Origin: Schmidtea nova
Taxonomy: Eukaryota
Reading direction: 5' to 3'
NCBI GenBank assembly: GCA_044892505.1
Contig: CM097883.1
Location: 439,890,001 to 439,954,000, forward strand
Length of the DNA: 64,000 nt
Position 1 is the stretch's first letter. The number at the start of each line of letters is the position of its first letter. Below, piece by piece: positions 1 to 64,000 of the stretch. Made by a program: the position numbers and the translations under genes. The notes beneath the pieces were generated by a model. The model ran no database searches. It was not told the DNA's origin and saw only the letters and a list, made by a program, of their open reading frames with translations.

Positions 1-412
1 AGGAAATAATTAAAAATTAATTTATTTAATTAATCATTAATCATTTACTTAAGTTATCATAACAACATTAAAATAATAAAGTGCTTAAGATAGAAAAGTT
101 TAAACAAATAAAATCCTTTGCGCTTTATTTAATAGGTATCATTTGGTTATTAAATGAGAATACCCGTTGATGGTGAAGGTTTGTAATAGAAATTTTGAAA
201 AGTTCTTTTTTTCATTATTTTTATTTATTGTTAATAAAATCTTCATATTTCTTTTTTAATGAACTTTTTCTAATTAGAATAAACCTCTAGAAATCTTTAC
301 CCAGTCAAAATTATTATTCTCTTAGTACATAAAGTACATTGAAATGAAAAATTATTTTTACTCAGTATATATAACAATATTTTAGCGAAAAAGCCCAAAA
401 TAATATTTTTAC

Positions 413-641
413 CAATATTGGTTGCCTAAGACATTCGACTATATCCAGAGATACGTTGACGTTCCATTCCTCAATATAACTAACTTCGGCACTGGAAGAA
501 ACAAGATTATAAAAACTTCTCCTATGATTTCACTTACTTTGAGCAGATCTCCAACACTTCGTCAATCGATCGCTTTAACATCCAGCCAGCTTCTCCGATC
601 AAAGCGTTAGGAAACAATTTTACGAGTTGACTTAATGGCTT
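413..641 (-). CDS. Two dynein heavy chain exons (538-641 and 413-491)
   Basis: KPLSQLVKLFP...YIEEWNVNVSLDIVECLRQPIL; 46-nt gtaagt...ccag intron with matching phase. Confidence 0.75.
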
Positions 642-1266
642 CTAAAAATGTTTTAAACAATAAAACCTGTTAAAAAATTTTAAATTGAAAAAATAATAAT
701 AAATAATAATAAATAAATAAATAAATAATAAAAAATATAAAAATGTATTTTTAGTTTAATTTTTTTACGTTAGTCGATAAATTATAATATTAGAAAAATA
801 AAATTGAGTAAATTGAGTAAATTTTCGAAAATTATAAAATTATTCTATTATTTATCAAAAAGTTTAAACTTTCATTAAATATTAGTCAAAAAAAGATCGG
901 AAAAATAAAAAATTTATTATTTTTTATTATCATTTTTATAAAACAAATGTCTCCGTGTTCTTTCACTGGAATCAATATTTCACCCTATGTCAGAATTATT
1001 GAAAAATAGTTTAAAATTTTATTAAAATATAATATTTTGATGACATCGATGCATCAGACATGCAGTTAAATAAATATTAAATTTTTTTTTATTTGTTTGA
1101 TTTATTTATGTCTTTATTAACTTCAATATTTCATTAAATATTTTTGTAAATTGAAAATAGTATTATAAAATTTATTGAAATTTCAAAATCTGCTCGTTGT
1201 TAAACAGAATAATTAAACAACTCTTTTTTTGACGAATTTATGCATTTTCAATGATATTTCTGAATT

Positions 1267-1299
<33 letters not shown>

Positions 1300-4200
1300 T
1301 TCAGTTAAAATATCAACTTAGTCAATGTATACACCTACTAGTGAAGGAGTAATACCAGATATGGATACCCTAAGTTCTTTTTCTATATTTAGCTGGGATC
1401 TGTATTTTGTTTTCAACGAAGCCACCGCAGAAAATCCGGTTTCGCAAAGATAAGATGTTGAAAATGGTAAAAGTATTTGGAAAGCTCTTCGTTTTAATGT
1501 CGCAAACTCGTCATCCAAACCAGCCCAAAATTCAAAAATCGATTTCTTATTAAATTGTCTTTTAATTTCACTGTTTGTTGTAGAATCAATAAAAGTTTCC
1601 TCTTCAGAAGTCGAGAGACATTGTGGAACATTGTGATATGGGTCCCTAACCCACTCGTAACTTGCTTGGATAGACGTATACGTTACTTTACATTTATAGC
1701 AAACAGTCGCATTTTATCAATAAAATTAAATGTACGAATATCGGACCGTTTTCATTATGACACTATAATTTTCGATAGATCAAAAAGGGGGGGGCTGCGC
1801 GAGAATATTTACGTTGGTAAACTGGGTCGCAATAACAGAAAGGTTGAGAAGCGCTGAGTTAAAGTATACTTTAACTAAAATAATTGGAGAAAGTATACAG
1901 AAATAAATTTATGAATACTTCCACTAGTTAGTGTATACACCTTCTACTGTAGATTAGTTAAAGTATTTCAATGGTTTGTTTATTCTCTTCTGTTTATCTA
2001 TTGTTTATTATCCGAGAAACTATCATTAATAAATTAGTGTTTTTTTCATAATATTTTTCGTAAATTTCGCAAGATTTCTATTTGCAGCAGACACAACTAG
2101 CACAAGTCTTTAAAATTTTGACGTTAGAATCATTCAACTAATACTATCACTAATGCGAATCAGTGGGTGTATACACTCACTATTTAATGAATGCATTGAC
2201 TAGATACATTATGTATCATTTGAAATAATGTATACTTTCACTAAAACAACAAGTGAAAGCATGCATCAACTAGTTAGTGTATACACTCACTGCAATTTAT
2301 ACTTTAACTATAACATATATAAAGAATTCTTACAATTTTAACAATAAATAAATGCAAAATATTTCAACATTAATTTTACTTACGGATATTCTTTCTCTGA
2401 AGCTTCTTAAAGTAACAACCCTGTTGATCAACAATGGGGAATTTTTAATTTTCAATAAATGGTCAAAATTTTCTTTGTTTTCAATAAGATCTCGAATTTC
2501 TTTGATTTCCACTTTAAATTCTTCGACTATTTTCTGAAGTTTCACTGATAATTTTTTCTAATGTGTACAAATTAATTTTGAAGTTAGATTTTAAATGGGC
2601 TGGAGTACTTGAACAATGTCTCGACCACTGATACCTTCAAATACTTCGATCAAATGTAATTTCGATTCTACAGTGGGACAAATGTCGAGACTGTTGTCAA
2701 TAATATTCCCCAGAACTTCTTCTAAGTTCTATAATAAAAATTATTGAATAAAATTATATTTATAAATTTATCTCGTGAGAGGAATTAATTAAAATAATAA
2801 AATAATAATTTTTTTGTAGAATATTATTTTAGTATTGGTTCCATAAATTCGTTTATGATCAGGACCGGCCGAACAAAAACGAGGCCCTATGCAAAATTTT
2901 CTCTCGGGGCCTTGTGTTGTCTTTTTCGAAGTTCATCATAAGAAATAAGACAATATTTGAATTTGTAAATATTTATTTATTTCACATATTAAAACAAAGT
3001 TTTTGTTTAATAATATTATTATTATAAATACCTATGGTATTTATAATAATTATTTAATTGATTTGGCTACATAGCCCTCCACCGAGGTCATGGAGTGACT
3101 TTTAGATTCTTGAAGATGGGCTGCTTTGAGTTTGTCTACCGATACTCGTAAGGTTCTTGTTGGCAATTGAATTTCAAATGTTTTAAAATCTGAGCTTCGG
3201 CTTATTACCTTGTATGGTCCGTCATATACAGGTTTGAGGGCGGTTCTTGATTCGGCTTTGAGCCACACGTGAGTAGATTCCTTCAACTCGCTTGGTAGGA
3301 ATGGTTTCCAATTTTGATTTCTTTTCCTTCTGACTATAACATCGCCAGGTAGTCTTCCATCAGTTCCAAAAACACTTTGACTTGGTGATACATTTGTTTC
3401 TTCAGAGACGACGTTGCGAAGTCCAAGTAGAATTGATGGAAGTTCATTTGCCCACCTTCTGGGGGCATCATCTGAGTGTGCCCTTATTGCTGTTTTGAGA
3501 GTTCTATGGAACCTTTCAACTTTACCGTTGCATTGAGGATGATATGGTGTGGTATGTCTGTGATCAGCATTGAATCTTTGACACATCTCTCTGAATGTAG
3601 CCGAGATAAACTGCTTGCCGTTGTCGGTGATAATAATTTCTGGAGCTCCATAGCGGCATATCCACTCGGTCTCCAAGGTTCTTGTTATTATTTCGCTTGT
3701 GATCTCAGAGATCGGGATGGCCTCCGGCCAAGAAGTATGCCTGTCAATAATAGTAAGAATGTATTTCTTGTTGTTTACCTGTGGTAGAGGACCAACAATG
3801 TCCACGTGAATAACTTTGAATTTTCCTAGATTTGGGAGTTTTTTGAGTGCTGACCTGGTGTGCCTGGTTATCTTGTTTTTCTGACATTTCTCACAGTTTT
3901 TGCACCATCTTCGAATTTGTGCCCGCATTCGTGGCCATACGTATTTAGACGATATTAATTTAATCGTCGCGTTTGCTCCCGGGTGGCATATATTGTGGAG
4001 CCGCTTGAATTCAACGAGTTGATGGCTTTCAGGCAGAACTATTCGTTGTGACCCTGTTGACATGTTCACAATCATTCCATCTTCATTCTTTTGAGTTTCG
4101 AACGAGGGAAAAGCTTCCAACATTTTTAAGAATGATGGCTCTCTCTGTTGTTGGATGATTTCAGTTTTTGTAATCTGTAGTGAGTGAATATTTGTTTCTT

Positions 4201-7200
4201 CATTGACATTGTCACTGGTGCCCATTTGCCTGGATAGGAAATCTGCAACCAAATTATCTTTGCCCCGTATGTGGTGGATCTTTACATCGAATTCACTTAT
4301 GAACTGGATCCATCGCCATTGTCTATTTGATGGCTCTTTCATTGTGTTTAGGTAAATCAGTGGTTTATGGTCGGTAAGCAATTCAAAGCTGTTGCCCTCG
4401 AGGTGGTGCTTGAAGTTTTTGATGGCCAGGTAAACTGCTAGCAGCTCTCTGTCAAATGTTGAATACTTGCGTTCCGTATTGTTGAGTTTTCTTGAAAAGA
4501 AACTGATGGGTGTGAGTTTACCATCGCAATTTCTGTGATTGAGACTTGCTCCGATGCCGATATCTGACGCGTCCGTGCATAAAATGAAAGTTTGCTTTGA
4601 ATTTGGGGGTGTCAACTCAACAATTTCTTGTAGTTTCTTTTTTGCCGCCTCGAAGGAGAGTGTATGTTGTTCCGTCCACAAAAACTTGCGTTTGTCTTTG
4701 ATGCTAACTGAAACTAGATCATGTAGTGGTGCCATTACTTCTGCCAGGTTTGGAGTTAGCCAGTGATAAAACGTTACTGCTCCTATGAATCTTCGGAGTG
4801 ATTTTGGGTCATTCGGGCGTGGACATAATGAAATTGCTTGAATCTTGTCTGATTGTGGTGATATTCCTGAACCTGAAATGTTAAATCCAAGGAATTTTAC
4901 TTCTGTTTGAGTGGTGCAGCACTTATTCTCATTGATGGACAAATTTGCGTCTTCCACGACTTTCCGAATGATTGATAAGTGATTAAGATGTTCTTCTCTA
5001 GACTTGGAGAAGATGATGATATCATCTATGTATGCTCTGGCAAATTCTCTGTACGGGCGTAGAAGTTTGTCCATGAATCGTTGAAAGGTTTGCGATGCAT
5101 TTTTTAATCCAAATGGCATTTTTAGATATTCATATAACCCAAATGGCGTGATTATAGCCGTTTTTGGTATGTCATTTACTGAGATGGGGATTTGATGGTA
5201 CGCTTTCTCTAAGTCGATGGTTGAGAATATTCGACTTCCTCCCAGTTGATGGAGCATATCGGTTATCCTGGGTAATGGGTATCTGTCTGACTTTGTTGCT
5301 GCATTCAAAAGTCTGTAATCTCCACAGGGTCGAATCGATCCGTCCTTCTTTTTTACGATGACCAATGGGGATGCCCAATTGCTCTTACTTTCTCGCATAA
5401 TGCCTTTTGCAATTAACTCATTGAATTCCTTTTCCACCACGTCTAAGTACTTCCCGCTTAGGCGTCTAGCTGATTGTGCAATCGGTGGGCATGCTGTCTC
5501 TATCTCCAATGCGTGCTCAAGAAGAATTGAGTTGATTTCGTCAGGATCAGTTGTTGCTCTGGCTTTTTTCGTATTTTCGGCGATGTAAATCTTAGCATTT
5601 CTGCAGTCAATTACAAATTTATGTTTGGCTAGAAAATCTGCTCCTAGAATCGGGCGGGTTACATCTGCCACCACAAAGCTCCATTTAAAGTTTTGCTCTA
5701 TGCCTGCAATCCTGAAATGTAGCACCTTTGAACCATACGTTTTGATGCTGCAGTTGTTGGCTGAAACAAGTTTAATAGGCCCGTCTCTAAGATCAGGTGT
5801 AAATGCATCTGCTGGGATGACGCTGACATCCGCTCCAGAATCCACGAGGAAATTGTGTGTTTTGTTGCTCTGGAGAACTGGCACAGTGAATATGGCTTGG
5901 ATTTTTGTCGACTGCTGAGAGTTGTCCAGGATCTCTGTCGTCGACATCAAAGAGATCCTTGACCTTTTCCCGAATATGACTTATTCCAGTGACATGGCTG
6001 TTCGCATTTTCGGGCATCCTTTCCAAATCTTCTGTGGAAATAGCATATTGGGTTTTCTGTTGACAGCTTATTGTATTGATTCAATTTGCTATTTGATTTT
6101 ATGGCGTTGATTTGATTTTGGAGATTTTCTATTTGTTGTTGATATTGGCTTTCGGTTGGTGGTAGATTTTCCACCTGAGATATAACATGATGTTCGATAC
6201 TCATGTGCACGTTTGCGATGTTTGCCAGTTCATCAATGTCTGCTTCTTTTGACACTAGCAAGTGTTGTATGTGAATTGGCATGCAATTTATAAATTGAAA
6301 TCTCAGGATCTGGCTTGTTTGTGGGTTTCCATTCGGTTCCATTAATTTGTAATTTCGCTTGAGTTCCCTGAGCAGCTGACTTGGTTTTCGATCACCAAGC
6401 TCTTGTTTCTGGAGTAATTTGTTAGCAGCCTCAGTTATCGATCCTTTTGACTCCCCGATGATTGCGTCTTTTAACGTCGAATACGGCAGTTTGATGTGTG
6501 GGTCCAATAGATCCGAATATTCTTCGAGGATTCGTGGTGGTAAACTGGTTAGCAAATGAAAATATTTTGACTTTTCATTTTTTATTGACGCAAGCTCGAG
6601 TGCAGCGTCAACCTGCTGGAACCACGCTACCACGTTGTCAAAGAAAATCGGCATCTTCATATGCATGTGACTACTTTCATGAGCCACGCTTCTGACACCA
6701 ATGTTGTCTTTTTCGAAGTTCATCATAAGAAATAAGACAATATTTGAATTTGTAAATATTTATTTATTTCACATATTAAAACAAAGTTTTTGTTTAATAA
6801 TATTATTATTATAAATACCTATGGTATTTATAATAATTATTTAATTGATTTGGCTACACCTTGAAAGTAATTTCATAAAAGAAATAATAATTTATTGCAA
6901 TTTGTTATTTATTACATTCAGAATAGTAAGGAAGACATTTAAATTAATAAAAATAAAATTAACATTTCAAACAAAAAACTTGATAATTATGACACATTGC
7001 TATTTATTTATTGCTATTTATTTAATGATTGTTTACATAGAAATATTTATATTATTTTATCAATTGTACTTAGATGGATTTAAAATTTTCGCACATGTTT
7101 TATTAGAAATTCAGTTTTAGTTTTACTATATAAATATATTAATATTACACTAGAAAAACTTTTTATTAATATAATTAATTATATGTTTTAAATTATTATA

Positions 7201-10200
7201 AAGTTATTTATGGTAAATTTTTTCAAAAACAAAAAATAAAAATAATTTATTATTAACATTTTATTTTAAAACTTGAACGACGCGGGGCATTGGAAGCGCG
7301 GGATCCTGTGCAGTCGACCTGTTTATGATAATTGGTTTGCTGTTATCATATCAAATGCGTTTTTGATCTATTAGACCAAGGGTTTGTAGAGTTTATGTGC
7401 CCTAAGGCATATTTCATTATATCGTTCGGTAACGGGTATCATAAATTTTTGTTGGACATAATTACTAATACACAATATTACTGACAACATTACATAACCG
7501 GCTCGTAATGTGTACTATTATTTTTATCTGTCTGTACACTATTGTGCATTTAAAATGTTTGCGTTTAGATTCTAATCTCATAAATCACTGTGTATGCGTG
7601 TATGTTTAAAATAAATTCATTAAAATGAGATTACTGCCAATCCTTATTTTTATGAAATGTAAAAAAATTCCATTCCGTCTTTGTGACACTTATCGAAAAT
7701 TTACTGTATAATAATATTAACTGTATAATAATTACTGTATAATTATTATTAATTATTATACAGTAATAATAATAATAATAATAACGAAAATTATTATTAT
7801 TATAATTATAATAATAATGCGTCTAACATATTCTATAAAAAACAAAATGTTACTGGCGTTTTAAAAATATAATTATAAAAAAAATTTTAACTCATTTTTC
7901 ATGCATCATACAACATTAGTCATTAAACATAATAACTATATGAAATAGTAAAATTTATATAGTATCAAACGCAATCAAGAAAATGCATATCATTGGCATT
8001 CCAAAAAATATTTTTGTTTTTATAAAATTAAACAAATTCAAAAAAATTAGAAATTTTCTTGATATGTTATGGTAATTGAAGCTTTAACGCCTTATCTTAA
8101 AGCTGATGATATTGGAATATATCGTTAATCTAATCCTCAAATGCACTGTGATGTCTTTTGACAACATAGACAATTTTATTCAATTAAAGTACGTGAAGTA
8201 AATTTTCAGTTGGTGCGCAGTTTTCTCGATTGACTACATACTGTATACAATTTATAAAACCTCAAAATATATATAAATGGCGTGAGTCATGCATTTAAGA
8301 GTTAAGGATTCAATATCAAAGACTTATAATTATTGAAAATTTTCATCTATGATTGAGTATAGAAAATGTTGAAGAAAATTTATTTAATGTAACTTATAAA
8401 GAAATTATAGTTCTGATGACTTTTTATTACTAAAGCGCACCAAATAGTATAACTAATAGCTGAAACTGGGATACTATTTTTATATTATCAATGATGCCAT
8501 TTGACAATATCCGCTTTTATCAGAAATTTTATTTTAAATTAAATTTAAATATTTTAATTTTTGTTTAAAATTTTTTTAATTAATATTTTTTTAAATGTAA
8601 AAAAATACGATTAGCATATTTTTGATGGTATAAAAGGATCTTCACATAGCAATGGCGTCTAACCCAATAAGGAGTAACTTAAATATAGAAATTAAAAGAT
8701 ATAAAATTACGGGAATTAAAATACAAAAAGAAGAGAAAAATATATAAAATACTTTCATGTTTATTTTATATACGTCTTTATAATGTTCGGGTTTATTAAA
8801 AAGGTAATGNNNNNNNNNNNNNNNNNNNNNNNNNNNNNNNNNNNNNNNNNNNNNNNNNNNNNNNNNNNNNNNNNNNNNNNNNNNNNNNNNNNNNNNNNNN
8901 NNNNNNNNNNNNNNNNNNNNNNNNNNNNNNNNNNNNNNNNNNNNNNNNNNNNNNNNNNNNNNNNNNNNNNNNNNNNNNNNNNNNNNNNNNNNNNNNNNNN
9001 NNNNNNNNNNNNNNNNNNNNNNNNNNNNNNNNNNNNNNNNNNNNNNNNNNNNNNNNNNNNNNNNNNNNNNNNNNNNNNNNNNNNNNNNNNNNCCCCACTG
9101 CTATGGAGATACTGGAATGTTGATAAATTGTCTTGATTGCTTTAACATTTTCCAGTAAAATCATAACTCAACAACATAAAATAGGGAAATGTGATACCTG
9201 TACATCCTTATTAAAACACTGGAAATTTATTCAAAAGATAAAAATAAATAATATAGACATAAAGAATAAATGAAACAAATTTTAAATGTTGAAATAAAAC
9301 TTTTTTCAATTACAAAAAAATTATTTTAAAATCTTACTTTAACAATGCTGCGAAATTCGAAAAATGCTCTTTCGAATATGGCAGAATTTTTCAAGTCAAG
9401 AATATCGGAAACTTTTTGGTAGAAATGCTTGGTAGCCATTTGAAACCGATTGTCGATTTCTGCAACCATTGAATTGAGTGTTCTTGTGGAAGCACCTCCG
9501 ATTTTCGCTACATCGGAGAGAGATCGAAAATGTTCCGAAGATTGCAACAATTCCACACAATCATTACATCTATTTAAATTTTAATTAATAATATTATTAT
9601 TATAGTAAATTTTCAATAAGTGTCACACTCAATAGCTATTTAGCTGGGTAAATAAAACCCTCAAAAAATGAATAAAAACTGATTCATTAAAGTTCGATAA
9701 CTGTCTTTTTTCATGTCACACTCAATAGCTATTTAGCTGGGTAAATAAAACCCTCAAAAAATGAAAAAAAACTGATTCATTAAAGTCGATAACTGTCTTT
9801 TTTCATGGACTGTTTTTTAAACCATTTTGATCCATCCTTTGTGATACTTATTAAAATTCTACTGCATTATTAGTATTATNNNNNNNNNNNNNNNNNNNNN
9901 NNNNNNNNNNNNNNNNNNNNNNNNNNNNNNNNNNNNNNNNNNNNNNNNNNNNNNNNNNNNNNNNNNNNNNNNNNNNNNNNNNNNNNNNNNNNNNNNNNNN
10001 NNNNNNNNNNNNNNNNNNNNNNNNNNNNNNNNNNNNNNNNNNNNNNNNNNNNNNNNNNNNNNNNNNNNNNNNNNNNNNNNNNNNNNNNNNNNNNNNNNNN
10101 NNNNNNNNNNNNNNNNNNNNNNNNNNNNNNNNNNNNNNNNNNNNCGATTGATTTTCTGATTCCTCGCATAGCGCTCAGTGTCAGCTGTCATCTCTGGAAT

Positions 10201-13200
10201 GTCTCCTCTCAGTGGCTATGAATCGTTTCCTCTCGATTTTATAAAATCCTTCGAGGCCGCGACGAGAATCCAGAAAGCTTTTGACTCACGATTGATATCT
10301 TTTTGACGAGGATCCTCTAAAAGTGTCCTGACGCTGATTAGAAGCTCCGAAAGAAAAACAGTCCTTGGAATTGACTTTATTGCCTCTCCAAAACTCTCTA
10401 AGAATCGTGACAGAGACAAGTCCTCTTTCGAGGGGCATAATTTTAGATAATCCTTGCGTCTTTTACTGATTATTTTCCTCGGATATGGTCTGTCTTTATA
10501 CGAATTTGGCCATTTGTCGAACTGAGATTGGAAAAAAGTGATTAAATTGTCTTTTCGATTTACGAGTTTTATTAGTATCATTTCCCTCAGATCCATCTTC
10601 TATATCATCAAGAATGAGTCTGGGATTGGACAAATGCCCGTTCGAAAATCATAACAAAGTTTACAAATTGGAGAATTTTGGAGTTTTTCTGTAAGAGGTG
10701 TTCGACCAACATTCAATTCGCACCAATAATCACTGTCAGATATCGGTGAATTAAATTGTAGCTTTTCTACAATTACTGAAGATCGCACTATATCAGAAAT
10801 GATTGGATCTCGCGAAGACAACACATTAATTAAATCATCCATAAGAGAGCTCTCAATTTTATTGACCACATTTCGTAACAACTCCTTATCAATAAAATCT
10901 TCGTCTTCGGCTAATTCTTCATTAATCATTTTAAATCAAATGAAATTAAATCTAAAATTCATTGATTTATTAATTCATCAAAATTACAAAATTATTTTCA
11001 TCCCAAAAGCACAGAGAAAACCGAACAAAAACTGTGACAAAACCCAATCTCAAAAATTCCTTTAAATTCTACTTAAAATTCACTCAGCAATTTTTAAATC
11101 CCCACCCTAAAAATTCATTAAAACTTACACAGTAAAACAAATCAATAGTTTTAATAAACCATTCCGAAAATTCGATAATTTCCAAATTTTATTATCATTT
11201 TTAAGCGAATTCAGCCACTCGCGTCTGTGTGCGCACACCAACACTAGACCTCATACCTCACTGTCGCGCACACAGACGCGTTGGAATCTGCCTGCTAGAT
11301 GATGGTGGAGGGAAATCTGACTAGTATGTCGAATAATTGGAATGTGTCGCAGCTGATGCAGGGCAGAGTTGGTGTGATTGATCCGACTGCTAGTGTCCAA
11401 ACCAGGCGGATAGAGATGAGATGCGTCTTGAATGCCCGGTATAGAATGGTCCTGGGGTATGAGGAATTACCCCTCGGCAGACAAGCTCTCCAAGTTTTAT
11501 ATAGTTTTCGATAAGACCGTCTAACGGCTTCCAGGCTCGCTCCACAATCTCTCACAGCAATCAAGCCCCGCCTTTTACTATTTTATTTTTATTTAATTAA
11601 TTTTTAAATATTTTAATAAGCGGGCGCGACCAATTATTATTATTATTATTATTTATTATTATTATCATCATTATCATTATAATTATCATTATTATTTTTA
11701 ATTATTTTTTTTAATTAGAATATACCTTTGAATGAAACGATTGAGACTATCAAAGCAAGGAGAATTTCTTGCTGGCCATTTACTTATTAGGCAAATTTCA
11801 TCAATTATATCATCCTCCGGATCGTTGGCGTTGGCATCAGATTTCAACCGATATGGAGATTTGAATGAATGTGGACCATAGACTTTTGTCCGCCACATTT
11901 CTCCCTTATTGGCATGGCGACTATAAATATAATGAAATTGAAATAAAACATAGAAAGAAATTTTTTTTATTGAATCAAGCGATAAAAGTGAATGCCAAGA
12001 AATTTCAAGTGGTGATAACGAAGCGATTTAAGTACATATTTTTAATAATAAAATACTTCATTAAAAGGTTTTATTAATATTGTGACATATATGTGAAGAA
12101 TAAATATCTAAAGATACTGTACCTTTTACATATTTAATTCTATCATTAATATATTATATCTTCTCCGTTTGATCTTTTATTTACGATTTCGTTTATCTTA
12201 ATTCTTTCATAGACCAAAATATGTGCTAAATATGAAACATTACTGATTTTAAGTCTGAAAGAATGAAGAAGAACGTAATTTTTAATTTTGATGCATCAAA
12301 ATGTTAGTTATTTATTAGTAAGAAATTCATTTATGTTCATCTGTTTTCAGACCATAGACCAGTGGTTCTCATCCTTTTTATGATGACGGCATCATAACGA
12401 AAATTTTTAACATTTAGGGCACCCCTCCATTTTTATTTTAAATTTCAGCTATGAAAATAACAACAGGTTTTGTATGTTCAATATTTTATTAAAAAGATTT
12501 TAAAAAATCTCTTTATAACGATAAAAAATGTAAAATTTTGCATATCTTCTTAATGTTAGGTCGCGTATTTGACCAATATACTCGTAACTCATTCTCAATT
12601 GAGATCAGTTTTTGTCTTTTCTTGTTCTTAATATTTACCAGTGTAGGAAATCCTGACTCGTGTAAATAGGATGTTGAAAATTGTAACAAAATTTTAATTT
12701 CCTTTTCATTGATATTTGGATATTTATTTATATTTATATATACACCCCGACCTACCAAAAGTCTCCAGTCAGGCAATTATTTACATATTGCAGTTTGTAA
12801 TGAAGGTCTGGAGTGTAAATATGAACAGCAATGGGAACAAATGTCACCAACACCTTCAACATGCTGTATGCGCACATATACACACGCATGCACTCACATA
12901 CAGAATATGACTACTCACACTAGACACACAACAGTGATAACATTGAGTCATGTTAATGAAGGATTGTCATTTTCTTAGAATATGGCTACTCGGAGATAGC
13001 TTACAGACTTTCAGAAAGGCATTATTTACGGATGTTACTTTTGTGGAAAAAGTCCGAGTCAAACTGTTGCATTGACTGGACATCCCAAAGGAACTATTAA
13101 CTACTTCATGAGGAAGTACCGCCAGGAGCAGACACATGTCAACAAGCAACGTTCAGGCCGCTCTAAACTTTTGAGCATCCGTACACAATGGCAGCTGAAG

Positions 13201-16200
13201 CGACTTGTGGAGGCTCATCGTCGGTTCCCCCTGTCCAAGTTAGTGCCCACATTTAACACTGGCGCTGTGCATGACAGCATGTCCACCATTCGTCGCGCAT
13301 TACATTTTCATGATTTCTGTGGCAGATACTGCGTAAGGAAGCCTTTGATTACAGAAACAATTCGTCTTCGTCGCTTGAAGTGGTGCCGGGAGAGAAGGAG
13401 TTGAACAGCAGAACAATGGCGCTCAGTCATTCGGAGTGATGAATCACGTTTCACTCTTTTCAAAACTGATGGATAACAATTCTGCTAGTGTCATGTAAAA
13501 GAATGATTTCACCATGACTGCATTCAGCCAACTGAGAAATATGTAGGAGGCTCTATTATGTTTTGGAGGCTTTTCTTAGCTAGTGGAACTGGCCCTCTAG
13601 TGAAGTGAAGCTATCACATGACGTCAGAGCAATACAGTGCCATTCTGGAAATGAGCTTGTTCTCTTTCTTACAGAAATTGAAGGGCTCATTTCCAACAGG
13701 ATAATGCCCCAATCCATACTTCGCACATTATGAATGAATTCTTTCTGCAGAACAGCTTCAACTTTTTGGATTGGGTTCCACAAAGCTCTGATCTGAATCC
13801 TATTGAGTTTCTGTGGGACATCCTTGGTAGCCGAGTTCGCAAAAGGATTCCCATTGCCCGTAACGCATCTGCACGAGGAATGGTCACACATCTCCCTTGA
13901 TTTCCTGACAAAAGTGGTCGATACAATGCCTAAACGAGTGCGCCTTGTTATCCAGATGAAAGGTAATATAACGAAGTATTAACTCTCTCAGCACTACAGA
14001 CATTCAGTATTCGTGTGTGTTTGTGACATTTGTTCTCATTGCTGTTCATTATAAACTGCAATATGTAAATAACTGCCTGACTGGAGNNNNNNNNNNNNNN
14101 NNNNNNNNNNNNNNNNNNNNNNNNNNNNNNNNNNNNNNNNNNNNNNNNNNNNNNNNNNNNNNNNNNNNNNNNNNNNNNNNNNNNNNNNNNNNNNNNNNNN
14201 NNNNNNNNNNNNNNNNNNNNNNNNNNATCGTATAAATTATGTGCATTTATCAAATTAAGGCATGCGACAAACATTTACCTCAAATCTCAACCGGAACTGG
14301 AAATTAGATAAGTGGTTAACTTTAAATGATTATTCAAAAACCAAAGTGACCATAATTCTTACATTAAATCTGCATTTTCCACTTCATGCTTTTGATTAAT
14401 CTCATCTACCGTATCTCGAGTGTCTAAATAAGTTCCTCGGAATTTGACGCAAATCTTCAAAGCGTTTTTAAAATTTATTAAGTTCTAAAATAAATAGATT
14501 TTAAGTAGTAATCTAAAAAAATGAAATTAAAAATACTTCTTTTGCATCTTTTTTCTGATAGTCCCCGAGAACTGAATATACTTTTTCAATTACTTTATTG
14601 GTAAAAATTTTCAGAAATCTGTATATATTTTCCTCTAAATGATAGTATCTAAAACAAAATTAAAAATGGAATAAAATCTCTGAAAAATAAAACACCCCAA
14701 GATAATATTGAATTAGTTATTATGAAATGTTCGTTTTTATGATTAAATTTTAAAGTTGGAGGGAATGCCCAACCTCTATTAATTTTATTATTTACTTAAA
14801 AGATTTTAGTACAAATTGAGACCGCACACCTTTCTAAAAATCAAATAAATAAGCGCATAAATTATCAATGTTTTAAGCAAGTTTACGATTCTGTTTGGTC
14901 GCATTCGTTACAGTGCTGTGCCGTATGTTGGACAATCTTGCTGTAAAGTCTCACAAGTAAATTAAAATAAGAATATCGGTAATGTTGAAGAATTTCTTTA
15001 AATTTAATTTGTAGCGGTTTTAAAATCGCAATCAACTTTTTTAGCAGCATTTCTTAAAGATTTGTGTTAAGATTGTTATTATAAATATCACAAATTTTTA
15101 AAATCTTTTCATCAAAAACTGATGGTCAATGTAGTGCCTCCGTTATTTATATGTTATTATATTATTTAATTAAATATCATATTATTTATATATTAAAATC
15201 AATTATCAATTTATTTATATAAAAAAAATCAATTTGTTTAAATCACAAAAAAATGGCACTTTTCACCTTATTTAAAAAAACCAAATGCAAAAAGGAATTT
15301 AAAGAAATGGAAGCTGAACCAATTAAAACCAAACGCAAACCACAAAGTTACCCATTGAATGTTGTAATGAAAAAGAATGCAAATCGGACAAATGAATTCA
15401 GTGATCACAAGAGGCGATTGAGACAATCAATCACCCCAGTGATTGCTACAAGCACAAAGATTGATATTTCTACCATTGATATACCAGAGCGCATTCAAGA
15501 CAGCTATTTCATGAAGGAAAAGAAGACGAAATCAACTGAGAAATCTGATGATATATTTGCAGCTAAGAAAGAACAATTTGTTTTATTAAATATATTTTCA
15601 GCTGCTATATTTATCTTATTAAATATATTCGCAGCAGCTAAAGTCAACGTCATATAAACTTCGTCAAAAGCAAAACTATTCCTATATTTTCGTTAAAGGA
15701 GAGCATTATCACAATTTGAATTAATGTTATTGTAAAACAAATAACACTGTTAAAAAATATTATTAAAAAAATTTTTAATAGATTTTGTATGTTACTTTTG
15801 TTGAGGTTTGTTTGAACAGACAAGAAATAAAATAAAAATCACAAAAACTAAGTGTAAATCAATAAAAACATCTAAATTCAATAAGTAATTGAAAAATTGA
15901 AAAATTAATTAAAAGGTTTAGAAAAATTAAAAATAAATATTTTGTGGGGGGAAACTTGTTTTTGACGGATGCCAAATGCTAAGACGAATCCGAATATAAT
16001 AATATAAAGCCAATGGGGAACCCAGGAAATAAATATTAAGATAATACAAAATTAAGAAAAGAAAATTAAAATAAAACATGAGTGGTATTAAAAAACCCGT
16101 GTCAACAACAAAATTATCAAATTACCAAAAGAAATTAGACAACTAAAGGAAGCACGAGTTGTCAACAAGTAACTCTATTACCGCAACCAGATTAACTATA

Positions 16201-19200
16201 GGGAAACCCCGGAGTAAAAAGAAAACATGAGCAGCAAGGGGAATCCGAATTTTAGAAGTATTAATCAGTTTTTGGCAAATTGATTGAAAGACGCCGCCCT
16301 GTAATTAAATAAAAATCAGGAAAATATTCATTTAGAAAAATACTCTAAAAGAAGGAAACAAATTCATTATTCTCGCAAGTTGGTCGAAGTGATATTTGAG
16401 TAAATTCAAAATTAACGAACATCTAAGAAATAGGAATTGTGAAGAAGATAGTATATGCAAATCTAATCAAATCTGCGTACTAGAAAGGACATTTTCCGAT
16501 TGAGACATTTACCCTATGGAAACAAAAAGCTGAAGGCATAATAAGTGTTATTGACAAGTGTATATTTTGCGCTAGAATAAATAAAAGTAATGGTGTTGGA
16601 CGATTTTGATTGATTTTAAATAAGAACACGAGGAGTCAGACATTAATACCAACTTGAAATAAAATCCCAACACTTTTAACACAGTTTATGCTTCACTAAA
16701 TACGAGTGACTAACTTAGTAATTCTTAGTGGATAAACCTTTGTAACTATAGAACTAAGAAAAGCGTTGAAGACAATTTTGCCATGTTGTTCATAAAATGA
16801 ATTAGATGCTTGAATTTGTACGGAAGCGGTCTGCCGAATATTGACCATAAGGAAGAAATGCAAATTTTAATCCATTCAATTTTTTAGATAAAATTAAAAA
16901 AATATAAGTTATGGCGTTGTCATTAGACGAAGGCGGCCATTTCCGATGAATCCATATAGAGAGATTTTCTTGCAAATTTTGACAGGTTTAAATTGTATTA
17001 TATTTTACTTATAGTACCCCTCAAATTATGTGAATGGTGCTTTCAATTTTTTTCAATTTTTTTTCCTCCAAATTTTCAGATTTTTTTACTTTTTGTTCTA
17101 TGAAAATCAGATTTTGCGATTGCGAATTTGGTAATTTTTTGCTGGGAATTTCATTTTATACAGTGAAGTTGGCAATGATGTGAGTTTATTGCCAAAGATT
17201 TGGCGGTTTTTTTTTCGCTAACAAATAAATGCCCACATAAATTTTCTGCCGCTCATGTTGTGAAAAAAAATTAGAGGGAACGTTGATGATAACATAATTA
17301 TGTAACCTAAATGAGATAATTAATTAATTTTCACTTCAGCTGATATTTAATCGAATATTACTGCATTTTGCATAATTTTCGTTTCGAAAATTTTCACAGA
17401 TTATTTCAAACACTTTTGTCAGAACCCTAAAGCAACTGTTACTTATATTCAAAAGTCAATTTGTGGAAAAATACGTTTTATTCTCCAATTAATTATTAAT
17501 TAATAAATAACAAAATAAGCCTTTGCTGCAAAATTTTATTCAGTGAAAGTTTTCAATTAAAAAATGGATAAAATATATTCGCGCATACATTTTGTTTGAT
17601 TTACATAAAATTACTTCATCACACAAATTTTATTTTTTACACTTAAATTTAGAAAATGCCTTTATATTGGCACATTATTTTACTACATAGCACACAAATT
17701 TAGAAAGTTATTAATATTAATCATCCCGGGTGTTCTATGCAAGATATTTATATTATGTTTAAATTATAGACAATATCTTTTTAAAATTTTACATTATTAT
17801 AGGGTAAATAGCAAGATCAAAGATTAACTGGACTTTAGCATCAAATGATAATGAATTGCAGAATGAGATTGCAACTGGCCGCTGGAGCATAAGAACCTCC
17901 CGAATAGGCAAACGTTGTTCAAAGGAATTTTATCCAGAAAATATTATACTAAAAGTCAATTATGGATTTGAAAGTTGGAAAGCTGTTATCTGTTCTTGCT
18001 GGAATTATGTTAAGACCAAAAAAATGCGTTTACGTCTATCTATATCTGAAAGAGAAAGGAAAGTTGGCTTTAATCAATGTGACCCTGCTTAGTGAAAGAA
18101 AAAAGCGTGGTAGGCCAAAGAAAGTAAAGGCTAATACTAGTTTAACAAGGCAACTTGTCTAATAAATGGTTTCTTAAACATTTTAATATATTTTTTGCAT
18201 CCATTTTTTATATTGTCACTCTTATAAAATTTAAGACAGTAATTAATGATGTTAGAGCTCAAAATCTTGCATAGAACCCTCGGAACAATTAATATTAATA
18301 ACTTTCTAAATTTGTGTGACTTGTAGTAAAATTATGTGTCAATATAAAGGCATTTTATAAATTTAAGTGTTAAAAATAAAATTTGTGTTTGATGAAGTAA
18401 TTTTATGTAAATCAAATAAAATTGATGTGCGAAAAATACCCAAACATTAATTAAATATTATATAATTAATAATTAATAATTAACAAAATAAGCATTTGCT
18501 TCAAAAGTTTATTTGGTGCAAATTTTCGACTTTAAAATAATCCTTATTAATCTTCTATCAAAGACTGATAAAGATTATTTTTTAATGGTTGGGTATTTTT
18601 CGAACATAAATTGTATTTTATTTGCATAAAATTACTTCATCACACACAAATTGTATTTTTTCCACTTAAATTTATAAAATGCATTTATATTGACTTTCTA
18701 ACTTTCTAAATTGGTTTGCCCTGTGGTAAAATAGTGTGCCAATATAAAGGCTTTTTCTAAATTTAAGTGTCAAAAATAAGATGTGTGTGATGAAGTAATT
18801 TTATGGAAATCAAATAAAATTTATGTGCGAATATATTTTTATCCTTTAATTAATGCTGCTACCAAGAAACCCCTCCCCTTTTATTATCTTAGGACAGAAG
18901 CCATAATACGACCAAGATAAATAGTTTCATATTATATAATGTTTTAAATTAATTTAAATTTAACTTAACATTTTATTATCATTAACCTCTCTTATTTTCA
19001 TCTTTTATCTTTTCGTTTCTGTCAGAAATTTTCATATTTTTTATATATACAGAATTGAAAAAGTCTGTTCCGAGAATTTGAGTAACTTTTAAAAAATATT
19101 TTGATCTACATCGTGACAAATTATAAGTAGAATATTATGTTAATTTATTTACGCTTCGTCATCTTTCTAAATGTCAGCTGCTATTTTATTTACTAGATTA

Positions 19201-21184
19201 GTTGTAAAGTTGTGAAATATTGCCATTGGAAGTTTATATAAAATATCATATTACTTGTTAAATTTCCATAGTAAAAACATTAATCTCAATAATGCGGGAA
19301 TCAGAGAAGCGATCTTTTCAGTTTTTTCAGCTTCATCAAATTTTTGAAACCATTCAGCAATCGGATTTAAATATTTTAACATTTCCTTCGTATAGAGTTT
19401 TTCTTCGCTAATTTCTATAATGAGATTGACAAACGAGTGATAGTATTGAGAATCCACCCGTTCCAAGTTTGATAAAATTTCTTTCGTAATTGGTAAATGC
19501 AATTGCTTCTGAACATTGACAACCGTTTCAAGATGGGACTGCCATAATCCTATTTCAGAAAGAGGAGTGTTCGTTTCGTCATTTTGCTTCTTAATTATAT
19601 TCTCTCTTAGGAGTATTATCTAAAATAATTTTATTTATCATTAGTAATATAAAATATTTAGTATTATTACTATTATTATAAGTAATATTATTTTAACTTT
19701 TTAAAAAATTATTTATTCAAATTCTAATATAATAAAAATTCGCATCAACGGTTTATCTTGTCACTTAATAATTGTGTAACATTAAATAAATCCTGCAATA
19801 AAAAATTACTACTATTACTNNNNNNNNNNNNNNNNNNNNNNNNNNNNNNNNNNNNNNNNNNNNNNNNNNNNNNNNNNNNNNNNNNNNNNNNNNNNNNNNN
19901 NNNNNNNNNNNNNNNNNNNNNNNNNNNNNNNNNNNNNNNNNNNNNNNNNNNNNNNNNNNNNNNNNNNNNNNNNNNNNNNNNNNNNNNNNNNNNNNNNNNN
20001 NNNNNNNNNNNNNNNNNNNNNNNNNNNNNNNNNNNNNNNNNNNNNNNNNNNNNNNNNNNNNNNNNNNNNNNNNNNNNNNNNNNNNNNNNNNNNNNNNNNN
20101 NNNNNNNNNNNNNNNNGCCAACTCAGTAAATTCAACATAAACGCGATATATTTCGATTGTATAACAATCTTCGTCAGGCAGCAATCAGGACAATCAATAA
20201 TAAAATAGAAAATATGCCAAATCTAAACAAATTAATTAATAATAATCATTTCCATACTATATATAAATTTTAATTTTAAAAAATTTTAATTTAATTTATT
20301 TTATTACAAAAAAAATTTTTATAAAAATTAATTAATAAGCAAACAACATTTTACATAATACAGCATACGTATTTTTTTTAAAAAATAAAATTTAATTTAA
20401 TAAAATTTTAAAATTCAACATAAAATTTACAAATTTAAAAAAATATTAAAATGTTCACTAAAAACAAACATAATTATACCACAAACACAATTCGCAACAT
20501 TCAACATCCAGTTACTTAAACACATTCAAAATATCCGTGGAACGGGCAACTTGATCATTTATTTTTTGATTTAAATATCTAATCAACAATGCCTCACAAG
20601 GTACTCGTTCCCAATAATTACTCAAACCTTTTGAAATAATTTTAAAATCAGAGATACCAATTTGTTTACTGACACATTTCCTAAAATGATCACTAATATT
20701 AGTCAGTCCTTTTAGTCGACAATGCTCAAGAACTCGGATGCAGAGGTGACGGACAGTCTCTCCATTGTATGTGGCATTACACCCATTACATGAAAATTGC
20801 CCGTCCCACGGATATTTTGAATGTGTTTAAGTAACTTAACGTTGAATGTTGCGAATTGTGTTTGTGGTATAATTATGTTTGTTTTTTGTGAACATTTTAA
20901 TTATTTTTTTTAATTTGTAAATTGTTTGTTGAATTTTAAAATTTTATTAAATTATATTTTATTTGTTAAAAAATGAATGTTGTATTATGTAAAATGTTGT
21001 TTGCTAGTATGGAGATGATTATTATTAATTAATTTGTTTAGATTTGGCATATTTTCTATTTTATTATTGATTGTCCTGATTGCTACCTGACGAAGATTGT
21101 TATACAATCGAAATATATCGCGTTTATGCTGAATTGACTTAGTTGGCGTTTTTCTATTATTAAATCATTGCCACGTTTTTTTGA

Positions 21185-21257
<73 letters not shown>

Positions 21258-21610
21258 TACCTTTATTTGCTTACACCAATTAATAACTGTAGTTTCAAGA
21301 ACATGTAAAACTGTCGCTTTACGTTTGTCAATACTTAATACATCTTGTAGTACATCTAAATTTGGTTGAAAGAGAACTATTTGATCCTTGCTGAACCCGT
21401 CGGCAACTTGCAAATTTGCGATCAGTCTATGTACAATGTCGAGCATTTTATCCGAGAAATTCGGGTTGATCTCACTGTGATCTTGTATTGATGGGATTTT
21501 TAACGTTTCCGTTGCATTTGAGCATGCCAATGGAAGAAATACATCGCGCATTATCGTTTCGGAAAATTCTATTATATTTTCATTTATATCGATTGTTGCG
21601 GTTTCCCGTT
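413..21610 (-). CDS. Dynein heavy chain, N-terminal tail (DHC_N1) region, multi-exon, probably axonemal; continues beyond the window start
   Basis: Exons with canonical GT-AG ends: 21261-21610, 19255-19619, 14363-14484, 11726-11920, 9338-9569, 2609-2728, 2384-2557, 538-641, 413-491. Phases match at every junction except 19255/14484, where an exon is missing. Motifs follow DHC_N1 order: VFLPL, LETTVINWCKQIK, PLSEIGLWQSH, KYLNPI, FDSLNRFIQRCND, KIGG, NLEEVLGNII, KNSPLL, YIEEW...LRQPIL. First exons not located. Confidence 0.85.
1318..1856 (-). mobile_element. Internally deleted hAT (Buster/Charlie-like) DNA transposon
   Basis: C-terminal dimerisation motif LLPFSTSYLCETGFS...K.R..L.IEKELRV; EWVRDPY motif; terminal CAGCGCTTCTCAACC on the minus strand at 1856. 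Confidence 0.8.
2384..2728 (-). CDS. Two dynein heavy chain exons (2609-2728 and 2384-2557)
   Basis: NLEEVLGNIIDNSLDICPTVESKLHLIEVF and KNSPLLINRVVTLRSFRERIS; 51-nt GT-AG intron between them. Confidence 0.85.
3050..5971 (-). CDS. pol: Pol (protease-RT-RNase H-integrase) of gypsy element 1, -1 frame relative to gag
   Basis: LVDSGA protease, YIDD RT, TDASD...ELLA...TDHKPL RNase H, HHCC zinc finger and D-D-E integrase core; no internal stops. Confidence 0.95.
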   Translation of the reverse strand, partial: GKRSRISLMSTTEILDNSQQSTKIQAIFTVPVLQSNKTHNFLVDSGADVSVIPADAFTPDLRDGPIKLVSANNCSIKTYGSKVLHFRIAGIEQNFKWSFVVADVTRPILGADFLAKHKFVIDCRNAKIYIAENTKKARATTDPDEINSILLEHALEIETACPPIAQSARRLSGKYLDVVEKEFNELIAKGIMRESKSNWASPLVIVKKKDGSIRPCGDYRLLNAATKSDRYPLPRITDMLHQLGGSRIFSTIDLEKAYHQIPISVNDIPKTAIITPFGLYEYLKMPFGLKNASQTFQRFMDKLLRPYREFARAYIDDIIIFSKSREEHLNHLSIIRKVVEDANLSINENKCCTTQTEVKFLGFNISGSGISPQSDKIQAISLCPRPNDPKSLRRFIGAVTFYHWLTPNLAEVMAPLHDLVSVSIKDKRKFLWTEQHTLSFEAAKKKLQEIVELTPPNSKQTFILCTDASDIGIGASLNHRNCDGKLTPISFFSRKLNNTERKYSTFDRELLAVYLAIKNFKHHLEGNSFELLTDHKPLIYLNTMKEPSNRQWRWIQFISEFDVKIHHIRGKDNLVADFLSRQMGTSDNVNEETNIHSLQITKTEIIQQQREPSFLKMLEAFPSFETQKNEDGMIVNMSTGSQRIVLPESHQLVEFKRLHNICHPGANATIKLISSKYVWPRMRAQIRRWCKNCEKCQKNKITRHTRSALKKLPNLGKFKVIHVDIVGPLPQVNNKKYILTIIDRHTSWPEAIPISEITSEIITRTLETEWICRYGAPEIIITDNGKQFISATFREMCQRFNADHRHTTPYHPQCNGKVERFHRTLKTAIRAHSDDAPRRWANELPSILLGLRNVVSEETNVSPSQSVFGTDGRLPGDVIVRRKRNQNWKPFLPSELKESTHVWLKAESRTALKPVYDGPYKVISRSSDFKTFEIQLPTRTLRVSVDKLKAAHLQESKSHSMTSVEGYVAKSIK
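5947..6726 (-). CDS. gag: Gag of gypsy element 1
   Basis: 259-aa ORF; PIFF...AWF.Q N-terminus; C-x2-H-x9-C-x3-C (CYFHRRFGKDARKCEQPC) knuckle typical of the CsRn1 clade. Confidence 0.88.
   Translation of the reverse strand: MMNFEKDNIGVRSVAHESSHMHMKMPIFFDNVVAWFQQVDAALELASIKNEKSKYFHLLTSLPPRILEEYSDLLDPHIKLPYSTLKDAIIGESKGSITEAANKLLQKQELGDRKPSQLLRELKRNYKLMEPNGNPQTSQILRFQFINCMPIHIQHLLVSKEADIDELANIANVHMSIEHHVISQVENLPPTESQYQQQIENLQNQINAIKSNSKLNQYNKLSTENPICYFHRRFGKDARKCEQPCHWNKSYSGKGQGSL
7891..8301. mobile_element. Possible piggyBac-like MITE
   Basis: TTAA at 7887-7890 and 8302-8305; imperfect inverted ends CTC...ATGCAT. Confidence 0.4.
9338..9569 (-). CDS. Dynein heavy chain exon (CNDCVELL...FRSIVK)
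   Basis: aaatag acceptor, gtaag donor; F..L.KIGG and F..F motifs of DHC_N1. Confidence 0.85.
9620..9806. repeat. Tandem duplication of a ~94-bp unit
   Basis: gtcacactcaatagctatttagctggg...ctgtcttttttcat appears twice back to back near a gap; could be an assembly artefact. Confidence 0.75.
10146..10929 (-). pseudogene. Intronless NAE1/APP-BP1-like (NEDD8-activating enzyme regulatory subunit) pseudogene
   Basis: SFGEAIK...LLEDPR...KAFWILVAASKDFI...*PLRGDIPEMTADTERY matches the recalled NAE1 motif FWIL..ALK.F....LP.RG.IPDM.ADS..Y. In-frame TAG stops at 10600 and 10216; runs into a gap. Confidence 0.7.
11492..11528 (-). ncRNA. Planarian spliced-leader (SL) exon-like sequence, truncated before the terminal ATG
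   Basis: GCCGTTAGACGGTCTTATCGAAAACTATATAAAACTT matches 35 of 37 nt of the S. mediterranea SL exon as recalled (GCCGTTAGACGGTCTTATCGAAATCTATATAAATCTTATATG). No ATG|GT donor or Sm site follows. Confidence 0.75.
11726..11920 (-). CDS. Dynein heavy chain exon (...KWPARNSPCFDSLNRFIQR)
   Basis: Phase 2 in and phase 2 out, matching both neighbours; W...F..L..F..R motif. Confidence 0.8.
12360..12738 (-). mobile_element. 3' end of a hAT (Buster/Charlie-like) transposon
   Basis: CAGTGGTTCTCA terminus at 12360; LLQFSTSYLHESGF...IENELRV dimerisation motif; interrupted by the Tc1 element. Confidence 0.75.
12743..14086 (+). mobile_element. Tc1-like DNA transposon, decayed transposase
   Basis: RSGR, RKPL, SDESRF, GGSIMFW, FQQDNAPIH, SSDLNPIE.LW motifs with stops and frameshifts; long TIRs (12764ff vs 13980-14086); TA at the left end; right end in a gap. 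Confidence 0.9.
14363..14484 (-). CDS. Dynein heavy chain exon (NLINFKNALKICVKFRGTY...)
   Basis: ttttag acceptor, gtaag donor; phase matches exon 11726-11920. Confidence 0.7.
17460..18850 (+). mobile_element. MULE-like foldback element with transposase C-terminal remnant
   Basis: Alternating direct and inverted copies of a ~250-300-bp unit; spacer 17800-18160 encodes CSC-x7-C (SWIM-like, frameshifted) and RKKRGRPKK...LTRQ. Confidence 0.65.
19255..19619 (-). CDS. Dynein heavy chain exon (IILLRENII...LLWKFN)
   Basis: Phase-0 join to the preceding exon; TPLSEIGLWQSHLETV, SQYY, KYLNP motifs. Confidence 0.85.
20142..20180 (-). ncRNA. Minimal type I hammerhead ribozyme (Penelope pLTR)
   Basis: TGC-CTGACGA-A-GATTG/TTATA/CAATC-GAA-ATATAT-C|GCG: full core, 5-bp stem II, palindromic stem III, 3-bp stem I. 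Confidence 0.7.
21084..21122 (+). ncRNA. Minimal hammerhead ribozyme, inverted pLTR copy
   Basis: Same core as 20142-20180 on the opposite strand; one stem I mismatch (TAC instead of TGC). Confidence 0.6.
21184..21255. repeat. (TAT)n microsatellite
   Basis: Directly visible. Long (TA)n runs also occur at about 22379-22431, 45351-45428, 56927-56996 and 58436-58502. Confidence 0.95.
21261..21610 (-). CDS. Dynein heavy chain exon (RETATID...WCKQIK)
   Basis: AG at 21611-21612, donor gtaata; DHC_N1-like VFLPL and HVLETTVINW. Confidence 0.85.
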
Positions 21611-22035
21611 CTAATAGGAATAAATATCGATATTGATATTGGGTAATAGCAAATAATAAATATCTAATAAACATAATAATTTTTTTTGGTTTTCGGATGA
21701 CTGACTGATTAAAATAATGTTTCCAATGTGATATTAGATTTCACTCAGAATTGAGTTTATAACCAGACCAAACAGTCTGTCTACCATCCCACCAAGCCAC
21801 ATTCAATATAAGAATTTTTGAACCCCTCTCATCAAATGTACATAAATACATTTGATATCTTACAAATTACGAGTATAAATAACTCATATCACTCCTATAT
21901 TATCATAGGGGCAAGCACGGTTCATGATTGTAATCGCATTGGATGGAGGTACGTAATCAAATAAATATAAATCGCATAACATAATTATAATTTTTGAAAA
22001 ACATTTGTCGGATGACTGTTTGTTTTTTAAACAAG

Positions 22036-22330
22036 TGATAAAATGTAAAGCTTTGGGATACCCAGTGAAAATCCTAATAGCAGACTAGTTTTGGCTCTCA
22101 TCAGTGCTATGCAGGAGACCCTAAAATTGCTATTCACACCAGGTAAGTATAAAACAAAGTCGAAACAACTTTGTTAAATACTATTCCTGGTACACCGGAT
22201 ATCAAATCACTTGAAAATTCAGGGAAAAGCAATGCGTGAAGAGCGATTTTCGCGTCTCCTGCATAGCACTGATGACAGCCAAAAGTCTGCTATTGGGGAT
22301 TTGCACTGGGTATCACAAAGCTTTATCTTT
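22036..22330. repeat. ~80-bp inverted repeat pair with degenerate hammerhead motifs
   Basis: Arms at about 22036-22120 and 22253-22330; ATAGCA-CTGATGA-GAGCC-AAAACTAGTC|TGCTAT on the minus strand at 22077-22110. Confidence 0.6.
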
Positions 22331-22376
22331 AATTATAAATGATCTTTTAAAATCTCTTAAATATATTACTTATTCA

Positions 22377-22436
<60 letters not shown>

Positions 22437-23912
22437 CAGAAAATTTTCCCTTGTAATAAGATTAGAACTATTAACCTTTCTACAACCCTGTGGCACTTGC
22501 GTTTCAATATAAAATCTTGATTATGTACGTAAACCAAAATATTTTACATATTTTCTTTTCAACATATGGAAAATCTAGAACGTATGTTTTTGGTAATTTT
22601 AAACTAAAAAAACGCCAAAGTACTTCTATGAATTTTAGATATTTTTTAACGAAGAATATCCTGTAATATTCAATAAAGCTATTAAGGCATAATTAAGTTT
22701 CTTTTCAATATCGTATTCGTGAAAATAAGATCTTTTACAAGAAAGAATCCAAAATTTCCAGGAAAATTCTAGTATTATAAGGCCAAACATTAAAGAGATG
22801 AGTAAAAAATATCAAGAATAGTTTTTTCATTAAATAGAATAGTTGATGTAATAATAATTTGATATTTAATATATTTCTAATTCACATATTATTATGTATA
22901 ATAAATAATATATGATGACATAATCTGATGATCAGACATTATAGATTAATGAAGCCAACATGCAGATATTCATACGAAATAAATATAGTAGTTACAATCT
23001 ATTCATAATTCATACTAACAATTTATCAAATTAAAATATATATTTTTTTAACAGTGCCAACTTGATAACATTAAAACAAAGTCAATTATTGAACATCACT
23101 TTAGTTATAACATAATATAAGGGTCAGAAATACCATTGCACATTTGATTTACACTACTGTTATTTATTAATTAAATTGTTATTAGTAAGAAAAATAATTT
23201 AATTATAGTATAAATATTAATAATACAATATTTATTTTTTAAAGTAAACAATTTCGTATAACACACAAGGTTTAAAAATAAAAATATTCATATCGTTTTG
23301 ATATTATTTCCCGTATTAAAATCCAGTACACTATTCGAATGATGTTTCTGGTTATCATCTTTTAATCTTTCTAATATTATCTTCAGTCATGGACTAGCAA
23401 AAAACTACCATAAAATTAAAGTGTTTCTACATGAATGTCAATAATTGCAATGATATTCGATTTTCTTATAATACACACTTTTTTAACAAAAGAAATTGTG
23501 GATTTTAGGAAAATAAATACGGTAATTATATTATTATAGACTGTTATATAATATGAATACAGTTGCTGTAGACTGGTCGAGAAATAAGAATAGTTGGTCT
23601 GTTTGAGAAAATTATGTTTCAAAAATAAGTTGGTCAGCACTGTGTTTGTAACAGTAAAATTGTAAAGTTATTTATGATTGAAGAAAAATCTTCTGCGGAT
23701 GGCATAGAAACAAGTACGTCTCTTGATTTGTTTCAGTTTAACATAAAACATAGATACGGTTTTAGTTACTTTGTAGGACGGAAAACGGAATTTCCATAAG
23801 CCAAATCTTATAGTGGTTTCCTAAATTGTTGTACCTTCGATCTTTTTCGTTGAAAATTATTAATTCCCTTTCACATTTGGTAGCAATCTAAGTTGATAAA
23901 TACTGTTCCTAT

Positions 23913-24432
23913 GGTAACCGGACAATTCGTCGGTGGACAATTTGTCGCGGACAATTCGGTGCAGAAAAACGGACAATTCGGAGCAGAAATAAAATAAATT
24001 CAAAATACAATAAAATAAATCATTTAATGTGTTATTGATATAATTATATATTGATTTAATAATTATAATTTATACCATAAATAAATAAGAATAATTTTTT
24101 TATTTTGTAATTATCTATCGATTGTTAAAGTCCAAAAAAATCGCACAGGATTATTCAAAAATTTTATTGTAGACATGTATTTGTGTTTAATTAACTTTTT
24201 TCATATAATAGGTGGATTTAATATTATAATGGATTATAATGAATTATAATGATTAAGACGTGATAATAAATAATGATAAACTTGACAATCTAACATTATA
24301 TTTTATTTTTATTATTACGTAATGTGTATGGTGGCTTTATTAAGTATTCAACATTCAAAATACAATTAATATTTTAATTGTCCTGCTCCCATATCTTTCC
24401 CCAAATTGCCCGCGACGATTTGCCCTAGAACC
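23913..24432. mobile_element. Non-autonomous TIR element (MULE-like, GGACAATT repeats)
   Basis: 8-bp TSD GTTCCTAT (23905-23912, 24433-24440); imperfect TIRs GGTAACCGGACAATTCGTCG / GGTTCTAGGGCAAATCGTCG. Confidence 0.7.
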
Positions 24433-26517
24433 GTTCCTATATATGATGGTTGTGGATTATGATGCTCAATTGTTTTGTTGATTTGTATTTTTCGACTACG
24501 ACTTTTTTTGTTTATTTGTATTAAAAATTTATATTTTGGTAGAAACATAAAACAGTAATCAAACTAATAAAATTTATTGATTTAACTTTCAAATTATATT
24601 AATATTGAATTAATAATAATTTTATTGAATAAAATAAGCCAATAAAAATTAATTTAAAAAGAACTTGTCAAAACTATGAGAAATTTTTATCAACCATAAA
24701 ATTAAAATTATTATTTCAAAATTTATCTGAAAAAATTAAATTTTATTTTTCTAATTTAGCTATCAAATTAAAAATATAATCGAATAATATCGAATAATAG
24801 TTTTTGTCAAAAAATAAAATAGCAGAAATTACCAATGTTATCCATTGTCAATTTAAGTGAGGTTAATTTGCAAAATAAAATCCCTTTTCCTTTAAAAAGT
24901 GATGGACTTTCAGTAGACAATGTCAATTGAAAATCAGTGTTGTGATAGACAAATAGTTGTTGACAATGAGAAACATTTAAAAAATACCTTAATTTTCTCC
25001 TAAATCAAAATTTAAATGATTCATTCAGTAACAAAAAAAGAATCACATTTGATGATCATTTTTGAAAATTGATTTTAATTCATCGATTTTTATCTTTAGA
25101 GAGTGTTGAATTCTATTTTCAATCCAAGATACTCGTAAGTCCACATCCATAAATGATTTCAGTTATTATAATAATTATTGAGTAATAATAATATTAACAA
25201 TTTTTATAGGTTTGCATCAATTAAATTTATGTTACTATAACGATTGGTTTTTTAAACAAACCTTTTTGAATACATTTATGTTAGTTCTTTACGCCTATTT
25301 CATAAAATGATGAATAAAAGAAAATTTAATACAATTTTTCCAATTGTTTGAGCAAACTTTTAAATAAACTGTACCGAAAATTCGTGAATAAAACAATAAT
25401 TAAAAATTAAGATTAGCATAGTGTACTTAATGGGTTATATTTTCAGGAAAATTTTAGTTATCTGACCAAAATAATTGTTATAACAGTATTTTCAGCATGA
25501 TTATCGGATAACACTAACTTTAAGCTAGTTATTTAAAATTTATTCTGCATTGTAAGGTTAATTAGTAAGGCATTTGTTGACAAACCTGTAAATCTATGTT
25601 CAATGTGTTGGACAAAAAACTGAATTCAGTTTAATTTTGTTTAAAATAGTCAGTCAGAAAATTCAATTCATAAATTTCAAAAATTTTTCTTGTGAAAAAA
25701 ATTCCCTGTCATTTTTGTTATTAACCCTGATAATACAATTAGCTTTTTTCCGGCTTTGTTCTGAATAGATTCGAACTAATTCTTCATTTTGTTGGTGTGT
25801 TAAAGGTTATGAAATTATTATTGTTTTATAAGGATGACTACAACCCACGCCAAATCATAAAATGTTAACTTGCCTGTCTCGTATACCCATATCTATTCCC
25901 TGACTAACTTTGTTGGTACTATACATGGTGGAGAGAATCTAGTAAGCAGATGAGCTTAGTTACCAAACTACTCCTGACTCTATTCTTTCTTCCGGGTTCA
26001 TGTTGCCGTTAGATGGACTTACGTATTTGTTAGATGCACGGAAAATGGTAGAAACATTTAAGTTGGATGAAGATTCTAGCATAGCGATGAATAGGTACAG
26101 ACTTCACATAAACATCGAGCCCAGACAAGTCATAAAATTCTTACCTATGACAAAAACAATTTATCTTCGTGATCCTGACAGTTCATTTTGCGATTGATAT
26201 TGACAATTTATCTTTATTATGTTGACAATTAATGTTTGTAATCTATCATCATGACAGTTTATCAGCATAACAATTTAGCAATTTACAATTTCTGATCTTG
26301 CGAACATTTATTGACATTTTTATGGTGATGGACAAATTTTTTTTTTAATTTCGAAAGAATATTTTGTTTTGAAAATATTTTACGTAAATAAATTTTTTAA
26401 TGGTTTATATTTTGATTTATATTTTAATATTTAAATTCAATGAAATAAATTATAATAATAAAATAAATAAATAATACTGATTGTTTAAATAAATTAAAAT
26501 TAATTAATTACTGTTTT

Positions 26518-26925
26518 GGTGGGTTGTTGACCATCAATATTACCTTGACGTTATTATGGCTCGCATCAACAACTCAACACATAAAATATTAGTTTAATCA
26601 TCTTGTTACCCATCACAATGTAACGTTAGTAATGCAACAAATGAATGAACATTCGCAATCAGTGAGTGTCGAAAATTCGAAACTATGATTGACCGAATAT
26701 CTCCTGAGTCCAAGGGCTACCGATAGAAGGTTTGATGCCCATTTTTGTTCCTTATTCAACAATTTATCTATAAACATTCGATAGGATTTTAATAGGCAAT
26801 TCAAAATAAGCCTTCAGTAATATAAATTTATTATTATATCAAAAGGAATCATTTCAACACCATAACATTTACAAAACATTATTCATACAAGAGTCCGTCG
26901 TAAGTACACATAGCATAATATATTG
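26518..26925 (+). repeat. Interspersed repeat family X, partial copy
   Basis: Starts GGTGGGTTGTTGA; homologous to 60931ff (+) and to 32250-33220 (inverted). Confidence 0.75.
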
Positions 26926-28400
26926 CTATATAGCTATATAGCTGGGTCTATCGAAACAAATAGAGTCTTTATTTAGAAAGGTAGCTATTAAATCATCATC
27001 AATCTTGATACTTCTTTGAAAAGTTAGCTTGGAAGCATATGTTATCATTTTCTGTTCAGTATTACAAAGTCTCAAATTCATTCTTTTCTTCAAATTTTCG
27101 GTTGTGTTTTCGTACAGACTATTATTCAAAAGCTTATAATAATTATTATCGAGACTATTCGACTCAGCTCTTAGCATAGTATTTTTATCAATATACTTCT
27201 TGAAAATAGCAGCCTGTTTAAATCTAACAGCTTTATGTTTATTGATTACTTTTACACCTAATGATAAAAACATTTGAAGTAACAGCCAATGAATTTCTTA
27301 ATTTTTCTTTGGATAGTGTGTCTACATTAACTTTTCTAAATTAGATCCTGGATCACACATCTTTTCAGCTTCTACGGGTAGATCATCTAAGAAATCATGA
27401 ATTTTTGAAGAGATCTATAATTCAACGTCTATGGTATAGCCATACGGAAGCGTTTCTAATTCTAAATTTTTGGATTCTATTAAGATTTTATCTAGATCTG
27501 AATAAATCCAACTAAAGTTTCTACATGGCAAGCTTTGACATAAAATTCATTCATAAACTTATTGATATCTATGTACAAAAACTCTATATTTGCATCTGAT
27601 TTAACATAATGCTTGTTCACAAAAGTAAGGCCACCACGAATTCCTCCATAAGAGCTAATCATTTCCATTTCTTGTATCAGTTCGATTGGTTCATCTGAAG
27701 TCATAAGTGATGATCCCCAAGACATTCCAGTAATTCCATAAAAATTTAATTGTTCCAATCGATTATGAGCAAGGGATTTAGCTCGAAATTGCAGGAAAAA
27801 ATCAACCAATAGAAGCACGTCAAGTTTCAAATAAATTAACTGATAATCCATCAATGTTTCACAACGTGTTTCTTCCCATATATGTTGGGCCTTTTCATAT
27901 TCTTCTTTTGAGACCCCATCCCAGATTGGGGGTAATTCTGTTGTTGTTTCCAGAACTTTTTGATTAGTGGCAAAGTTAATTCAGCCCTCAAAGGGTTAAG
28001 GATATGGTGAATCATAAACCCTCAAATTGTGAAACACAACGGGCAATATTTCATTGATTTTCTTTGACATATTACATTCGTATGACTACTCTTTGTACTT
28101 TAGCATTTTATGTGTTATTATTCTTTCGTGCGTTTTGAATTCGTTTCTTTTTGTATAAATTTAATTTTTTTTCATTCCGCCAGCCTAATAATTCATTATA
28201 TATTTTACATATTACGCTTCCTTTAAGGAGATATAAAGTGTTGATGGACTTTCTATACTGTGAAAATTCAATATACCTTGCTCAAAACCTAAACTTCATA
28301 GATGGTTTGAATGGTTCGTTTTAGGAGTTGAATTTTGTGGAAGTAACCGCTGCGAGATCAAATATTTCATAAAATCATCCAACATTACTTGTATTTACTA
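26926..28400 (-). mobile_element. Polinton/Maverick-type protein-primed DNA polymerase B remnant
   Basis: PVVFHNL..YD, YEKAQHIWE, IYLKLDVLLL.D.F..FR, GIRGG, YIDIN, LSLG.K...HKAVRFKQ, YIDKNT..R, KLLNNSLY motifs; deleted and frameshifted. Confidence 0.85.
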
Positions 28401-31159
28401 TCATAGATATGTGTAAATAATTTGACAATATGGGAAACATAATTTTAATATAATAATATTAAGTAATAATACATCAACAATAAATAATACGAATTAATTT
28501 TCGGGGTTCTTTTAGGGTTCTTTAGAATTTATAATTTTCGTCGCTAGACCGAACTAGTGGAATGAATATTGGTGCACGAAATTCGATTTCATACTAAGCA
28601 CCTTAGTTTTTAGGTTCATTTTATTGAAAGATATCAAATAAAAGGGTATAGAACCGCGAAATTTAGTTTCCAATTACGTTTCAAACGAGTTTTGGCTCCT
28701 TACGTTTTTTTGTATTTAGTTGACCAAGCTTATTATATTGGTGTTTGGGAATACAATAATATAAATTTAGATAAATAGCAATATCATAATTGAAGTTAAT
28801 TTCATTAGAGTTTCCATTGTACTTTTTCCTTGTATCGCTTTATAGAATGTAAATTCCGATATTCGAAAGTAAATTTGAGTAAAATTTCTAATTTAATAAA
28901 AGTTTTCGCATTATCATTAAGAGTTTATGAATAAATTGTTCGTTTTGAACAACGGTACTATAATAAAAATTTTAATTTTTGTCTTTGAATACCGTACTGA
29001 ATTCCAAATTTAAATCAGTCGAATTCTAGACACAATATTACTTTGAAAAACTTTGCTCTTGGCCAGGCCAGGGTTCTCATACATCAGCGTATAAGATGGG
29101 GTGTCAAGGATGATTGAGCATTACCCCTTTGGAGACATGGGCCAGGTAATTAGCATATTACTGTTTACCGTCGATTTAATTAGGCTACCTGGTTGGCACT
29201 GGCTCATGTTCTTTGCGCATCTAGCACCAATTTTGGAAGGTATGAAAGAAAAATTATTTGGTATAAAATTATAATATAAATAATATATTTTAAATTTAAT
29301 GATGATTGTATAAGGAAAAAATATTTAGTGACGATGTTTTCCTACATTGATAAGTTAATGAATTGAAGATAAATAAAATAAAAATTTTTTAAGAGTTTAT
29401 ATTAACTTTAAAATAACTCTTAAAATAAAAGTAAATAATTATCATTAAGTAGCATCAGTAAATAGCAAAAATAAAATAAATAAGATTCCTTGGTATGAAA
29501 CTATCGGGGGAATGATCCGATGTTCCAAACCCTAGCATAAAATATTTCTCTTCACATTTTCGACTCGATTTATAGTGATTTCGGCTTCCTTGACTGTAAT
29601 CCGCACGTATGGAATAGGTGATAGTTCTTTAATGGTAACCAGTTTGAGGAAGTTGTGGTTGTTTTTGAATAATGAAAGTTGTTTTGGGTTCTGAGAGTCC
29701 GAATGTTTTTTTGAGTGAGAGTGTTAGAGTGTAAAACAAGTATTTTTGTTTCGATAAATAGCGACTTATATTAATTCTCGCTTGTAATTTTTATTGATGT
29801 ATTTAAACAAATTTCCTAGGTCGAATTTTTCGATTTTGTTTAAATGTAATTATTATTTTACTTAAAATTTTATAAAAATAGCAAATAAATTTATTTTATC
29901 ATAAAATTATTATTTTTAATCTAAGTTTTTGCTTATTTACCAAATTTTAATAAATTTTAATTAAAATCATTTTTCTTTTGCATTTTTAAATTTATTCTTA
30001 CAAAAATTGAAATATTTTTTCTAGAAAACATGTAAATTTTCATAATTTCTAATTAAACTCTGTAATTACTCTTATGTTTATATTTTTACGTGTTTTTTGT
30101 TCAATTTAACTTTTACACGTGTTTTTATTTAATTGTTGTTGAGGTTTTTTCATTAATTTATTTATTTAATGTTTTCTTATTAAAAATTTTAAATTCACTT
30201 CATGTGAGATCTATACATGCTACATTATCGCTTTGATAAAATAAAATCCTGTTGGGATTAGTTTTATCGCTACTATACAAATTGTTGGGCAAAAACAGGA
30301 GTTATTTGAATGAAGCGGTGTTAGATAAAAATTTAGTAAATTAAACTAAATTCAAAAAAACTTTAATTCAAAAGTAAAATTTTGGATTAAAAATAAATTA
30401 TTTAAAGTTTTATTAAAATTTTATAGAAAAATAATAATCTGATTTTGCGTAAAATTGTTAAATTTAATTTTGGAAGAATCGAAAATTCATTCTAGAACAA
30501 TTTGTTTTAAATACATCAATGAAAACAACACACAGAATATCCTATATATACCGCCATCAAAATCATAATTATCGGGATTTGCGAGAATTTTCTAAAAAAT
30601 TTGCCAGAATTTGCTAAAAAATTTTAAAGAATTTTTGCACTACCAAATGAGTAAAACCGATAAAGGCGAACCCCTTGAAAAATTTCCAAAAACACTCAAT
30701 CAGTTCCCGATTTACAAATTCCGAGAAGTTGTGTGAAAAATTCAGGCAACGCACTTGTGATTTCGGATGAAAACAATCCAAATGCCTACAGACCTCTTTC
30801 GAACTAAGCGGAAAACCTATACGAATAATTATGTAAAGATCTTGAACTTTCTCTATTATGTATGCTAGCGAATCATGACTTCGTTACCCTGCGTTAGGTA
30901 CTTTAATTGATTTTCAATTTTTATTTTTAATATTATTAATGCGTTGTTATATAATATATAATATACGTTATATAATATATGTTATATAATATACGTTATT
31001 TATTATTTTATGACAATTATAATTTCATAGTTTATTTGATTCTTATTTGAAGTTTTTTCCCATTTTCACATAAATTAATATCAGCCTATTGTTATTTATC
31101 TATCTATCTATCTATCTATCTATATCTATATATATACCCCGGCCTACCAAATGTTTCCA

Positions 31160-31450
31160 TTTTAGGGTTGCTTGTTGACATGTGTCTGCTCCTGGCGGTA
31201 CTTCATCAGGAAGTAGTTAATAGTTCCTTTGAGATAGACAGTCAATGCAGTAGTTTGACTCTGACTTTTTCCACAAAGGTAACATCGTAAATAATGCCTT
31301 TCTGAAAGTCTGTAAGCTCTCTCCGAGTAGCCATATTCTAAGAAAATGACAATCCTTCATTAACATGACTTACTGTTATCACTGTTGTGTGTCTGGTGTG
31401 AGTAGTCATATTCTATGTGCGCCTGTGTGTGAGAGCTTGCGTATGTTCAT
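31160..31450 (-). mobile_element. Fragment of the Tc1 family seen at 12743-14086
   Basis: Reverse complement of about 12870-13150. Confidence 0.8.
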
Positions 31451-32249
31451 GTGCATATATATTTTGTAAACTTTATCTAATTTTATCTCTATCCTGACTA
31501 GAGAACCTCATCTCGATTAGATTTACTAAATAAAGACACGGATTGATACTTGAATATAATTAAATGAATCAAAAACATTGCATAGAATCATCATTATATT
31601 ATAATATTCTTTAAAAATAAAGGTGGAAGAGAGTCAGTTTCATTATCGCTATAATTGAAATAAAATTCAGAAGTAGTGTTTAATCCATTTCGAGACGAAC
31701 TGATAAATTCCATATCCAAGATAAAGGTAGAGAGATTGTTCTGCTAGAAGGGAAATTGCTGCAGGGAAGATCCATTTAGTCAGTATGTGAGCGAGCGATT
31801 ATTTCCACGCAATGAAAAATCCATACTATTGAGAAATTGGGACGACCATAAGTTCAAATTTTCAGTGACTAAATTCACATATAATCGTGAGCCATAGACT
31901 TCACCACATGGGATTGACGAGGATTTATTCGTATTAAATGCTCAAGACGATCGTAAACTATGCAGTCTAAATAAGAGAAATAACACCAACAAAAAGCTAG
32001 GTTGATAAACTTACCAAAGTATAAATGGGAATCCCGAGATCTAAAAATAACTGAAAATCAATGATTTTATTATAAACAAAATCTTACTTATAAAATTTGA
32101 TCAATCAGATTTAAATGTTTAAGATTATTAAGTGTATATCTAAAAATACTATATAATATAATTAGACACTGTTTTTCAGTAAAGGATAAAGGGATTAAAA
32201 TAAATTTCCCATTTTCTAATGTAATATTTAAAATTAAAATTTTGTATGT

Positions 32250-33220
32250 TTAAATAATAAGAAAAACTTGAGGGTCTAAAAATGATAAGTTTCCCTGTAA
32301 TCTAGCCGTTGCTAAGACCTCGGTACCAATTTAAAATTTTAATTTTAATTTAATTTAAATAAACGATTTGAATCAATTTTACTGTTTTATTAAAGGGGAA
32401 ACCATACCTAAATAAAAATCTTCGCTGAATTAAAATATATAAAATCTAAAAATTATTAATAATAAAAAGAAATGACGCTTAAGGTCGTTGAATTAATATT
32501 CAAATATTGATAATTAGCGAGTGTTTTCAGTGACTATGGACCCCGAATTAAGTTGCGATAATATGTTTGAGCATGAGATTTGGAATAAAATAAGTGTGCA
32601 AAGATGCTTGTGTCTTTGGATAGTATAGTGTATAGCGGTTAATTGGAATAATTTATTTTATTATGCTTTCGATTTTGATCGGAAAAATTGAGGGTCAAAT
32701 TTATTTGAAAGCGTTGCTGATTACCTTAATCGAAACCCGATTTGAATTTAAGATTAGAAAATCAAAAGCAGTAACACTTGCTGGAACTCTTCGAGAACTT
32801 TAGTCCTCTTCGAAATGATTGAATTGATTTTGTTTTTCTTGTGACAGGGATACATTTACTTAGACATTATTCTTGAATGATGTATGTTAATTTGATGTTA
32901 ATAAATTTGTATTGATGTATATTGTTTATTTGAATTGCCGACTAAAATCCTATTGAGTACTTATAGATAAATCGTTGAATAAGGGACTCAAATAGGCATG
33001 AAACCTTCTATCAGTAGCCCTTGAACCCATTGTGATGTTCAGTCAATCATAATTTCGAATTTTTCCACACTCACTGTTTGCGGACATCTACTCATTTGTT
33101 GTATTACCAAAGTTACATTGTGACGGTTAATGTAAGATAGTTAATCTAATGTTTTATGTGTTGAGCTGTTGATGTGAGCCTTAGCAACGTCAAGGTCATA
33201 TTGACGGTCAACAACCCACC
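32250..33220 (-). repeat. Interspersed repeat family X (~1 kb)
   Basis: Reverse-complement similarity along its length to 60931-61900; ends CAACAACCCACC next to a TA run. Confidence 0.75.
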
Positions 33221-33971
33221 TATATATATATATATATCAATAATTCCATAATGGTAATTATTGATATTAAAATAAAAAAAAGATCAAATGTGAAACAAAA
33301 AGATAATTATGATTATATATATATATATATATAGCACAGACACACACAAACAAGTCCTATAAATGACTTACATCTATATATTTACCTCTGCCCTCAATTT
33401 GTCAATTTTTATAGTATAACAATATATGACGCGCACACGTCACTTTACATGTAGTTATATCTACTCTTGGAAATGGGCGATTGCAATTAGTAATGGGCGA
33501 TAATCGTAAAAGGGTTGGGAAACGCTGGTATACAGTGATATGAGAACCAAAGAGCAGGTGATCTTCGTTATCAAAACTACGTCTCATTGCATTCTATTTT
33601 TGGTTCATAACTGCCCCAAAACTACGCTTACAATTACTCTATCACTCAATTTTCTACTTTATAATCGATTCATAACTTTCAATAGGAGGTTGCTTTACTT
33701 TATAATAATATTTTAAAATATTTTCGTTATGAATTTTATTAATAAATTTTGCATTGATAAATAATTTGCAAAATAAGAGTTGGATATTCATTCATTTTTA
33801 AGATTTTTAACAAATATTAAATTTGCTAAAATATTTTATTATAATTATTTAAATACTTAATCTTTATAATTAAAACTATTCTAACTGAAGGAACAAATTA
33901 GTTGTTTAACTACAGCAACAAAGTCTATTTTAGAATGATTATTTAAATTGATAAAATTATAGCTCTGTATA

Positions 33972-35744
33972 ATGAAATTTAGAATGAAAAGTAGAGATAT
34001 CGGAACGATTCAACATTTTCTAAGTATATTTATAAATTAATCAGAATAATAATACTTTCTCCTAACAATTAGATATACTTCAGGGAATTGCTTATTTAAG
34101 CAAAAATTTTGTTTTGCGCATTTCTAATAGTTATATGTATTGCATTATAAATGAACGAGTGTTCACGGGCTCGAGTCTTTTCTGGTGTCAGATTGATTAT
34201 GTTTGTCTTATTTTGATAGAAACGTGCTGATTTTATTGAAAAATAGAAAAGCTTATTTTCAGAAAATGCAATGGAAGGTTTAAATCAAGAAAATAATGAA
34301 ATTCTTCTCGAAGTTGTATCAGATTATTTAATCAAAAGTCTTCGGCTGTGTGCGACTTGTCGAAGTGTTAAGATTAAATTGATGAAGAACAGAGTAAATG
34401 ATCCTTGTCTGTCTATAGAAATTGAACAAGTTAATTATTTGTTTGTGTGTAAATAAATACTAATTAATTAATAGTTTTTAGAGTAGTGAAATAGATAAAA
34501 CTCGTTTTGTAATCCACGAAGTTCCAGTCAGAATTGTTCCAATTCGTATTTGGAATGAATATATTATCCAACCTCAAATAGAATATGATGTGAGTTTTAT
34601 TGATTAATTTTGTCATTTCATCGCAAATTCAAGGAAAATAAAAAAAATAATTAGTTAGAATTTTATTGGAAGATTTTAATAACCAATGGGAAAATTGTGA
34701 AATAAAATTCTTTTTGACACATTCAATTTGGTCAAATTATTTTTGTGGGCCACTGAGTATTGCATTTTATTTTCAAAATATTGTAATCTGATTTGTAAGG
34801 GAAGGACGCAAGAATTAACCGCTTTCCAGAGAACACACAATTTCTTGCAGTTCTTGCCTAAGTGAATGTTATGGTTGCACTTACAAACAGAAATGTTAAT
34901 GCTGCTAGTATGCAAAAATTTTAAACATGAACAATACCGCCAATCCAACGGGCTCTTCGATTGAGTTGTTGACTTTTGTGCATCTCTATTCAATTTTTTG
35001 TATTTTTATTTATATAGGCGCGGCGCCCTGTGCATCACTTTTATAAATGGATTATTAGCGGACTATTTCCCAAAGGTTCAGGTAAGTCAATTGTGAGATT
35101 AATTGTTCCTGTCAGCCCATTAGGCTTCACCAGTAAATAAAATTTAGATCCGGAGGGTAACAATTAATGAGCCATTGACAAAAGGCAACTTTTGCTTTAT
35201 AATCAAGGGACAAAAGTATTTGAACACGTTGAATATGGAAAGGATGCCAACTATCTTGATGCAACATATTCTTAATGGTGCGATGACTTGATATATGTTC
35301 TTTCAAAGCAGTTATTTGGCATTTAAGATTTCTTAAGCCTTCATAAAATGGTTTCCTTGTATTCATGTGTTCTAACGGATCATGATCTATATAAGTCAAT
35401 TAAATTGGACTCATATCTCATATTATCACGTAAACATTGATAGATTTTACTAAGCATTCGCCTGATTAGAGATCTGCGATTTGGAAAAGCTTCTTCATAT
35501 AATCTCCTTGCCGCAGTAGAATTGTTATTCGCTTTACCATACATGAAATGAATGAATATCATTTCCATATTTGGAAAGACTTTAACATTTAATTTTAATA
35601 ATTAGAAAAAGTATAATAATAAATTATTTTACGATTATTCAAACAAAAAATTTCAGTATTAATCAAACTTCGAGGGATATATTATTTAAAGGAAGCATTT
35701 TCAGATCATATTCTTTTGAATTTAATGGTTATTTCGAAGATTAC

Positions 35745-35777
<33 letters not shown>

Positions 35778-38615
35778 GCCAGAACAGGCATAAAATAAAA
35801 AGTATCAAGTCAATGCACGAAAGCAACCGAAATCGATTGCAAATAATTGAATATAATTGAGGGGGTAGCCGATAGGATAAATAAGACGATTTTCTGAAAC
35901 TCGAAGAAGAAGGAAGAGCGATAATTAATAAATGAGAAAGTATTAGCAAAATAAAAAACATCAAATAACAAAGCAGGAAAAGGTCATTAATAATTAACAA
36001 GTACAAAAACAAAAAGGAATTCCGAAATTGGAAAACAAAAACAAGAAAGTCTATATCTTGACAGCTTGTCAGAGATATCAGGAATACAGAAAATAAAGAG
36101 CGGAATAACAAAAAGAGAAGAAACGGCATATCTTGACAGATGTCAGAGATGATGCAGGAACTAGGAGAAACAATGTGAAATATGCTGGAGGCAAAACGGG
36201 GAAACAAAATTTATATAGGGAGCCAGAAAATGACGAGCTATAAAAGGGAAAGCTACAGTAGTTGAATCACAAGTTCAGATTGGGAAAATTTTAAAAGGCA
36301 TATTTTATAAGTGAGAAAATTATATTAGAGAAAAGAATTTAGCTTGAATAAGTTAGAGTCACATTATTGGAAAACTTGTATTGAGAAGATAAAGTGAACG
36401 AAGTAAACGAGAATTATAAAACAGTAAAAGTATATTGAATAAAGTATCAAGTCAAAGCACAAAAACAACCGAAATCGATAGCCAATAACTGAATCTAAAT
36501 CAGTGGTCAGTGATAGTTGTATCCTAGGTATTATACATTAGGGCTATTCCTCATGAAGTGTTATAATAAGCTCTGTATATTTGCCATTTTTGGTGTTGAG
36601 TTAATTGTGTCATTGTAAATTGTTTAATCCACTGTGATAATCGATAAAGGTTTATATTATTTGAAAATCGCTGTTTTGTGGATCAGATAAAGTACGCCCT
36701 GGAGTAAATAATAAATTTCAAATTTCACCAACAACGCTACAAGTGTATACTTATATGTATACTTATAAAATCCATTTACGCCATTGTATTTTGTACGAAT
36801 TCCAACAAGAATGAAATGCTGCAGAAATTTATTGAAAGTGTTTGGTGAAGCCACAGCTTCTTTTAGAACACGCAGAAGATGTTTCGAACAATTTAAAGTA
36901 GGTGATTTCGACCTTAATGATAAGTCACGCTTTGGGCGACCATCTTTGATCGACTACGAGCTAATGTTAGAACAAAATCCTTTTTTGACAACATCGGAGT
37001 TTGCGGAAATGCCACACGAGTTAAGTGAGAAGGATTTGAATGATCGAGTCATCATATGTACACTGAAAACCTATCGATTTATAGCGCTTTGAATACAATG
37101 ATGAAACTCGATCCTAGGATGGCTCGAGTAGATTACTTAAACATTTATATCAACAAATTAAACTCTGAACCTATATCTCATCCTACATGCAGTATAGATT
37201 TAGCTCTTTCTAGTTTACAATGCAAAACAAAAAACTCGGTTCTCTGGTGATGAGTAGATAAAATTGTAATATTAAGAATTCTTTAAATACAATGATTTTG
37301 TAGTGCTTAACTTAAATGGTATATTTTTGTGTAATTTCCATTTCTTTTTTTAAACAAACTTAAAAAATTTTGTCAATTTCTAAATATTTATAGAAATTTT
37401 TCATTTAGGTCAGCATTTACTTACCGAATTTAAAAGTCTTTCGAACTATCTTAGATAAAATGAAAAATCTCACTGGATTTCTGGTAAAAAATTGTTTTTG
37501 TATTAAATTATTTACATCTACGTATAAAACATATTTTCCTCGAACTTGTGTCACAACGTAATTCATTTATAATTTTGTTATGACTACATTTAAATATCAT
37601 AATTATCTTTTGGTTTCACCTTTGATCTTTTTATTTAAATCAATAATTTAAATTATATTATTAATTTAGATCAATACTTTTCATATTAATAATTGTATGA
37701 TTAGATCCAAATTATATTATTAATTTATATCAATAATTTTCATATTAATAATTGTATAACTATAGATCAATATTATATTATTCATTTAAATTAATACTTT
37801 TCATATTAATAATTGTATGACTAGATCAATATTATATTATTCATTTAAATCAATACTTTTTATATTATTAATTTATATCAATACTTTTTATATTATTAAT
37901 TTAAATCAATAATTTTAATATTAATAATTGTATGACGATAAATCAAAATGATATTATTAATTTATATCAATACTTTTTATATTATTAATTAAAATCAATA
38001 ATTTTCATATAAAAATTATATTATTTATTTATATCAATAATTTTATCAATAATATTAATGGCTTTCGAAATTGTGATTTTAACGATACATAAGTGATAAA
38101 ATGAACACTTAATGAACACACTAAAAATAAAACCAGCAATTATTACGAAATTATTACGAAAAGTGCATAAAATGATCAAATCTATAGACGAAACAAAAAT
38201 ACAAATCTCACTAGACGGATTCAAAAATGCATTACAAAGATTAGCATCCGAAACTTCTTATATAAAAAATATAAACCGTCCATCAACATTCAATTCGCTC
38301 AAAAAATCATGTTTAGAAATTTTTAGTTAAATTAATATTTATTCAATAAAATCATTTAAAAACAATTAAATAAATAATCAAATTTACTATTTAGGATTAA
38401 GTTAATATGACGATTGAAAATTTAGATATTTAGTCATACAATTATTAATATGAGAATTATTGATTTTATTTAAATCATTTTAATTTATTAAAAAGCTAAT
38501 TTCTATATCGAATGATGATAAATTCAATTTTATAACTACAGTTTACTCCGGTTAATTTTCCATTCTGCTTTATTAGTCACCTTTTGACATTCTCAAGTAC
38601 GCATAAACACAGACG

Positions 38616-38660
<45 letters not shown>

Positions 38661-41600
38661 CCTGTTCATGATGCGCCACTTCTTCCTTCCCAAAATATAA
38701 CTTATTATAATGAATACATTGGATAATTCACAGCCTGTTGAATTTATGCTCATCAATGGATATCAGCTTATTGCTATTCACAAGTTACAACTACTGTTTA
38801 CATGAATTGAATTAATTGCAACGAGACTCACAAAATGCGCTCTGTCACACATAATATTATCGAGATGTAGATAGAACATGTTTGTCGAAACTATGGCCCA
38901 GAAGACATTTTTTCTTGACCAAATAAGTCGTTATCTTTTCAATAAATTTAATTAAATTAATCAAAGTTGTTACAAATTTTAATTCAGTATTCTAACTGAA
39001 AACTTAAAATTAAGTAAAACATTTGTTTATTTTTCTCATTTAATTCCTTGGTTTTGTTTATACTCAAAAATGTAGCTACAAGGGATTTGGAGCCTGATTA
39101 AAAAAAAGTTTTTAGAAACTAACAGTTTCATTATTCTCATTAAATAAATTTTAATTTAATAATTTCATTTTTTTAATTGTTAAACTTTAATTATATATGA
39201 AATTTTAAAAATTAAAGCAATAATAGAGGATAATATATAAACCTGAAATTTTATTTAATATTTGATACTTAAACAATTTATTTCTATAATTAAAAATTGC
39301 AATAAATATTCAAAGGAAGCTGCAGTTTAAACCCTATATCATNNNNNNNNNNNNNNNNNNNNNNNNNNNNNNNNNNNNNNNNNNNNNNNNNNNNNNNNNN
39401 NNNNNNNNNNNNNNNNNNNNNNNNNNNNNNNNNNNNNNNNNNNNNNNNNNNNNNNNNNNNNNNNNNNNNNNNNNNNNNNNNNNNNNNNNNNNNNNNNNNN
39501 NNNNNNNNNNNNNNNNNNNNNNNNNNNNNNNNNNNNNNNNNNNNNNNNNNNNNNNNNNNNNNNNNNNNNNNNNNNNNNNNNNNNNNNNNNNNNNNNNNNN
39601 NNNNNNNNNNNNNNNNNNNNNNNNNNNNNNNNNNNNNNNNNNNNNNNNNNNNNNNNNNNNNNNNNNNNNNNNNNNNNNNNNNNNNNNNNNNNNNNNNNNN
39701 NNNNNNNNNNNNNNNNNNNNNNNNNNNNNNNNNNNNNNNNNNNNNNNNNNNNNNNNNNNNNNNNNNNNNNNNNNNNNNNNNNNNNNNNNNNNNNNNNNNN
39801 NNNNNNNNNNNNNNNNNNNNNNNNNNNNNNNNNNNNNNNNNNNNNNNNNNNNNNTGGGTTTTCCCGGGACGTTCTGCAATTAGTCAAATTATTAATGAAT
39901 TTATTGATGCCCCGGGTTCCCCACGTAGCTCGGGTCTCCCATTAGGTAATTAATGATTTTAATTAATTTGTATTTTCTTAATTCTTCTTTCTGGGGGTTC
40001 CATTTTTAATTTTATATACCCATATTTGAATTCGTCTCATCATTTGACATCCTCCCATACCAGTTTCCCCCTCTCAAACTTTATTTTGAATTTTTATAAA
40101 TTTTTAATTAGTGTTTGCACTTTTTTTGTTTTTAACTTTATATTTCAAGCCTGTTTAGGCAACCCCAACATATTTATTATTAAACGGATACTTATAATGA
40201 AAAAAACAAAGATTAATTATTTATTATTTTGGGTTATTAATGAATTATTTGGAGATAAAACTGATTCCACGTGAAAACTCATAAAGCACCATAAGCTTTA
40301 TTTTCAAATTATATACACAACTAGTCAATTCACACTTTAATTTATTGGATCTATACTCAACAATATAGGTAGGTATCCAAAAAAGTAATTTTCTATGCAA
40401 ATTGGGCAAAGTTAAACAAAAGAAAACACTTTCACTTTAACCTTTTTTTTAAATATCGTTAACGGTGTATTGGTCATTTGTTCTAGGGTATTGTGCTACG
40501 CGTTTACCTTACCTATACACACATTAATATTTAAAATCTCTCGCACGTGCACCCACAATCATTCTCAGACAATGTGTTGGAACTGTATACTGTGGCAGTG
40601 AGTACTAGTAGGCAGGTGACTCTTCACTTTCGATACGCTCTCATCAGTCTCTCCTTGTTAGCATTTTAATTCCTTTCTACACCTCTCAGCATATCCCATT
40701 TTACGATAAATTATCTCAACTTCCTACCACCAAAATGCTAATACGCCAAAAAATAGAAGACCGATAAGATATATACATTAATACATCTCACATTCAAACG
40801 TTACAATTTCGTCCAATAACTCAAATTCCTCTAAACCGTCCAAATAGTCTATCTGTTTCGTCAATTGTGTCTTAAAGTTCGCCATTTTTTGTCGTTTCAT
40901 TTTTTGCCACTGTTTGGTACTCAAGCGGTTCCTCTCAGACATTATGATCATACTCCTGGATGAGATGTTTTATTATATGGATAAATTGAGTCCACTGTTC
41001 GAAAACCATTTTCCTAGAGTTAGTGGTCGTACTCTCCGGACAAGTTCTTTCTCGATGATCGATCTAGTCATGAGTGCTATACAGTTCTTTGACTCCATGA
41101 GTAGTTTTTCCCCTCACAATGTCTGCTCTAATAATTCGTTGATGCAATCCTTTTTTTAAGACTGGATAGAAAATCTTCGAATTCCAGGATTCGTTTCTTT
41201 ATTTTCCCTTTGATCTGTTCATTACAGATCGTCTGCTTCCGTGAACACTTACACGCGGAAATCTTTTTTTCATTTTGTAGAGCCATATAAGAAAAAATCC
41301 TTAACGACGTCTTATAAGACTTTCTGTCTATCATATTCTCGACGACTGGACTACTCGTTTGCCCCCTTTATTCATTATACTTTCACACGCTAGACAGGTT
41401 CTTTGATACATTATATTTTTATAAAAACTTCCTTGTCTTACATTTCTCTACAACCTTTAACAATCTTTAACGACGAATATTTATTACATCCAAAACAACA
41501 GATAAATAATCATTATATCATCTGTCCTAACATTTTCAATATATTGGCTGACTTGTTTCGATTTTTCGATAGTTTGCGACTAGACGACACGAAAAAGCCT

Positions 41601-43475
41601 AATCTATTGAATTCTCTTTTTTTAAGAATCTCCCCTTCGTAGGTTACTTTTCGGTAACCTGGTATGATACTTGGAAGTATCCGGAAATGCGTTGGTAATT
41701 CGAAGGGTTCGTCACCTTCTCTCCTTGCAGAAATTCCTCTTCCCGTCGTAGGGATTTTTCGTTATTGTCCTTCAATATCCACCGAATCGATTTTTCCAAC
41801 TTCACCGCCAGGATCTGGGGACATTGATTATCGAATCCAGATAGTCTTCCACTTCCAGTACATTAGAGATTTCCTTGTTGTCCATCTATAGTAAAATAAT
41901 AATTTTAATTCATAAATTTTAATTGTCGTGGTTCACAAATTATAGGAATTTAACTTTATTTTATTCGCTATTAATTTCAAAATCTTCAAAATCTGTAGAA
42001 CTACTAGATAAACTAACATGGTCATTGACTTCCACCTCATCTTGAAACTTTTTGAACTTAATATTTAAAATTGTAAAACTTTTCAAACATTGATATCATT
42101 GTTGCTAAATGTCTTACAATCTAATTTTAGACCCATTTTTCTGCCAAATTGATCTTTGACATACTTTTGTAAGGATTTATCATTTTTCGTAGGTGAGCTT
42201 TTAACAATCTTCATGAATTTTTTATATAAATTGGAGGGATATAAGCATGACTAATATCGGAGTTTTATTTCGGAGCACCTAACAAATCATAATATATGAC
42301 AGTACCATTAACATCCTCTTCTTCATTTGCTCCATCATCTTCCATATTATGCGTTTTGACATTGGCATGTCTTATAAAGAGAATTTAGAGTACATTTTTA
42401 ACGTTTTAACAGGGATACGAGGGCCTGCCATTCTCCGAGCCTGTAACTAAATCCGCCACTTACTCCGGATTTATAACCTTATTAAGTCAAAATTTGGATA
42501 AATATTATATTTTTTTACAAAATAGTAAGAACCAACTTTTTATATTTTTACTGTTAAAAAAGTATCTGTTGAATACATTGTTATTTATTAATTCTTGCGT
42601 TCTTAATGACAATTTGTAGTGTGATAAAGAAATTTTTTATCTTTATTATTGACTGACTTTTTCAATTTGATTTTTACAATAGAATTTATTAATGACAACT
42701 AAAGAAACATTGTTATTAAATTAGTTTGACAGCTAACTAAATACTACACTATCAAGATTATTCATTCAAAAACCTCAGAAAAATAACAAAAACATTACAT
42801 TCTAAAAATTTCTCTAAAACTACATTTCTTATGTTTTGCCTTTTGTATATTCTTATTATTATCGACTTATTATAAAAATTAAATAATAAATATATTTTAA
42901 ATCAATTTTAATTACTAATTTACAGCGTTACAAACAGGCAGATAAACTTATTCTTTACTTATTATTTTTATGAACCTTTGAATAACTAATTAGTGTTTAC
43001 AAAGATTTGATGGGCTAGACAACTTTCAAAGAAGTAATTCTTTATTAAGATTATTACTGCTAATGATGATGGCGAATTACTTTTGGAAATTAGAAATGAC
43101 CAAGTTAAAGTACGTACACAATTTTCTGACCTTGGTCAACCTGTATGGAAAGTTTCTAAAATGCCTTGTCCTTCTCTTGGTACAATTGATTTTGTTTCCG
43201 ATACCACTTCTTGCAGAGGGAAATCTTCAACGACAGCCAATATTAAAAGCGCATCGGTAACTGTTGACATAAAGCGATTATTTCAAATTATAAATTCTAT
43301 AAAAGTTGTACCGCAAAAATTAGCTTGCAGTAAGTTTGGATTTTCAAACAGATTAAGTAAACCCTTTAAAAACCCAATGTTCATTTCAGATGTTGTTGAT
43401 CAACGATGTGTTCAAATATATGTTTTGCTGCATGATGTTGTGATCCATAGCATTATTCCTGGGATTATTGTTTGA
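33972..43475 (+). CDS. HUS1: Checkpoint clamp (9-1-1) subunit HUS1, 7 exons, ~303 aa
   Basis: Exons 33972-34023, 34073-34200, 34247-34429, 34482-34589, 37409-37483, 43050-43329, 43390-43475, all GT-AG and phase-consistent (912 nt). Motifs: MKFR, FWCQI, MEG..QENNEILLE, KIKL...PCLSIEI, HEVPV, VSIYLP.LK...DKMKN, ANDDGEL, VDIKRL. Confidence 0.92.
35100..35570 (-). mobile_element. Tc1/mariner-superfamily remnant (DUF4817-type HTH)
   Basis: IHFMYGKANNNSTAARRLYEEAFPNRR N-terminus, PFHIQRVQ.L...DY and PDLN motifs. Confidence 0.75.
35776..36730 (+). mobile_element. Probable solo/degenerate long LTR related to 48782-49680
   Basis: Colinear similarity to the reverse complement of 48782-49680 (e.g. aaaaaggaattcc.aaattg, gctatt.ctca.gaagtgtt.taataagctc, gataatc.ataaaggtttata). 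Confidence 0.6.
36760..37260 (+). mobile_element. Mariner transposase remnant
   Basis: HLRHCILYEF, F..GDFDLND..R.GRP, PHELSE and HP.CS.DLA motifs; internally deleted. Confidence 0.85.
37620..38480. repeat. AT-rich minisatellite array with an inverted copy around a short ORF
   Basis: Repeated tcatattaataattgtatga/aatcaata units at 37620-38030, reverse copy at about 38410-38470. Confidence 0.6.
39855..40170 (+). repeat. Interspersed repeat family Y (cgggtttccc subrepeats)
   Basis: Homologous to 53455-53790 (+) and about 15870-16220 (-). Confidence 0.75.
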
Positions 43476-44538
43476 AACATCAATAAAATTTGTCAGTCTT
43501 GTTAATTTTATGAAAATCACTTTATATGATAATAGATATTTTGTGACTAGTAAAATTTCCTCGAAAATGATAGGATCTTTTAATATATTTTTCTAGGAAG
43601 AAAATCATGTATTTAAGCCTGTGATAGTTATTATGGACTTATTTTATAGTAGAGTAGAAAAATAAATGAGTAAATACAAACCAATGAACAATACTGAAAT
43701 AGTGCGAATCCACAACTCAGCGAGTATCAGAAGTTGAAACAGTTTGCATGTTTCTGTAAGCGATCTCGCTCAAAAAAATAAAAGAACATTCATAGATTTG
43801 GATAATTTTCGAGTGCCTTATTCTAATTTTTTCCTATTTAACCTTTTGGGCTGATAGCAGCAACGGATAGAAAAAACAGAATAATTAATAAAAGCACAAA
43901 AGAGGGAAAAATTATATTGAAGGTACAACTGTAAATAGGAAAATAAATCTAGAAATAAGTAAAGAATAACAATAAAATAATGGAGCAATCAAACCATTAA
44001 ACAGGTTCAGATGAAACCCCGGTCAGGAATAGCCAGGGACGTCTATATGAGAGACGAAGGAGTACACATACCAGAAAAATCTCTGACATCGAAGAGATTA
44101 AAGCAGATAATAGGAATATTAAAGCCGGAATGGCAGATCAATCGAATTAAAGGAATAAAAGATAAAGTGACACAGTCAATCCCGAAGACAATGAGGAGAA
44201 TACTAAAGGGGGTACCTCAAAACGAGATACAGAGTATGATAGAGACACTCATACAAGATGGGTTATCCAAAGGAAAAATAGTGACAGCATTGTCTATGCT
44301 GATTCAAGATGCTTTAGCCCGCTCAGGCAATTAAAAGAAACTTATTAATCGAGAAATAGACAAGATCACGGAGATAATGGAACATTATCTTGGAACGTGG
44401 ATGAGAGAAAATAACTTTTGGGAAGAGGACAAACATAAACCACGATATGAATTTGTAGAAGAGGCTATGAATAACAACCACCTCGGAAACGGGGGAATGG
44501 AGCAATCAAACCATTAACAATCAAAACCATTGACAAAT

Positions 44539-45200
44539 ATGATATTAATGTTTTTAGTAATGATGGGGATGATGAAACAGACAAATACAATGTCAGCGTT
44601 TGATTGCAGTTATTCAAAATTAGCTCGGATATATTCGCTCGTAGATGCAATTGAGTGCAAAGAGGCATATCCAGAAAAGTCGAATACTATCTCTACCAAG
44701 AAAGTGAATTCTTCAGAACTAAGATAAGAGAATGTAGAGTTCAAAGAGCGACGTTTGAATATTATTGTGGTTCACACAGCTTTTCTATCAGCCACTATGA
44801 TACCTAGATCAGTCAACATACTGCCGGAAGATTGTCTAGACGCTTTTCGAAAAGGTTCATTAAAAATCGATTGCCGCGGAAGTAGGAAAGACATTGGGAG
44901 TAACCATTACACGAGGAGGATCAATCGGATCAGATGGGACATGTACGGGAAGAAAGAAAACTCGCGGATCGAATCAAGTAAGTTATGTTGTAGATATCGA
45001 GGACTGTTCAATCGAATTAAGAGAATATGAAGGGACTTTCTATGTATTATCAGGAAGATTAATGGAAAATCCTCAGTGCCTTGCAAAATTTGGAAGCTGT
45101 AGAACATGGGTCATTACATCATTGTACGATCAAATAAGAGATCATTGCAAATTGTCATTACTAAAAAAATTAAATTCCATTATTTTTCAGAGTCAATAAA
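44539..45200 (+). pseudogene. Chuvirus-like glycoprotein / retroelement env, N-terminal part, frameshifted
   Basis: Signal peptide, then SAFDCS...YSLVDAIEC, IRECRVQRATFEYYCGSHS, EDCLDAFRKGSLKI, GSIGSDGTCTG, QC....GSC: the cysteine pattern of chuvirus-type G proteins as recalled. Confidence 0.78.
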
Positions 45201-45347
45201 TTTGTTCTGTTTTGGATTTATATATTTGATTTATAAAGAAAAAACAAGAGGAGTCAGAAATTAATCGATTTTTATAATAATAACCCAACAATATCCATCT
45301 TTGTTAAATTAAAAAAACTTTAGTAAAACATACAAGTAAACGTAAAA

Positions 45348-45433
<86 letters not shown>

Positions 45434-46129
45434 ATTTGAAGCAGTATCTCACAGATTTGCTGACATCTGTTAGATACAGGAACATAGTAGAAACATTTGA
45501 GTCTGGTAAAGATTATATCATAGGGATAGAGACTAAGCCTACACATTGAGCCAACCCCAAACAAGTTATAAAATACGATTATTCCTTGCCGATGACAAAG
45601 ATAAAAGGAAACTAGGAGTCAAAGTTTGAACCGATCAAAAATTTTAAGAAAATAACCCAACAATGATGTGTTAAACCAAGCCGAACATTAACAAAGGCGT
45701 TGTTCCGACAAACACTGAAAAAAATTCATAATACATCTCCTTCCTCCTTGAACACAATTAAACAATCCCACCTCTCCTTTCACTTTATGCTGAGACAATC
45801 TTTATGAAACTTATTTTTTCACCGGTAATGGCAATTTAAATTTACCTCCCTCATATCGCGCAACTCAGCATTAATCAACACCATAAACTTATGCTCAAAA
45901 TTTTATCCTCTAAACCAGTTGTAAATAAAAGATAAAGAAACTACGGCCCGCTAAGACCAAGTTAGATTTCTTTTAAAAAATAAAGTTTCAACAGAGTTTC
46001 TTTATTTTTCAAGCAAGTATATTTAATGTACCTTTCAACCTTAAAATAATAAATGGGTGAACATTGTTTTTTCTTCAAAGACCTTCTATTTTATAGCTAT
46101 TATCAATATTAATCATTTCACTTTTATAC

Positions 46130-46200
46130 TATGCGGCCCTTCAAAATTTTGAAACTATGTATGCGGCCTTGTACTAAAAAGTTTGCCCACTCCTGCTCTA
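46130..46200 (-). mobile_element. hAT-type terminal fragment
   Basis: Minus strand reads CAGGAGTGGGCAAAC...GGCCGCAT, typical of Charlie-like ends. Confidence 0.5.
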
Positions 46201-46717
46201 AACAAACAAAATAAATTTTAACTATTTTGCTTTGACTTAACTGGCATTTATCATGCCTGTCTAGCTCGGGATTTAGTTTTCCCATTGAAATGATTAGTAT
46301 CGAAGACAAAATTCGAATTGATTCATATTATTGTAATAACATGATAAGCAGTTTTAAATTTATCATATTCAACATTCCTTTACACGAGAAATATTTATTT
46401 CTCACATTTTTAATTACTTTATAACTCAAACCTTTACATCACAATTTATGTACTCATTTACTTTTTCTTTTTAATCGGAGTTATTCCTATTCCAATTAGT
46501 AAATTAAACTGTTTCTAAAACATCAACATTCCATGAGACCCCAAATGAAATTGATATATACTAACTAATCCGCCATCATAGATATAAATTCATAATAAGG
46601 TGACCATCAGAAATAATCAACATTCAGTTAAAGTTACATAACCGCTCAATAATGCAAATTCGACAGAAATCAAAAATCACAGTTTTTACACAACATAAAA
46701 CACAAGCTTATACAAAT

Positions 46718-47320
46718 TTATTCAATATCTATAACACCGCCAACACTTTCACACGCTGCTTTAATTTTATCTGCATCCTCTTGTGATATTTCTTTTTTCA
46801 ACACAACAGGAGCACTCTAAAATCCAATGCGTATTTATATTCACCAATAATTATCCAATTTTACTTCAACACATTTTTTCGCTTGAACTAAATTCATTTC
46901 GGGGAAAAAATTTTTAATTTCCTTGATTAATGCTACTTTTTTCGTTGCATCAAACTTGATTAATCTCACATCGAACCAAGTTTTCTTCACTACCTCTGGT
47001 TCTTCTTCTTTGGTCTGTTCCACAACCGGCCCTGCCATCATCATTTGAGTACCCTAATTGAAGATATTGTTATTTTCATATTGTTATTACTTTCACTGAA
47101 TGACTACTTGTATATTTAATTTAGACTTTAACAAAGAATTCAAATCTCCCACTTCCAATAAAGTTAAGCTAGATATTTTATCAACTATATCTACAATATG
47201 AGGTGGATATACTTTAAGACTATCATCTGTGGTCGTTGGAGGCAACAAAGAACTGCAAAATCTTTTTAACAAATTTGCTTTACATAATTGTTGACTCTTA
47301 GTAAGTAATGACCTGATCAT
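46718..47320 (-). CDS. MRPL12: Mitochondrial ribosomal protein L12 (L7/L12 family), 3 exons, 166 aa
   Basis: Exons 47108-47320, 46865-47053, 46718-46816 (all phase 0). Presequence-like N-terminus; IVDKISSLTLLEV.DL, KVALIKEIK, MNLVQAKK.VESAP, A.KIK...ESVGG motifs. Confidence 0.93.
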
Positions 47321-47759
47321 CTAAAATTAATAATAATAATTAATTATATAAAATATGGCGTAATTTATATAATATTATAAAATCGTTATAAATCAATTTA
47401 AGATATTGAATTTTTAAATTAAAACGAACGTACAATTGGTAAAACAATTGTTAAATTAATTATCTTTACAGTTTATTCCATACAAATAGCGCTGTGTATC
47501 ATAAAGAAACAGTCGATTATACAACGTGATTAAAAAATCATTTACAAATTTAAAAACAAAATTCGATATTTTCAAAATAAATTTATTTTTCAATGTTGTG
47601 TAATGTCTAAAAATTTTATCAATTTAATAAATTACGATTTTTTGAAAAAGCTTTTTGGAAACTGTTCAGTTAATTTAGAAAAATTTTTAGCCTGTTATGT
47701 GAATTTATCATTGATTTACACTCCATCACATTAAATTCATTGAAACCTACCCCAACTAG

Positions 47760-49680
47760 CAGACTAAACCCATATGTTGATAGTGATTTTTGCATTGAAA
47801 ATGAACTCGATCGCATATTAACTACACATCAGTGACTACCTTCGTTTCAATGCCACCGATAGAAGGCATGTGATTTGTATTCTTTACTGAGGATTTGAAT
47901 TGCAGTCGTTATGTTGGGTGTCAGGGGTTTTGTCATAAAGTTGTTGTCACCTTTAGGGAATGAACCACCCACGACCCAGCATAAATAACAAATCTACCAC
48001 ACTCGGGTACCCATAGCTATTCCCTATTTAGCTATGCTGGTGCTGCACACGTTGGTGAGAATCCAGTGAACTATAGAACTACTCCTCACTACATTCCCTC
48101 TTTCGGGTTCAGGCTGCCGATAGGAGTATAAATCCCAGTTCTCTAAACACTGTTGCCGGAATGTATCCCCAGTAGATGAGGGTTTGGGACAACCGGTCTC
48201 GCCCCGAAGCATCGCGAACAAACCCGCGTATATTTTTTGGTAGTCCTCTCCAATTTTAACCAATGGGGACCTCCTCGGAACCAAATATGGTGCTGCGCAT
48301 GATTTCAGATAGTGAAGGGGCTAGCCGATCGTAGTTCCCCACGTCACTGCCACATTCGTCGATTTACCTGCCGTGATATTTCGGACAGCAAACTTTTCAG
48401 AAGGCTCATAATTCTCCTTTTCTGCGCTTTGAATCGTTGTTGCCGCTTTACTAGCTTTTGATTTTGCATTTGGTACTCCTCATTATCGAATGGGTCTTCA
48501 CAGTCCCACATGATTGTCTAGAAATTCAATCTAACTAAAATATTATTTACAAATTTTTACCATGACCCCCTGGTAAACTACGACGGTTCTTTTGGTAATA
48601 AAAATTCGAGAATCTGACCTTTATCCTTTGATTAATAACTAAAAAAATAAAACCAAATATGTACGTTCCTTTACGTGAGGGTGAATGTATTTTCCTTCCT
48701 TCGCTCCTAAAACCATACATATGCCTTATCGTTTGGATCATTCTCTAATCCCCTTATTACCCCAGTGCAGTCCCTCAAAAATGTAGACATAAATTTAGAA
48801 AATCTTTGATCCACAAAATAACAATTCTCTAACAGTATAAACCTTTATTGATTATCACAATTGATTACACGAATTATAACAATACGATCGATTGAACACT
48901 CAAGTAGGCAATTATACGGAGCTTATTACAACACTTCGTGAGAAATAGCTCCAAGTGCATAATTCCCCAATACTCTAATAATTACTAACCGTCGATTTGA
49001 CTCAACAACTGATTGTACATGTGCCTTGACTTGACTTTATTAAATATACTCCGATTCTTTTATTCAATCCTAACTTCGTCACTTCGTTCAAATAAATTAT
49101 CTCGATATTGGTTCTCCACAATATCACTTAGCTTATTCAATTTAAATCTTCTACTGCTTTTCAAAAATCACGCAACTTTCCTAACATGATTGTTAACACC
49201 CCTTCACTTCTGATTCAATTAAAATGACTTTCGCTTTTATAGTTTGCCATCGTCCGGCACTCATGATACTTTGATTTTCCCATTCCAGTCTCTGACATTT
49301 TCCATTTTCTTTTTTCAACTTCCGTATTACCCATGACAGTTCGCCACTGGGGATAATTTTTTTTTCATTACTGCTTCTGGCATTTCCATACTTTTTTCCT
49401 AGCTCCCACGTTACCTCTGACAGCTGTGGAGATGCAGATTTTCTTTTTGTTCTTCAATTTTGGAATTCCTTTTTGTTTTCTTGCACTTATTATTTATAAG
49501 TGATCTTTCTCCGCTTTATTGTTGAATTTCTTTTGTTTTGTTATTCCTTCCACATTTCTCAATTTTTTCTTTTCTGTTTTTTCTCCAAATTCTAGAATGC
49601 TATCTCAATCACCCTACCGGTTTACCTCCAAGTTATTCTAATTATTTATAATATTATTTACTATTTAGGTATCTTCAACA
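47760..49680 (-). mobile_element. Decayed LTR retrotransposon 5' portion: ~900-bp LTR (48782-49680) plus leader/gag-like sequence
   Basis: TG...CA bounded segment homologous to 35776-36730, followed by a GC-richer, coding-like but stop-riddled region; PBS not convincing. Confidence 0.5.
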
Positions 49681-50261
49681 CAATATATAAGTTATTTATG
49701 CAATACTACTGCATTGTTTAATTTTTGTAAAACCCTTATCTTCAGAAAAAATTCTTTAGGTTGTGGAGGAGTTTACTGTATAATTATTATTTTATTTATA
49801 CAGTATTAGCCACAGCGCTACGGGTATTAATTGAATCCATAAGACAAATTATAATAACACGTTTTATTCATTAAAAATCCAAACCTTATTAAAACAAATT
49901 ATAATGTTAATTTGTTTGAGGAGTTTCTAAAAATAATAATTAATGTATAAGTAAGGATTTCAACATACAATCAAACATGCACAGCATCATATCTTTATAT
50001 TTTAATACAAATTACAAAAACGCCTCACATCCCCCCTTTTTTAAAAATCTTTAACCACTCAATATTTCTCGTGACGGCACTTCCATTTTCCAATTTTATT
50101 TCATAACTTCGATCATGAATCTTTTTAGTAATTACACCTGGACCCATGTATCTATTATCACCTTTATTTCGAACATTTACTTTGATCAACACGCAATCTT
50201 CAATTTGAAATTCGCGATTTGTCGTCTGATTGATTTTTCCTTCTTCCGAAATTTCTGAGAA

Positions 50262-51752
50262 CTATTCACTATAAATATTTTTCCCAAACACCATTTCAGT
50301 TGGAGTCTTTCTAATAGTTTTTTGAAAAGTTGAATTCTTCATAAACTGTACTTCGGGAAGAATATCTACCCATGATTTATGTCTTTTATCTTTGAGTGTT
50401 AACTGTACTGCGTCTCTAATTGTACGGAATTGTCTCTCAATCTGTCCATTTGCTGAATGATGATATGGACTTGAATAATTAATTTCAATATTGTGGAATT
50501 CTGCAAAATCTTTCATTAGCTTTGATTCAAAAGATTTACCTTTGTCATAGTTTATTATCCTTGGTGCACCAAACTTCATTATCCCCTCTTCTTTCAGTAA
50601 TCTTACCACTATTTTTTCATCTTGCGATTTTACTGCATGTAAAGAAATAAACTTACTATGATGATCTATAATCCCAAGAATATATATTTTTCCTCTCATT
50701 GCAAGTTGTAATGGACCACAAAAATCTACATAGATTGTTTCAAATAATTTCGAATCACTTTTGCAAATTATTTCTTCTTTTGTTTTAGTTGTATCAACCT
50801 TTCTTTTCTGACAGTTTTCACAGGCTTGTACAACATTACGAATAGATTGCTCCAAATCTTTCATATAAAAATTGTTTGATACATACATTTTTACTTTTTT
50901 AGCACCCGCGTGACAGAGCTTTTTATGATATTCTATGATGAATTTGGACTTGTTTTCTTCTGGAATCCAAATTTTATTATTATTGGTCATAATCACTCCG
51001 TTGACATATTTAAAAAATGTTTTATCTGGCATCATACTAATATTTTCTTTTATATTTTCAATTTCTTTTGAGTTCTTTTGCCATTTATTTTCAATATTTT
51101 CAGTCATCAGTGTCAACAATCTTGTTTTTAATTTACCCATTTTAGGATTTTCATGAATCATTTGACATTGAATACTTGTTTCACATTCTTTTCTAGATAG
51201 AGCGTCGGCATTATTGTGGTTATCACCTTTTCTGCATTGAATCTCCATGTCCAGACCACTGAGATGGTTAATCCAAGTTTGATATTGTGGAGTAATAGCT
51301 TTCTTTGTCTTCAGCATAAATGTAATGGCTTTGTGATCTGTTCTCAAAATAAACTTTTTACCATATAAATAATGCTTAAAATGACCAGTAAAATAAAATA
51401 TAGAAAGTAATTCTTTTCTTGTTATACAATAGACTAATTCGTGTTTATTCATAGCTCGGGATCCATATGCGATTACTCTTTTTTTATTTCCATCTTTTTG
51501 AGACAAAACTGCACCGATGCGGTCAAAACTCGCACCTGTATCCAAAATGAATGGTTTAGAAAAATCTGGAAACTTCAATACAGGTGTAAACGTTAATTTC
51601 AGTTTTAAATTTTGAAATGAAATTTCACACTCATCAGTCCACATAAGCTTCTTTTGTTTACTTCCACATAACGCTTCTAATACTTTGGAATCTTTGGTAT
51701 AATTTTCTATAAATCTGCGATAGTAATTTGCCAGGCCTAAAAACCCTCTCAA
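50262..51752 (-). CDS. pol: RNase H-integrase remnant of gypsy element 2
   Basis: GFLGLANYYRRFI, KELLSI, TDHKA, H...CH.G...C..CQ, YVDF.GP, IDHHSK, SPYH..ANGQIER. Confidence 0.85.
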   Translation of the reverse strand: MRGFLGLANYYRRFIENYTKDSKVLEALCGSKQKKLMWTDECEISFQNLKLKLTFTPVLKFPDFSKPFILDTGASFDRIGAVLSQKDGNKKRVIAYGSRAMNKHELVYCITRKELLSIFYFTGHFKHYLYGKKFILRTDHKAITFMLKTKKAITPQYQTWINHLSGLDMEIQCRKGDNHNNADALSRKECETSIQCQMIHENPKMGKLKTRLLTLMTENIENKWQKNSKEIENIKENISMMPDKTFFKYVNGVIMTNNNKIWIPEENKSKFIIEYHKKLCHAGAKKVKMYVSNNFYMKDLEQSIRNVVQACENCQKRKVDTTKTKEEIICKSDSKLFETIYVDFCGPLQLAMRGKIYILGIIDHHSKFISLHAVKSQDEKIVVRLLKEEGIMKFGAPRIINYDKGKSFESKLMKDFAEFHNIEINYSSPYHHSANGQIERQFRTIRDAVQLTLKDKRHKSWVDILPEVQFMKNSTFQKTIRKTPTEMVFGKNIYSE

Positions 51753-52983
51753 GCTTTTTACGCATTTAGGTCTTTCAAAATTTTTAATAGTTTCAATCTT
51801 GCTTTCATCCGTACGTATTCAATTTTCACTAATGATATGACCTAAAAATTTTACTTCTTTCCTTTTGAATTGACATTTTGCTGGACTTTTTTTAAGATTT
51901 GCTAATTTAATCTTTTGAAAAACCTTTTCAATGGTGCTATAATGTTCATCCAATGTCTTTAAAAATATAAGGATATACAATTGTTCCATTCCAATTTAAT
52001 TCTCCAAGAACCAAATTCATAAGTCTTTGAAATGTTGCTGGTGCAGCGGCTATTCCAAATGGCATTCTGTTAAAGTAATATTGCTTGCTTTTTGTCGAGA
52101 ATGCTGTTTTCAATTTTGAAGCCTCATTGAGTTCTACTTGATAATAAGCACTGCCTAAATCAATTGTCGAGAAAAATTTGCTCCGTCAAGAATATCTAAT
52201 AATTCATCTGTATTTGGAATGGGAAAAATCGGTCTTTCTGTTACATTATTTAAAGCACGATAGTCCAAACATATTCTTATATCACTGCTGTTTTCCTTTT
52301 TAACACATACTAATGGAAAATTCCAAGGAGATGTACATTCTGATATAATGCCATATTTCAACATTTTTTGAATATTTTCTTCTATTTTCTCTATTAAATG
52401 TATCGGTTGTCGTCTTGGGTTTTTTACAATCTGGTTACCTTTAGTAAGTATTTCATGCTTTAATAGTTCGGTTTTCTCAACATCATTTATGTTTCATAAA
52501 AATGCCGTCAAATGTGGAAATTAAATTATTTATTATCTTATCTTCACTCATGTGTTTCTTAAATGAATTTTCCATAATTGCATTTATTTCTTCTTCACAT
52601 TTTTTAATTTGTAATTGCATTCCAAATATTTCGAGAAAATCTATACCTCCTACTAACTTTGGGTTTATATCTTTGGCTACAACAAATTATACTTTTTTAA
52701 TTTCAGAAATTTTATCAAGTTTTACATTTAATAAAGTTTTACCGCAAATTTCAATCGGGCTATCATTCGCACATCTTAATTTTAAATTACTTGTAGTCAT
52801 ACTCAAGTTTCCGAGTTTTTTAAAAATATTATAATCAATCACACTTATTTTAGCTCCAGTATCTAATAGACATACTAATTTTACATTATTAATCATCACG
52901 GTAACACTGGACCTTCCTTGTATTTTGTTGGGTTATTAATGTGAAGTCGGTAATATCTGACTCTTGTGTTCTCTTTCAATCAC

Positions 52984-53937
52984 GAAAATAAATGAAACCC
53001 AACACAATAACTTTATATTATTTTTCAAATGAACAATAACACTTTTTATCCCAGAAAGTTACTATTGCTTTGCACTCTTCCGCGTGAGGGTAGAACACCC
53101 AATGGAATATCTCCCTCTCTGGCACGCAAGAAGATTAAATTCAATTTCTACCTTTGGTTTCTCTACACGTTTCCTCCAAATAGCTTCTAGTTGTTTGAAA
53201 AATTCTGTTTGTTCTTGAAATTTATCTTCGACCACTTTTGCCTAGACAATTTAGCTTCGACCAACTGGCGATATCGACAATTTGCTCGCAGTTTATATAC
53301 TACTTTTTGTTGTAATCCCGTCGGCCTAATTGGATCTGTCGAAAAATAAAATAATTAAATTTGTTTGACCGCTGACTAATTGAGTTTCGCTGCTAATGGA
53401 TTTTCGACTCTTCCTGGGGCATCCCTGCTCATTCAATCTATTGCGATAATTAAATAATTTTGTTGATGCCCGGGTTTCCCACATCGCTCGGGTTTCCCAT
53501 TGGCTCGGGTTTCCCATTAGACGATTAATTATTTTTAAATAATTTGTATTTTCTTAATTTATCTTACTGGGGGTCCCTTTTCAATTTTATATACCCATAT
53601 TTGAATTCATCTCATCATTTGGCATCCTCCAATACCAGTTTCCCCCGTTGAATCTTTATTTTTGAATTTTATAAATTTTTAATTAATGTTTGCATTTCAA
53701 TTATTATTTTTCTAATTTTCGTATTTTTATCGATTTGCACATAGTTTTTGTGCTTTTTAATATTTTATTTCAAGCCTGTTCAGCCAACCCCAACAATTTT
53801 ATAGTATACTATTATATCATTACGTTTATCACGATTAAAAAAATTTATTTCATTAGAAGTTAGAGGTGGGTCTTTAAAAAGTTCATCCATACAAAATTTA
53901 ACAATGTATATATTAGTATAATTTCTATAATCAAACA
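52984..53937. mobile_element. Insertion in gypsy element 2 containing repeat family Y
   Basis: Separates gag end from protease; CAATCAC at both edges (52977-52983, 53938-53944). Confidence 0.55.
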
Positions 53938-56920
53938 CAATCACAAACAGTTGTCATTCAAACTATTACAATCATTCAAAGTCATACAATCCTTACTCAA
54001 ATCATTAATTACCTTTAATTTATTGCTCCGATCACCTCCTCTGTGGTGGAGCATTCCCGTTTGGGTACTCAAAACCAGCCTCTGGAGCCTAGTCACCGAA
54101 TGCGGCCACTGATTTATGGAATTTTCGTCGTCTGTCTGGAAATAATTCATGGCACTGATGTTTGAAATGTCTTGATCTGTTACAATGAGCACATTGAATA
54201 TTGGGGCATTCAGATCTTCTATGGGCTTCTTCGTGGCACGCCCAACATCGTAAAATTTCATTTGTTCGGGCATGATCTCGTGAATGAAATTCCTTGGTAT
54301 AATAAGGCTTACTTCTTTTCACAGGTTTCCATCCATTTGAAATAGAATTTCGATGTTCTCTTGTAAATTCACCTTTATATCTTGGATTAGGTTGACGTTC
54401 TCTTGTATATTCATTTTTGAAACTGGGATTAGATTCTCGTTCTCTAATTTATCTGTTATCATAACCATATCTTGGTAAACTCTTCTTAACAGCATCAGCA
54501 TGTCGTTGGGTTTTATTCATTAAAGCTACATCAGCATGAAATACATTAATTTCTTTTGAAACTTGATCGTGTTTCTTTAATCTTTTTTTCATTTCATCAA
54601 ATGATTTTAAATCTTGCATTTTGAGATCCTTTTTAACTTCTTTATCTTTAAGCGAATTGAATAGCAAAAATTTCTTTAGTTCTTCTTTATCAAGTTTATA
54701 CTTCAAAACATCTTTTGCAAGTTTCTCAATTTTTGAGCAGAATTCTTCGGCTGCATCATGTTCTTAGCGATAATTTAGCGCTTCGTTGAGATCATCGATA
54801 AGACTTCTGTTCTTAGCAAAAGCGTTTCTGTATAATGCAGTTTCATTTATCAACTCATATTTCTTCGTTGCATTGATTTATAGAAAAGCTTTGACGAATT
54901 TGCTTCTGTAATCTTCGACAATATTTGTCATCTCGAAGAATCGTTCCGTTTCTAAGATGAAATCTTCCACGTCTGAATCCATGTCATATGTTTCTGGTGG
55001 TTTGATAAAATTTGCAATCGTGGTCACCATATTAGCCACAGCGCTACGGGTATTAATTGAATCCATAAGACAAATTATAATAACACGTTTTATTCATTAA
55101 AAATCCAAATCTTATTAAAACAAATTATAACGTTAATTTGTTTGAGGAGATTCTAAAAATAATAATTAATGTATAAGTAAGGATTTCAACATACAATCAA
55201 ACATACACAGCATCATACCATTATATTTTAATACAAATTACAAAAACGCCTCACATACAGTTTAGGGATAAACGGCTTATGCCAGAGCACTCGCTTCCCT
55301 CTACTAGAAACCCTTTATGCATTATATTAATTTAAAATTATTCAAAACGAATTATATCGTCATTCATTACTACGAAAAACATTACGTAAAAATGGTTCTG
55401 AAATTGATAACCAATGGGTGAAAATTTATTCCATTCGATAATCTGTCAAATTGGGGAATGAAACAAATCTAGTCATCTTTCAATATAATAATCAGAATTT
55501 AAATATATCACGACAAGCTGAAGTTAATAAAAAAGTCGTAATTTATTATCGAGGGAAAATTCAAGCTATATTAACAAGTAACATTACTTATCAAATTTTA
55601 ACTTTTCAACGATTAAGATCGAAATCAAATTCAAAATTTGTAATGATGAAAATCTAATATTACCAATTTGCTTCTCATTCTAAACAATGGGAAATCACTC
55701 TTGTTGAAAACAAATTCGTTCGAGTTTCATATGACATTACTGATATTGATAATTCTAAAAACAATTATAAAACACAAGAATCTTAAGAGTTAATAGAAAT
55801 GCAGGAGTGAAGTTGATGGAGGATGGAAAAGTAGGGCATAAAGAGGAATTCACACTTCACGTGACGAAAGGAAAGGTGGAGATCATAGACAAAAAATTAA
55901 ATATCTTTCATTAGAACGGAAATAAGTCAGGAAGAAATAAGAAAGAAAATATTATTCATTGATGTAGAATATGGCACATCAGAAAGTGGACAAATGGCGT
56001 AATATACAATTGTGGTAATGAATTATTATGGAAAAATAATAAAAAAATATAAACCTGACGACAAGGGGAAAATTACGACACTTCCAATAATGTATTTATG
56101 GCATCATGAAAATTGCCAATAGGAATTAATGCGATCAATATTAAGAAATGAAACAAATTCAAAATTTAATTGGTGGAATGATATTAGTTGGCCATTATTT
56201 TCATGCGGAGCAGCAATACTTGAAGATCTTGAAAAATGAATTATATGGTATTGATATAGTATTTTGACCAGAGCAAAGGCACTCTAATTGAATGGAATAC
56301 TAATGAAAGGGGATTTCTTCAAATTGAAAACAATTGTCGAAGAAATATTTGGAGAGCAAATATTGGTGGGTATTCATTCTGCCATGGAGTATATAAAAAC
56401 ATATGAAGAGTGTAAATGAATTTTGAAAATTTGTGGATTGATGATGTCCAAATCCCAAAAGAAATTCCATCAAAGAAATATTCATTGGAAGAATATCAAA
56501 AAATTCATGCCATGGACACAATGCCAACGACAAGTACAACAGTCATGACAACTATTGTCTTTTCCGCAGAAATTGCGAAGATGACAAAACCAATCGATCT
56601 CACAAACATAGATGACATGGAAATTGATAACAAAATTCTGGATGTGCAAATAAAATGGGCAAAAGAAATATATTTGAGGGCAATTGAGGTGAATATCAAG
56701 GTGATAACTGGTTTGGTAATTGAAAGAATTAATTGAAAGAATTAATTGAAAGAATTTGAATATGGACCAATTCTCTACCTTGAAAATAGAAAAAGGAAAC
56801 ATTCACAAATAGAAGCTAGTGAAACCATAATTGTAAATGGAAATATCTATCGACTCAAAAAAGTTTTTTTTCGGTATAAAAGTGAAGTCAGAAAGATTGA
56901 ACTATAATAGATAAACAATT

Positions 56921-57002
<82 letters not shown>

Positions 57003-58432
57003 CTAACGTTGTGATTTTATGACTTCCATCCCGAGATACTTTTAATATAACTATAATTATTATTGTATTTAGTAAAACAAATGTTGAAAATAACCTTTCC
57101 ACATTATAATAATTTCCACTAATATTATTATTATCATTGTTATTATTATTATTAATAATAATTAAGAAATGATACAGTATATCAAATTGTTGGTCCTAGT
57201 GGCAGTGGGAGCCAATAATGAGTATGGAATGATTCAAGATCAATTTTGTAAGATTAAAAGGAGGATAATAAAAGGTTTTGATAAAAATTGGTCATCTATA
57301 CTACGACAAGGAGATATGAGTTTTATTGATGATTTGTATCAGGAAACCAAAAAAGAAAGGTTTTAATAATTTATTCTAAAAAATAGCACGATATAAAGGT
57401 GTTACAGTTATTTTTATAAAACAAAATCTGTTTCATCAGGGTGGGTCTCATCGAACTCGTATCCTAAATGTGTAATACTTGGTTTTTTTTTAAATTCAAG
57501 ATACAGCGGTTTTTAATTTTCTTGCAAGACATACATACCATAATAATCGGAATTTCATAATCAGTACATTTCAAGATGCAACTCAAACCCCCCATGGTTA
57601 TATTTTTCTTGATTTTACTCAACAATATCTGGATGATTTAAGAATAAGAACTGATATTTTCAATAAAAAAGGAGTTGATTTTGTTGTAAGAAGGGTCATA
57701 AGTGTAATAAAATTAAAATATTACATAATAGATACCAATAAGTACAGAATTAACATATAAGTAGATTACAAGCGGGACCAATCAAGCCAGTAATGACGGA
57801 ACAACAATCGTGGAAATTTTTGAAAAACTTGATCATTTAATTTTATTTTGTTGATGAACTAAATTAACTATGATTTTAACGATATTGCTATTTAATTTAT
57901 TGATTTATTGATTTTTTTTTGTATTTGGACGTAATTATGCATGAATAAGGGAAATAAATAATAACCAAAAAATAACATTACACAAACATTTATCACTAAA
58001 TTTAATATATAAATTTAATCAATTTGATTTAAAAAAATTAAACAATATTTCATAATTTTACTATTATGATTTTAACATTATTTTTGAAATTATTAATATT
58101 ATTTTTATTATTATTAATGTTATTATTTTTATTGTTATTGTTATTATTATTATTATTATAAAATAAAACAAAATAAAACTAAAAAATAAGTAAACATTTA
58201 TTCAAATTCCAATGTCGTTGTTTCTTCGAATTATTGATTTTTGGATTGTTGTTTTCTTGTTTGCTTCTTGGTTTTGAAAAAAAGTAAAATGTTGTTGTTG
58301 CTTCGAATTATTATTTTTGGATTGTTGTTTTCTTGTTTGCTTCTTGGTTTTGAAAAAAAGTGAAAAATGAACGTTTTTTAGTAATTTAAACAATCGCTTT
58401 TTTATTTGTATATATATTGATATTTGATTTTA

Positions 58433-58505
<73 letters not shown>

Positions 58506-58880
58506 GATATAATTTTTAATTGAATTTCTGTATATAAAAATATTATACTAATATATAAATAACGGAGGCACTACAATTATTATTATTATTATCATTATCA
58601 TAATTATCTTTTTGTTTCACCTTTTTTCACCTTTTTTCACTTGTTTTCACTCTTTTTTATTATTAAAGATCAAAGTTTCTTTAAATAAGTACACATAATA
58701 AGTATTTATTTAAAGAAATTTTGATCTATAGTCATANNNNNNNNNNNNNNNNNNNNNNNNNNNNNNNNNNNNNNNNNNNNNNNNNNNNNNNNNNNNNNNN
58801 NNNNNNNNNNNNNNNNNNNNNNNNNNNNNNNNNNNNNNNNNNNNNNNNNNNNNNNNNNNNNNNNNNNNTTTGATCTTTTT

Positions 58881-59180
58881 TTATTATTATTATCAATAAT
58901 TCTCATAATGACTATAGATCAAAATTTTTTTTTATAAACAATAACACAATAACACAATAACACAAGGCTGTGCCGAAATATTGTGTTATTGTTTATAAAA
59001 AAAAAATTTTGATCTATAGTCATTATGAGAATTATTGATAATAATAATTATTATTATTAATAATAATTATGGACAAAAATATTAATATTTATAGACAAAA
59101 ATATTAATAATTATAGACAAAAATATTAATATCTATAGATAAAAATATTAATAACTATAGATAAAAATATTAATATCTTA
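58881..59180. repeat. ~70-bp near-perfect palindrome followed by a 22-bp minisatellite
   Basis: Arms at 58881-58951 and 58979-59048; about five tatagacaaaaatattaat-type units at 59068-59180. Confidence 0.75.
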
Positions 59181-60930
59181 CTTCGTATGAATAATTGGAT
59201 TTTTTAAATTTTAGTTTCAATAAAAAAAACCATCACATGACATTTTTTCACACAAACATTGAAAACTCTGAAACAAGCCAGGATAGTCNNNNNNNNNNNN
59301 NNNNNNNNNNNNNNNNNNNNNNNNNNNNNNNNNNNNNNNNNNNNNNNNNNNNNNNNNNNNNNNNNNNNNNNNNNNNNNNNNNNNNNNNNNNNNNNNNNNN
59401 NNNNNNNNNNNNNNNNNNNCATGGTGCTCTGAAAGAGAGATAAAAGTGAGTAAATGCGTCATATATGCACAATCAAAAAAAATAAAATAAAAACCGCAAT
59501 ATACATTAAATAAACTAAGACCACTTAGTGCTAGATTTTTTTGGGTCTCGTTTGGGATTTCCAAAAAATGACCATTAAGGGTAAAAAAAGCACTGAAAAG
59601 TACAAATTGAAAATAATTGAAAAAAATATTTACAATTATAAATATTAGTATAAATTATAAATGAATGTAATTTATAATATGTTATTCTAATATTAATTGT
59701 CTGTTTTATTTAGCTTTGATAATGCTGTTTATGACTTTTAAACCATTTCTGAATATTGATCAAATCACGGAATAATAAGAATTTGACTTCAAAATATGCA
59801 TTAAAATCTTCACAAAATTTATCAAGCCCCAAAAGAAATATCGTAAAAATAAATAAAGTTAGGTTTTAAAAGTCATTTTAATATTCCGACTTCTGTATTG
59901 ACCTTAACCAACAATTCAAAAATTTTTATCATTATTTCATTTCATAATAATTTCCCACAGAATTTTATGGTTATTTAGAAAACATAATATTCATCAAAAT
60001 ATAAATTAAATGTCAATCATAATTATATTGTAACTAAAATTAATGATAATTAAAAAAATAGACAAAAGCAATAAAAGATAAATAAAAAAGAAACTATAGA
60101 AAATAGTATGATTAACGATATATTAAGGTCAACCCAATATAGATCGATGTCATTTTAACTTTAAAGAGGCTGGATAAAGAGATGTGTCCAAAAATAGTAA
60201 CCATTAAAATTTGCACTTTTAAAACAGAAATTTTATTGACTTTTGACAAACAAAGTGTGTTGACACTCGAAATGTGGTGCCAACAGAAATTTGGTATGTA
60301 AGCAGACTGATTTTTCAGTAAAATCACCCAAAAAATCATTGCGATTTAAATCATAGTTATCAGCTATTTGAATTATTTAAAAATCGAGCATACAATACAC
60401 TGAGCTAAGAAAGCTGCAAGCATTTACACACACGCACGCACGCACACATAAAACATAAATCAAAGTCTTATTTTTTTGAGGTAATTGTTATTTATTGATT
60501 TGTAATTTGTGAAAGATTAAATAGATTTTTTAAAGAACCAGTTTTGTTTTTTATTTATATAAGAAACATCAAGCTGAGATTCTCTGAACCTCAACATTGT
60601 TTTAGATATCAACCATGCTACTTAAACGCCGCGCTAAACATCCAAAATTGTCAAAACTTAGAAAAGTATTTAAAAATAATAGTAAAACATTAATTCCACC
60701 AAAAACTAGTTTCACCCCATCGAAAAAATTAATTATAGAACATTTCTCAGCAATGAATAAAATTTCACACAATTCGAAACTAAAAATAATTCCAAAGAAA
60801 ATTAAAAAATCAATAAAATCTCAAAATCATCGCCGTTTGTTACTCAATAGTTTAGTAAATTGTAACTGAAATTTTAATATGTAAATGAAATTTTAAGAAT
60901 TTTTTTTTCACAATACCTACATTAAATAAT

Positions 60931-61900
60931 GGTGGGTTGTTGATCGGCAATATGACCTTGACGTTGTTATGGCTCCCATCAACAACTCAACACATAAAAC
61001 ATTAGTCAAAACCATCTTGTTGCCCATCACAATGTAACGTTGGTAATGCAACAAATTGGTGGATGTTAGCAAGCAGTGATCGTCGAAAAATTGAAACTAT
61101 GAATGGCCGAACATCACAGTGGGTTCAAGAGCGACCGATAGAAGGTTTTATGCCCATTTTGAAAGCGATATTCAACAAATAATCTATAAATACTCAATAA
61201 AATTTTTAATCAGCAATTTAAAATAGATAGTTACATCAAAAAGAATTTATTTCTTCATCAAAATGGATCATTCCAACATCAAAACATTAACAAAAGCTAA
61301 TTCATACAAGGATCCATTTAGATAGACGTAACATATCAACAAACACAACAAAATTATAAAAATCATTTGTTCCCAAGGATGGAAGTTTTTCGGATTTTGC
61401 AAAATTTATTCGCGATTTTGTTTCGCTAGCCCTCAGTCTAATCTGGCGTTAATTCAATCGATTAGCGGCGTCTAAAACGATAATTATCTCAACTGTGGCA
61501 GTTAAAACATTGATTCCCTAACATAAAAAATAGCAAGGCGTTACCGTGCCAAAAATATAACAGTTTTTTGTACCTATATTCCCCTAAGCATACTATCGAT
61601 TTCAAACATTTTATCACAACTCGACCCGGTATGCTCATTAACGTTAGAAGATTCGTTATTTGGCGATATTCAACTCTTGATTGAATGGCCCTAAACGGCA
61701 CTTCTTTTTATTATTAGTAAGATTTTTGCATTTTATATATCATAATTCAGCGAAGAATTTTCATTTAGGTCTGGGTCTACTTGAGATAAAGCAGTAAATT
61801 TATTTTCAATAGTCAAATTTAATCTAAATCAAAAATTAAAATTTTAAATTGGTGCCGCGGCCTTAACAACGGTAATGGTTGTAGTTTAGAGATTTAATAC
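60931..61900 (+). repeat. Interspersed repeat family X (~1 kb)
   Basis: Same terminus and internal blocks as the other two copies. Confidence 0.75.
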
Positions 61901-62103
61901 GCTTTAGAACTCTAAATTCACCCCTTAGGCTATAAAAGATGCACAAAAATGCATTAGTACTTTAATTAATTTAGGAAAACAAAAAAAACTTCGGCGTTTC
62001 CCTTTTATTTAAAATTAAAGTACTATTAAAGTTCTATATCACCTTTTTTAAAATAATATGTGTGTAATAAAACTCAATAATATAAATATAATTTTTTAAA
62101 TCC

Positions 62104-63050
62104 ATGGAAAATCAGACTAACAAGAAGAAGCAAATTCCAAGCGAAACGCGACAAAAAATAATTTTTAAATACGAGACAGGGAAGTCGTATGCAATTATTT
62201 CAGATGAGTTAGAATTAAAACACGAAGCCGTAAGGAGCGTAATAAAAACGTTCATCAAAACTGAAAGAACCGATGCGATTAAAAATCGTTTGCCTAAAAC
62301 CAAAGAAAATATCAGAAGATATTTATAGGTTTATACAGACAAAAATCGTCGAGGATGTTTCCATTATATTAAAGTCATTGCAACGATGCCTTTCATTGGA
62401 AAAGGGATTAAATGTTTCAGTTTTCAGGGTTTTAATTACTCTTTAAAACGAGTTGTATTGGATCCAGTGGCGAAAAACAGTGAGGTGAATATTGAAAAGC
62501 GGTTTGAATATGCAAACGATTACTTGCTTCTGAATTAAGAACAATGTATTTTTGTTGATGAGTTCGGAGTTGATTGTTCTTTACGAGTAGCTTATGGTAG
62601 AAGCTCTATAGGTACACCAGCACGGAAATCAATACGAACAATCCGATTAAAAAATGTTTCAGTATGCGCGACAATATCAAACAGTAGAGTAATTTACCAT
62701 GAATCAAAAAATACAGCTTATAACGGGATACTATTTATTGAATTTCTAACACGCCTTCTTATTAAATTGGATGAATTGGCATTTCGCAATTTTACAATAA
62801 TCATAGATAATGTGACTTTTCATAAATTGCAAGGTGTTCATGCGTTATTTGAAAAAAGCGGGCATAGTTTGTTATTTCTCCCTCCGTATAGCCCATAGCT
62901 GAATCCAATTGAAGAAACTTTTTCAAAATGGAAATTGTATGTTAAAACGACAAATTCTAAAACTGTCGAATTTGAAGCTGCGATATTGGCGGGGTGCGAT
63001 TGCGGGTTTTTTCTTGATGTGAGAAGATGGGCTGTGAAGACGCTATGAAG
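62104..63050 (+). mobile_element. IS630/Tc1-type DD34E transposase pseudogene
   Basis: HTH N-terminus; IFVDE, YGRS..G, NVSVCATIS, IIDN..FH and FLPPYSP*LNPIE with 34 residues between D and E; stops and frameshifts. Confidence 0.88.
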
Positions 63051-63399
63051 AGAGAATTTTTAAATAATAATTATTTTTCTAAGTGTATTGTGTTTTTGTA
63101 ATTTTTAATAGTTGTAAATGTAATATACGTATTGTTAAACATGAATATAATTTCGTAATTCAGCCCTTGACAAATCCATCTCGCAACTTACAGTATAAAT
63201 CTGCAAACTTCTTGTTATCTATTTATTATTATAACTTAATATTTGTAATTTGGCATCTTATAACATATTTTCATATAAAAGTGATAGTATTATTTTTCAC
63301 ATCATAAAATCTCTATTTGACAACATAGTTTTTTTATTTGATAACTTAGTTTTTTTATGTGAGAAACGCAATATATATATATATAAGATTTTAGGCTTT

Positions 63400-63835
63400 T
63401 CGCCTAATTATCAAAAAATTTTGCAACCTGATTGGTTGTCTTATACTATAACAAATTTTATTTATATAATTAACTTATCGATTTGTGGAATTTTTTTTTG
63501 GGAAGAGAATCTCTTGGATATCTTAATGTTTGGGGGTAATTTGTAATTTTCTTTTGTTCCATTGTCATTTTGTTAAAAATTTTCATTTAGGTAGATCATT
63601 AAGGTATCGAATCGATTTCTCGGTACAGGCCTGGTGAATTATTTATCTATCGGTGGATGGCTTCTAGCATGTTCCGGGGTAAGAGTAATACAAATGTTTC
63701 TTTCAATGTAAACTTTTAGCTTTTAGCGTTCAATTTTCTGTTTGGTTTGGGTTACCGTATTATAGCATGGGAATTTGAAGATTTTCAAGCAGATTCAGCC
63801 CAACGATTGTGGATTATTCTATTTACGATGAAGTT
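63400..63835 (+). other. Possible exons of a multi-pass membrane protein gene running off the window
   Basis: Candidate exons IIKVSNRFLGTGLVNYLSIGGWLLACSG and LLAFNFLFGLGYRIIAWEFEDFQADSAQRLWIILFTM joined by a short GT-AG intron; flanking exons do not join cleanly. Confidence 0.3.
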
Positions 63836-64000
63836 TAGGCAAATTAATTTTCTCTTTTCCTTGTTCTTTCCATTATTGTACAGAGAATATAAAAACATTC
63901 TGATGTGAATTATGTTCAATTGGAAAATAAAAATTCGTATTATTTTTATTTTGATAAACTAAATTTTTATGAAAATGAAAAAAAATCAACGTTTCGGTAA

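What the first reader, a model, noticed from the sequence alone, without database searches (positions are those of the whole stretch)
11221..11640. Spliced-leader exon cut 5 nt before its donor and fused to a foreign GC-rich segment: candidate SL-targeting or SL-derived retroelement
Seen: on the minus strand, 11528-11492 reads GCCGTTAGACGGTCTTATCGAAAACTATATAAAACTT, then switches to GGAGAGCTTG... with no ATATG|GT donor and no Sm site. Upstream are two GC motifs in AT-rich DNA (GGTCGCGCCCGC and AAGGCGGGGCTTG). Known: the recalled S. mediterranea SL exon is 42 nt and ends in ATG; site-specific non-LTR elements target SL genes in nematodes (NeSL-1) and trypanosomatids (CRE1/SLACS/CZAR). Inference: this is either an SL RNA gene with its promoter interrupted by a site-specific retroelement 5' end, a SINE-like element headed by SL, or the relict SL of a retroposed trans-spliced mRNA.
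Basis: partly seen in the sequence, partly recalled or inferred. Interest (0 to 1): 0.82.

Follow-up and report, generated by a model that had tools for sequence, protein, structure and literature searches.

The report
Broken spliced-leader RNA gene copy
This looks like a dead copy of the small gene that supplies the spliced leader to flatworm messenger RNAs: it keeps its upstream flank and the first 37 letters of the leader, then runs into about 290 letters of unrelated GC-rich DNA, and nothing here shows that a leader-targeting jumping gene caused this.

Summary
On the minus strand, 11528-11492 is a unique 37-mer followed by GC-rich DNA, with no splice donor and no Sm site.

The 37-mer really is spliced-leader (SL) sequence. 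A scan with its first 22 letters found two unrelated mRNA contigs from one metatranscriptome, an Omp85/SAM50-like gene and a thiolase. Both start with the same 41-43-nt leader ending in ATG. The window matches that leader at 33 of 37 positions, the first 23 exactly. It stops exactly 5 nt before the leader's end.

The 287-nt body (11491-11205, 53% GC) is non-coding and matches no Rfam family. It has no relatives in any collection I could search and ends in a perfect 15-bp hairpin. No RT or endonuclease ORF, poly(A) tail, target-site duplication, leader remainder or second copy was found. The locus lies at the 5' end of a dynein heavy chain gene, on the same strand.

Best reading: a non-functional, 3'-truncated SL RNA gene copy fused to foreign, transposon-like DNA. 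A leader-specific mobile element remains possible. It cannot be tested here, because no genome of this species was searchable.

Interest is moderate to low.

The parts
11620..11631 (-). Distal GC-only 12-mer (GGTCGCGCCCGC), 92-103 nt upstream of the leader start. Possibly a distal promoter element of an snRNA-type gene (inference).
   Evidence: It is unique in the window and 92% GC, flanked by DNA of 2-6% GC.
11575..11619 (-). AT-only spacer (2% GC) between the two GC blocks.
11529..11574 (-). Proximal GC-rich block (57% GC) directly abutting the leader start. It sits where a proximal sequence element of an SL or snRNA gene would be (inference, not tested).
11492..11528 (-). Spliced-leader-like 37-mer: the first 36-37 nt of a 41-42-nt leader exon. 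The last 5 nt (ending in ATG) and the donor are missing.
   Evidence: It matches the leader shared by the two unrelated mRNAs L001 and L002 at 33 of 37 positions, the first 23 exactly.
11205..11491 (-). GC-rich body (53% GC, 287 nt) of unknown origin. It appears non-coding, single-copy in the window and transposon-like in composition.
11220..11280 (-). Terminal hairpin of the body: two perfect 15-nt arms (11280-11266 and 11234-11220) with a 31-nt loop. The loop holds a donor-like GAG|GTATGA at 11257|11256.
   Evidence: inverted repeat I2; fold z-scores -2.45 and -3.1.
11698..11898 (-). Upstream exon-like ORF (66 aa), same strand and same frame as the downstream ORFs, with a donor-like G|GT at 11726|11725. 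No relatives were found.
10216..10929 (-). Downstream same-strand ORF chain. It starts with an ATG at 10929, about 275 nt after the block, and has an acceptor-like AG at 10953-10952. The pieces are 10600-10929 and 10216-10596. They are probably the N-terminal exons of the dynein gene, and no relatives were found.
9326..9556 (-). Exon matching dynein heavy chain N-terminal region 1. It identifies the host gene.
   Evidence: PF08385 DHC_N1, E = 1.5e-7, 30.8 bits against a cut-off of 28.3, profile positions 230-296.

Best explanation
This is a non-functional, 3'-truncated copy of a spliced-leader RNA gene. What survives is the gene's upstream flank and the first 37 nt of the leader exon. The flank consists of a GC block at -46 to -1 and a GC 12-mer near -100, both set in almost pure AT DNA. 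The last 5 nt of the exon, the GU donor, the Sm site and the 3' stem-loops have been replaced by about 290 nt of unrelated, non-coding, GC-rich DNA. Its composition matches the transposons of this genome, and it ends in a perfect 15-bp hairpin. The most likely history is a DNA-level event in an SL gene copy: insertion of a short mobile-element fragment, or a break repaired with foreign filler, followed by loss of the gene's 3' half. The copy cannot donate a leader, because it has no donor and cannot assemble an Sm core. The following are shown: the SL identity of the 37-mer, the abrupt switch, the absence of donor and Sm site, the lack of coding or known-RNA signal in the body, and the position at the 5' end of a dynein heavy chain gene. 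The following are inferred: that the upstream GC blocks are the SL gene's promoter, that the body derives from a mobile element, and the order of events.
For: The 22-mer scan returned two mRNA contigs that start with one shared leader and then diverge. Their ORFs are Omp85-like and thiolase. The window aligns to that leader at 33 of 37 positions and stops 5 nt before its end. There is no donor or Sm site where they should be. The first 110-140 nt do not fold better than shuffles, with z-scores of -1.2 and -0.96. No Rfam family matches. The sharp composition steps are GC 0.57, 0.35 and 0.53 inside against 0.02-0.23 outside. Other blocks of at least 45% GC in the window are mostly transposons. 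The body's ORFs have no Pfam hit and no relatives. Published precedent exists: 6 of 54 schistosome SL gene copies have aberrant flanks and are suspected pseudogenes (PMC2770079).
Against: I could not compare the locus with intact SL RNA genes of the same species. The promoter reading of the upstream blocks is therefore untested, and so is the claim that nothing after nt 37 is SL-RNA-like. The near-intact 37-mer argues against a very old relic, yet no insertion hallmarks survive. A lone SL gene copy inside a dynein gene is unexpected if SL genes are clustered, as reported for Schmidtea polychroa (PMC10899757). Copy number in the genome is unknown.
Confidence: 0.5

Rival explanations
1. The GC-rich body is the 3' end of an SL-exon-specific mobile element, either a 5'-truncated copy or an internally deleted non-autonomous derivative. 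The element would be related to NeSL, R5 or LIN non-LTR retrotransposons and would insert between leader nt 37 and 38. The junction would then recur in other SL genes of the genome.
For: The orientation and layout fit: promoter, then partial leader, then foreign DNA. The body ends in a strong hairpin, like the structured 3' UTRs that such elements use. Planarians carry a diversified R5/LIN lineage of the NeSL clade that targets 28S, tRNA-Arg and tRNA-Glu genes (PMC4640811). Most non-LTR copies are 5'-truncated, so a missing RT does not exclude this.
Against: No RT or restriction-like endonuclease domain lies in or near the block. No SL remainder follows the body's 3' end above background. No target-site duplication is above chance. 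There is only one copy in 64 kb. No SL-targeting family is reported for flatworms in the papers I could search. The locus is inside a dynein gene rather than an SL cluster.
Confidence: 0.2
2. This is a relic of a retroposed trans-spliced RNA. An SL-capped transcript was reverse-transcribed and inserted, leaving the leader at its 5' end.
For: The leader sequence sits at the 5' side of a GC-rich block in AT-rich DNA. An AT-only 13/15 direct repeat flanks the block at 11580-11594 and 11186-11200. An AATAAA lies just after the block.
Against: The leader lacks its last 5 nt, whereas trans-splicing joins the complete exon. The 46 nt directly upstream of the leader start are GC-rich and contiguous with it. 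There is no poly(A) tail. The flanking repeat is not above chance in this low-complexity DNA. The body has no ATG-initiated ORF beyond a few codons and no protein relatives.
Confidence: 0.1
3. This is a live gene. The retained SL-type promoter drives an SL-headed RNA of about 310 nt that ends at the hairpin. Alternatively it drives an alternative first exon that is cis-spliced from the donor-like GAG|GTATGA in the hairpin loop to the acceptor just before the dynein start codon.
For: The 37-mer and the upstream GC blocks look undecayed. A hairpin sits at the 3' end. The strand is the same as the dynein gene, and the block ends about 275 nt upstream of the gene's ATG. A donor-like site lies at 11257|11256 and an acceptor-like site at 10953-10952.
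Against: The whole block does not fold better than shuffles on the sense strand, z = -0.66. No Rfam family matches. No conservation or expression data exist. Donor- and acceptor-like strings are common by chance.
Confidence: 0.07
4. The junction is a chance resemblance or an assembly artefact such as a chimeric join.
For: There is a single copy, and the window has seven N runs, so the assembly or masking is imperfect.
Against: A 23-nt exact and 33/37 overall match to a real leader cannot be chance: 0 of 100 shuffles matched even with 3 mismatches allowed. The nearest N runs are more than 1 kb away, at 9880-10144 and 14087-14226.
Confidence: 0.04

Closest known systems
SL RNA pseudogenes and aberrant SL gene copies, for example the 6 of 54 Schistosoma mansoni SL copies with aberrant flanks (PMC2770079)
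   Same: Leader-gene sequence sits in a non-canonical context and cannot make a working SL RNA.
   Different: Here the break is sharp, at nt 37 of the exon. The gene's whole 3' half is replaced by a defined 287-nt GC-rich block with a terminal hairpin, and the copy lies inside a protein-coding gene.
SL-exon-specific non-LTR retrotransposons: NeSL-1 (Caenorhabditis) and CRE1/CRE2, SLACS and CZAR (trypanosomatids) (PMC3636483, PMC4640811)
   Same: The layout is promoter, then partial leader, then foreign DNA in the same orientation. The interruption falls inside the leader exon.
   Different: No RT or restriction-like endonuclease is present. The leader remainder or a target duplication does not follow the foreign DNA. 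No recurrent junction was shown. The foreign piece is only 287 nt.
Planarian R5/LIN lineage of the NeSL clade, which targets 28S rRNA, tRNA-Arg and tRNA-Glu genes (PMC4640811)
   Same: The host group is probably the same. It is a lineage known to switch between multicopy small-RNA gene targets, which makes an SL target plausible.
   Different: No SL-targeting member has been reported. I could not compare the body with LIN or R5 3' ends, because no repeat library was available.
Relict spliced leaders in genes made by retroposition of trans-spliced mRNAs, as described in dinoflagellates (from my own knowledge of that literature; see also PMC2606063 on dinoflagellate SL)
   Same: Leader sequence is encoded in the genome outside a functional SL RNA gene.
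   Different: Those relics lie in front of coding sequence and are cut at their 5' side. Here the cut is at the 3' side, the upstream flank looks like a promoter, and the body is non-coding.
Dada DNA transposons that target multicopy small RNA genes (PMC8869645)
   Same: They are a mobile element class that inserts at fixed positions inside snRNA and tRNA genes.
   Different: No transposase is present, and no terminal features or target duplication were recognised here. SL genes are not a reported Dada target.

Membership tests
Functional flatworm SL RNA gene | A complete leader exon identical or near-identical to the leader found on mRNAs | tested here: not met
   The window matches a real leader (L001/L002) at 33 of 37 positions, but the last 5 nt ending in ATG are missing. 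The species' own leader could not be obtained.
Functional flatworm SL RNA gene | A GU splice donor directly after the exon | tested here: not met
   The next GT dinucleotides are at +47 and +59.
Functional flatworm SL RNA gene | An Sm-binding site and stem-loops within an RNA of about 110 nt | tested here: not met
   There is no RAU3-6GR site between 11528 and 11189. Folds of the first 110 and 140 nt are no better than shuffles.
Functional flatworm SL RNA gene | An upstream snRNA-type promoter shared with other SL genes | not testable with these tools
   GC blocks lie at -46 to -1 and -103 to -92, but no intact SL gene was available for comparison.
SL-specific non-LTR retrotransposon (NeSL-1, SLACS/CZAR/CRE) | An ORF with reverse transcriptase and a restriction-like endonuclease | tested here: not met
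   Pfam finds nothing in any ORF of 10799-12077 or in the downstream ORF chain. The only hit nearby is dynein DHC_N1. A 5'-truncated copy would lack these domains, so this does not exclude derivation from such an element.
SL-specific non-LTR retrotransposon (NeSL-1, SLACS/CZAR/CRE) | The rest of the target SL gene, with or without a target duplication, follows the element's 3' end | tested here: not met
   Local alignment of the leader to the 300 nt downstream scores no better than 33-67% of background tiles. No duplication is above chance.
SL-specific non-LTR retrotransposon (NeSL-1, SLACS/CZAR/CRE) | The same junction recurs in many SL gene copies | not testable with these tools
   There is one copy in the window. 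No genome of this species is in any searchable collection.
SINE or non-autonomous retroposon | A head derived from a small RNA with an internal promoter, an A-rich or simple-repeat tail, and target-site duplications | tested here: not met
   No tRNA, 5S or 7SL signal was found. There is no tail. The flanking 13/15 AT repeat is not above chance.
SINE or non-autonomous retroposon | Many dispersed copies | not testable with these tools
   It is single in 64 kb, which is uninformative for a genome of this size.
Retroposed trans-spliced mRNA (relict SL) | A full leader joined to a coding body, with a poly(A) tail and target duplication | tested here: not met
   The leader is incomplete, the body has no relatives and no real ORF, and there is no tail.
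Any curated structured RNA family (Rfam 15) | A covariance-model match at or near the gathering score | tested here: not met
   There are no hits at gathering score in the window and only chance-level hits (E = 4.7-9.8) in the block.

The most novel reading that the evidence does not exclude
The SL-gene promoter and leader head were not merely broken but re-used. The locus would be transcribed from the SL start at 11528 into an SL-headed RNA. That RNA would either persist as a capped non-coding RNA of about 310 nt ending at the hairpin, or be cis-spliced from the donor-like site in the hairpin loop onto the first coding exon of the dynein heavy chain gene. The second route would give that mRNA a genome-encoded, hard-wired partial leader instead of a trans-spliced one.
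Probability: 0.05. Interest if true: 0.7.

Novelty: new member of a known kind. Interest (0 to 1): 0.38.

Why it matters
If this is only a broken SL gene copy, it is ordinary genome debris. It is mainly useful as an annotation warning, because leader-like sequence in a genome is not always an SL gene.

It would matter more if the nt-37 junction recurs across the genome. That would reveal the first leader-targeting mobile element in flatworms. It would also extend the known target switching of the planarian R5/LIN lineage to SL genes, in parallel with the independent cases in nematodes and trypanosomatids.

As a by-product, the two metatranscriptome contigs give a tool-verified flatworm-type leader that can serve as a search probe.

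Tried and rejected
**Reference leader from the literature.** No held paper prints any 10-13-mer of the 37-mer, as DNA or RNA. Zayas 2005 and Rossi 2014 are not held. The S. polychroa supplement shows the SL alignment only as an image.

**Known RNA (RNase P or MRP, 7SK, U3, telomerase RNA, hammerhead, miRNA, tRNA).** There are no Rfam hits and no tRNA. By eye, neither strand carries a telomere-template-like permutation of the TTAGGG repeat.

**Coding exon.** The 89-aa and 71-aa ORFs have no Pfam hit, no relatives in the word search and no exact record.

**Bacterial, plasmid or phage origin of the 'foreign' DNA.** There is no blastn match and no exact 25-26-mer in prokaryotic or viral contigs.

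**The 37-mer as an insertion flanked by a duplication.** The similarity between the sequences just before and after the 37-mer is not above chance: 346 of 2000 shuffles reached it.

**A hidden leader remainder downstream.** The shared 8-mers and an ATG|GT about 60 nt past the block's end score at background level.

**Solo LTR or MITE.** By eye there are no terminal inverted repeats or TG...CA ends, and the block has no similarity to the LTRs or transposons in the window.

**Donor organism of L001 and L002.** The thiolase is only 59-70% identical to any named protein, so it is a metazoan that cannot be placed further.

**Relatives of the neighbouring ORFs.** The word search on the 109-aa piece and the full HMMER search on the 126-aa piece were both blank.

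Full report
**Observation**

The 37-mer is unique in the 64-kb window even with three mismatches allowed, and none of 100 shuffles produced a match. The two upstream GC motifs are at 11631-11620 and 11574-11562, and each is unique.

Composition changes in sharp steps:

| Segment | Coordinates | GC |
|---|---|---|
| Upstream flank | 11697-11632 | 6% |
| Distal 12-mer | 11631-11620 | 92% |
| Spacer | 11619-11575 | 2% |
| Block abutting the leader start | 11574-11529 | 57% |
| Leader-like 37-mer | 11528-11492 | 35% |
| Body | 11491-11205 | 53% |
| Downstream | 11204-10930 | 23% |

The window as a whole is 29% GC.

**Is it really spliced leader?**

No held paper contains any 10-13-mer of the 37-mer. 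The two primary planarian SL papers are not held. The one supplement that shows an SL alignment holds it as an image.

I therefore scanned public metagenome contigs with the 22-mer at 11527-11506. It hit two contigs of one sample, each at the extreme 5' end of the mRNA sense strand. L002 carries a poly(A) tail. L001 encodes an Omp85/SAM50-like protein and L002 a thiolase.

The two contigs share their first 43 nt and then diverge completely. That is the signature of a trans-spliced leader, here 41-42 nt long and ending in ATG. In L001 that ATG opens the reading frame.

The window's 37-mer is identical to this leader over its first 23 nt. With one gap it matches at 33 of 37 positions. The alignment ends exactly 5 nt before the leader's end.

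The donor organism is a metazoan that I could not place. The thiolase is at most 70% identical to any protein in the database, and no planarian name appears among the listed hits.

**What is missing**

There is no GT where the exon should end. The next GT dinucleotides are at +47 and +59. No Sm-type site (RAU3-6GR) lies anywhere in the GC-rich block. The first is at 11188-11182, at a background frequency of 1.4 per kb.

The first 110 and 140 nt fold no better than shuffles. No Rfam family matches at gathering score in the window, or beyond chance level in the block. This locus cannot make a working SL RNA.

**The body**

The 287 nt after the junction contain an 89-aa open frame on the minus strand and a 71-aa one on the plus strand. 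Neither has a Pfam hit. The 89-aa frame, the only one I put through the word search, has no relatives. Neither has an exact record. The only ATG on the sense strand of the body opens a frame of a few codons.

The body has no other copy and no similarity to the transposons of the window. It has no match in plasmids or phages. It has no exact 25-26-mer in prokaryotic or viral contigs.

It ends in a hairpin with perfect 15-nt arms (11280-11266 and 11234-11220) and a 31-nt loop. That hairpin folds better than shuffles, with z-scores of -2.45 to -3.1. The block as a whole does not: z is -0.66 on the sense strand and -1.87 on the other.

Most other stretches of at least 45% GC in this window are transposons. 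The body's composition is therefore transposon-like, but that is all I can say about its origin.

**Context**

On the same strand, an exon at 9556-9326 matches dynein heavy chain N-terminal region 1 above Pfam's cut-off. Between it and the block lies a chain of same-frame ORFs starting with an ATG at 10929. Upstream there is another same-frame exon-like ORF (11898-11698) with a donor-like site at 11726|11725.

These pieces have no relatives. The word search on the 109-aa piece and the full HMMER search on the 126-aa piece were both blank. That fits the poorly conserved dynein tail.

I searched the pieces one by one by reference. N runs were left untouched.

The block therefore lies in the first intron or the immediate 5' flank of a dynein heavy chain gene. 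It is not in front of an element's ORFs.

- **SL gene interrupted by a site-specific retroelement.** The layout fits. Planarians are known to carry NeSL-clade R5/LIN elements with diversified small-RNA gene targets (PMC4640811). However, no RT or endonuclease is present, no leader remainder follows the body and no duplication is above chance. Recurrence of the junction cannot be tested.
- **SL-headed SINE-like element.** There is no tail, no internal-promoter-type head, and one copy in 64 kb. The AT-only 13/15 direct repeat flanking the block is not above chance.
- **Relict leader of a retroposed trans-spliced mRNA.** This fits worst. The leader is incomplete, the 46 nt upstream are GC-rich and contiguous with it, the body is non-coding, and there is no poly(A) tail.

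**Best explanation**

This is a dead, 3'-truncated SL RNA gene copy. It keeps its upstream flank and leader nt 1-37 and is fused to foreign, transposon-like DNA. The most likely cause is insertion of a short element fragment, or filler capture at a break, with loss of the gene's 3' half. Confidence is about 0.5.

Shown:
- the SL identity of the 37-mer;
- the sharp junction;
- the missing functional parts;
- the non-coding, unmatched body;
- the position in the host gene.

Inferred:
- the promoter role of the upstream blocks;
- the mobile-element origin of the body;
- the order of events.

SL copies with aberrant flanks are documented in schistosomes (PMC2770079).

Rivals and their confidences:

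| Rival | Confidence |
|---|---|
| Recurrent, leader-specific element | 0.2 |
| Retroposed RNA | 0.1 |
| Live SL-headed RNA or hard-wired first exon for the dynein gene | 0.07 |
| Artefact | 0.04 |

**Novelty and interest**

As it stands, this is a new example of a known kind, an SL pseudogene or interrupted small-RNA gene. No leader-targeting element has been reported in flatworms in the papers I could search. The stronger reading would therefore be a real addition, but the present evidence does not reach it. Interest is 0.38.

**Limits and declarations**

No genome or transcriptome of the window's species was reachable, so copy number, promoter conservation, expression and orthology are untested.

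I began to recall a human RNase MRP RNA sequence as a comparator, and I recalled part of a published planarian leader. I stopped both times.

All letters sent to tools came from the window or from L001 and L002.

Noticed in passing
window 2915-6858 (minus strand): A Ty3/gypsy-type LTR retrotransposon. Its two 157-nt LTRs are identical (2915-3071 and 6702-6858). It has a 259-aa gag-like ORF (DUF7041) and a 966-aa pol ORF with protease, RT, RNase H and integrase domains. Both ORFs are open as listed. It probably sits in an intron of the dynein gene.
   Followed up: partly
window 49804-55256: A second LTR-type element, bounded by 227-nt direct repeats that are 97% identical. The 496-aa ORF at 50262-51752 has RNase H and integrase domains but no RT domain in the same frame. 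I did not examine its integrity further.
   Followed up: no
window 12897-13990 and 31167-31419: A Tc1/mariner-like element. The ORF at 13072-13404 has a Tc3-type transposase HTH domain. Its end is repeated in inverted orientation 18 kb away at 92-96% identity (I3 and I6). I did not assess coding integrity.
   Followed up: no
L001 (Ga0247628_1005999) and L002 (Ga0247628_1006774): Two metatranscriptome mRNAs, Omp85/SAM50-like and thiolase, share a 41-43-nt 5' leader ending in ATG. This is a flatworm-type spliced leader from an unidentified metazoan. Its 5' 23 nt are identical to the window's 37-mer.
   Followed up: yes
window 9859-11898 (minus strand): Four exon-like ORFs lie in one reading frame across 2 kb and are separated by two in-frame stops, an N run and the ~770-nt gap (11697-10930) that holds the block. 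The sequence around the stop at 10600 could be a small intron of about 68 nt (GTAAAC...ATAG). The 126-aa piece has no relative among 1.84 billion representative proteins.
   Followed up: partly
window 8810-9092, 9880-10144, 14087-14226, 19820-20116, 39343-39854, 58737-58868, 59289-59419: Seven N runs of 131-512 nt. I left them as they are, and two of them interrupt the dynein gene region.
   Followed up: no
window 9621-9693 and 9714-9786: A 73-nt direct repeat, 99% identical, with copies spaced 93 nt apart, in an intron-like stretch (D18).
   Followed up: no
window 17570-18839 and 20117-21147: Clusters of long inverted repeats (arms of 113-180 nt, 81-97% complementary) that suggest foldback or MITE-like elements (I1, I2, I4, I5, I7).
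   Followed up: no
window 11575-11697: The DNA around the distal GC 12-mer is almost pure (AAT)n-like microsatellite at 2-6% GC, so the 12-mer stands alone as a GC-only island.
   Followed up: partly
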